Shown here in pieces: positions 1-64,000 of a DNA stretch of 64,000 nt. The position numbers and the translations under genes are program-made. The stretch's first letter is position 1. Each line of letters begins with the position of its first letter. The notes beneath the pieces were generated by a model that did not search any database, was not told the origin of the DNA, and was given only the letters and a program-made list of their open reading frames with translations. Source of the DNA: Mytilus trossulus (Eukaryota); the NCBI RefSeq assembly GCF_036588685.1, contig NC_086376.1:67621630-67685629 (forward strand), given 5' to 3'.

Positions 1-1905
1 ACAGTGTTTAAATATATCAATATTAAATTATAAGTTTGTATTTCTTCAAGGACTAGTTATTATTCACACTTTCATTTACATAATAGCATCTAGTACAATG
101 TATTTTTGAACTCTTTTTGAATGTTATCAAAAGACATAAAATATTTACATATATATAAAGATACATATGGGTTAACCATCAATTAGACGGCAACCAGAAG
201 ATTTAACCAGTTTACCAAAGTAAACATTTTCAGTTACCATTGATAGCCGTTTATTGAAAAGAACTGACTTAATAAGAATCATCTCATTGCATGTCTGCAG
301 CAATACAACTTTAAATGGTCTATTTTTTAAGACTGAATGTGAGCTTTGACTTGTTTTTCACTAGTTATTTTGGAGCCCTTTATAGCTTGTTGTTAGGTGT
401 GAGGCAAGGATCTGTGTTGAAGACGGTTCTTTGATCTATAATGGTTTATTTTTACGAAATTGTGACTTAGAAGGACAGTTGTCTCATTGGCACTCATACC
501 ACATCTTCTTATCTCTGATTAAGGAAGAAATACTATGAAGATGTAATAACTACTAGTATTTGTTTTACAACAGAATTTCCAAGACTAAAAACAGATGTAA
601 TTTAATTGAGACAGCAACAGATCCCCCATTAATTGAAAGAAGTTGTACATAGATTTCAGAGAGTCAAAGATCTTTTATCAAAACTGGTCTTTTACTATAA
701 ATATAGAGGCTAAAAATATGGCGATAAACAATAAACAATCATAAGACAAACAGTATACAAACACATCATAGAAATCAAACCCTACCCAAAAACTGCTACA
801 AACAAAGCTAACCTCTTATAAGGTTCATACCAATAAGCATCACAGTTTCTAGGCAAAACATTTGTCCTGAACAAGCATGAAATATTTGACACTGTTTGTT
901 AAATAAACACAACAATCAATCAATATATGTGACACACAATGACATACCAAAGTAAATGACACAATTACCCTTTGAAAAAATCCTTCAAAATATGTACTTT
1001 GTCCTAAATTAACCCATAAAATCTTTATAAAGAGACAACATGCAGTTTACAAATGAGTTTTGGAAGGACCATACATATGAAACTTGACACAAGGGAATTA
1101 AACATTTAAACAGCTTATCTCCCTTGAAAAAATTCTCTTGTGTCTGAAGTCCATTTTTAATAACATTACCCATGCAAAGAAAAACATGAAAATTGTAACA
1201 AATATCTAAAAGAGTTAGAAATGCTTTCAGTGCCCATCAAATAACACTGATGAATATTTGATTATAAAGCCAATGAAGCATGGTGTCATAAAATGTAAGA
1301 ATGATATACATGCATGCATGTTAACTACAGATAATCAATAAGCTTTTTACACATTAATCAAATCATCATATTATACTTAATCAAAATGTCAAGCCTTTTA
1401 TTAATTAAGTATATTTTATAATTCCAAATCGGTTTATTAGACTTAGAATCAGTGCAAAATTCCAGATCCATTGGAGGCTACAGAATATAAATATATTCTT
1501 GAATATTAGTTGCAGAACTTCCCTGTTTCTAGTGCTATAAAATTATCCAAACCAAATAAAAATATGCAATTATTTAACTTTTATTTTCCTGGTATTCAAC
1601 TTTGTGGTCCAATTAAAAAGTAGAATTTTGCAAGAACAAATAATCATGGTTATAAATAAAGTATTATAATTAAGTGGCAACTGTTTTTATTTTAGACCAT
1701 TGTAATAACCACAAAACTAAGACTTTGGAATACTCTATGAAACCACAAACTTCTTCATTAAATGTTGGGTTTTTTTTTTTTAAAAGAAAGATTATTTCAA
1801 ACAGGTATCGTTCTTTTCAAATTACATGTAAAAGAATTCCAAATTTTTAATTATACTGTTAGTTTAAAATTTTGTCCATGCAGCACACGCATGCATATAT
1901 ATTAC

Positions 1906-4338
1906 CCTCACAGGAGATACAACTACTGGAAACACAGCTGAACATGTCAACATTAATGGTGTAGCTTTGAAAGATTGTTTGACTACTGATAGGCCCATTG
2001 TTGTACCAGAATTTATACGAGTTGGTTGTGAAGGTGTTGAGGGAATAGATTCTGTACTCCCGAGTGTTATTGGTGATCCCAATGAAGACATACCTAAACT
2101 TAGGTCCAAAGATGTTGAAGAAGTACTGGTGCTCTCAGCGGTATTATATGACAAAGCTACAGCAGATAAAGATGGAGCAGAAACTGATTTCGACAATCCA
2201 GTTTTTTGCTGAATGCCTTGTACAGACATTGTTTGAGAAGTTGCATTCTCAGTTTCATGTATAGTAGCCATGGTTGTTTTACTCTGGATTTGTAATGGTG
2301 GTTCTTTGAAGATAGTCAGCTTGTCTGGCTTTTTGGCCTGGTTATCTGCAATTAGTGGTTCCTTAACTAATAAATGTTTGCTTTGGTCCTCCAATTTTCT
2401 TACAGATTTTGTCCTGAGTTCTGGCAAGGTTTTTTCATTCATATTCATATCTGCTGTCCTTAAATTTGGCAGTGATTCTGAAGTCTTTAAAAGCTTCAAT
2501 GGTGTTGCCTTTTGAGACTGCTTGCTGTCTGCTGAGCTCTGTAAATTATTTATTTTGACAGGATGTAGTTCACAACTAGCTAGGTTTTCTTCTTGATTAC
2601 CGGTAGTGTCATTTCTCTGACCTTTATTTTTGTGAGTGCCTAAGGACTGATGCATGGTACCAAACTCTTTGCTTTTCTTTGTTTCATCAGCTGCAGACTT
2701 GTGGATTTTAACAATGTCATTAGATTTAGGATTTTCAACTGCTTCGACTGATTTTGGGATGATCATGGTAACCTGGTCAATTCCATAACTTTTCTGATAG
2801 AAATTTCTTGTTATAGAAATGTCATATTTGTCTGTTGACAGAGAAGTTGTTTCTTTCACAAGGACAACATCTTTTTCAGATTTTTCAACTTTTTGGTTTA
2901 AGTGTACGTCCTTATCGAAAGATTTCGGCTCACTATCATTCAAAAGATTGGCCATTTCATTGGAAACTTCTTCTTTCGCATCTAACGACGTTTTGAGAAT
3001 GTTTTCTAATTTGGTATCTCCATTTGTCCCATTAAAATTAAACTCGGGTTTCACAGTTGACCTATTTACTTCCATGTTCCTTGCAGTTGACCTGTCTAAT
3101 TTCATTTTTTCAAATTCTTCTTCATTACAAGTAACTCTTACAATTTTATTATCAATTACTTTCCAAAATGGCATAAATTTTTCTTGTTTTTCTCTATCAT
3201 AAGTTTTTTCAATAAGATTTTTCGAATCGCTTATCAGAGAACTGATATTTTGTTCTTGTGCCGTCTTAAATTCAGTTGTCCTTGACAAATCAGAATCAGA
3301 ATAATATCTGAAAACATTTTTGCCTTGCAGAACATCATTCTCAGACAATTTGTTCTCACTATTTTCAGAATATTCTGAAAGTGGTCTGGAAAGAGTACCT
3401 GTGGCCTCTGGACGATCTCCATCTTTTAGTTGTAAAGTTTTATCACTTGTTACAGAATATTCAGAGATAGGTCTTGAAGCGTTATTTATCAAATCTGTTT
3501 CTGTCAAAGTTTTAGTGCTTTGGGTAGATTCAGAACATTCAGAATATTCAGAGTTAGGTCTCGTTACTTTTCTTGGCATTTTTTCAACATTTTGAATACT
3601 ATTCAGAGAATTATTTACAGAGTTTTGATCAACTGAAGTTTCAGACCCATTTCTTGAGTTCTTTTCCAAAAAAGGTCTAGATGCACTGACAGAAGTTTGA
3701 TGAAAAGAGGGTTCAGATACAAATTTCCTGTCATCGTTACTTTCAACAGGAGACAAAGTAAACATTGGAGAGGTACTCAAGGGGTCCATTAAGCTCAAAG
3801 TGTGTCTCTTCATGGATGTTTTAGGGCTGTAATCATTTAATTGCTCCACTGAAGTATAAGACCTGTATAGTGTATAAGGTGTTTGAGGTTTAGTAGCCAT
3901 GCCAGTTTTATTTGGTAAGAAGTTTTGTCTCTGTGGTGTGGTCTGGATCACTGTGTTTGACACAGAACTAGCTTTAGATGACACTGTGGTGTTGACTGCC
4001 CAATTTGTTGCTTTCACTGTCATAAATCTTGGCTTTCCAAGAGGATTCCTTCCTTTGTTGTCACTGTCATCAACTAGACCAATTTTACTCATATCACCTG
4101 CCGAAGACGATACATGTGTTCTTTGAAAAGCTGGAGTGAAATGGCTGCTGGAAGATTTTTGTGTTATCAAATTACCAGCAACATTCTTGTTATCAGTACT
4201 AGGACCATCTAAGATGTTCTCAGCAGGAATTACGGTGCCAGTACCAGCCAAATTTGATCTGAATCCAGGCAATGACATTAAATGGTACAGTGGGTTATAT
4301 AGTCCAGGCCTACGACTAGACACAGAGGTACCAGGATC
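1906..4338 (-). CDS. Giant Ser/Thr/Lys-rich, low-complexity in-frame exon, probably an alternative exon of the LRRC49 gene. If the 1906 donor is unused it is a terminal exon reading to the TAA at 1864.
   Basis: 819-codon ORF in AT-rich DNA. Acceptor ttttgtctgtag|GAT at 4338 is phase 0 and in frame with the ORF. Candidate donor AGG|gtaata at 1906 is also phase 0 (2433 nt = 811 codons). Confidence 0.75.
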
Positions 4339-4828
4339 CTACAGACAAAACATGTCAATATGTTCTAAATAAAAATGCAAGGGAAAAAACATGCAAATAT
4401 TTTATAAATAAAAGTGCAAGGTATAAACATGCCAATATTTTCTAAACAAAAGTGAAAGGTATATACATGCAAATATTTTCTGAAAAAAATAGCCCAAGGA
4501 CAAAACATGTAATACGGTTTTATTGAACCAGTACCAATCTGAATAAAACATATAAATGTGTGTTTCATCTGACACACCACATATAGCAAGACAAAACATC
4601 TTTTAAAATGACAAGAACTCAATAATGCTATATTATCTGTTGTCACTATTTAATGCAATGCTAAGGGGAAATTGCACAATTACTTTCCTTCAGGAAATAT
4701 AATTTGTATTGCTGTACAAATTTTTCTTTTAGTATCATACAACTATAACCATTAATTTAATTCATTAGTTGATCTGATCTAAATTCTGAAAATCACTAAA
4801 TTCCAGTCAGTATACTTTAATTTATATA

Positions 4829-5864
4829 TGTTCCGGACCATATGAGGATTTGGACCATACGCGTATGGTCATGACCATATGGGTATATACTCATATGGTC
4901 CGACCATACGCGTATGGTCGGACCGTACGTGTATGGTCGGGGTAATTTACAGGTTTACTTCTAGTTGTCACGTCATTAAAAAGACACTACCAAAGGTAAT
5001 TTTATTATAGATCTATAAAAAATTTAATAATAACAAGATTAACAAAATGAAATAAGCAGTTTCACACAGTAAATTTTTTCACTAGTCATAACTACAGTAA
5101 AAAACTTTTTTTTTCATTTTTCGATGTGTTATTACGAGTGAATGGCAAAATGTCGACATGGGAAGATAACCTCCAAATATATCTTATTATTGAACTGTTA
5201 CACATTCAATCAATTGTTTTACTATAAACTGACGTAAACGTCGACAGGATAAAGAGTCTAATAATGTGCTTACTTTTGAAACTTTATATAATTAGCATTT
5301 ATTTAGCAGTGCAATATTCAGAATGTTTATACTAATACGTGTTTTTGTTGTTAACAAATGAATGACGTAATCGGCAAGGACCCTAGTTTAATTTTCTAAG
5401 TTGTCTGGTGATATGATGCACTTCAGTCTTGTTACGATATTGGAAATCTAGAGCTTTTTAAAAACATCGTAGACACATCGGAATGACCCAGGACCCCAAA
5501 AAATCTATGGTACCGTACCGTATGGAAGTAAACGTCATCCTAAACATACAAGCAAGAATACCATTAGCGATGAAAAGTAGCTTTGGCATAATTATTTAAT
5601 GCTATTTGAATAGTAAATAATACAATTGCATGTAGAAACATTGTTTTTTATAAAGTTTTCTAATGCATATTATTGAAAATCTAATACCGATTTGGTCCAA
5701 ATACTCATATGGTCCGGCCCGTTAATAACCAAACGAGTATCATACTCATATGGTCCGACCATACGCGTACGGTCGGACCATACGGGTATGGTCGGACCAT
5801 ATGAGTATACGCATATGGTCATGACCATACGCGTATGGTCCAAATACTCATATGGTCCGGAACA
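4829..5864. mobile_element. Non-autonomous TIR element (MITE) with ~100-bp palindrome-rich TIRs, copy 1
   Basis: Ends TGTTCCGGACCATATGAG...CTCATATGGTCCGGAACA in a TATA context, with repeated GACCATACGCGTATGGTC palindromes. Confidence 0.88.
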
Positions 5865-5969
5865 TATACACAAATATTGACCCATAAAATTATAAATTAT
5901 CCACACTCTTTGGTGTTAATATTGAACTATATTGACCATAGCCCCTACAAATATTCACTGATTACTTAC

Positions 5970-6117
5970 TGTAACTCGTTTCATGTCCAACTGTTTAAGC
6001 TGTTGCATATGTCTGAGTACAATCTGTTTATAGTACTGTTCCTGAGCGATAGGGTTCCCATCGAGAGATATTTCTGACAGACTAGTAGATTCTCCAAGGC
6101 AAGCAATGTCTTCAAAA
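5970..6117 (-). CDS. LRRC49: LRRC49 last LRR/LRR-cap exon (SFEDIACLGESTSLSEISLDGNPIAQEQYYKQIVLRHMQQLKQLDMKRVT)
   Basis: 148 nt, splice sites tttcag and gtaagt, phase 2 to 0. Has the DGNPIAQE..YK..QLDMKR LRR-cap motif. Confidence 0.94.
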
Positions 6118-7764
6118 CTGAAATAAAGAAAGATGATTTAGGAAATGATATTTTGAGTTTAATTTCGTAACATAAAACCCAAAAGCTGTTTGTATTTCAA
6201 CTTGTTAAAAATAGACTACAAACTTTTTCCTAAAACTAATTATTCTATCTCAACATGCTAAATGCTATAAACCTAGAGTTTTACAGTCTTTTCAAAGCTA
6301 TATTTTAAGTCACGTAACCTGAAGTTGTGGGTTTTATTGTCCTAAAAACAATAAACTGTGTCTTGTTTTCAAATCAAGGAAATCCAAAGTAAAATTAATG
6401 TTGAACTGACAAAAATCAAACCCAATACATATTGATTGTCCATATCAATGTCGTATGATTGAAGCTTTATAATGATATATATCATTCAGAAACAAGTATA
6501 TTACATGTTTTTTGTAAGTCAAGGGCTATTACTCTAGTAAACTAAAAACCAAATAGGCAAATACGTTTTTTTCATTTCATATAAATTCATATAACATTTT
6601 TCCATTTGGCTAAGCAGTTCTTCATTTGTATGTACATTTTACTATGTAAGGTGGATAGAGTTATCAGTAGTTCACTGGACTGATATGCAAAAGATGATTT
6701 ACACCTAACCCTCAATTGAGTCAAATTTATCAAAGACAAAAATGCTGAAATTGCTCTAAAATTTTCAGAGTTCAAATAAAGATCATACTAGAACATTTAT
6801 AAAATATAAAGTAAATATGTATTTTCTTTCTTAAAATTTGACACTTTTGAAATACAAGTACTACTGAAATCTTCTGTCTGTCATTTTGGAGCCAATCTCT
6901 TTATTTACCAAAGAAAAAATATCTTTATTGTTATTTATTGAGCTTAGTTTCTGATGTGAAGACTATCACTGATAACACTTGGCACCAGTAAAGATGGACA
7001 TGATGGATGTCAAATGCTATGAAATTTTTGCTAAAATCTCTTTATTGTATCTTATTCTCAAAATCTGTTCATAGCAATCATCCTCTGAAAAAACTTATGA
7101 AAAAAAACTAAAAAGGAATCTTAACATGCAAAGCAAGATTACATTTGTCACATGAATAACAACATAAAATCCTAAGTTTAAGGTTCATATTCCTTTTGGC
7201 CTTCTTTAACTGTCTCTAAAATCTCTGACAGAATCAATAGAGAATAATCAACAGAAACTTGAGATTTTGACAACTAAAATATGATGACTGTTTAAAACTT
7301 TGAAAACCATACTTTTTCCCGACTTTATATCCTATTTAAATCTTACTCAATACGGTGTATCACGTTTAAATCTATTTCAAAACGTTTTAAATGACTTTAT
7401 AACTGATATGGATCTGAAGCACCAATTTTAAACTGTTACTTGAATTCTTCTGATATACACTTAATTTATTTCTATATTGAATATGATAGGTTATCAACCT
7501 ATTCCTAACCATTTTTATACTTTTTACATAGTTGATGTTTATATAATTTGGGTAGTTGGCCTCTGTAAAACTCTTTACGATTGTCTGGTTTGTATATTTG
7601 CAATTATTCATGAAAATTTGGCCTTCTAAATCTTTTAGGGTGTATAGATCTAATCAAATGCAAACAATATGAATTCCATTCTAGAAATATGTGCATCTAT
7701 TAAAAATCCCATGCTGGGTTAACCAAGAAACTAATCGGTATGTGTGGCTTCCCTGACAAGACTG

Positions 7765-7983
7765 TGTGCCGCATGTGGAGCAGGATCTGCTTACCCTTCC
7801 CTAGCACCTGAGATCACCCCTAGTTTTTGGTGGGGTTCGTGTTGTTTATTCTTTAGTTTTCTATGTTGTGTCATGTGTACTACTGTTTTTCTGTTTGTCT
7901 TTTTCATTTTTAGCCATGGGGTTGTCAGTTTGTTTTAGATTTATGAGTTTGACTGTCCCTTTGGTATCTTTCATCCCTCTTTT
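7765..7983 (+). repeat. Interspersed repeat: tail of the same retroelement family
   Basis: GGAGCAGGATCTGCTTACCCTTCC..GCACCTGAGATCACCCC. Related copies lie at 55845-56030 and 61160-61380. Confidence 0.7.
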
Positions 7984-10483
7984 CTGAATAATGTGTTAAA
8001 TTACAGAGACATTTTTCCTAATAACATTTTGAATAAGGAGCTAGCATGGTGAAAACTCAATTTAAGGTATTGGTTTTGTACAAAGCACAGTAAAAGTTTG
8101 AGATCATTATTATGTACACTGTATGTTTAAAAAATTAATAGACACAACATATAGTCATAATATTGATCCTTGTTTGCTTCAAGTTTAAAGTCAAGTGGAG
8201 TGACAACATTATGATGGAGGTTCCATAATTATAGAGTTGTCTTTAAATATACACTTTCTGGTATTGTAAAACTGACTATCAGGTTTAAAAGTACAAAACC
8301 TATGTACAACACATCTACTTTTAGACCACAAAAGTATACTTAATTCACTTTTAGTCAGTTTTAGACAACCAAAAGAATATTAAATTCACTGAGACAACCA
8401 AAAAAGCTCTTAAACTTGCCAATTAGTCTAGGAAAAAAGTACTCATTTACTCAATCAGTCACCTTATATGTTGCCATTAGGTGTCTTTTACATTTTTTGT
8501 ACATGTATATGCACCAAACAAAACTCATCAATATTCTATTAAAGTAGCATGTGCAAGATTTCTCTGATTTGAAGTTCTTACTTATGCTATATGAAATACC
8601 ATTCATAAGATGCATTTATGAAAAGGAAATTATTGCATTGAAAAAAGCTATATTTCAACATGTGCTTACAAATGATAAGAAATTTATCAATAATGGATTA
8701 TAATACTTTCATTATTACAAAATTAAACACCAGAAAAACAAAAAAATACTAATTTCTTTTTCACAATAGAAAACACTTACTTTCTGCCATTACGACAATT
8801 TTTGACTTTTTCTCTATAGTTTCTGTAATGCCACATGATAAACTATGTTTCCTCTCAGTTCTTGATGCAATCAATTGTCTTTACAACGTATATAATTCCA
8901 TTTCAAAAGCAACTATTTGCTCAATATATATCCATGTATACTTGTTGCTTATCGAATTTCCAATCTCAAATTATTTCGGTTTCCATCAAATTTACCAAAT
9001 TAATAAGAAATCTCAGTTGTACATTTCCATTAAATACAAATCTAAATTGAAATCACATATCAAGAATTCCAATAAAGTTGCAAAATTAAAATAAATGATC
9101 CCAGTTTCCATTGTTCTTTACTTGTACATTTTTATCAGCTAGATCTTTTTATGATATTACTGGTACATGAATTTCATAAATACCAAAACAAGAAAACTGT
9201 GAAAAACAAGTGTAAATAAACTCCTTCCATATATAGATTTAATAATTTGGGTGAAATAAACAAAGGTATGTTTCACTGATCATATTACATGTATATCTAA
9301 TCTCCAAGATTACTTTCAAATCTTCTTAAAAAGACAAACTGTCAATTAAGTAAAAAACAAATTCCAGCATGTATATTATCCAAAAGACTTATTTTTTAAA
9401 TAACCACAAGACAGGTCTATTAAACTGGAAACTGAATGGGTTAACCTACACATTATATTTTAGATATATACAAACATCAACAATAGGTCAATTCTTATTG
9501 AAAGTATAAAAAGAGGTATCGTTTGAAGGTTGCATGCATAATATTTACAGTATATATAAAAGACAGCTTTTAATGGGTAGGTAGGACAGCTCTAATATCG
9601 ATTTAAACCTGTTCTAATATTGATTCCTTTTAGTATGTTTCATGTTTAACTAAACTATCCTCGTCTCTTTCAACAAATTTACTCTCTTGTCTGATTAAAT
9701 AGTTTATAACAAAGATAATTAGTTTTGTTTGAATACTGAAAATGTTTCTTTCGTTGACACAACAATTTACATTTTAATTTCAGCGAAATTTCTAAAATGG
9801 CACCATAATTTCCGTTCGGATATAAAGGAACTTAATTTGTTAAACAAGGTCTTCACCTATAAAAATGTCATTAACTCCATAACTGATTTGTTTAGTACAT
9901 ATCAAAATAACGAAATAAGAAAAAGCAGTTTAATAACAAAAAGATCACTTTCATCATAGAGCATTTTTTTTTTAAATGATGGAACATTAACAAGTCATCA
10001 TACATGGTCTACAACAACTGGGAATGATCTATGTATATTTTCAAAAGGTTAACATATTAATACAGTGTGCTCCATGAGCAAGCTCAGACCTAGCATATGT
10101 GATGGAGGGGAACATTCTAACAAAACCTTATTGAATAGATTTTCATTTTTTAGATATTGGAACTGCAGTTCAATTTAAAACATTTTGATATCCTTGATAT
10201 CAATTCTCAGAAAAATACAAGAAATTATAGACTTAAGCGCTTATGTCCCTGTTCCTTTTGAACAGACTTATTCTAACCTCTAGTATTAATAGTAAATTGA
10301 AACTGAAGTGTGCAAACTCATTGAAGTTCTATCCTTATTTTCTAATTAAAAAATATTAGCAATATTGGCTATTGTTGTTGGTCATATATATCAGATATTA
10401 TTTCTTAAACTTGACACCCTGTCCAAACTATGAATGCCAGATTTTTAATCCTTTTTAAAAAAAAAATCTTTCTAAAGAAAATT

Positions 10484-11257
10484 AAAATTTGTAAGGGTTC
10501 CGCGGAACCCAGTGTCTCGCCTATTTTTGCTGTAAATCGCAGGCTCAACAACAATGAGGAAAAAAATCAAAATATTCCTCTTGTTACTATTTTATGATTG
10601 TAAGAAAATCTAAGTCCATTTAAAAGAAAATTACAGAAAAAACGGAGTAATCTTTTTACAAAATTTACTTCTGGATACAATCTTATGATCATAAATAAGC
10701 TTCTGTCCAAGTTTGGTACAAACCCAGGATAGTTTAAGAAAGTTATTAAAATTTTAAAAACTTTAACCACAGAGTGAATGTAATGGTTCTCGGCAGAAAA
10801 ACTAAGTCCATTTAAAAGTAAAATATGGAAAAAATGGATTTATTTATTTACAAAATTTACTTCTGGATACTATCTTATGACCATAAACAAGCTTCTGTCC
10901 AAGTTTGGTACAAACCCAGGATAGTTTAAGAAAGTTATTAAAATTCTAAAAACTTTAACCACAGTGTGAATGTTTTGTTTCCCCGCAGAAAAAACTAAGT
11001 CCATTTATAGTAAAATACGGAAAAAATGGAATTTTATTTTTACAAAATTTACTTCTGGATACTATCTTATGATCATAAACAAGCTTCTGTCAAAGTTTGG
11101 TAGAAATACAGTATAGTTTAAGAAAGTTATTAAAATTTCAAAAACTTTAACCACAGAGTGAATATTTGTTGACGCCGCCGACGACGCTGACGCCGACGGA
11201 ATGTAGGATGGCTTAGTCTCGCTTTTTCAACTAAAGTCGAAGGCTCGACAATAAAAA
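10484..11257 (+). mobile_element. Helentron/HINE-like non-autonomous element with internal ~192-bp tandem repeats
   Basis: 5' palindrome GGGTTCCGCGGAACCC, about 3 tandem units, a (GAC/GCC)n microsatellite and a short 3' hairpin. This architecture is typical of bivalve satellite-carrying Helentron-like elements. Confidence 0.7.
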
Positions 11258-11963
11258 GGATCATTGATGCCTAAGCAGAGTTGATATCTTTATGGATCTG
11301 TAGCAAAAGAAACAAATAAATATTTGTGTCAAGTACACAGAAGACCTTACAGTTTAATGACAATTTATTCCAAATGTGGGAAAAAATGCCTACATCTCAG
11401 TCTTTTAAGTGAGGCTTTAACTTTAAACCTTTGACCAAAATTTAAAAGAGTTCTTTTTCACTTAAGGTTAGTATAATCCAGGAAAGGTTGGAAAAGATAA
11501 GAGTTATATCACACACTCTTACTATAACTGCTATGGACAATGAGTGTTACAATTCTTCACGACACAGTAGCTGACCATTTATAAACACACTTTTACTATA
11601 ACTGTAGAGGTACTGCTGTTGTGGACTATAAGTGTTACAATTCTTCTCTGTCAAGCTGCTGATCATATAAAAAAGTTCTGTTAAATAGTTTCTGAGTTTG
11701 ACCTTGCGAGACCCTCATGGGAAGTCAAGGTTGTTAAGCACCCCATAGTAGTACATGTAGTAGTTTCTGATAAAAATGTGTCAGAAATTATTTGCTGGAA
11801 GGTCTGACAGAAGCACAAGGTGAATCCAACATAACCCCCTACTTTAAGAGTGGGGTTATAATACAGATGACAAACAAAAATCATGATCAATTAGATTTGA
11901 AAAAAAACAAGATTTAATAGTCCCAATCTTAAAAAGCTTTTGCTATTAAGAAAAAAACGTTAC

Positions 11964-12154
11964 CTATTTCTCTTCCAAGTAAGCCGCGGAGTCACATCCT
12001 GGTCCAGAGATTGATTGTCTACCTTTTTGGCATTTTTGATTGAAAATGAAATTCCCTTAACACCTAACTTGTCCATTTTCCTATGTCTTTCACACAGACA
12101 GTGAAGTAACTGCTGTTTAAATCTCTCAAAATCCATCATCTCTCTACGAGACAT
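11964..12154 (-). CDS. Candidate internal alternative first coding exon (MSRREMMDFERFKQQLLHCLCERHRK...LTWKRN)
   Basis: ATG-initiated, 63 codons plus AG|gtaacg phase-2 donor. Compatible with the phase-2 acceptor at 6117. Confidence 0.5.
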
Positions 12155-13516
12155 TATTAATAGTCCACTCCAAAATTTTAATCCCTCAATAAGTTATTTA
12201 CTGACCATTCGAGTCAGAGTCAACAAACTTTTAAGACCTTTGTTTTTGCTCATAATATTTAACTTTTAAAAATATGAAGATTTGAAATTTAGTCAAGAAT
12301 TCATTGCACTTCTAAATTATTCTTTTATTTCTTCAAATCCATGTTAGTATATTACAGTAAATGTTACGTAATAGCTGCAGTGAATCAGAACACATGCTGG
12401 TGCATTTACTGCAAATTCTGCGTAAAATTGTATCCAACGGTAAAATGCACCTCTATACCACAATTATCAACTTTTTTTCAACAAATTTTGACCATTTTAA
12501 ATTGATACAGTATGTCAAATAGCTCATTAAACTTTCAATAGAGAACAAACTATAATACCACTTCACATAGCTATAATATATCTTAGTCAAACATGTCAAA
12601 TATTATACTGAAACCATATAAATCATATTTGGCAGAATAAAGACACATTCAAATAAACCAAATTACCAAACTGGTGTTTCTGATCAATATTGCCTTGTAA
12701 CACACACACGCAAGTAAACAAAACAAATTTTTAAAATTCTCACTCCAAATGCATTTACAAGTTAAAAAACTATTCAATTTTTCAATTTTACTTTCTGATT
12801 TTCTTTGTTGAAAGTGGGACACACAATAAGATTGTAGAAAGCAAAAGATTGAAAACTTTGTATAGAGATGAATGAGTTAATTAAAAACTTCAGTAATTAT
12901 CAACAAGACGACTTGCTTTTTATAAACCTAGGTATTCATTACAACTTTCCTATACATGGTAATGAACTAGTGCTCCCCATAAATTTAATTTCTAAACTTA
13001 TTTCTGTTATAAATAACACATACAAATCATTAAAAGTAACTTGATATCGGATTTTTTTTTTTATTAGAACCTGTTTAATAAAATTAATATATTGCATGAT
13101 TGCACATATTAAACTGATCAGAAATTTCAACTGAAGCATTTAAATAAACAGGTTATTTTATATGCTATTCCCTTTAAAATGGCTGTCGCTCACCTGGCAA
13201 TAAGGGAAAGGGTGCCATCCGTTATTGCTAGCAATTACAAATCTAGTTTTATATGCTATTCCCTTAATGTGTAGTCATCATGATACAATATAGTAGAAGC
13301 AACAGGGCAGAAATATTATCAACCATATTACATCAACTTAACAAAACAACCCAAATATAAAAAAGAACATATGGTATGATTGTCAATGAGACAACTCTCC
13401 ACAAGAGATCAAAATGACACAGAAATTACCAAAAAATACCTCAGTCCACTATTTTAATTTTATCCCAATCCTAGCCAATGTTTTATAAAAAAAACTTCAA
13501 AGTGCTTGTTGGTTAA

Positions 13517-13678
13517 GAAATAATTCTTTCATGCCATGCTCTATGCTCATTTTAATATGGGTATAGGCATTATATTTGTTGATATCTTTATACCAAGTGT
13601 TAGCCAGGTATATATTGACAAATATAATGCCTACCAATGTTAAAATGAGCATAGAGCATGGCATGATAGAATTATTTC
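13517..13678. repeat. ~160-bp near-perfect hairpin, MITE-like
   Basis: GAAATAATTCT.TCATGCCATGCTCTATGCTCATTTTAA..AGGCATTATATTTGT pairs with its reverse complement around a short loop. Confidence 0.8.
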
Positions 13679-13947
13679 GATTCTAATAGAAAAATTATGA
13701 ACTTTTGTACTTTAAAGCTGACTTTAAACACATGTTCAAAAGGCATTCATTTTGGATTGATGAAGTCAAAACGCTAAAGAAAATCAACCGTTTCACAATA
13801 AACAAATGAACAGATACATGTAAACTTACTTTTAAAATGATTTTTTTTAATTTTCAAGTAACACCAAAACAAATGTCCAATTTGATATCCCCCCCATTGT
13901 TCAAAACACAGCTGAGGTTGCAATTTCGATTGTGTTACTTCACTGCT

Positions 13948-14502
13948 AAGCTGCTGACCAGCTATAAAGTATTTCTGTTAAATAGTTTCTGAGTTTGACC
14001 TTGTGGGACCCTCATGGGTGGTCAACATCGTTTAACACCTCTTGGTAGTAGGAGTTTCTGATAAAAATGTGACAGAAATACTTGTTTGAAGAACTGACAG
14101 AATATCAAGGTTGATCCAACATAACCTCCTACTTTATGAGAGGAGGTATATTATATATGGCAAACAAAAATCATGATCAACTAGATTTGAAAAAAAAAAC
14201 AATTACAAAATTAAGAATGGAGATGGGGAATGTGTCAAAGAGACAACATCCCGACCATAGAACAGACAACAGCAGAAGGTCACCAATAGATCTTCAATGC
14301 AGCAAGAAATTCCAGCACCTGGAGCTTCAGCTGGCCCCTAAAATGGCCAAATCCAAATCAATAAATCCTAAAAAAAGTACTTTCTATAAAGAAAACATTT
14401 ACCTATTTCTTTTCCAAGTAAGCCGCGGAGTCACGTCCTGGTCCAGAGATTGATTGTCTACCTTTTTGGCATTTTTGATTGAAAATGAAATTCCCTTAAC
14501 AC
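13948..14502. repeat. Local direct duplication of 11653-12063, with a SINE-like fragment inserted
   Basis: Colinear, high similarity, including the splice donor and the 3' half of the candidate exon. Confidence 0.88.
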
Positions 14503-14700
14503 GTCAAAAAATTCCCTTAACTACGTCAAAAAAGGACCCAGCAAATTGAAAGAAAAACATCATATCAGAATTTTCATTATTAACCTGATTCCTATTTGTA
14601 TATACTTCACCCTTTATACATTATTTTAATGTCACTTCTAATGTTTTGTAATGATTAACATTATTATGAAGCTGTAAAAAACCTTTAAAAAACTAATATT

Positions 14701-15595
14701 AAAAATTTGTAAGGGTTCCGCCAAACCCAGTGTCTTGCCTTCTTTTTGAATCTTAATGTTTTTAGAACTCTAACTACAGACTATATAATAGTAACTGGAA
14801 CAAAAACTTAGTCCATATATAAGTTACATCTGGAAAAACTGGAAATAATTTTTCACAAAATTTCCCTCTAGATACATTATACTAGCTTTTGATCATAAAC
14901 AAGCTTCTGTACATGTTTGGTAGAAATCCAGGATAGTTTATGAAAGTTATTCAAATTTCCCAAAATATTCACCAGAGTGAATGTAACTGGCAGAAAAACT
15001 CAGTCCATTTCTAAGTAAAATATGGAAATAAAAAAAATAGAATTTTATTTTACAAAATTTACATCTTCTGATTATAAACAAGCTTTTGTCCAAGTTTGAT
15101 AGAAATCCAGGATAATTATCAAAATTTAAAACTTTTAACCAGAGTGAATGTAATGTTACCTGGCAGAAAATCCAATTCCATTATAAAATAAAATATAGAT
15201 AAACAAGATTTTATTTTAAAAAAATTTACTTCCTGATACTTTTTTTATGATGATAAACAAGATTAAATCCAAGTTTGGTAGAAATCCAGGATAGTTTAAG
15301 AAAGTTATTAAAAATTTTAAAACTTAAATTACAGAGTGAATGTAATGTTACCTGGCAGAACATTTAAGTCCATTTATAAGTGAAATACGGAAAAACAGGA
15401 ATTATTTTTTTTACTAAATTTATATCTGGATACTATTTTATGATCATAAACAAGGTTCTGTCCAAGTTTGGTAGAAATCAAGGATAGTTTAAGAAAGTTA
15501 TTAAAAATTTTAAAAAATTTAACCACAAAGTGAATACTTGTGGACACAGCCGCTAAAATATGTGATCGCTACAAAAGTCGGAGGCTCAACAAAAA
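14701..15595 (+). mobile_element. Older, diverged copy of the same Helentron-like family (about 4 units)
   Basis: Same 5' end (AAAATTTGTAAGGGTTCCG..AACCCAGTGTCT), same internal repeats and a similar 3' end (AAGTCG..AGGCTC.AC). Confidence 0.65.
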
Positions 15596-16061
15596 TGAGC
15601 ATTCTAAATTAAATTAATATGCACTTCAATTTCAGATTTAATAATGTCAAATCTCAACAGTAAACAAGGTGTCACTTAAGATAGTTGGACAATTGAATAA
15701 AGGAAAAATGTAAGAAGAATACGGTTTTACTCCAAATTTATTCTGAGTCTGCAGCTTCTGAAGAACATCTTCATAAAAATAAACAAAAGTAAATCAGAAA
15801 CTGTATACATATAAATTCTTCTTTTGTGTCAGTCACTATTAAATAATTAAATATGCTGCAGAATTATGTGAGGTGAATCCAGCCATGAAATGTAACCTAT
15901 CTATCAATAATTTTTCCGCAACATTTTCACTGAGGTGAAACTCTGCACATCATGAGCAACTTACTATCAGGCTTGGAGAAATATGCATATTAATGATACA
16001 TAATCACCACATGCTGCTAAATCAATTTATACCCTTTAATAATACATTCTGTATAACTTAC

Positions 16062-16123
16062 CTCGAAATTTCATTAAAACTAAGAAACAGCCTCTGTAAG
16101 CTTGGTAAATTGTCCACATCAAC
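16062..16123 (-). CDS. LRRC49: LRRC49 LRR exon (VDVDNLPSLQRLFLSFNEIS)
   Basis: 62 nt, splice sites ttttgcag and gtaagt, phase 0 to 2. Matches recalled DVDNLPCLQHLFLSFNNIS. Confidence 0.92.
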
Positions 16124-18128
16124 CTGCAAAATCATATATTTGATTAAACATTCAATAATAGAACAAAGAAAGACAACTCTATCATGACTTTTTGACAAAA
16201 AAATGTTCTGGATACTAACAATCATGGAATATCATCTTCCCTGGAATTTGAGGGAAGAGGAAAATACAAATTTGAAAAAATGAAAAACTGGACAAAATAC
16301 AAAATCTTAGAAACTTTGACTGGAATATAGTAAATGATGCAATCAATTTAGAATCTCTCAAAGTAGCAATTTCTTCCAGAAACTGAAACATAAATTTCTT
16401 CCAGAAACTGAAACATGAAATTGATACCAACAAAAACTAGAAGAAACCACGCTATTGAAATAAATAAGTGTCTAAACAACACAAATTAATATATGAATGC
16501 ATCTAAGATTTGGAAATTGGCCTGAAATGTGCATATGTACTAACAAAAGGTCAAAAACAAGGAAAGACAACTAAATAAAGAAAGCCTATTTCACATCTAT
16601 GATTCAACATTAAATAGGGTAAAAAGATATGAATCAATTATAAATTAATTAGATGATTGTGATTTTTTTTTTGCACAGTTAACAGAATGTGAAGATAGTT
16701 AATTTAAAATGAAGTTTAAATTATAAACATAAAATGAAAATAAATTTCCAAGTGAAAGCATGAAAACATAGATAATACCATAAATTGAAATAAAAAAAAA
16801 GAAACGTTTAAAGCCATAGTTTAAAAAAAAAGTTTAAATCAAACTTGGTTTATATACAATCCATTTTATTTACAGTATACTTTTAGTTAACAGGTTAACA
16901 AAACAATACATGACTATAATCTACTCAAATCACTACATTGTATTAGTTTATGTAAGGCTGTTGATTCTTTCAAACCATCCAATATTCCAACAAATTTTTG
17001 AATATAAATCAATAGAAAAAATAGTAAAACTGTCTCATATATAATAAAACCTGTCTAAACTGACCCCTCATAGGTGTTTTGTTTGGATTATACAGGTATT
17101 AGGATTAAATAAAAAATATTCAAGAATATTCATTGTTTCAATGTACCAAGTGAAATCCATAATAAATATTAAGCTAAAAAAATTGCTCAGACGTGACAAA
17201 ATGCAACATATTTTTAAACAAGAAATCAAACGACCAGATTTATGACAAAACTGAATGAAAAACAAATATATGAGAGACAGCAATCAATGACAACCATTGA
17301 AGAACAGGCTCCTGACTGGGAACTAAAACACAGAAATTATAAAGGTTAAAACATGTCTTTTGAGCACTCATTCCTTTCCCTTTTTTGGAAAAGTATAAAA
17401 ATCAAATTTTAGAAAAGTCAGATGGAAACGGATTATCTCAACAGATTGGTACAAAGTTAAATGAGAGTTGATGTATATGTGGTCAATTTATACTTAAAAA
17501 ACTTAAGGTATATGACCACAGGACATAGATGGAATAATACAGTTGTTATCCATTCGTTTTATGAGTCTTAGCTTTTGATTTTGCCATTTGATTTGTTTAG
17601 AATTTTCCTAAAAGTTTGGTATCTTTGTTATTTTACATTTTTCCTGGATTGACTTTCATCAAAAATGGTCAAACCTCGACCTTTGAAAGCCAAAAATGTT
17701 GAAGCCTTAGTTTCTAAAAAACAATTCAAAAAATAAATTTAGAAAGATATGTACTAAATCAATGTCATTACTGGTGAACTGACTACTGAGCTGATGATAC
17801 TCTCTTGTACTTAATTGACGCTTAAATCTATAGTATCAAGACATTTGATTGAGGCATACACATGACAAAATGACCTGATACTTGCTACACATATACTGAT
17901 ACATACTAAAGGTTAAATAAATGATCAATTTCTTGTCTCCTACGACAGGCACAAACATTGGACATTAAAAGCACATTATCATATTATTTATTTTCCTCAT
18001 CTACCCAGTTTTTCTAAATTTTGGAATTAATTGTTTCATTACATTTGCTCCAATTTTTGTACATAAATAGTTTTAAATTGATGTGGCCTAATCTAACATC
18101 CCCTGGGTTTAATTCCTTAGTATCTGCT

Positions 18129-18581
18129 GGCCCGAGAACACAGTTATTTCGTAGTGCATTTCTTTTAGACAATAAATTCAAATTAAAAAAATCGCACCTG
18201 CTCTTTCTTAAAAATAGTTTTACAGTGTAGTGTACTACCAGTGAGACAAATAATATCAAAATTATAGAAACTTCTACCAGCTCTAACTCAAAATATTGGC
18301 AATTCTGTGTTAAGGGGGTGTAAAATTCAGTTTGACAGCTTCAGACGTGATAAAATTTGACCTTTCAGAACTGGACCAATTCACTCCTTAACATAAAGTT
18401 TCAGCACCCAAATTTTTTTGACATGTAATTACATCCCCCTACTTAATATTTCATGCATTTAATATAAATAAATAAATAGGGAAAGTGTATTAAATAAAAC
18501 ATGCAAGTTATACACTGTTTACACTAGGGACTATATTCGTAGACAACGAAAACCAAAGGACGATAACTGTGTCATTGGACC
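18129..18581. mobile_element. 453-bp MITE, copy 1
   Basis: Imperfect TIR GGCCCGAGAACACAGTTAT / ATAACTGTGTCATTGGACC. Near-identical to 20178-20630. Confidence 0.8.
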
Positions 18582-19334
18582 TAATAGGACAGAAAGACTT
18601 GACCAATCTTTATAAAACTTTGCATAACCTAAGCTTGGGCAATAATGAGATGGTTTGCCAAGTTTCATGGCCATATGTCATATATAACAGAAACTGGGGT
18701 CATTTTAGTATTGACATTTGGATGTTTATTTTTGACGTATAAATTAAATATCTTCAACTGTCAAGATTTTGGCCTAAAAACTTGAAATTTTGCAAAAATT
18801 TACTTTTTAAATGCTCTTGAATATTATATATTAAGTATCAAAAGCATCTGCACACTCATTTTATTTATCAGATGTATTGTATTTATTCCAAAGTCAAATT
18901 TATATGCGCCTATGCATGAAAATAGAGATTTTCCAATTCAGGGAAGCCTTATATAAATATGCATTTTTGTTAGCCAATTTGAAGTTTTTGAAGTTTTTTA
19001 AGCCTAAATTATTCTTTCATATATATTAAATGTACTTTAAATGTATAGAAAAGTTACAAAAAGTATACCACATGAGTATAAAATGGTCTTGGAACATGCA
19101 GTACTGAGAATTATTTAGAGTCAATTTAGGCGGTAGTCCAAATTGACATATAAAAATGCACACAGAAGCTATCAGAAGTGAAAATGTGTTACTTTTTGTT
19201 CATTTCTATGCTAAGGTGTTATCATACAAGAAGTCTAAATGCAAAAGGACTCTTGCATTTAAATTTTTTGAAAGACAATATGGTCTGGCGGCCAGTTTTT
19301 TCACATTTCGATGGAAAACTTGCATTTAGTTTAA

Positions 19335-19632
19335 CCCTTTCCTCCATTGAATTTTTTTTTTGGCATACTTGATTCGCATAGGATTTTTTTGATAAAATGC
19401 TAAACTTATGCTTTAAAGTATTAAGGCATTGCGAAAAACAACTATTTCATCAAATAAATTTAAGTTGGATATTCCTATGATATTCCTTTTCATATTGGAT
19501 ACAAACTTTATTAAGTCAACTGCAGACACTTTGTAGTCAAAGTGTTTCAACTGAGGTACTACACAGGCGTCAAAAGGCGTCATTATGGAGTAAGGGGGGT
19601 GGCGTCAAAAGGCGTCATTATGGAGGAAAGGG
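19335..19632. mobile_element. piggyBac-type MITE
   Basis: TTAA|CCCTTTCCTCCAT ... ATGGAGGAAAGGG|TTAA: 13-bp TIR with CCC/GGG ends and a TTAA TSD. The subterminal repeat GGCGTCAAAAGGCGTCATTATGGAG occurs twice. Confidence 0.9.
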
Positions 19633-20177
19633 TTAAGTCTCAAAAGGTATAAATTTGGACCACTTACTATCATACAGGAAAAAAATATGGTAACCTTTAA
19701 AGGAGTAAGGTGTACTGAATATAGTAAAAAGCTTTCTTTTCAGATTTAGTGAAATATTTGTGATGGACTAGAGATTTGATGTACAAAGCGCTTCACATTT
19801 TACATACATCAGTTAGGCCGTTTAACCAGGGCCATGAATACAAAATATTCTGCACTTTTTTTCTGTGATAGTCTACTTTTCTCTTTATTCAGAGTTCACA
19901 AATGGTTAATTAAATTTGATTTAAGCACAGAAACACAAATATCAGGAACAAAAAAGCTGTCAGATAGAAAGTCAGCATGCCTCTTAGGCATAAAATGTAA
20001 ACTTCTTTAAAATCCTTATTATAGCCGTAGAATGCCAAAATGTCAATTTTTAACAGAATTTCTGTAAACCAAAGATGTAAATCCTTTACTTTTATTGAGT
20101 TTGACAAATTGAAACCAGCAAATCATTCAGGAAAGTTCCCAAAGTACAGAATCTAGATTTCAGTAATCCATCTCTTA

Positions 20178-20630
20178 GGCCCGAGAACACAGTTATTTCG
20201 TAGTGCATTTCTTTTAGACAATAAATTCAAATTAAAAAAATCGCACCTGCTCTTTCTTAAAAATAGTTTTACAGTGTAGTGTACTACCAGTGAGACAAAT
20301 AATATCAAAATTATAGAAACCTCTACCAGCTCTAACTCAAAATATTGGCAATTCTGTGTTAAGGGGGTGTAAAATTCAGTTTGACAGCTTCAGACGTGAT
20401 AAAATTTGACCTTTCAGAACTGGACCAATTCACTCCTTAACATAAAGTTTCAGCACCCAAATTTTTTTGACATGTAATTACATCCCCCTACTTAATATTT
20501 CATGCATTTAATATAAATAAATAAATAGGGAAAGTGTATTAAATAAAACATGCAAGTTATACACTGTTTACACTAGGGACTATATTCGTAGACAACGAAA
20601 ACCAAAGGACGATAACTGTGTCATTGGACC
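20178..20630. mobile_element. 453-bp MITE, copy 2 (direct orientation)
   Basis: Same length and ends as 18129-18581. I found only one substitution between the copies. Confidence 0.8.
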
Positions 20631-23084
20631 TGCTATAATATATAATAATAGAGCATATAAAATCTACTCTGTTTCCAAAACTGAGCAATCTATTGTAAAA
20701 TCTGTTTTACATCATACCATTCTCCACTATATTTTAACATTCTGACATTTTGTTAACACATGTTGCTGCAATAATAACTCAATGTTTGTGAAATTTTTGT
20801 GAAATTGTTCATGATTTTGATTTTATGATAATTTGGAAAATATAGCTGCATCATTTAAGTGTGCACTAAGTTCAAGTTTGCTTGGTTGCTAGGTGAACTA
20901 GATATTCACTAAGTAAAGAAACAAAATGGTCAAATAGGTTTACCGCCCATAGTTTTGTTACATGGCTCCATTATTTGATTGGCAAAAATTAAAAAAAATA
21001 CACTCTTTTAAAATGAAGAGTACAATTGAATTATTGACTAGTAAACAAGAAACTTAAACTTATTCATCTATGTACACACTTAAAATGATACAAGTATTTT
21101 TTTCTCTCAGACCAAGAATAAATGGAATGTATATTAATAAACTGCTGCACCATAAACACTCCATTCCCCAACAATTCTTAGAAAAAGTTTTGACTTTATT
21201 TTTCAGTCTTATGCTTCTTTCCAATAACTAAACATGTGTATTAAACTGATTCAATCTGGAATTCCTTAATACTAAGGTTAATACAAAGATTAAACTTCCT
21301 TAACTGTTGAAAGACAATGGGAAAATTGTCAAAAGTGTCTAGATCCTCAAACCATCAGTTCACTTTGGGAAATTTATTAAACTTTGAAATAGTGTAGTAT
21401 GTTAGATCTTGCTTACTTTTTTAAAATCAAATTCCCATACTCTGAAAACTGAAAAGGCTATGGTGAATATTGTTTAAAAGTCAACAGAAGGAAAAAAATT
21501 TGATGATGTTTAAAGTAAACCACTTATGGCAAACTTGAGTTAGAGTGCTTCATGTGAAAAATTGCTTACCCGGTATTTTTCACGCTTCACAGTCCTATAA
21601 CTCTAGGTTACAAAAAATGAAAATTGTCAAAAATTAACAAACAGACCATGTTTTGAAATATTTTGGTCAATGTAATTTCAGACTGAGAGGTAGACCTTAT
21701 CCCTAATCCCGGCTGACCCGGCCGCTTGAACTTTTGACGTTTACAACAATCACTAATCCATTGTGGCGTCAGATATTTTGTTTTATGACGTCAAAATTTT
21801 TTCGGGAACCTGTGTGATTTCAAGCAATGGCGGACAAATAGCGATAAAGTGTATGCTGTTCCACATGTACAATTAAATTGCTTTAGTCCTTATACATATT
21901 AACTGTTTCTCTAATAAAACTACACAACATTTCATATACTATATGTATAAACTGATATAATAAACATTTAATTTACTCAAAACCACAGTAAGATATAGTG
22001 ACACTGTTAAACAAATGTATTTCTAACATTTTCCTTTGTTACAGCCAAATGACTTGATTGTGTAGGTAGAGGTAATATCTTTGGTAAGCTTGCTTTCTAC
22101 TTGAACTGTAAAGTTATTATTAGGTTAGGTATACTACCCTCTTTTAAGAGAAGACTAGTCCTATAGATAACCAATATATATGTGTATAAACTACTCTGAA
22201 GGTACTATGTAGTATATCTAATCTTATAATGATTTCACAATTCAGCTAACAAGCAATTGATGATAGTATCTTTACCTTCAGACTCAAGTCTGTAAACCTA
22301 AACAATTCTTTCACTCAAACTCCCAATAACATTTTGTACATCAAAAAAATGATTTCCATAAGAATATATCCATTCAAAGAAAGATAACTCCTGCTGATTA
22401 ATAGTTCTTAAAATTCCATATAAGCTTAAATAACTGGACTAAGAGAGCAGACAGATTTTTAGCAGACACAACAATTAATGCACTATATAGAGTTTTAGTT
22501 CAATAATATTTACCTTTCTACTCTGTTAAAAAAGTCATTTATGAATCAACTAATTATTGTACAAAAGTGTTACTCTCTAATAGCCTATGGTCAAGTTGAT
22601 GTAATTGAATGATGACAGTGAATTACTTCCACTTGACCCTGAGATAAATTTGTCATGATGTAGAATGGAATATGAGAATGTTGTAAACTCTTGCAAGTAA
22701 ATAGAATATAAAGGCGATAATTTGAAACACCATATAAATGTATAAAGTCCATAAAATAGTGTATATACTGTTTTTGCATAACTTCTAAAAAACTGAAGTA
22801 AACAACTTTAGTTGTCTGATTTTGATAAAAGGCCATTAAAATTAAACTCAAAGCATAATTTCAACTTGCAATAGGATTTTGTAATTAACAAAAAAATGTT
22901 GGTTATTTTTTTAAGTTTAAAGCACAATCTAAATTGAAAATAAACAAAATTAATTAAAATAGAGATACATTGTAAATTTCCTACCCTTGAAGATCAGAAG
23001 ATTATAAATAACTACATAATTTGAAGTAATGTTGTATATAAACCAAATTTAAGATCCTACATTACATTCTAAGATTATACATAC

Positions 23085-23228
23085 CACAGTTTTGATTTTG
23101 TTCCGTCGAAGGTTTAGTTCAGCTAATGAATCCATACCCGATAAGTTATCTACATGCACTATATGATTTCCTGCTAAATTAAGCACTCGTAACTCGGACA
23201 GATGATTTAAATTTTCTATATTGGATAT
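23085..23228 (-). CDS. LRRC49: LRRC49 LRR exon (ISNIENLNHLSELRVLNLAGNHIVHVDNLSGMDSLAELNLRRNKIKTV)
   Basis: 144 nt, splice sites tttcag and gtatgt, phase 0-0. Encodes two LRRs. Confidence 0.95.
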
Positions 23229-23541
23229 CTGAAATAATATAAAAAACATATTTTGGGATAAATTCCTTTATACAGTAAATTGGGCAAATGAAATTCAAAC
23301 AGAAAGGATTATACATATCAATATGATCATACTCTAAAACCATAGCAATTTCTGAAAAGCCAAGAGCCTCTCATTCATAAAGTAATAGGTTCTTGTTGCT
23401 TAAAGTCATATGAAACCTCAATTTAAAAATTTTTTTTGAGTGACTATCCTCTTTTGAATGACTGTCTCATTTCTTAATAAATCTACTAGTCTGGTAGACA
23501 TATTAAGTGGTGACCTATCAGGTGTACTTGAAAATAATTAC

Positions 23542-23608
23542 CTGATTTCCATGTAAATCTAAAACATCTAACTTGAACAAAGTATCTAAGTTTTCTATCC
23601 TCCTTATC
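23542..23608 (-). CDS. LRRC49: LRRC49 LRR exon (IRRIENLDTLFKLDVLDLHGNQ)
   Basis: 67 nt, splice sites ttttcag and gtaatt, phase 2 to 0. Contains the LDVLDLHGNQ motif. Confidence 0.93.
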
Positions 23609-24283
23609 CTGAAAAAAAACCCCAAACATGTTAACTAGATTAAAGAAGACACTCACAATACAAACAAAAAATGTTGTGTCTTTTTATATTGTTTTCTCAT
23701 TTGATATATGTATCAATAAAACTTTTTTCAAAAACAAAAGCATAGCTACTAGGTATATAAAATATAATAACTTTTATAAAAGGAAAACTTTAAATGTAGT
23801 ACTGCACATGGCGTTCATTATCACTGAACTAGTATATATTTGTTTAGGAGCCAGCTGGAGGACGCCTCCGGGTGCGAGAATTTCTCATTACATTGAAGAC
23901 CTGTTGGTGGTGACCTTCTTCTGTTGTTTTTTCTATGGTAGGGTTGTTGTCTCTTTGATACATTCCCCATTTCCTTTCTCATTTTTATCTGTCAATTTGT
24001 TCATAAAAAACATTTACCAGTAGGAATTTCCAGTCTATGAAATGGTAAAAGGACACCCTTTAAAAACATATACTGTAGTGGTCATTGTTCAAATGATTAG
24101 ATTTTTTCGTTAGAAAAAAGTGTATCAAAAGACAATTTCAATGGTAGCTGCACAAATCTGGACAAAGTTTTATTGGTCAATAATCAATCAAATTCATTTT
24201 TACTTAGTTTAATTTTGTCAATAAATTGATCAACTTTTTTCAAAAGTAAGATTTAGTCCTACTATATATCCTATCATACTAAC

Positions 24284-24487
24284 CTGTTTTTACCTAACAT
24301 AAGAACCCGTAATGATTTCAGTGCATTCAATCCTGCTATTTCTTCTATTTGATTGTCATACAAATCTAAGAATATCAAACGTTTTAATGAACTCAGATGC
24401 TGGATTTTGCATATCATATTGTGTTGATAATTGAGCAGACGCAGCTGTTCTTCTCCCTCCAAAATTGGACATACTGTTAGTTTCCGT
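24284..24487 (-). CDS. LRRC49: LRRC49 LRR exon (RKLTVCPILEGEEQLRLLNYQHN...LDLYDNQIEEIAGLNALKSLRVLMLGKNR)
   Basis: SDS22-type LRRs that closely match recalled vertebrate LRRC49 (KLTVCPII..LRLLNFQHN..LDLYDNQIEEI..LRVLLLGKNR). Splice sites ttttcag and gttagt, phase 2-2. Confidence 0.95.
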
Positions 24488-24767
24488 CTGAAAATATTTA
24501 AATTAGATAATGTAAATATTTTGAAGGCAAAGTTTACATTTAATAATTCATTATTCAATAATCAATAATATAAACACATAGTATATTAAAGTAACATATA
24601 CTTTCTAAACATAGTAGTAAATATAGGAGTAATTGTCATGCTGTGTTATTTCTCCCGTATTTATTATCCATAAAAATTAATGACTGCCAATTTTTTAAAA
24701 ATACACAAAAACCTCAAAATATCATACCAAATGCCACTAATCTGAAACAAAAACCATAATTCAAGAA

Positions 24768-25258
24768 AACAAGAATGTGTCCACAGTACACGGATGCCCC
24801 ACTTGCACTATCATTTTCTATTCTTAGTGGACCATTAAATTGGAATAAATTCTCTAATTTGGCATTTAAATTAGAATGATGTTATCAAAGGGAACATGTA
24901 AACTAAGTTTCAAGTTGATTGGACTTCTACTTTATCAAAAGCTACCTTGACCATAAACTTTAACCTGAAATTTGCACTATCATTTTCTATGTTCAGTGAA
25001 CCATAAAATTGGGGTCAAAACTCTAATTTGGCATTAAAATTAGAAAGATCATATCACAGGGCACATGAATACTAAGTTTCAAGTTGATTGGACTTCAACT
25101 TCATCAAAAACTACCTTGACCAAAAACTTTAACCTGAAGCGGGACGGACGGATGGACGAACAGAGGCATGGACGGACGCACAGACAGACAGACAAACGAA
25201 CGGAGGCACAGACCAGAAAACATAATGCCCCTCTACTATCGTAGGTAGTGCATTAAAA
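24768..25258 (+). mobile_element. Second Helentron-like (pearl/DTC-type) family, forward copy
   Basis: AACAAGAATGTGTCC start, two ~140-bp internal repeats, a (GGAC/AGAC)n microsatellite and a 3' palindrome CTACTATCGTAG. Confidence 0.7.
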
Positions 25259-26643
25259 TGTCAGTCCACTATTGGGTCTTCAATGCAGCTAGAAACTAAT
25301 TTTATGTATCATTGTCATTTTGTTTAGTTTCATTTGTTACCTATTCTGACATCAGACTTGGACTTCTTTTAAACTGAGTTTTACTGTGTGTTTGGTTTTT
25401 TTCTACATTGGCTAGAGGTATAGGAAGAGGGTTATGAACTCAAAAACATCTTTAACCCAGCTGTATTTTTGCGCCTGTCCCAAGTCAGGAGTCTCTGGCC
25501 TTTGTTAGTCTTGTATGAGTTTAGTATAACATTGTCACTGAACTGGTATATATTTGTTAAGGGGCCAGCTGAAGGACGCCTCGAGGTGTGGGAATTTCTC
25601 ATTGCATTGAAGACCTGTTGATGACCTTTCGCTGTTGTCTGCTCCATGGTCGGGTTGTTGTCTCTTTGACACATTCCCCATTCCCATTCTCTATTTTATT
25701 ATGTCAATATATATAAACAATTCACCAAAGTTTCATGGAAACGACTCAAAGTTTTTTTGGAGGGCATTGTCTGAAAAATGGACAATCCCCCCTTTTTAGG
25801 GAACATAAAAAAATAAAAATTCAAAAACAAAAAATCTAAAATTATATAAAAATTGAAAGGGAGCTCTCATCAATATTTATAAAGAATTCACCAAAGTTTC
25901 ATTCAAATTTGTTTAATAGATATATGACATGTGGTAAAAGTGCCAATGAGACAACTCTCCATCCAAGTCACAATTTGTAAAAGTTAACCATTTAAGCCTT
26001 TTTGTGTTATTGTCCGACATGTTGACAACAGACAGACTAACTGAAGGACGGACAAGGGTATACCATAATATGCCCCATAAGATGGTGTATAAAAGAATAA
26101 AGGCAATGGTCATTAAAGTGTTACTGAACTATATTGTACTGTCTAAGGGATTGTTAGCCAATGGATATCAAGCAACAAACCACTCAATCAATCTAATGTG
26201 GCTGTATTTATATGTATCATTGATGCATAATAAATCATAAGGAATCAATATTGGCATTGATTCCCGGTAGATTTGAAAGGCAAATATCATAAAAAAAATT
26301 GTAGTCTTTTTTTATACTATTCATGCCTGATTACTATGACTCAACTATCTAAGGAGTGGCATATTGTTTTTGAAGTGAATATATGTGATAAGTAAATCAG
26401 TGTAAGATATACAATGACACACAGTTCCCTATATATACTGGTTAAACTTCAGATAGATTAGATCATCCCTTAGATTTTTCTCTAGGGCTGCACTCGAAAA
26501 AATTAAGGAGGTGTACAGCAGCTTTATTATTTAATGCATATTGTGCTATATTCTTTACCTAAGCACTTAATAATTATGTTTACTCCAGTTTCCTTATATT
26601 ATGTAATGTAAAAGTTCATAATATGTCGATTTAAATGAAATAC

Positions 26644-26749
26644 CTGTCTAGATTAAGTCTGTCTGGATTTGAAGATCTCTCTTCAGGTGTTCTATAAACT
26701 ACAGGTATTCCTGGAGCTGAAGGACTCTCTGCAAATATTACTCTATCAC
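26644..26749 (-). CDS. LRRC49: LRRC49 exon (GDRVIFAESPSAPGIPVVYRTPEERSSNPDRLNLDR)
   Basis: Acceptor taacag, donor AG|gtattt, phase 1 to 2. Resembles the vertebrate LRRC49 segment just before the LRRs (..EEKILYSDRLSLER, recalled). Confidence 0.88.
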
Positions 26750-27398
26750 CTGTTAATTTAAAAATTTAAAAATATATAAAAAGGCATAAAAACATGTCAA
26801 TCTTAATAAATTACTGCAGCAATCCTTAAAGTGTAGTTTTTATGACTGCTTTCAGGTTTTGTGTTATTTTTAATCAAAACAACCCTTTAACCTGAGGTGT
26901 CCAGTTTTGGGATTTTATCCTCCTAAAGATTTACCAGGTGTTGGTTCACTGTTGTTTGTAAAATATAAGGAATGTTTCCCCACTTTCTGATGCTGAGAAA
27001 AACAATTGTAAATTAACAAATATAAAAAAAAGAAATTTTGTGCATATTCTTGAAAATGAACAAACCTTGCTCCTATTACTATATCAAAGGTTACCTTAAA
27101 AAAAAAGTATAAAATTCCTGACAATGGTTTGTCAATGACTGACAGCATTTTCTGATCAACTTTTTAGTGAATCAATACCAGTATTTGAGACCTAAGCATT
27201 ATAGCCAAAAAGTTCTCTGGACCTATTTCTCATTATTTGAATTCAAACTATGCATGAGTTAACATTGACATCATAAAATCAAGTTTTTCAACACATTTTT
27301 TTCTAAAATTCTCCAAGTTTTCCTTACAGAAAACAGTGCCCTTGTTAATAGGCAAGTGCAAATTTCAAACAAATTAAGCATGTCATTGACCCTCCTCC

Positions 27399-27673
27399 TT
27401 ATTCCCCACCTACGATAGTAGAGGGGCATTATGTTATCTGGTCTGTACATCCGTTTTTCCATTCGTCCCACTTCAGGTTAAAGTTTTTGGTCAAGGTAGT
27501 TTTTGATGAAGTTGATGTCCAATCAACTTGAAACTTAGAACACATGTTCTCTATGATATGATGTTTCTAATTTTAATGCCAAATTAAAGTTTTGACCCCA
27601 ATTTCACAGTCAATTAAACATAGAAAATGATAGTGCAAGTGGGGCATCCGTGTACTATGGACACATTCTTGTT
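27399..27673 (-). mobile_element. Same family as 24768-25258, inverted copy with one internal unit
   Basis: Reverse complement of both termini and of the internal repeat. Confidence 0.7.
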
Positions 27674-29595
27674 TTTCTAGTGTTCATTTTGTAATTAGTT
27701 CAGTGCTTAAGCACTGACCAATTGCTCTAAGGCTAAGGAACTTCTTTTTAGACATCTGATTACTTATATAGGATAAAGATAGCCAATCAACCTTTTAAAA
27801 TTATTTGCAGCCCAGATGACTTGTTACAGACATAGAATTCATTGAATCATCCACTGTTATGGCATGCTATGCTTTTTGTCATTAGATTGTATTCTCAGGA
27901 TCTTACTATATTAAATACTAGTGCACTGACATTGCCCTTGATCAATAGTTATAATATATTGGGTGTTATTCTAACTTTAAAAATGAAATCAATTGTTCAG
28001 AAAATAAAACAAATGAAAAGCAAACAAATAGAAAAGTCTATATGAAGTAAACAGCTCCATACGTGTCTTTACTGTCTTAATGTGAAAGTATTCTAAATAG
28101 ATAAAATCAAATAGTATTCCACAATTTAAATGAACAAGATTAATCTTATCCCTTGACAAAATTCATACAAAGGCAATATCTAAATCATATATCAAAAGAT
28201 ATGAAGTTGAAAAGAGAAATTTGTCAATTGGGTATGAAAAACTGAAATACTTTAAAAAATCTACCATATTATTTGCATTCAATCTGAGGTGTTTCAATTC
28301 TTCCTTACATAATGTGCATAAAATGTAAATTTATTTTCATCCTTTTTGTAAGTCTTTGTAAACATTGTAAATTTAGAAATTTAAATCTATTAAAAAGAAG
28401 GTCTCAAGTATTCCAGAAGGCATGTTTTCATTTTAACAATGATGAGCCAATCTTTTTTCACAAGAAGAGGGCGGATATTCATTTGAATTAACAGCACAAA
28501 AGATGCATGGTGTAAAACAGTAATTCTCATTATTTGGGGTGTATGATGACTAACCAAAACAAAATAGCGTCCTCTAATTTTGACCATATCATTAAGGTCT
28601 CAAAGGTTTAGAATAATCAATCTCAAAAATATTGAAAGATCAAAAAGATCTAGAATTTACAGTTTGTTTATCTAAAAATAATGTTGCCCAGAGAATAAGA
28701 GAGAGAAAAACTATGCAAAAGTCACATAAAAATTTCAATATACTGAAGAAGGCAGATACAAATCCCCAAACTATGGAATGACAAATCTAAACATCATTTA
28801 ATTAAATTGGACCATAAATTAAGTAAAAATTTAATTAAACAATCTGATCACATTTCTGAAGTTTCAAATAAATCAAAATGGACTTATCAGGAAACATGCT
28901 TTAAAGTTTTAAAATTTTAGTGATTTAAGTCCAATAACTCTTGGAAAATAAATTTTAAGAATCTGTTAAATCTAAAAGAGCTAGCTAGTCTTTATACATA
29001 GATTTGACACAAAGAATATTTTGTGAAGATCAGCCCAAACTTCAGTTACCACAAATAAAAGGTAAAATAAAAAGACAGACAACAGTTTACCATAATACAT
29101 CAGTTGTGCATAGGTTTGAAAGAATCACCCCTGCTTGAAGTAAAGTATGTAAAGTGCACCCTTTCACATTGTACTGACCAGCTGGTGAATTTGGCAATGT
29201 GCAATGAAAACAATCAACAAACTGATTTAACCAGTAATAAACTATTCAGTGCAAATTAACTAAAAATATTTATGAAAAGAAATGCAAAGCTTTGTAATAA
29301 ATTAACTATCCGCAAAAAATTACTCAAGAATATACATTTGTTTTTTTATTATATTTTGGAAATATATATTTTTACCCAAATCAGAAAAGTTTATATTTTG
29401 AGCTAATTTTAAATAAGTGATATTTTTGAGTGGTAAATGTTTTTATTGCTATTTTTTTTAAATTTTGCTTTGATCTTAATTTTTGATTTCAAAACCAAAG
29501 ATAATCTGTAAGTAACTGTCACTGGTTAAAAATTTAGATAAAATTACCTTTAAAATAAGATTTAAACCTGGTTATCTATGCATCAACTAACAAAC

Positions 29596-29772
29596 CTGGT
29601 AAAAAGGCAGGTGCTTTTTGTGTATTGGGTGACAAATGTGAACTAGAGCGTGATGTTCTCCCACTGTCCTCCACATCCTGAACTATATCTGGGGGTGCAT
29701 TTAGATCATGTGCTAAGGCTGCTGCTGGAACTATTTGTTTCTTGTTACTTCTGTAGTGAATAGGAACTTTTT
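29596..29772 (-). CDS. LRRC49: LRRC49-like exon (EKVPIHYRSNKKQIVPAAALAHDLNAPPDIVQDVEDSGRTSRSSSHLSPNTQKAPAFLP)
   Basis: Acceptor tttcag, donor CAG|gtttgt, 177 nt open, phase 1-1. Joins the next exon as ...FLPG-DRV. Confidence 0.8.
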
Positions 29773-30912
29773 CTGAAATAAAGCAACCATCACCATCAAA
29801 ATCACACTAGTGCATAAAATGTTACCAGAACCATGAAATCTAAATTTAAAACACTCCCTTAGCATAAAAATATAAGAGAAGTTAAATATTTTTCATTCAA
29901 ACCAAAATTCTTTACCAGATTATTCAGTACTTTAGAGAAGGAAGATATTTGTGTAATGGTTAACAAATGATAAACAAATGCTATGTGATGAGAATAGATG
30001 ACTTGATCCTTTGGTCAGGTCAGATAAGAATGCAATAATATGCAAAATATAATTCTAAGGAACTACATTTTAACAAAATACCATAATCTTTCTATGAAAC
30101 ACAAGTAATTGACACCATGCCATTCCATACTTCTGTGGATTAATTTTTTAAGGGTACCAATAGTTCATGGATTTCCTAGATTTAAAATTCTATAGAAAAT
30201 TCTCTTTTTGTTGAACCCCTTAAAAATGAAGTTTAACTATAACATGAATATTGGTACCCAGCAAAATAAAAAAGGAATCCATGTTATTTTAAAAATAGAT
30301 TTCAGTGTTATTATTATTACTGCATAGTGCAATAAGTGATAGGTTTCAATTCATACTAAAGTGAAGTGGTCAGTTTAAATGTTAATAATCCTTCAAAGAG
30401 ACTTTAGATTATATATTCTAATTGTTCAACCTTTTCTGAACTTTTATAGACAAAATAATGCGCCATAATCCTAAAGGATAAGCAAACATTATTTAATCTG
30501 CATATAAAATAACTTTTGTTTACAGCACTACAAACACATAAAAACAGAAGAATTTGTTATAAATATTTTTTTTTGTTCCTTGAACAGTCTTCAAATTTTT
30601 TCATATCTATTTTTCCAATGTGGACTGATATATTTTTATTATGCATAATTCAGTGCATGATTTCAAAATAAACAGACTTTTGGGAGGGTTTCCTATGCTG
30701 TCCCATAGAAAATTACTGCAAACCCTTTACAAGTTATGAAAATGTAGAACAACTATGGAAGTATTACATTGTGGCAAAATTATTTGCTGTCATTTAAGCC
30801 TTATGCATGTTGTATTATATAGAAACTTCCCTAGTCAGAAAATATCTAACTAAAGTTTCATTTATAATGAAAGTTTCACTTATAGATGCACCTGAGTCAA
30901 AGTAAACATTAC

Positions 30913-31000
30913 CTCCACTCAGACTGGCGGGATGTTTCATCCAGACCACAAAATAGGACATAGGAACCACAGAATCACGTCTCTCCCGACGTAAATTCAT
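30913..31000 (-). CDS. Candidate alternative first coding exon (MNLRRERRDSVVPMSYFVVWMKHPASLSG)
   Basis: ATG, 29 codons, then G|gtaatg phase-1 donor compatible with the acceptor at 29772. Locally GC-richer. Confidence 0.4.
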
Positions 31001-33086
31001 TTTAATTAACAAGATAAACTTTTATTTACATTCCATTGCTGTTGGTCTTGAAAAAATCTCCTCATGTTTTGTTTTTAAATCCAATATGTTAACATTGTAT
31101 ATTATGAACAAAAAACTTCAATTCACAATTCAAATTTCATCAATACATCTATAGAATATGGACTCAATAACTGATGTATATTTCACATGTTCTTATACAA
31201 GAAGACAAAGCACACTTCCTTGGTCTACTTTGAACGATGCTGAGATGATGACCTAAGATCTTATATAACTTCCGTCATTGTTGCATATATTATGCTGACA
31301 CCGTTCTATGTAAAATTATTATACCCCACAGTAATAGTATTATTATTTATACAAAGTATCAAATTTACTTCCAAATTTAATCAAATCACTCTTAGGCTTT
31401 CATTTGACACAGTTTACAATATGCCAAGTACAAGTTACTAGTATTCCTCTAATTTCAACTGAAACTCTTGAATCAACACTGCAAAATGCAACTTCCAATT
31501 TTTTCTCACTTCCATTACTTAAGGTTTGACAACAATAAACTGATCCATATTTCTCATTTCCCCCAAATCTTTACACGATCTATTGATCTATGCAATCAAA
31601 CCTTTATGAATTCCAATAGATAGCTTTTATCACTTGAATAACATGTACTGTCTCTTTAAATTATTAACCGTACAACAATCTCTCCTTAAAACTTGTAAAA
31701 GTTTGATTTTCAATACGTATTTCATAGGAACAATATCGGCACTTAGTATCTGAAATTATTCTGCTACTTGATGGTGCTTATAAAACTTCAAATCAATAAT
31801 ATAATTCACAATTAACACTACGTCCAGAGTTAATATTCATTAACCATTAAATTGAAACGAAATATTTGATACCAAGGTCTTCAAATTTACATATATTATA
31901 AGAATTATTCCATATCGATATGAATCAACAAATTAAGTAGCTACTACATTGGTTTCATGCGATCATTGAAGCATAACTTTTCTTTTAAACTGACTGAACC
32001 TATTGAGTATTTCTCAATGCAAATTCAATTTTTTTTTAATATAAAAGTTAATCAATGTGTAATTTTGCACTTCCTTTCATTGAAAACTGCATCCACCTGT
32101 AACTTCATTTTCAACAAAAAAACTTGTCAGTTCAAATTTGATCAAACTACAATTTTTTTTTATTTGAATGGCTCCTTTAACTGTAACATCAGTACTTTAA
32201 CTTCGATCAAAATCATGCTGTGATGCAACTTTATCTATTTGAAATATTCCAAGCATCCATTCCTACATCTTAAGCAATTAAGTATCAAAAGAAGGACTTG
32301 ATACAACGTAATCCTGATCTTCATCCAATTTCAAATGAAATCAATCATAATCCTGATCTTCATTCAATTTCAAATCAAATCAATCAACTTCAAATATGTT
32401 GACTTTTTGTATGTTAAAAACTTAATTCCACAAGATAATATTTGTGTTCAATTTGTTTTTAAGTCACTAGAATTTCCATTTGATACATCAATGATTCATT
32501 AATCCATAGTATCAACTATGCATGTGTGATTTTATGCAGATCAGGTCACCATAAGTGTGCATTATTACTTAAAAACTTTTTTATAGACTAGCCAAATACA
32601 GACACTCTCCAAGTTAATCCGTCGGAACTGCAAGATTAAATATTCATAATTGACTTCAAAAAGAATTTAAATGTTAAAATGCATTATACTTACAATTTAA
32701 ATTTAAAATTTTGAGTCAAGGATTGAAAAAAATCTTTAAAAGTTAAAAGTTTACTTACCTTAATGGGTTTGTTTAAATTTAATGTTTAAAATTGTGCTAC
32801 TTTGATAATTTTTCCAAAAATAAATTGTTAATCATAACACATTAATTGTGTTTGAAAGTCCTTCAAACTTCTTTGTCTTATGGGTCACTTAATAAATTTC
32901 TATTGCTTCAATTTATCATAACATATTCTTTTAATGTCTTCAAGACTTGTTTTTCATATATGCCCTTTAAGTTATAATTCTTGATTTTTTAAAATCATTT
33001 GTTTTATGTCAAATAATAAAGAAACTTCAAAGTGAGACAGATTTGATTGGTTTTCAAGACATCTGACTGACAAATTGAAGTAACTG

Positions 33087-36000
33087 AGTAGGTCATATTT
33101 GAATGTGAATCAGTAGGTATTGGGAAGTAGGTCATATTTGAATGTGAATCAGTAGGTATTGGGAAGTTGGTCATATTTGAATGTGAATCAGTGGGTATTG
33201 AGAAGTAGGTCATGTTTGAATGTGAATCAGTGGGTATTGAGAAGTTGGTCATGTTTGAATGTGAATCAGTGGGTATATTGAGAAGTTGGTCATGTTTGAA
33301 CGTGAATCAGTGGGTATTGAGAAGTTGGTCATGTTTGAATGTGAATCAGTTGGTATTGAGAAGCAGGTCATATTTGAATGTGAATCAGTAGGTATTGAGA
33401 AGTAGGTCATATTTAAATGTGAATCAGTGGGTATTGAGAAGTTGGTCATGTTTGAATGTGAATCAGTGGGTATTGAGAAGTTGGTCATATTTGAATGTGA
33501 ATCAGTGGGTATTGAGAAGTAGGTCATATTTGAATGTGAATCAGTGGGTATTGGGAAGTTGGTCATGTTTGAATGTGAATCAGCAGGTATTGAGAAGTAG
33601 GTCATATTTGAATGTGAATCAGCGGGTATAGAGAAGTAGGTCATATTTGAATGTGAATCGGTGGGTATTGAGAAGTTGGTCATATTCTAACGTGAGTCAG
33701 TCGGTATTAAGAAGCAAGTCATATTCGAATGTGAATCAGTGGGTATTGAGAAGTAGGTCATATTTGAATGTGAATCAGTGGGTATTGGGAAGTTGGTCAT
33801 GTTTGAATGTGAATCATTGGGTATTGAGAAGTTGGTCATGTTTGAATGTGAATCAGTGGGTATTGAGAAGTTGGTCATGTTTGAAATTGAATCAGTGGGT
33901 CTTGAGAAGTTGGTCATGTTTGAATGTGAATCAGTTGGTATTAAGAAGTAGGTCATATTTGAATGTTAATCAGTGGGTATTGAGAAGTAGGTCATATTTG
34001 AATGTAAATCAGTGGGTATTGAGAAGTAGGTCATATTTGAATGTGAATCAGTCAGTGGGTATTGAGCAGTAGGTCATATTTGAATGTGAATCAGTGGTTA
34101 TTGAGTAGGTCATATTTGAATGTGAATCAGCAGGTATTAAGAAGTAGGTCATATTTGAATGTGAATCAGTGGGTATTGAGAAGTAGGTCATATTTGAATG
34201 TTTATCAGTGGGTATTGAGAAGTAGGTCATATTTGAATGTGAATCAGTGGGTATTGAGAAGTAGGTCATATTTGAATGTGAATCAGCAGGTATTGAGAAG
34301 TAGGTCATATTTGAATGTGAATCAGTGGGTATAGAAAAATAGGTCATATTTGAATGTGAATCGGTGGGTATTGAGAAGTTGGTCATATTCTAACGTGAGT
34401 CAGTCGGTATTAAGAAGCAAGTCATATTCGAATGTGAATCAGTGGGTATTGAGACGTAGGTCATATTTGAATGTGAATCAGTGGGTATTGGGAAGTTGGT
34501 CATGTTTGAATGTGAATCATTGGGTATTGAGAAGTTGGTCATGTTTGAACGTGAATCAGTGGGTATTGAGAAGTTGGTCATGTTTGAACGTGAATCAGTG
34601 GGTATTAAGAAGTAGGTCATATTTGAATGTGAATCAGTGGGTATTGAGAAGTTGGTCATGTTTGAATGTGAATCAGTGGGTATTAAGAAGTAGGTCATAT
34701 TTGAATGTTAATCAGTGGGTATTGAGAAGTAGGTCATATTTGAATGTTAATCAGTGGGTATTGAGAAGTAGGTCATATTTGAATGTGAATCAGTGGGTAT
34801 TGAGAAGTAGGTCATGTTTGAATGTGAATCAGTGGGTATTGAGAAGTTGGTCATGTTTGAATGTGAATCAGTTGGTATTAAGAAGTAGGTCATATTTGAA
34901 TGTTAATCAGTGGGTATTGAGAAGTAGGTCATATTTGAATGTTAATCAGTGGGTATTGAGAAGTAGGTCATATTTGAATGTGAATCAGTGGGTATTGAGA
35001 AGTAGGTCATGTTTGAATGTGAATCAGTGGGTATTGAGAAGTTGGTCATGTTTGAATGTGAATCAGTTGGTATAAATAAGTAGGTCATATTTGAATGTTA
35101 ATCAGTGGGTATTGAGAAGTAGGTCATATTTGAATGTTAATCAGTGGGTATTGAGAAGTAGGTCATATTTGAATGTGAATCAGTGGGTATTGAGAAGTAG
35201 GTCATATTTGAATGTGAATCAGTGGGTATTGAGAAGTAGGTCATATTTTAATGAGAATCAGTGGGTATTGGGAAGTTGGTCATGTTTGAATGTGAATCAG
35301 TGGGTATTGAGAAGTTGGTCATGTATAAACGTGAATCAGTGGGTATTGAGAAGTTGGTCATGTTTGAATGTGAATCAGTTGGTATTAAGAAGTAGGTCAT
35401 ATTTGAATGTTAATCAGTGGGTATTGAGAAGTAGGTCATATTTGAATGTTAATCAGTGGGTATTGAGAAGTAGGTCATATTTGAATGTGAATCAGTGGGT
35501 ATTGAGAAGTTGGTCATGTTTGAATGTGAATCAGTGGGTATTGAGAAGTAGGTCATGTTTGAATGTGAATCAGTGGGTATTGAAAAGTTGGTCATGTTTG
35601 AACGTGAATCAGTGGGTATTGAGAAGTTGGTCATGTTTGAATGTGAATCAGTTGGTATTAAGAAGTAGGTCATATTTGAATGTTAATCAGTGGGTATTGA
35701 GAAGTAGGTCATATTTGAATGTTAATCAGTGGGTATTGAGAAGTAGGTCATATTTGAATGTGAATCAGTGGGTATTGAGAAGTTGGTCATGTTTGAATGT
35801 GAATCAGTGGGTATTGAGAAGTAGGTCATATTTGAATGTTAATCAGTGGGTATTGAGAAGTAGGTCATATTTGAATGTGAATCAGTGGGTATTGAGAAGT
35901 TGGTCATGTTTGAATGTGAATCAGTGGGTATTGAGAAGTAGGTCATGTTTGAATGTGAATCAGTGGGTATTGAAAAGTTGGTCATGTTTGAACGTGAATC

Positions 36001-36457
36001 AGTGGGTATTGAGAAGTTGGTCATGTTTGAATGTGAATCAGTTGGTATTAAGAAGTAGGTCATATTTGAATGTTAATCAGTGGGTATTGAGAAGTAGGTC
36101 ATATTTGAATGTGAATCAGTTGATATTAAGAAGTAGGTCATATTTGAATGTTAATCAGTGGGTATTGAGAAGTAGGTCATATTTGAATGTTAATCAGTGG
36201 GTATTGAGAAGTAGGTCATATTTGAATGTGAATCAGTTGGTATTGAGAAGTAGGTCATATTTGAATGTGAATCAGTGGGTATTGTGAAGTTAGTCATATT
36301 CAGATGTGAATCAGTTGGTATTGAGAAGTAGGTCATATTTGAATGTGAATCAGTGGGTATTGAGAAGTTAGTCATATTCAAATGTGAATCAGTGGGTATT
36401 GAGAAGTAGGTCATATTTTAATGTGAATCAGTGGGTATTGAGAAGTAGGTCATATTT
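33087..36457. repeat. 39-bp tandem satellite, about 86 units (GAGAAGTAGGTCATATTTGAATGTGAATCAGTGGGTATT)
   Basis: Directly visible periodicity. It produces the 13-aa periodic ORFs on both strands. Confidence 0.98.
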
Positions 36458-38854
36458 AGTATATATTGGTGCCTTCAAACATGTTTAACACTGCCACATT
36501 TTGTATGTGTCTGTCCTAAGTTAAGAGCCAGTAGGTCAGTGTTAGTCATTGTCATATTTGTTTTTCTAATTTAGTGACATAGTCAGTCTGTTAGTTTTCT
36601 CAATAGAATTATTTCATATTTTCATGTCAGGGCCTTTGTAGCCAACTATAAGGACTAAAGTGTATTTTTCTCATTGTTGAAGGCAGTATGGTTGTGTATA
36701 CTAGTTGCTAATACATTCACTTCATTTGAACTTCTGTGGATACTGGATAATTGCCTAACTGGCAATCATACAACATCTCTTTCTTTTTATAGACTTGGAG
36801 AAATTATATTCTGGCCTTCTCCAAATGAAAAGCTGGACTGGTTCTTTTTTTCATCACTCATCCCTCCCTTTTGACCCACCATAATTTTGTGATGGCTTAA
36901 TTTTACTAGAAATGCTGAAATAAATTTGGTCACAAAATTTATTACTTTCAATCAATGTAACATTACTATGATTGACATTTCGATCAGCATGTGTTGTTTT
37001 ATCACCAATTCTTAACATAGTTTGTTTTCTCTAAAGATCAAGTATATCTTTTTGAATAAAAGATATTGAATATTCTGTCAAAATTGGTTTAGGATGGTAT
37101 TATTTACAAAATAAATGCATGTATAGATAAATATTATCTACATGTATAACTTTTTTCAATAAATATTGTAATCTTTTAAATCTTAAGACATGAGCAAATG
37201 CTTGACTAGCCAATAATCCTATTATACAGAATTATGTATTGTATATATTTTTTTTACAAAACCAATGTTATATAGTTGGTGAATATACATGTATGATAAA
37301 AAGAGATTTGTTCTAATTGTCAATGAGACAACTTACTAATCATAAAAGACCAGAAAAGACAATAATGTAAATATCACAATTGGAAAATTATGTCTTTTTT
37401 GTTATAATTTCATATGATTGAGCATACAGTAACAAATCTATAGTTTACTAAGTTTATTATGTTTATAATCATGCAATTAAGTGCATGAGATGAATACATG
37501 TATGTCAAATTTGAGTACTAACTTATTACAAATAATACATGTTTCAAAAATGTCATAATACAGCATTCAATTCTTATAATTCTGGATTAGGGATTAAGGT
37601 ATTTTCTTCACCTATAAAAGATTATCAATGTTTAATTGTCAGTCAAATAACTGAGAAATAGCACTTGTAGACTTATAAACTCTTTCCTTTTGTATATCCT
37701 AAATGTATAAGATATGGGTGTCTAATTTTTCTTAATAATTAATTCTTTACCTTAAAAGAGTAACATGTATAACAAATGTAAATTCCTGCTAAAAAAAATA
37801 GGCAGGTAGCACGATTTGGACATTTTTTACAGCTATTAAAGAAATCTTGATGATGATAGGACTAGTGCTACTAGGATTGGATATGTCCTGCAAAGACACA
37901 GATTTATGATATTATAGAAAATCATGCATGCATCCTCCTTATAGAACACCAGGAGTTATATATCAAAAAGACATTATATTATTAGAATATTGCAAACAAT
38001 AATAATTTAATTGCATAAATAGCGCGTTCCTGGATTTATTTTCATTAGGTAAGTTAGAAGTGAAATGTTTTACATGATTTTGTTATTGTACCAATGGGCA
38101 AGAACAGTAATATTCAATTTAAGAGTTTGTCCCTTTGGATTTGGGCAAGTTAGTTCAGAAAAGAAAAGTTAATTTTTTAGCATCTTAACCAATATATAAC
38201 TATTAAAAAATGATAATATGGATATTATGGATGGATACCATTCCCTTATCTAAATCTGGGACCTAGTATATTGCATTATAAGAAGATCCAATTTTTATTT
38301 CATTTCTACCTTATTTTGTTTAGACCTTTTTTAACTGTTAACCAATTCTACTATACCATACTCCAATAAACTGATAATAATATCAATATTTTCACAACAA
38401 ACTTTTCTTTTAGATACAATCAAATCAATATATAGCCCATTTAATTTAAATGGGTCATTCAATCTAGAATAAACATTTTAAAAACTTTTAGTCACAGAAT
38501 CAAGATATTGGTCTAAATGAATTATTTTCATTTACATATAAAAAGAAAGCAGACAAGATAATATGTTTTTAGAACATTTTGTAATTTCGAACACCTGATC
38601 GTCAGGATTCAATTATACTCAAAATTTTTGAAAACAAGCAAATTACATTCCACAAAATCATTTAAATAACAAACTTCAAAAAGAAGTCACCGCTTCAGCT
38701 TATAGTAATGACTCAAAATCATAAATGCTGAAAATATAATCTACTCGTGATTATAATGTGTTTATGGATCATTATCCCACAAAATTATACTTTGAATTTA
38801 ATTCTCAACAAATTTAAGTTTAAATAGCACGTCTAAAAAGCTAAAACCATTTAC

Positions 38855-38912
38855 CTGGCATCAGACAATATTTTCTGAATCCATAAACACGCCCTGGGCT
38901 ACTCTCCTCCAT
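38855..38912 (-). CDS. Candidate alternative first coding exon (MEESSPGRVYGFRKYCLMP)
   Basis: aggATGG start context, 19 codons, then CAG|gtaaat phase-1 donor compatible with 29772. Confidence 0.35.
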
Positions 38913-39561
38913 CCTGAAGACCCAACAGTATCACAAATGTGTTACGCCATTATAAAATTGTATGGTCTCTTTGTTTTGTTTATAATACATATTTTAAAAG
39001 TTTTAAATATTATCATCCATGGCCTAGTTTAAAACACTTTAATAGTTTACTATTTTTATTATGTCTGAGACTTTTCTATAGAAAATAATCACAGTCTTTT
39101 GACTAATAAATTGACGTGAATAACTTAATAGGATTATACTCGTTTTTAGATTTGTTTTTATTATTAGATGTAATATTTCATACAATATTACAAGAGATTT
39201 ACAATTAAAAGGTATCTTAAAATTGAATAGATCCATTATACATTTTAAAGGTTTGGAAATATAGTTTCTAAATAATACACTTGACAGTTGACACATAGGT
39301 TTTCTTCTGACTAATTAACAAAGGATAATATTTTCTGAAAGGTAGGGGTGGAATTTTGTATAAAACTAAATTAAAATTTTTAATAATTATTTTGGTTTTT
39401 TTTAAAAAACATGCCAATTTTAGATGAACATGACAAATCTAATTTCCTAATCTCAACCCCCTTAATTCAGAACCAACAGATAAAACACATTGTTTATTAT
39501 TGGACTAAAATAAAGACTCACAACTAACTATTTAAGGCAGGAACAAAAATATAGTTTTACA

Positions 39562-39722
39562 CTAGTAATTTTGGGGCCCTTTTTAGCTTGTTGTTCGGTG
39601 TGAGCCAAGGCTCCGTGTTGAAGGCCATACATTGACCTATAATGGTTAACATTTTTTTTTTTAAATTGTTATTTGGATGGAGAGTTGTCTCATTGGCACT
39701 CACACCACATCTTCCTATATCT
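39562..39722 (+). repeat. Abundant interspersed repeat (GGCTCCGTGTTGAAGGCC ... GAGTTGTCTCATTGGCACTCAxACCACATCTT)
   Basis: Related copies lie at 360-512, 45015-45155 and 63130-63275. Confidence 0.75.
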
Positions 39723-41702
39723 ATGTGTTTCCACTAACCATATCTACCCTAATTTTTAGGGCATACCTTAAGACATTTAATGCCATTTTTGAACAAACAG
39801 TGTTAAAGTCAGACAGATTCCTTAATAGTAAACAGCTAAAAAAAAGTTTGTAAAATAAAATGATATTGCCTACCTACCTACCCTATTTTTTCCCCGCATG
39901 TTTGCAGAAACTACTGTTCAACATCTGCAACTTTTGAGAGATTATTTGGCATCCTCACTGGTCACTGTTAGTAATTGGACAATAGATCAATATTCAAAGA
40001 TAATAAATCCAATAAGAAGCACCAGTGGACTGACAGTATTGATGTAAATTGCCAGCAGGAAAATTTCAACATTTTGAACATTTCTGCCCCAGTAAGATTT
40101 TCTCTGTTTATAATTTCAGGTATAATACATAACTTGCATTTTACCCCTGTTAGTCAGGGTCATCTTACAAATTTTTAAAACAATCTTCCCCAATGATGAA
40201 TGCAGGGAAGTTTGGTTGAATTTGGCCCAGGAGTTTCAGAGGAGAAGATTTTTATACAAGTAAATGACAACAATGACTCACACCAAGTTTAAGAAAAGCT
40301 TGTGATCCCTTTTGGGCCAGTTGAGACAAAAATGAAAGTTTTTTGGAAAAGATTTATAATACAATACCAAATTACTATGCAAAATATTCAGTTGGTTAAA
40401 TTATCAATGAGATAGAAGTCAGCTTTTGAAGTGGCCAGTTGTTCTGAATTTACAAGAAATATTTGCCACTGGACAAAAAGCATACAAAAATCAGTAAATG
40501 AAAGTTTGAAGTTAAATACATGTATGTACAATAGCAAGTTTAATCCAGTTTTGATCAGATTAAAAGATGTCAAAGTGATGGGTGTCCTACAAACAATCTG
40601 AATAGGAAACTTTCATATAAAATTTCTTTACTACATGTACCAGCAAATACACAATCAATTAAACTGTGACTGAATTTTATGAAGTTGAAAATATTTATCA
40701 AAATTGATAGAATTCAATTTTTTCAAGAGATTCAACCACCGTTTTTAATTCTAAACATGAAGCATATATTTTGCCCTTTTAAATGCTTCTTTGAGTTTAA
40801 ATTTTTCAAATTTTAAAGTACTAAAATGTTAAATACAAAAAATATAATATAAAATCTTCAGTTTCCTATAACACATTCAGCAGTGCAGAATTTAAGCAGT
40901 TCCAAAAATACTTTAAAAACACCCTGTAAGATATATGTAACATTGATATTATGCTTCAAACATCAGCATCCTCATATGAAGACAATATTTTAAAAATGTG
41001 ATTAATCTATCCCTTTTCTTTAAGAAATACCAAACATAAACTTATCTTAATTCAAACCTAGAAGGGTAATCTAACCTATAGAAATTAACCATTACTTGAA
41101 AAATCCATCTACCTCCATTTTTAAGATCATTTCTTTTTCAATGATCTTAACTATCATACTGTTAATTCTGAAGTTATTGTGATGTATCTATTAAAGCAAA
41201 AAAGTGAGAGTATCATAATATCAGTAGTGATTTTCCTTTAAATAATTTTGTGATCAAATTATTTCGATCTTGTGCATTTTAACTAGTAATCAGTGTTTCA
41301 CAATAATAAATGAATTCTGTACTTTCAGAATTAACAGTTTATCAGAAAGTTCTCACAGTAGATATGTAAAAGTAATGACCAAAGGCCTTAAATTAACATA
41401 TGAAACCAAAATATGTCAAATGTAATCATTTTAATACACATATATCATAATTCATTTTTTCCCCATTTATGTTTATAAAAACTCAATCTCATCAAAATTA
41501 GTTGTCTGATATGTTATGGGGTAAAAGTATAACCAATGCATAAAAAATTAAGACTTTAAAGGCACAAAAAATGGTGAACACTGCAAGATAAGAAAGTTTG
41601 AAAAATATGCAAGTATACCAAGTGTAGATAGCAACATGCTGTTACAGAAAGTTAATACATGTAAAATAAATCTACTTTATTAATTGTATTAGAGGATTTA
41701 CA

Positions 41703-42490
41703 TGTCAAGGGAGATAAACCCAAGTTTATTGTCATGCAAACTTTTTCATCCTTCAGAAAATTTGTGTGATGTCAATGGAGATAACCCAAGTTTATTGTCA
41801 TGTCCAGGGAGATAACCTAAGTTCAATGTCATGCAAACTTTGCATCCTTCAGAAAATTTGTGCGATGTCAATGGAGATAACCCAAGTTTATTGTCATATC
41901 CAGGGAGATAACCCAAGTTTATTGTCATGTCCAGGGAGATAACCAAAGTTCAATGTCATGCACACTTTTCATCCTTCAGAAAATTTGTGTGATGTCAATG
42001 GAGATAACCCAAGTCTATAGTCATGTGACACTTGATCACCATTCAGAAAATTTGTGCATTGTCAAGGAAGATAACCCAAGTTCATTGTCATGCAAAACTT
42101 GATCAATAACTGACAAATAAGGGCAATGACAAGGGAGATACCCCAAGTTCCTTGTCATGTTACACTTGATCAATAACCAGCAAATTTGCTCAATAGCAAG
42201 GAAATAACCCAAGTTTATTGTCATGCGAAACCTGATCAGTAACCAAAAAATTAGTGCAATGGCATGGGAGATATCCCAAGTTTAGTCATGCTAAACTTTA
42301 CCATCCAGAAAATTAGTACAATGTCACAGGAAATAACCCATATTTGTTACCATGCTACACTTCATCTAGAAAATTAGTGCAATGTAAAGGGAGATAACTC
42401 AATTTTATAGTTAGAGAATTCATGCCATCTCAAGGGAGATAACCCAAGTTTATTGTCATGCTACACATCACCATCTAGAAAATTAGTGCA
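41703..42490. repeat. Degenerate minisatellite (core GGGAGATAACCCAAGTTTATTGTCATG; units of about 31 and 61 bp)
   Basis: The core recurs more than 12 times and decays towards the right. Confidence 0.9.
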
Positions 42491-43517
42491 AACTACAACA
42501 AAAGAAATCAAATCTTACCAGTGGATTTTTGATCTGAACCTGTAGTTTAAATAAATATCATTATAGCCCTCCTCAATGATATTAGTTTCATTTTCAGTTT
42601 AAAACCTGGATATTAGGGACATGAGAAATTACATCCATAAAAAGTTATTCACAGTTATTTTAAACATTTGAGTCTTGTTTGATTCAAGTCCAGGACTCTT
42701 TTTTGAAAAATTTCCTCATTTGAAAACCTTGCTCTGAATTTCCACAAAAATTTTGTCTTTTTGTATTTTCTAATGGTTCTTATTTTGTAGTCCTGGGCTA
42801 TATATCTAGTAATGTGTCGTTTTAGAGATAAGAATGCACAATTCAATTTTACCTTAAAACCTATCTTCATTAGCAGGTGTACACTGAGCTTTAAGAGGTC
42901 ACTAAACAAAATATTAAAATCAAAAACAATCAAAAACAATGAACCCTCAACTGATGTCAAGGTCAAACTATATAATAACAGATCCCTAAATATCTGTTCA
43001 TTTCATACCCAATATTTTCAAACTTTTGTAGATGACAAACACATTCCTCAAAACAAAACAACATTATAGGGATATTTGTCTTATATACAAATGTAAAGTC
43101 AGTAATGACAGCATTAACCCAATGATGAACTGAACATTTTCACACTGAAATACTATAGAGGTCAAGGTCATAAAATATCCCAGACAGACATGAAGCCCCA
43201 TAAAAATACAACCCCTTAACCAAATATTGTTTACTCAGTGATCTTATAATTTATATAAAATCCTGGTGAATATGTATTCTATATATTACAATAATTTGCC
43301 TCTGCATAATATGATATGGTTTATACTGACTGAGGAATGCTAATGACTTATACCTAAATGAGAAGTGCAGTAAAATGAAATGTGTCTTCCACCACAAATA
43401 AACATAAAATTCTAGAAAATGTTTCATTAATAAACTGTTCTACTACATATGGAACAATCAATACTAGTAACTACTTGTTTCTTCTTTTTATCAATTCTGC
43501 TGATCATTTCTTTTTAC

Positions 43518-43653
43518 CTGCAAATTGATTCAACGCAAAATCCGGTGTACCTTGGTGAGTGTAGCGCTTCATGTTTACATCACTGGGTAGAATCTGAGTT
43601 GGACGAAATATCACTTGGTCTTGAGGCTGAACAGTGCTCTTATCAAACTGTTG
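43518..43653 (-). CDS. LRRC49: LRRC49-like N-terminal exon (QQFDKSTVQPQDQVIFRPTQILPSDVNMKRYTHQGTPDFALNQFA)
   Basis: Acceptor tttttag, donor CAG|gtaaaa, 136 nt open, phase 0 to 1. GC content is higher than the flanks. Confidence 0.7.
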
Positions 43654-44405
43654 CTAAAAAATAAAGTTTAAAGGTCAAATGTAAAAGAATAGCATGTAAT
43701 ACAAACTTATATTCTAAGTTTCCATTTTTTTTATTTGATATGCATATATTTTATACTGTCTGAAAATTTAAAAAAAATTTTTTTTAGTTCTTCTTAAGGA
43801 GTCACTTGTATTTTTAGGTACATGTAACTTATCATTTCATTTTCTTGTATTTCAATGAATTTTCAGTTTATGACATGTTTTTTCCTCTTAAATATCTTTA
43901 TTTTAAGCATTTCTTATACAGAATTGCAGATAAAAAGTCGGTAGCCTGTCAGAAATATAAAAATGTCAATAAAAGATAATCAAATTACTGCTATTTCCCT
44001 AAAACAGCTGAACAAAGTATTGATATGACTGCATTGGCCATGCATAAATGAATGTATATTTTAAACATTGTGCTGCTATAAATTGAGTCAACAGTGATAT
44101 AGGGGAAGTAACTCAGATAAAAACTATGAATCCACTACCAATTAATTATAACTTCTAATGTAAAAACATGTAAAAAATTATAATAGATATTTCACTGCAA
44201 GGGAACAAAAAGGTATATTTAGTCAATTGGTATAAATTATTTTAAAGTTAATGACCTGAATTAATACAAGATTAAAAAATTTAGTATCTATATATAAAAA
44301 GAAAGGAAAAAAAGGTAGGAAATGGCTCTGGAAAAATCCACTATAAAATTTAAATGTGTAAATGGATATTTGATGGGGAGACAGGATCAACCAGGAGCTT
44401 TATAC

Positions 44406-44482
44406 CTCAGTCCTCACGTCTTTCTGATTAACAGAAATTCGGTTTATTTTCACCCTCATATTTGAATAATTACTCTCCATTC
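44406..44482 (-). CDS. Candidate alternative exon with its own ATG (MESNYSNMRVKINRISVNQKDVRTE)
   Basis: Acceptor gttttag, ATG 2 nt into the exon, GAG|gtataa phase-0 donor compatible with 43653. Confidence 0.35.
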
Positions 44483-46331
44483 CTAAAACATATACATTTG
44501 TACATGTATATACATATATAAAGGGAGATAGGAAAAAAACTTATAATTGAATTTCATGTTGCTGTTAGTAGTACACTTTATAACATAACAACTGCATATT
44601 CAAATTTTATCTTCAAAAAGATTTAAACTAGTCTTTTACAGTACCTACGGATCTACATATATGCATTCTTTTTATTTCTTTTAATTTGAAATGATTGCAA
44701 AAAGCAATCATTATCAAATTAAAAGTAAATCATATAAGTTTCATCAAGTGCCTTTACAGTGAAATGTTAAAATTCCATTCAGCTACCAAACCTTGTGATT
44801 TAAAGAATAAAATAAATGTAAATAGTTTAAAATGAGTAAAAGGACATTTGAGATAAACAATAATAAGACAAACTAAACAAGATGAACAAACTAGATTTAG
44901 AATAGACAATTTTATATAAATAACACTGTTAGTTTTCTTGTTTGAATTGTTTTACAATGTTTAAAAAGACTAGGAGAGGTCACATTCAGGCTTTCTCCAA
45001 TAATCAAGCTTGTCATTTCAGGGCCTTTTATAGCTGACTTTGTGATATGTATGGACTTTGCTCATTGTTAAAGGCTGTATGGTGACCTAAAGTTGTTTAT
45101 TTCTGTGTCATTTTGGTCTCTTGTGGAGAGTTGGCAATCATACCACATCTTCTTTTTAAAATTTACACTTCAGGTCTTCAACATACATGTATATGAAAAA
45201 TTTAAATTCTGAATATATATTGATCAAAATTGAGCAGATGAAAGAATATCTGACACAAAATTCTCACTAAAGTAATCAAACTGAATATTTCGTATATCAT
45301 TTCAATTGTAATGAGATATGGTTTATCTTAAACAATAGTTAGGACTTCACACATCACGGGAATAAACCATTCTATAAAAATATGATTTTGTGACACAACA
45401 AACATTACAAGATGGGTTTGGTTAATACAGCAAACAGTTTTGTATATAGGTAAAAATAAATGTACAACATCTAGTATACTAAAGCTCATATGTTTTTTTA
45501 GTGTGTTAGCATGTCAAACTAAATGATTATTTTAAAAGTTGATATTGAAAAAAATTCTGAAGTACACTTGATTGAAACAGAGGAACATTTCTGTGAGTCT
45601 GTTCTTACCTTAGTTTTCATTGTCTTATTTTACAATTCAATTCACAAACAGATTCACCTCTAACAAAATGTCTTTAAACTTCAAAGTTACAGCATAATTT
45701 TGTCCAATTTTTCATTTGTAATGAATTTCTTACATGAACTAATAATCTTAATTGTTTTTAGCTGAATAATTAAATCAAACTTTGCAGCTGTAAGAAAAAA
45801 ATCTAATTTAAAACTCCCATTGTATATTTGTTCTTCTCATGTTAACTTTAAATACTTTATGTCATTCAAACAAACCTACATGTATTTTATTACCATCGAC
45901 CAAAGTATTACAAAGTTCTATGTTGGAAGCTCAAAATGACAATGCATAAATAAAATATTAATAAACTAACTTTATGTTTTACTTGTATGATTTGATAGTT
46001 TATCAGACCCAAAAAATAAAAGAGTTTGAATCAATATTAAAAATACATTAATAATTTAAATGGAAATCCTCTTTAGTTTACTTTACTCATATAGAATGAT
46101 TTATTATAAAGCATTCATTTAATCTATTTTGAATACAACCATTTCTATACTTACTTCATGTATAAAGTCATTTAAGTTTTTGAGATTTTAAAATCACCTT
46201 TATTTCGCATCTGTTTGTTTACTTTGCATTACTACATTTATATAAATATATTTAATTTTAAATAAAACAGAAATATCAGCAAATAGCAATAGGATTCATA
46301 CTTGAATTAACTACATTTATATAAATATATG

Positions 46332-46743
46332 CAGTGATATTGTTTGCCTTAAATTAGTGGAGAATAAAGGCTTTTTCCCCTGGAGAAGAATCCCAATTTG
46401 AAAAAAAATGGCTTAAAATTATTCCCAAAAAGACAATTTTCTTCCCAAAGAGTGCTGTCTTAGAAGAAATTGTGCATGAATATAAACTGTAAAACACTCA
46501 TTTAAAAATTGTTCACGCCTAAAATGACTATATTTGCAGATTTAAGGGTCTATTTATGTATCATCACTGACAAATTGAGGTTTTATTTTAAAGCAGGGTT
46601 TGACTCTTGAAAATGGCTCTGTAAATTGAAGTTTCAGTCAAATTCATGGTTAATTTTAAATTTCCCAATTTGATGAAAATGACGCATATTTTCCCAATAA
46701 AAAAGGGTAGAGGTAGTTTTGAAAAAAGCCAACAATATCACTG
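46332..46743. mobile_element. hAT-like MITE
   Basis: TIR CAGTGATATTGTT / AACAATATCACTG with internal TTCCCAA repeats. TSD is unclear. Confidence 0.65.
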
Positions 46744-47939
46744 ATATTTACTTTTAAATAAAACAGAAATATCAGCAAATAGCAATAGGATTCATACTTG
46801 GATTAAGCATAACTGTCATTGGATCACACTTGATAATCAGGATAGGTCTTTTTAGTTACTACTAGCTTTTTTTGAAGCAGTACTAGTAACTATTGTTTAA
46901 CATGTGTGTTGGATTCCTAAATGATATATATCAAATTAAACTGGTGTTGGTGAAAGTTCCAGCATTTATCAGGATAAAATTTTGAAAATTTCATCTTTAT
47001 CTGATAGAAGTTGGGCATAAACTTTTAACACCTCCATCTGAATCATCTGTAATTTATTGTTCAGGAGAAAAATATTAGTCAAGTGTTGTTGTTTACTACA
47101 ATCTCAAAATCCAAAGGGCCATAACTCAAAACAACAAGCTTTTTATAATTAGTCAACCTAATTCTGTATTCAAACGTGTCATTTTTTAGAATAAAACTAA
47201 ATATTATTTTAAGTTGATAAATTCAAATAAAACAGGAAGATTATACATTTCTAAATCATAGATAGATTAAATTAACAATTTACACCTCCTCCATCTTATG
47301 GAGAGGCTTAACATTTTTCTTAAAAGTTATATTTGGTAACAATTGAGATGTAAATATCAAAAACTGCAGTTTGGAAAGAAGCTTTGTTTTAACTTTGGGT
47401 ATTTTCATGGTATAACAGCTAAAGGAATATTGTAATGTTAAAGAAATATTGAAATTTTGTATTGTCATTATACTTTTCTTAGATTATCTGCATATTTATT
47501 AATATTTAACATATGGTATCAATTTGGTTTGAACCCAAATTTGTAGGTGAGTTTTAAAAACAATAATGATCAATAGTGACATTTCTGTGTTATTCATGTA
47601 AATAATATTACTTGGGTGATTATCTCAATGCAGATATAACCCTCAGTCACAATAATAAATCTCATATTTTTCTTAAATCTTCAAAAATCACAATAATAAA
47701 TGCATGCAAATATTTGAATTTACAGTTCTACTTTTTAAACTTATTACATGTACTATCCAGTGTTGACATCAAACTTACATGTACCTGTCTCTATATAGAG
47801 ATCAAAGATAAACAAGATCTGCTGCATACACATACAAACTAGTACATCATCATCATCATCATCATATACAATGTACATACAGTGTTTAAGACAGTTAAGT
47901 CCTTCAAAAAAATCTTTTTTATTACAATATATAACTTAC

Positions 47940-48035
47940 TGTGTGTCTTGAGAAAAGGGAACTTTGTAAGTTACCACTACTAACTGTAGGAACTATTTGT
48001 AAGGAGGCTAAAGAGTTAGTTGTATGTATGTTAGT
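47940..48035 (-). CDS. LRRC49: LRRC49-like N-terminal exon (TNIHTTNSLASLQIVPTVSSGNLQSSLFSRHT)
   Basis: Acceptor ttttattgcag, donor ACA|gtaagt, 96 nt open, phase 0-0. Confidence 0.65.
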
Positions 48036-49606
48036 CTGCAATAAAATAAAACTTTTTGTTAATCATTAAAACACTTCAAACAGCAACAAAACTAACAAAA
48101 AAGTGTGCGAGTATTTTTTAAAAGAATATACATGTATGCATTGTAGTCTCAATCAAACCTTAACATGTATATCCTCTGTCTTAACCATGTTCATGATGTT
48201 AATGGCTTTTTTGTTTTCATGTTTTAGAAATGTGATACAATGTTATTTGTCTTGAGCCAATGACCAACATGATTGATAAAAACACAAGTTGACAGCAGAT
48301 GTGAGCAGGTCTTTACATTTGAGTAAATTTTAAACTGTTCACAATCTACATGTACATAAAGTATGATAAGATGAATGCATTAAGCTTAAAACAACACTTT
48401 TTCTTATACCAAAACATCTTTTCTTAGAAATGTTTTATTCTTTCTTTAAACAAGAGTCCAGCTTGCCATTGAAGGACCACTATTTGCATAATATAGGCTT
48501 TAAGAATTGTTAAGTTTAATGAAAAATTACCAATACTCATGAAAAATCTTATAATGTTCTACATTTGTTCTTGTATCTTATACCTCATATAACTAATAAT
48601 TGTAATTTGCTTCATGTGTCTTATTTATATACATACTGTATTCATTGCTTTAATTTGGCAAAGAAGATATATGCTTTAAACATTGTTAAATAAACTAGAC
48701 TTAACATTTGAAAGCCTGATTATAAACATTTTAAGAAAAGAAAAAAATCTTCATTGGCACTATCAGAAAATCAAATCAAAATCTTATAGCTATAGATTAA
48801 GGAACATTTACTTATCATTGATACAAAAAATGTACTACATGTATGCATAGGTTTCCCCTGACATCATGGACATAAAATGAGTAGGAGGTTGTTTCTTTTG
48901 GCTGCCATGACAGAGCAAATGGGTTGTTTTCCTTAATTGAAATATGTTGCAGAATTAACTTTCATCATAACAAATGGACAAAAATGGCTGTATTTACTCT
49001 TCTTCTTCTTCTAAGTAAGGAACCAAATTCAAAGTGAATGTGTATGCAATGGTCCTGCAAAAACTTTGCGGAGTGCTGGAATTTATTACTCCTCAAAAAC
49101 TACTCAGGAGTACTGACAATAACCAGTATGACCAATTAGGTTGGAACAATATTCTAAGCCAATAATTTCAGGACTGGCATTCACTAGCTATATAAAATTT
49201 TAATGCATTTAGCCTTCAGAAATATAAAATATTTTGGGTATTTTGATGGGCATTTAACAAGTGCATATGTCATGATATTCCTAGATAGCACTATAAGCAC
49301 AATGTTTGATAATAAGTCTGCTCATATGCTGTTGTTAATGAGATGAAAGGACTTAATGGTTAATTGAAAATACCAGAATTGAGGGTACATTCAATCCATT
49401 CAGGATTCAATCGCAACAAAACTATAGCACCTTTCAAAGAATTTCTATAATGATGCCACAATTGGAGAGCTAAGAAAATCACCAAACTTTTAAAGGGTGG
49501 TGTTATTTCAAATTAAAGTCCACAGTTGACACTTGTTGTAAAATGTGTGTTATTACATATTTTATTGCTTGTGAAGTTGTGTGAAATTATGTTTCGACTG
49601 TCGTAC

Positions 49607-49648
49607 CTCTCTTGTTAGAGTCAATCGACTTCTAGGTTTGTTGTACAT
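49607..49648 (-). CDS. LRRC49: LRRC49-like, probable first coding exon (MYNKPRSRLTLTRE)
   Basis: ATG at 49646-48, 14 open codons, then donor GAG|gtacga (phase 0). Lies just downstream of YY1/NRF1-like motifs and is phase-compatible with the exon at 47940-48035. Confidence 0.6.
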
Positions 49649-49788
49649 TACTGTCAACAAATAAAATGAGAGTCGGTAGTGTGGTCACTTTCTCAAATAA
49701 GCCATCATACATTTTGACTTTACACTGGATTGAAAAAGTTTATAATGAGTTAAGTTTAAATGTTTGTGTCCTTAGCCACCAATTTAAT

Positions 49789-49833
49789 GCCGCCATCTTG
49801 AATCATAGGAAGCCATCAACGTACGCATGCGTA
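49789..49833 (-). promoter_or_regulatory. Probable LRRC49 core promoter/5'UTR: YY1 motif plus NRF1-like palindrome
   Basis: CAAGATGGCGGC (minus strand, 49789-49800) is the canonical YY1 site typically found just downstream of a TSS. TACGCATGCGTA (49822-33) resembles the NRF1 palindrome. Both lie about 150 nt upstream of the first ATG. Confidence 0.6.
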
Positions 49834-50304
49834 AAAGGGAACAGGTACTTGTTTTAATTTCTCCTAATGAAAGAGCACCGCACAAAAGGGTCTCAATATT
49901 AGAGCAAGGATTTGTATAGTCCAAGGATTAGTATAGTATAACCTGGTATAACTATACAAATCCTTGACAAGAAGAATAATTTAGCGACAAGAAATTTAAA
50001 TTTCTATAAAAAAAATAAAGTCCACTTATTTATAGGAAGGATTTGTATATGGTCTTTATAGCAAATAATAAAATTGAGAATGACAATGGGAAATAGTGTC
50101 AAAGAGACAACAATTTTACCCGACCATATTACACATCAAGTTTTGAAACATAGATCTAGTGCTACATGAATTTGTGATTATATGTATTACAGCAAATCAT
50201 TATATTACATTTTTGCCTGTCATATTATGATATCAATTCTTTACTTGTGTTTTAAAATTATTTTCTCTCTCTCATTTTTTAACACTCTCTTTGTCTAATA
50301 TATA

Positions 50305-51283
50305 TGTTCCGGACCATATGAGTATCTGGACCATACGCGTATGGTCATGACCATATTGGTATATACTCATATGGTCCGACCATACGCGTACGGTTCGACC
50401 ATACGCGTATGTTTGGTGCGACCCTTCTGGTTGTTACGTCACTAAAATGTAATTTTATTATATATTAAAACAACTTATTAAAAAAAAAAACAGTTTCACA
50501 CAGTTAATAATACTGATTACTATTTGTAAGTACAATTATAAGAAGATGTCAAAATCAAATGAACATATTGTTAAAGGAATTTTATGGTTTAAAGTAGGTT
50601 ACATCACCGGCAAGGATCATGATATTTATTTAAAGATCATGATATTTTTTAAGACATTTTTGATAAGTAAAATATTAAAAGTGTATGTTTCTTTATTTTT
50701 TTCTATTCTTTATTTCTATATTTTGTATTCTAATCTTAATTATAAGACCGGTAAAATAGCATTTAAGAGCTATGAAATAGCCACTGCTATTATTTGATTT
50801 GATCTTTAATATTCATTTTACGATATAGGAGATCTAGAGTTGGACATTTCCGATCTAAAACAAGCAATCGCAGAAAAGCTACATGTATGGTACCGTGTGA
50901 AGGTCATCCGAAATATACAAAAGTATACACGAATAAAATTAGCGATGAAAACTAAGATCAACTGACTGTGGCATCAATCAATATTTAATGTTTATGTAGC
51001 TTTTGAAATGTAAAACTAATACTTTTTTTTTTTGTAAACACATTTGTTTTTAAGATAAAGTTTATTGTTTTATTTCTATTGTATTTTTGAAAAAATTACC
51101 TATATGGTCCAAATACTCATAAGGTCCGGCCCGCATATGGTTAATAACCAAACGAGTATAATACTCATATGGTCCGACCATACGCGTACGGTCGAACCAT
51201 ACGCGTATGGTCGGACCATATGAGTATACGCATATGGTCATGACCATACGCGTATGGTCCAAATACTCATATGGTCCGGAACA
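50305..51283. mobile_element. Same palindrome-rich MITE family, copy 2
   Basis: Same TIRs as 4829-5864. The interior is diverged but homologous (shared ..GATATxGGAxATCTAGAG, TATGGTACCG, TTAGCGATGAAAA). Confidence 0.88.
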
Positions 51284-51309
51284 TGTACAAAGTTAAAGGT
51301 GTTATATTG

Positions 51310-52260
51310 GGCGCATTGCATTTGCGCCAATTTTTGAAAATTACAATCTTAAATTTGCGCCACACGGTTATATTTCATTTGCGCCAAAAAATAAAAACTT
51401 TACACTGAGGTAATTCAGGTAAGCAATAACGGAAGCGTTAAATATGCATTGCTCTCAAAGGTTTGTCTCGACAGTATTTCTCTGAATAATGGGTTGAGTT
51501 CAATGCCACACTTATTTCTGAAGCTGCGAGTCACGGTTTATAAATATATATATAAGTGTTCACATGTTTGAGGTGTCTATTAAGATTGACATTTTCATGC
51601 AATTTAAACATAAAACAGAAGAATTAAGTGTGTAGTATTTGATGATCACACTTTTAGTTTATTATCAGATCATACGTTCTGAAAAATGGAGACCAAGTCG
51701 TTTATTGGTACCCCAAATAAATAAAACCTGGCAAAGCCAGTATAACAACTGAAATGGACAGCAGTTCATGATAAAACGGACTATTTTTTTTTTTGTATCA
51801 ATATGGTATGCACTTGAGAGGAGGAATTTTACAGACACGAATACATCAGAGTCTTCGCTTACAAGTTTGGTGCCAGGGTAGACGTATAACTTTACAATAC
51901 TAGTAGTGTATCTTGCTTAGAATAACTCCAGTGTAAACTGTTTTCTTTCATGTTTCATATTAGGTGTTATGATCACGCTTATCTTTAACAGAACTGTGTT
52001 TCATAAGGGTTTTAACATTACTTGTGTGGTTTAATGTCGACTGATATCTGAAGAATATATTCAATTTTGCAAACAAAAACTTTTATTATCAAAAGTCTTT
52101 TTTTAAATATATGTTTTATACTTTTTACCTGTATTTACCCGTTATATTGGCACAATTGAAAGGTTTTTTATTTTGGCGCAAATGAAATATTGTTTGTGGC
52201 GTAAATGAAAGATTTTTTTGGCGCAAATGAAATGCCAATTGGCGCAAAAGCAAAGCACCG
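51310..52260. mobile_element. Non-autonomous Mutator/hAT-like element with subterminal TTTGCGCCA repeats
   Basis: Imperfect TIRs. TTTGCGCCA occurs three times at the left end and TGGCGCAAA several times at the right end. Flanks gttatattg and gttataatg match at 8 of 9 positions (TSD-like). Confidence 0.7.
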
Positions 52261-53859
52261 GTTATAATGTAGAAGCAATTAAAAATAAGTGACACGCGTA
52301 TCGCTTTTCTTAATTATTTGATTTCAGTTATTCAAAACATAGTCTATTGTTCCTGGGAACAATATATATGTATAATATATATGTTCCTGATTGTTCATAA
52401 GGACAAATGAATTAGACACATACATTTTTTTTAACTTAGTAACGTCACTTCAGTTTGATGTTTCATATACGATGACACGTCCGTTTTATATACGTAAGAG
52501 CAATATATTTGCTCATGGTGAGAATATTGAAATTCTGATTTGTACTGGATATTAATAAGACGTGCTTATCTGAATTCCAATCTATAATAACAGAAGTCCA
52601 TTACTAGACTAGTAGTCTCCTATGGACAGTTGGGTCATTAGCAATCATACCACATCGCCTTTTATATAGTAATGGACTTCAGATACCAGTTAATTAAAAA
52701 CAAGTCAGAACTCTGTTCTGAACCCAGAAAAAAAATCAAATAAAAAAAGTCGAAATCTTTTTTTTTCCATCCTGGATTTGCCATATATATTTTTTTCCAA
52801 AGAGCAACACCATGGATTACTTGCTATTTTCTGCATTGTTCTATGTGCTTTTCGTATGACATTCATGCAATCATGCATGGTATTATGTACATGTCCATCC
52901 TGCCTTTCAGCACCAGACCAGACCGGAATCTTCAATCAATTCTATTTTATTTACACAAAGTCATGTTCATTTATGTTTGGTAACTACCGATGATTGCAAA
53001 TTGTTTCTAAAGTTAATAATTCTATTACATAGAAAAAGAAAAATGAAGTTATCCAATTACAATCCTCTTCATGTCTCGTGTGCATTTTCTCAAGCGGTGC
53101 TAAAGGATTTTGACTTTTGAAAATCAAAAGAACTGTCTATGGATTTTTATATTATTTCAACTTTTTCGTACCTCGATGGATGACGAATTTTGATATGTTG
53201 TGAGAAGATGTGATATGATTGCCAATTAAACAGCGTTTCAAAAAGGGACGGCAAACGACGTAGAACTAAAGTTAGTACGTATAGACCACCACACACACAT
53301 TCTTTATCTATTGGTTTATATAGTGATTACTCAGCTATTTTAAAATTAAATTTGATCGGCTGATCTTTCCTACTTAGCTTTTAATTTGCATGTTCATTTT
53401 TTTTTTAATGTTTTTTTCTTCTGTCTTTGCCTAATTATTTTTTCTTCATTACATCCTTGTTTTAGAAATTTCTTTGTGTGTGTATGTATATGTAGGCTTG
53501 AAATTCATAATCCCTTTATCCTTTGTTAGTTCAGTATAACTTGTATTAATGTAAACAAATCTGCAACAATGCAGCGAATATAACATGTATAATGCATCAA
53601 GATGTCTGTATAAAAAACCCTCGTATCGCATCTATTTAATCCGCATTATTGCTTTATTAATTACTGACTTATATACTTAAGATTACACAAGGAAAATAAT
53701 TATTATACTTATTCATTTCCCTTATCAATGTAGCAAAAGATTTCTCCTGTTTTGATTCTTATTATTCATTGCAGATATAATCTGCTTATAACCTTAAGTG
53801 TATTCTTCCGCGTTACATATTAAAAACGTAAAATTTATCGTAAGCCTAAAATATTGGTT

Positions 53860-54190
53860 TACTTTTCTACATTGGCTAGAGGTATAGGGGGAGGGTTGAG
53901 ATCTCATAAACATGTTTAACTCCGCCGCATTTTTGCGCCTGTCCCAAGTCAGGAGCCTCTGGTCTTTGTTAGTCTTGTATTATTTTAATTTTAGTTTCTC
54001 GTGTACAATTTGGAAATTAGTATGGCGTTCATTATCACTGAACTTGTATATATAGCTGAAGGATGCCTCGATCCGGGTGCGGGAATTTTTCGTTACATTG
54101 ACGAACTGTTGGTGACCTTCTGCTGTTGTTTTTTCTATGTTCGGGTTGTTGTCTCTTTGATACATTCCCCATTTCCATTCTCAATTTTAT
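53860..54190 (+). repeat. Abundant SINE-like interspersed repeat
   Basis: GCCTGTCCCAAGTCAGGAGCCT ... GTCTCTTTGAxACATTCCCCATTTCCATTCTC. Related copies lie at 23806-23987, 25310-25700 and 14200-14342 (minus). Confidence 0.75.
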
Positions 54191-55129
54191 TTAACAATTC
54201 AACTAAATATTTTTATCATAAGATTAATTTTACACTTCAGATTTTTTGTGAAAAGGGCTACTACAGATATTTTTAAATAAACTTCCAACACTGTTTTCCC
54301 ATTTTTCAGAATAATTTAAAGGGCTAATTTTTGGTTGAATGTTTTTCACACTGCGGAAAAAAACACCTTCGCCTAAAATTGACAATATTTTTATAGCTTC
54401 ATACGTTTGTACGCCGAGAACAACATTATGGCGTGCTTCTTAAAACATTTAACACATTTGTATAAGCATAAGCAGAAAGGTAGTTTAGTTTAAAGTAGCA
54501 TCATTTGCTGTAAATAACTTGAATATGAAATTATTTGTGTAAATGATGTTCTGGAATCGTTTTTGATGACCCTTGTATGTGAGGTATGTAAGCTTTGACA
54601 TAATGGGGTTATCCTCTTGAGAAAAAAAAATATTTATCTATTTAATACATATTCAATTCCAGTTGATTGTAACAACTTTTTGATTTTGGCCCTTTGAAGA
54701 AATAAATTTAGAGGAAATAGCAAAGACATCTTAAAAGATCATAAGACGATACCTCTACTTTTGAATTGTCAATTTAGTAACATAGTGAAAATTCTCAATC
54801 ATTTTTTTTTTATTAAACTTATTTTTTATGGTGATGTTGTTTAAATAGTCGGGCAAATTCAGATACGATTAATATAAGCTCATTTATTTCTTTGAATAAA
54901 TTCATTTTTAAAGGATACTAATCTAATTAAACGTAATTTTGTTCATCAAATTTCTGTGTTGGTTAACGTAGAAGCTTCTTAATGAGTGAATAAGTTTACT
55001 GGATATACATGAATTGAGAACCCTGATTTTTCAAAGACGTTTGCGATAAGATCATTCCGTATATCGCAAATATATATTGAATTAAAAATTTGAGTAGCTT
55101 ACAATTTGGAGAGTTTTCAATTTCCAATA

Positions 55130-55485
55130 AAAGAGGGACGAAAGATACCAGCGAAAGATACCAGAGGGGTAGTCAAACTCATAAATCGAAAATAAACTGA
55201 CAACGCCATGGCTAAAAATGAAAAAGAAAGACAATCAATAGTACACATGACACAACATATAAAACTCAGGTGCTCCGGAAGGGTAGGTAGATCAGTTCTG
55301 CTCCAGATTGCACCAACCGTGTTGCTAATGTTATAACAAATCCGGTGAATAGTTTAATTCGGTAGGTCACATTCATGAAAGGGTAGGGGATTTTAGTTAC
55401 GATGTAAGGAACATATCGATATCATCTGTGAAAAGGTTATTCCATAACGGCCAACCAACTCGTGATGGCGTCCGTAAAATTTACG
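55130..55485 (-). mobile_element. 3' fragment of a Penelope-like retroelement
   Basis: Minus frame RKFYGRHHELVGRYGITFSQMIS matches the recalled C-terminus of PLE reverse transcriptases. It is followed by the GGAGCAG..CTACCCTTCCGGAGCACCTGAG tail. Confidence 0.6.
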
Positions 55486-56118
55486 TAGGGCTATTTATTT
55501 CACCATTTAGACTATTTTCACAGTGACATAAACACGAGTAGAAGATTGGTATCGGAGTTTGTGGATATAATTTGGCTTAAGTTCAAAAATAATCATATTA
55601 CTTATTTCATGACATTTTGTTTCTACAGAAATATATATTTATTAACAAGTAAGATAACAAACAAACAAAAAACTCCGAGAATTTTTTTAAACGGAAAGTC
55701 CCTAAGAAAATGACACACACCAAACGAATGAATAACAACTGCCATATTTCTGTCTTGGTACAGACATTGTTGTTAGGTCAAAAATAGTGGATTAAACCTG
55801 GTTTTATAGTTAGCGAAACCTATCACTTGTATGACAGTCGTATTCTGGAACACCTAAGATCACCCCAGTTGTTGGTGGGGTTAGTGTTGCTTAGACTTTA
55901 GTTTTCTTGGTTGTGTCTTGTACTATTATATGTCTGTGTGTCTTTGTCTTTTTTTTGCCATGGCGTTGTAATTTGATTTTCGATCTATGAGTTTGAATGT
56001 CCCTCTGGTATCTTTTGCCCCTCTTTTGTAACGTCTATAATTTCTGAAGTTAACGTAAAATTTCATCTGAAGATCACTACTTACGTGTCTGCAGAGGTTA
56101 TTATGCAGATTTTGTTAT

Positions 56119-56321
56119 GTCTGACACGCCAAACTTCTTCTAAAGAGCACTTCTTACGTCTGACACGCCAAACTTCTTCTAAAGAGCACTTCTTACGTCT
56201 GACACGCCAAACTTCTTCTAAAGAGCACTTCTTACGTCTGACACGCCAAACTTCTTCTAAAGAGCACTTCTTGCGTGTCTGCAGAGATTATTATTCGTAG
56301 ATTTTGTTACGTCTGACACGC
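56119..56321. repeat. 39-bp tandem repeat x4 (GTCTGACACGCCAAACTTCTTCTAAAGAGCACTTCTTAC)
   Basis: Perfect copies, flanked by a duplicated GTGTCTGCAGAG.TTATTAT segment. Confidence 0.92.
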
Positions 56322-58382
56322 TTAATTTGTCATGAAACCAATTGTATGTTGAAATTTTGAAAATAGTTATGTCGGTATTATGAACCATTCATAAAAATGA
56401 TAACCAGTTTTGTAGACTTCCAACAAGGGTAATACCTTTTCTACCAGAGTTGCTCATCATAGTGTTGTGTATGATTTTGTTGCATTGATGCATTAATTAA
56501 GCCAACCTTTGTAGTGTCTATGCGTGTATATGACACCTTTACTCTTAGGATGTGCATTGCTTACTTCGTTAATCTTAGAAAACGTGACTTTGTTTAGTTG
56601 TAATTGGTTTGAGCTATCTTTCAGTAACTATGAGTCCACTTAAATCGCTGCTCTGTTTCATTTATTTTGTTTTTAACTTATTATGTTAGTTGTTTTGTCC
56701 ATCGTACAAATCTTTTGAGCTAAGCCAATCGCAACATATTTTTACAGTGTGTTCTAATGTTGTGCTGTTATACCCTGTCCGAGGTTAGAGGAGGGTTGAG
56801 AGCTCCCAAACAGCCTTTACTCCAACCATATTATCTATGTGCCTGTCCCAAGTTAGGAGCCTGTACTTCAAGGATTGTCGTTCATGGGTGTCATATTTGT
56901 TTTTTTCTCTATTTGTTTTGTTATAAATTGAGCCGTTCGTTTTTTTGTTTTGACTTGTTTCACATTTTTCACGTGATGGCCTTTTATTGCTACCTTTAAT
57001 GTACGGATTTTTTTTCATGAATGATTTTATACAATATTGCCCACTATAATGAACTCTCATTTTTTATATTTTACTGCACCATTGTCCGATTTTTCTATTG
57101 AATACGATGCATCTCCTTTTCCCGGTAATAGACATAGATACATTTTTTTAGTATTGTCCTTCTTTATTATATATCACCTCAGACATGTTTTCCTGAATGC
57201 AGGTATTGATTTCTGCTAAGTACTTTTTATAACTTTAAAAATTCGCATTCTATTTTTTCTCTCTAATTATAATATTTTTTAAGAAATCTTAATTTCGATC
57301 TCCATTACTAAATTTACACAAAGAACAAGAAAACTCAGTATATGAAAAGAATTATACTTTTTAATGACATTATGATGTGTAACAGAAATGCAAGTACAAG
57401 CTTAACAATAATAATCTATTACGCAGCTACTGGAAGTGTACTAATGATTGTTCCCTTCTAATTAAAATATTTTTTAGAAATATCAACCTCCCACCTTTTT
57501 AAATTAATCTCGATCAGAAAAGCTACAAAAAATACCAGAAAAATCAGTAAATGAAAAGCAGTTTACACTTTAATAGAATAGCAATATCTAACAGAACTAA
57601 ACAATAATTAACTTCCAATAAATGTTCGCAACTATTGAAAGCAAGCTTAACATAACCTACACCATTTTTTTATTCATTATATATGTCTCATAACTAGTGC
57701 ATCTTTAAGGTTTGAACAGTTAATAATAGATATTTATTTATCATATACTTAGAGCAAATAACATATACATTTTACAGCATGATAAAAGCATTAATTACAC
57801 ATGAATTCCATATTTTCCGAAATGATGCTTAGAGACCGATATGAAAAATTTATGAACTCTTCGGCTGATATTGAACATTGGGCTTCTGATAAATCTGATT
57901 AGATAAATGCCATGTAATAATCTGATAGTATACAAATATATCCTCTCTGTAAAAGTTTGATTACAGTATTTACAACGTAAAATGGGGATACGGTAGATGT
58001 AAGCAGAGTATGGGAACCAAAAATGTTTTAATGTGTGCTGGTTAGCAACAACACTGGTGTCCGAATGAATAATTCACACCGGTCTATTCGGTAAAGGGTT
58101 TGTGATGTCGACAAGGAATCTTCCTTTATAAGACAAATGTCTATCCATAAAATAATCACGATATCATTATAACATATACACACAAAGAAAAGATATGAAA
58201 ATCCTTGACATTGAAAGGAAAGTACAATGCAAGTATTAAACAGATAACTGAGTTTTATTCATGCTACTGTTAAAAAAAAGTACAATCACAAAAGAGGGGT
58301 TCATGTCACAAGCACCTGTGATAAAACGCACTAAAGTATCTACGAATATAATAACATTAAGTTCGACAAATATATCACTCAG

Positions 58383-59373
58383 TTAATTTGGTAAGTTACT
58401 TTCCTCATTGGTATTTTGCCTGTTTTTGTTCCTTGTTTTCACTTGACCAAAATTGATTGCACATGCAGTGAATTTTTCTTTCAATTGATTTCGAAACTGT
58501 TTAGACATCGCAATATAAACCCATATATTTATCATGTATGAAATGTTCAGATTGATGTTACAAAACCATACACCCATTGATGTCTTGATCCATGCTGGCT
58601 GTTTGGGAAGGAAACTGTAGTAATACATCAACGCTGTCATGGGAAGCTCACCCAGTACAAATATAAACATAACCAGAACCAGCATAATGGTTGTTCCGGC
58701 TTTGATTTGTCGGTTAGACGGCTGACTTGCCAACATTTGTCTTCTATGGATAGTCAACAAGCAGATAATCATGCATATAGTTATTAAAACTGCTGGTGTA
58801 AGATGCAAAGTAAAAAAATCGTATAGTTGAGTACATCTTCCACATATCTTTGAACCAAATTATGTTATCAAAGCTACAATACAAAGCTGATACGTTGTTG
58901 GTCGATAGCTTAATAATACCCTGAACGTCTCGGAATAAAATCAAAGGTATACAGAAAGTCATCATTGCTGCAAAGGAAACAACAACAAATAATGTTGTCG
59001 TCTTAATCCCACATAACCGTGGGCCTTTGAATGGGAACGCACAAACAACAGCTCTCTGAATAGCAAGGAAAGTTGTCGAAAGGATGGATAAGGAATGAAA
59101 GAGTATGGCTATTATAAGTGTTAGTGTGTCTATGTAGCATCCAGCAGTGGGCCAATTTCCGACGATGTTTGATGAAATACTTTTTACAAGCCCTGACATC
59201 ATAGCAAGTGTGTCATATATAGCTATAATGGAAAGGAGGACGGATATTGGTGTTCTGATGTTTCGAGTTAGCCAAATAGTAACAACAAATGTGTTGGTAA
59301 TGAGAATAATCCCGAACAGTCCTGCTTTGACAACAATACTTTCTAGATTTTGAACATCTAATTTGAAATACAT
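58383..59373 (-). CDS. Class A (rhodopsin-like) GPCR, peptide receptor type (sex-peptide/FMRFamide-receptor-like), interrupted by one frameshift at the homopolymer 58812-58818
   Basis: Two overlapping ORFs give TM1-4 (N in TM1, IAIYD in TM2, LAIQRAVVCAFPF at the end of TM3) and TM5-7 (HLTP, GELP, SYMINIWVYIAMSKQFR). Removing one T restores RFFTLHLTP. Splice acceptor tttctttcag lies 23 nt upstream of the ATG. Confidence 0.85.
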
Positions 59374-60559
59374 GCTACCAGCTTTCTGTAAGTTGGCTGA
59401 AAGAAATTAAAAAGGATGGGTATAGATTTAAAAATACATACAAGAATCGAAATTTTGCAAGTTGTTTTATTATAGACAATGATAATATATTTGTAATTAA
59501 GGGCATTTTGAAATAGGTTTTTGATGAATAAATACACAACACAATCATCTGAAATACTAGAACACTATGGTAAAAAAAATCAAAAAGTTAAATGGTTTCT
59601 CTGAATTTGTTTTTAATATTTTTCTCCTTGTTTAAACGAGAGAAAAAAGTTGCTATTGGTCTTTAATGTAAATATGTATTTGATTACAACAGGCATTGTA
59701 TTGCAATTTGCAGTATAGCGTTTACTATAATACAAAAAAGAGTTCAAGATGATTTTTATTCAAAAACGAAATATTTGCACAGAATTATGCCCTTATATAC
59801 CTTTACACATTTTTAAACATTAGACCAAAATTAGCAACTTTTTAATTACCTCAAAATAAATTGTTACATTATTTGACAGTGTTCGTTTACCATATAAATA
59901 AATATATAAAAAAGAAGATGTGGTATGATTGCCAATGACACAGGAAAATACGCGGCAAAATAACAAAAATAAGATTTATTATCTGTTTACTTATAATTCT
60001 TTGTATCTTTTTTTCTTATGTTTTGAAAGATTTGTAGAACTTAAAAGGACTAGTCTCAATTGAATTGTTTCATATCAAGTCAAAGACTTTTCTAACCGGC
60101 TATACGGTAAAGGTTTTCTATATATATATATATATATTTGTTAGTATGTTATAGGAAGTTACAATTTACCGGATATCTACAAAAGGCAATACATAAAGGA
60201 AACAGCAGTATACCGGTGTTGAAAAGTCATAAATTGGTTGACAGAAAACAAATCCGGGTTACAAACTAAAACCGAAGGAAACACACCAACTGTAAGAGAA
60301 AAACATAGGAAAAACGGGATGATTGAAATGCAACAAAAAACCAACACCAACATACATAGACATTTGCCATATTCCAGGTTTTGTACAGGACATTTTAGGC
60401 CCAAAAAAAAGGTGGATTGAACCTTGTTTTATGGCTAGCCAAACCTTGTGCTTATATGACAATTTTAAGATGCTAAAATGACAACACTACGTGACAGAAA
60501 TACAGCACAAACCTACGCAAAAACATTCATCACAGAGAAACGCACAACAAAATAATATA

Positions 60560-60875
60560 ATAAAATTAACGGTACCAATTTTCTTGCACCAGATGCGCAT
60601 TTCGCCAATACATGTCTCTTCAGTGATGCTCGTAGCCAAACTATATGAAATCCAAAGCTTTTATAAAAGATGAAGAGCTATAATCCAAAAGGTCCAAAAA
60701 GTATAGCCAAATCCGTGGAAGGAATTAGAGCTTTGCATTAGGGAGATACATTCCTTAAAAATATAATGATTTCTAATTTTTTGTAACAGCAAATTTTAAT
60801 AACACAAAAAACCCGTATTTTCATGCCAGTACCGACGCACTGGCTACTGGGCTGGTGATACCTTCGGGGACCAGT
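60560..60875 (-). mobile_element. Partial non-LTR retrozyme-like monomer carrying the hammerhead
   Basis: Non-coding unit containing the hammerhead. Resembles, from memory, the tandem hammerhead-containing retrozyme repeats reported in Mytilus. Confidence 0.55.
60586..60629 (-). ncRNA. Minimal type I hammerhead ribozyme
   Basis: Minus strand reads GCAUCA-CUGAAGA-GACAUGUAUUGGC-GAAA-UGCGCA-UC-UGGUGC. This gives core boxes CUGANGA and GAAA, a 6-bp stem I, a short palindromic stem III and an AUC cleavage triplet. Stem II has one mismatch. Confidence 0.75.
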
Positions 60876-61159
60876 GTATAATTGTCGACATAACAAGCAC
60901 CAACAACGAACATCTTTCATCAATGACATACACCACATGATATCACAAACAGTGACGCACTTAATCACGTAACGAACATGCAATTTCGAGCTTTATACAA
61001 TTATTTTCATAGTTCCAGTTCAAACAGTTGTACTGAAAATTATGGTATTGAAAGATAATTTTATTATTATTTGGACTACAAACGATCAGGCATCATTCAT
61101 AATCCGACCGAAACCATAACAGAAACATAAAAAATAAATAATAAATACATATTTACATA

Positions 61160-61748
61160 AAGGAGAGGCGAAAGATGCCAAAGGGACAGTCAAACTTAAA
61201 AATAAAAAATAAACTGACATTGCTAAAAAATGAATGACAAACAGACAAACATTAGCACACAAGACACAACATAAAAAAAATAAAGACTTAGCAACACGAA
61301 CCCTACGAAAAACTGGGGTTGATTTCTGGTGCTCCGGAAGGGTAAGCAGATCCTGCTCCAAATGTGGAACCCGCCGTGTCTCTTATATTTATCAATGTAA
61401 ATTATATAAAAAAGACATCGAGACACGTCGTATATCAATGCAAATTCATACTCAGTTAATTCGGAAAGGGTAATTGGCTGACAAACGCCATAGATAATCA
61501 GGAACACATATATTAACTATTAGATATACTGTTCCCAGAGATAATATACCACAATATAAGACGTGGTAAAAAAAGTTATCAGTTTGTTTCGACACAAACA
61601 CATTGTATAGATCAACATATTGGTGATGATATCCATAAAAATTACGGAGTCTAATTTTTAATCTGTCCTCCTCATAAATTTGTTGGTGCAGTTTTTTGCG
61701 TATCGAGCACGCTCCTGTATATGACAACAGTATAATGTGGACATGCAC
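61160..61748 (-). mobile_element. Decayed 3' fragment of a Penelope-like retroelement
   Basis: Translation ..YTGACS..RLKIRLRNFYGYHHQYVDLYNVFVS plus the same GGAGCAGGATCTGCTTACCCTTCCGGAGCACC tail. Confidence 0.55.
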
Positions 61749-61789
61749 AAGCAGTTGAGATATGTAAAAACTATACGACGGATCAGATG

Positions 61790-62376
61790 TATAAAGGCAA
61801 CAGTAGTATACCGCTGTTCAAAACTCATAAATCCATGGACAAAAAACAAAATCGGGGTAACAAACTAAAACCGAAGGAAACGCATTAAATATAAGAGGAG
61901 AACAACGACACAATACCGAAACGCAACACACACAGAAACGCAACACACACAAAAACGGACCAAGCATCAGACAAAATCACACGAGAATAACACATATAAC
62001 ATCAAAACCAAATACATGAATTTGAGATAGACGAGTACCGTGCCACGTCTTATCTTAATATCTCAAAAATAAGAGAAAACAAACGACACAACATTAAAAT
62101 GCAACACACACAGAAACGAACAATGATATAATTAGTTATCAAAAGTACCAGGATTATAATTTTATACGCCAGACGCAACAATAACAATGGCCAACTTCCT
62201 GACTTGGTACAGGACATTTTTAAAGGGGAATAAAAATGGTGGATTGAACCTGGTTTTGTGGCATTCCAAACCTCGCACTTTAACGACAAAGTTAAGTATA
62301 ACATTGAAATGACAACATAATATTACAGGACTACAATACAAATAAATAGAAGAACATATTAGACAAAGAAACACAT
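61790..62376. repeat. Interspersed repeat (ATAAAGGCAACAGTAGTATACCGCTGTT...) associated with hammerhead remnants
   Basis: A homologous copy lies at 60193-60560. This copy continues beyond the MULE insertion at 63917-64000. Confidence 0.65.
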
Positions 62377-62385
62377 GATTAATAG

Positions 62386-63907
62386 GGTGTCTTCTGGCTA
62401 TTCCTACATTTTGTATTTTACCATTCTGGCTATTCCTACATGGGGGATTAGTGGAAGAACAATACATGTTGTTATTGCAAGATATGTTGTTGTAGTCATT
62501 AGTCTCTAATAACAAATGAATAAGGTACCAGGTAAATTACCGGTGGAAATTAAATAAAAATAATTATTTAGTTGAAAAATATGTATCAAGTATTATAATT
62601 GAAATGGTTTCTTATATAGAATTTCTTGAAAATAAAATCATCTTATGAAAAGGTTGTAAAAGCAACCAGTATTCTGGAATATTCTGTTTTAAAGTAAAAT
62701 TATAAAGACATTTAAAAGTCTAGAAAATACTGTTTAAAAGAAAAAGTAGTTAAAGCATTTAATATTACTCAACAGTTTCAACTTTTAAAAGCTTCAAAGA
62801 TTTAATTGATTTCATTATTTGATAAATAATGATTTTTAAACAACAACAGAAGGTCCACAACAAATCTTTTAGAAGGTTGGCATTGTAAACTAATGAATTT
62901 AATCAATGCAACACACCCAAACATCTTCAGCATGATCATGTTGTTGAGAGCCTTCCGTTTAGAAGGAGGATTGGCGCCTTCAAACGAGTTTCACACCGTA
63001 ATATCCTGAATTGGCTTGTCTCAATTCAGTGATAGCCGTTTGTTGCTGTGTAACGTTTTGTTTTTTGTTCATTATTTTGTACATAAACTAGGTGATTAAT
63101 TTTCTCATTAGATTTATTTTACATTTGTCATTTCGTGGACCTGTTATGATGGTTATATGGTATGGGCTTTGTTTATTGTCGAAGGCCATTTGGTGATCTA
63201 CAGTTGTTATTTTTTTGTCTCATTTTAGTCTCTTGGGGAGAGCAGTCGTATATGGAATCATGCCACATTTTCTTATTTTTGTATTCAAACATTGAAAACA
63301 AGGTTACAGAATGAAAAAAAACTTGCGCTAATCTCATAAGTAGATGCTGCTTCTCATCTTCTTTAACATTGATTCAGACTTTGTATTCTCTTGTGTGTTT
63401 TATTAAGTGAAATTTATCACTGAAGAAGTGCTCTGCTTTCATGTCAATCTGATTTACTTTTGGTGCTTTATTTCAATGAATATGTAGTGTAACTAAAAAA
63501 ATTTAATGCTTTGTTTAAAAAAAAAATACTATAATTTTGATATATTTATAATACATGTATTGTAATTGATATCATTTATGATTTACTTGTATATATTTAT
63601 TTTGTTTACCTAAATAATTTTAAATACTTCTGAATTACATTTGAGCCTATCAATTCATTTTGTATTTTTAATATTTTTTACCCAAAATTTGCCTTTTAAT
63701 TATCTAATAATGTATTGTAATACATATTATTCTTTTTCTTTATTTTCCACAAGATTTACCTGGATTTACCTTGGTTCATTAGTTACGTGTTGTTACAACA
63801 TAATCCCACATAATCCCCTTGTTTACATAAAAATTCTGGGAACTCCTACATAAAATTTTACTATTTTACCTATACAATTCAAAATGTAGGAATAGCCAGA
63901 ATGAACC
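62386..63907. mobile_element. Non-autonomous Mutator (MULE)-like DNA transposon
   Basis: TIR GGTxxxTTCTGGCTATTCCTACATTTTG at both ends. Perfect 9-bp TSD GATTAATAG at 62377-85 and 63908-16. Confidence 0.85.
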
Positions 63908-63945
63908 GATTAATAGATGACAAAAAGAATCAGGTTTAAAATTCA

Positions 63946-63993
63946 ATACGTCAAAAACGCGCCTCGTCAACACAAGACTCACCAGTGACGCCC
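63946..63993 (-). ncRNA. Degenerate, likely inactive hammerhead ribozyme
   Basis: Minus strand reads GCGUCA-CUGGUGA-GUCUUGUGUUGAC-GAGG-CGCG. Topology matches a hammerhead but both core boxes are mutated. Confidence 0.5.
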
Positions 63994-64000
63994 AGAAATA

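Follow-up and report, generated by a model that had tools for sequence, protein, structure and literature searches.

A mytilid-specific alternative coding exon of LRRC49, the gene for a peripheral subunit of the TTLL1 complex, is the probable identity of a very long open block on the minus strand of the 64-kb stretch of Mytilus trossulus DNA analyzed here (the window; positions are counted from its first letter). The exon would encode a disordered segment of about 810 residues. Tubulin polyglutamylation is a means of controlling cilia, flagella and transport in neurons. Little is understood about the accessory subunits of the TTLL1 complex. LRRC49 (CSTPP2) and CSTPP1 together make up a peripheral, fine-tuning module of the TTLL1 tubulin polyglutamylase complex and are associated with centriolar satellites, with membership of the complex and pairing with CSTPP1 being known for the human LRRC49 protein only (PMC13376646).

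The LRRC49 gene and its probable giant exon

The gene in the window is LRRC49 (CSTPP2) of M. trossulus. Its exons, located by tblastn with the LRRC49 proteins of M. edulis, M. californianus and M. trossulus as queries, match annotated LRRC49-like proteins at 94-100%. The gene extends about 34 kb past the window start, where the downstream LRRC49 exons were located in the M. trossulus genome; the C-terminal exons found there match M. trossulus XP_063434335 at 100%. Pfam matches on the M. coruscus model identify an N-terminal LRR domain of the LRR_9/LRR_4 type, and from bat and shark to molluscs the EEERR coiled coil directly follows the LRR cap and is accompanied by a conserved C-terminal domain. 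As the LRR domain, the LDMKRVT-EEERR junction and the C-terminal domain are all like those of LRRC49/CSTPP2 elsewhere, the host gene is an orthologue. The features of the coding region are as follows.

47931-48038, 43516-43653, 29594-29776, 26643-26756, 24280-24501, 23539-23610, 23076-23231, 16064-16123 and 5970-6117, minus strand: LRRC49 exons
5970-6117, minus strand: the last of these, the upstream constitutive exon with the LRR cap (..FEDIACLG..QLDMKRVT), placed by sequence and tblastn
11964-12154: alternative first exon
1906-4338, minus strand: giant alternative coding exon of LRRC49 (proposed), 2433 nt, 811 codons, phase 0/0
4276-4278, minus strand: ATG of Met21 (..YHL-M-SLPGF), the start codon of RefSeq M. 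californianus isoforms X1-X7
1864-1866, minus strand: TAA reached if the donor is not used, after a read-through tail, VIYMHACAAWTKF, that is unconserved as protein
NC_086376.1:67620479-67620562, minus strand, outside the window: next exon (EEERRIALV..), encoding EEERRIALVMARKDDEKKKDINKTQVLK, 84 nt, phase-0 start

The stop-free run on the minus strand comprises 824 codons, from TAG at 4341-4339 to TAA at 1866-1864. Its upstream stop is itself part of the giant-exon acceptor (ctgtag/G, with the slash marking the splice junction and the AG at 4340-4339). At the other end lies the donor AGG/gtaata at 1906/1905, which has no G at +5 and is weak. The LRR-cap exon ends in phase 0 at a donor with a perfect gtaagt (ACA/gtaagt), and the EEERR exon, separated from the giant exon by an intron of 2972 nt, has a good acceptor. 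Because the giant exon and both of its neighbors are in phase 0, the reading frame is kept with inclusion and with skipping alike. The preliminary description of this DNA had proposed an open block of 811 codons bounded by a phase-0 acceptor and donor and placed directly after ..QLDMKRVT, and the sequence bears this out.

With a stop probability of 0.07 per codon, from the local composition, P for an open run of this length by chance is about 1e-26. When the stretch was shuffled 500 times, the longest open runs had a mean length of 79 codons and none was longer than 149. No other open frame in the 64-kb window is more than about half as long. G+C is 28% at codon position 3 and 40-42% at positions 1 and 2, a dependence on codon position that is compatible with coding sequence. 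A transposon origin of the exon was considered and rejected, as matches to its protein in this genome are confined to the LRRC49 locus, where it is single-copy.

Distribution and conservation of the exon

A HMMER search of 1.84 billion cluster representatives returned six matches, every one of them the giant exon: a second lineage (P0003-5; 39% identity by BLAST, 50% over aligned columns), a third lineage (P0165; 834 aa, 27% identity), the M. coruscus tail model and three fragments. The sources of the open reading frames of the second and third lineages are Logan, ENA and JGI contigs, from which we infer that these lineages are other mytilid genera. Metagenome scans with the exon alignment and with the second-lineage frame P0005 gave no confirmed locus. 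Judged from these sequences, namely three mytilid-like lineages at 27-91% identity, the exon appears to be specific to the mussel family.

Conservation of the frame in congeners, on which the preliminary description had staked its reading, was found: it is open in the Mytilus species, at 91, 79 and 73% identity over the exon, and is kept in all three lineages. Changes in exon length between lineages are in frame, including an expansion of a 9-residue repeat in M. coruscus. Since the giant exon is 91% identical to that of M. edulis and the other LRRC49 exons are 94-100% identical, it has changed more quickly than the remainder of LRRC49, yet under constraint.

Outside the mussels, LDMKRVT runs straight into EEERR in all 13 of the LRRC49 proteins aligned, which span bat, shark, amphioxus, abalone, Dreissena, scallops and oysters. 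The earlier statement that vertebrate LRRC49 has no insert at this junction thus holds for the proteins aligned, and among these it extends to molluscs. Other LRRC49 proteins that were retrieved have 609-900 aa, the exception being a Batillaria fusion that also matches the reverse-transcriptase domain PF00078. Compared with the LRRC49 proteins retrieved from outside the mytilids, the exon-bearing mussel protein gains 811 residues at the LDMKRVT-EEERR junction or else has them in place of the LRR half.

These comparisons bear on the reading that the block merely occupies an intron of LRRC49, as a nested gene of its own or as a relic in decay, and that the gene models joining it to LRRC49 are wrong. 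The block has no Pfam or other homology, and the RefSeq annotation of three species ignores it, as such a reading would have it. However, the exact limits of the exon, AG and GT, are conserved in distant lineages, its 0/0 phase suits both neighboring exons, and the LRRC49 exons downstream of it are common to seven RefSeq isoforms. A frame of 800 codons that is still open at 27-39% identity is also hard to reconcile with a relic, and we consider the whole reading extremely improbable.

Inclusion and skipping in public gene models

Gene models of congeners (M. edulis, M. coruscus and M. californianus) make use of the two splice sites proposed, in agreement with the preliminary description; in these models inclusion and skipping are both represented and the frame is kept. 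The M. californianus RefSeq proteins XP_052101091-97 (uncharacterized protein LOC127735043, isoforms X1-X7; 1241-1291 aa) carry the exon at 79% identity, start at Met21 (MSLPGF..) without any LRR, and pass through ..SPVR/EEERRIALV.. into the LRRC49 C-terminus. In the M. edulis ENA models CAG2218232-40 (1468-1655 aa, 91% identical) the LRR domain, the exon and the C-terminus lie in one frame; the longest, CAG2218232 with 1655 aa, uses the ..SPVR/EEERR junction. The M. coruscus ENA models CAC5411420-22 join the LRR domain to the exon (..QLDMKRVT/DAATSVSG) and end inside it, and CAC5411418 contains ..SPVR/EEERR. The donor junction is therefore backed by two annotation pipelines, RefSeq and ENA; the acceptor junction, reported as ..QLDMKRVT/DPGTS in ENA models of M. 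edulis and M. coruscus, is backed by the ENA pipeline only. All of these models have the same exon limits as ours and disagree among themselves on the N-terminus.

Every LRR-bearing RefSeq isoform that we recovered, from four Mytilus species, skips the exon and reads ..QLDMKRVT/EEERR; for this reason we regard the exon as alternative. The skipping isoforms are X8-X13 in M. californianus, X1 (900 aa) to X31 in M. edulis, X2 (893 aa) and shorter ones in M. galloprovincialis, and X1 (850 aa) to X11 in M. trossulus. No exon-bearing protein was among the RefSeq proteins recovered for M. trossulus (its own assembly), M. edulis and M. galloprovincialis. Isoform numbers and accessions in M. californianus run on without a break from X7 (XP_052101097) to "LRRC49-like isoform X8" (XP_052101098), from which we infer that both sets belong to one RefSeq gene. 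Going by these models, skipping appears to be the default form. The existence of skipping isoforms supports the idea of a cassette; as for the doubling of the protein, the complete arrangement of LRR domain, insert and C-terminus occurs only in the M. edulis ENA models.

The disagreement on the N-terminus leaves room for a second reading, in which the giant exon always serves as the first coding exon, that of an LRR-less protein started at Met21, and the LRR-plus-insert arrangement is an annotation artefact. An internal promoter, or non-coding 5′ exons, would then lead transcripts into the exon at 4338 or from farther upstream. All seven exon-bearing RefSeq isoforms of M. californianus start at MSLPGF, as this predicts, and Met21 is kept in all three lineages; with TAG as the codon immediately before the exon, a transcript entering unspliced would have its start at Met21. 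A search among proteins of 599-1906 aa yielded none that spans the junction independently of the ENA models. On the other hand, the lineage at 39% identity has kept both the 3′ splice-site region and the 20 codons that precede Met21 (the codons are in frame and about 50% identical there, with NPLYHL identical), and a pure first exon needs neither. The phase-0 fit of the giant exon to the upstream exon, the weak start context of Met21 (T at −3) and the fact that Gnomon begins a model at the first ATG if 5′ evidence is missing also argue against it. We hold this reading to be unlikely, if still deserving of real weight. Under the preferred reading, that of an alternative exon of LRRC49, it is somewhat more likely than not that the in-frame, LRR-containing included form (about 1650 aa, as in the M. 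edulis ENA models) exists. An alternative included form, LRR-less, started at Met21 and of about 1250-1290 aa, as in M. californianus RefSeq, may also occur, and both forms may be present. Judged by the gene models, the LRR-less isoform appears to be as well documented as the form in which the cassette doubles the protein, and the latter is plausible.

Conserved intron flanks

The features next to the two splice sites are as follows.

1872-1901, minus strand: conserved intronic block, UAUAUA-UGCAUG-CGUGUGC-UGCAUG-GACAA, at +5 to +34 after the donor
4339-4377, minus strand: conserved 3′ splice-site region (pyrimidine tract and AG), with the exon-frame translation HFYLEHIDMFCL*
4348-4489, minus strand: 38-nt tandem repeat, 3.7 copies, abutting the acceptor (Tandem Repeats Finder)

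Because the open reading frames of the other lineages run into the introns (they derive from unspliced contigs), the flanks were compared as translations. The conservation of the flanks across lineages is a new finding of the present analysis. The last 39 nt of the upstream intron read HFYLEHIDMFCL* in the window and HFYLAQIDIFCLQ in the read-through frames of the second lineage. Downstream of the donor the window reads GTAATATATATGCATGCGTGTGCTGCATGGACAA; the block, translated in frame +1, gives YICMRVLHGQ, which is identical to the tail ..R/VYICMRVLHGQ of the second lineage, with a 1-nt indel in the TA run after the donor shifting the frame between the two. As this indel shifts the frame and the nucleotides are nevertheless kept, the constraint is on RNA and not on a peptide. 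If a 9-nt deletion is allowed for, the tail of the third lineage, VIYVHAW, also agrees with the block.

The same comparison bears on the possibility, raised in the preliminary description, that the block is an alternative last exon in which the donor at 1906 is ignored and translation ends at the TAA at 1866-1864, giving a protein without the LRRC49 C-terminus. The stop does come 13 codons past 1906, and the 807-aa Logan frames end in a read-through tail, though this is also compatible with their being genomic DNA. Against a last exon, the congener models splice ..SPVR/EEERR, and in three lineages the same Arg codon has a GT directly after it. A last exon is disfavored because of the frame-shifting indel and because the tails, of 13 aa in the window and at least 29 in the others, are unlike in sequence as well as in length; we consider it very improbable.

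Within the downstream block two UGCAUG elements, at 1895-1890 (+11) and 1882-1877 (+24), enclose a GUGUG; their conservation across lineages is deduced from the translated read-through tails rather than from DNA. Two copies of TGCATG within 50 nt occur in only 0.27% of the 50-nt windows in this 64 kb. The tandem repeat upstream of the acceptor holds three GCAUG (at 4471, 4432 and 4395), two of which are UGCAUG. Rbfox proteins bind (U)GCAUG, usually enhancing inclusion when bound downstream of an exon and usually repressing it when bound upstream, and GU-rich motifs accompany Rbfox-bound sites (PMC11874969). The downstream pair is thus a candidate Rbfox-type splicing enhancer. Like Rbfox-regulated cassette exons, the mussel exon has two UGCAUG and a GUGUG within 30 nt of a weak donor, conserved across lineages; it differs from them in having GCAUG copies upstream as well, where repression is usual, and in a length about 20 times that of a typical Rbfox target. 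The weak donor, the conserved flanks and the UGCAUG pair with its GUGUG together suggest that inclusion is regulated and tissue-restricted. The UGCAUG elements would make nerve or muscle the first guess for the site of inclusion, in place of the cilia or sperm previously raised as possible. A search of the genome for the Pfam domain Fox-1_C gave zero matches, and the controls likewise gave zero.

The encoded segment

The protein encoded by the giant exon had no match in Pfam, in a PDB profile search or in the ESM Atlas, where the best score (0.79) was below the useful range. It is rich in Ser and Thr (24% together), with 8.5% Lys and 7% Asn, and is near-neutral, having 100 basic and 94 acidic residues. 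AlphaFold2, run with an alignment of eight sequences, gave a mean pLDDT of 32, with 777 of the 811 residues below 50. The segment is accordingly predicted to be intrinsically disordered, in line with the disordered linker suggested in the preliminary description. The sole stretch to reach a pLDDT of 58-68 is that of residues 388-427, where PFWKVIDNKIVRV and a helix are predicted to form a beta-hairpin followed by the helix.

Conservation is concentrated in about 12 short islands common to the three lineages: NPLYHLMSxP, GKPRFMTVKxTNWAVNTTV, NKTGMATKP, DPLSxSPMFTLSPV, LQGxNVF, PFWKVIDNKIV, KYDISITRNFxxxSxGxDQVTMIIP, LKTSESLPNLW, KLTIFKExP, MxTIxETE, SKSxSAPSLS and KNSGTTMGxSVVKQSxKxTPLMLTCSAV. 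An RPxSEY motif is present in three copies in the exon of the window.

The giant exon of ankyrin-G/B and the MAP2/MAP1-type projection domains are known examples of giant alternative exons encoding disordered projection domains. The features shared with them are a single multi-kb, in-frame alternative exon, a low-complexity, disordered chain and a cytoskeleton-associated protein; here, one exon of 2433 nt encodes a sequence predicted to be disordered. In contrast to those cases, between which and the mussel exon there is no sequence relationship, the latter is confined to the mussel family.

Discussion

We propose that default LRRC49 mRNAs of mussels join 5970 directly to the EEERR exon, giving proteins of 750-900 aa, and that some transcripts would include the 2433-nt exon in frame, joined at 1906 to the exons for the coiled coil and the C-terminus. 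Rather than folding into a domain, the included segment would serve as a flexible extension of great length, a projection or docking arm by which the LRRC49-CSTPP1 module is tethered or sent to other targets; it would either follow the LRR domain and precede the coiled coil or take the place of the LRR half. Inclusion would be regulated, as the conservation across lineages of about 34 nt of the downstream intron and about 40 nt of the upstream intron suggests. A fuller scheme, in which an exon of about 800 residues born in mussels is switched on by an Rbfox-type mechanism in certain cells, for example neurons, muscle or ciliated gill, serves as a tether redirecting polyglutamylation, and in addition provides an LRR-less start, is speculative, and we judge it improbable as a whole.

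The giant exon is already contained in some public Mytilus models, and we found no paper that describes it: a literature search returned none combining LRRC49 and Mytilus, and the exon-bearing public models are not discussed in searchable papers. The RefSeq annotation of the M. trossulus assembly and of two sister species appears to overlook a coding exon. If the proposed reading is true, a regulated, lineage-specific arm of 811 residues on LRRC49 would be a natural experiment in the retargeting of the TTLL1 complex, and the exon would show plainly that a very large coding exon can arise within a single family of animals.

Sequence elements within and around the giant exon

In the M. coruscus protein carrying the giant exon (P0002), we observed that the nonapeptide PKSTDTVEI occurs within that exon in about six tandem copies (residues ~880-930); in contrast, the giant exon of the window contains only about 1.5 copies. 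The M. coruscus array is an in-frame minisatellite in a disordered region.

Besides the pair of TGCATG motifs (Rbfox type) just after the giant-exon donor, four further copies were present on the minus strand at 1044-1318, 590-860 nt 3' of the donor; two of these four sit within a TGCATGCATG run. Altogether, of the 32 minus-strand TGCATG motifs in the window, 8 fall in the introns on either side of the giant exon (at 1044-1895 and 4395-4471).

The intron separating the giant exon from the LRR-cap exon also holds an element of ~1.05 kb (4825-5868) with terminal inverted repeats of ~115 nt (4825-4940 and 5755-5868), whose arms are 95-97% complementary. The element resembles a recently inserted MITE or DNA transposon, and pairing of its arms in the pre-mRNA could loop out ~800 nt.

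Other open frames in the window

34335-36284, plus strand: two neighbouring open frames of 246 and 403 codons with one stop between them, within an intron of LRRC49 and antisense to that gene
58747-59406, minus strand: 220-codon open frame upstream of the LRRC49 gene

The 246- and 403-codon frames both matched Pfam PF04824, the conserved C-terminal region of Rad21/Rec8 (E = 9e-6 and 4e-12, respectively), and together may represent an intronless Rad21/Rec8-like retrocopy or pseudogene. The match of the 220-codon frame to rhodopsin-family GPCRs (7tm_1) was below threshold, at 28 bits relative to a cut-off of 30.5.

A candidate alternative first exon

11964-12154, minus strand: candidate alternative first exon, with ATG at 12154 and ending ..AAT AG, followed directly by gtaacg

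No protein model beginning at the ATG at 12154 was found. The candidate exon terminates in phase 2, and its junction with the exon starting at 6117 would be in frame (AG+T = Ser); such joining would place an LRR-less N-terminus 5' of the giant exon.
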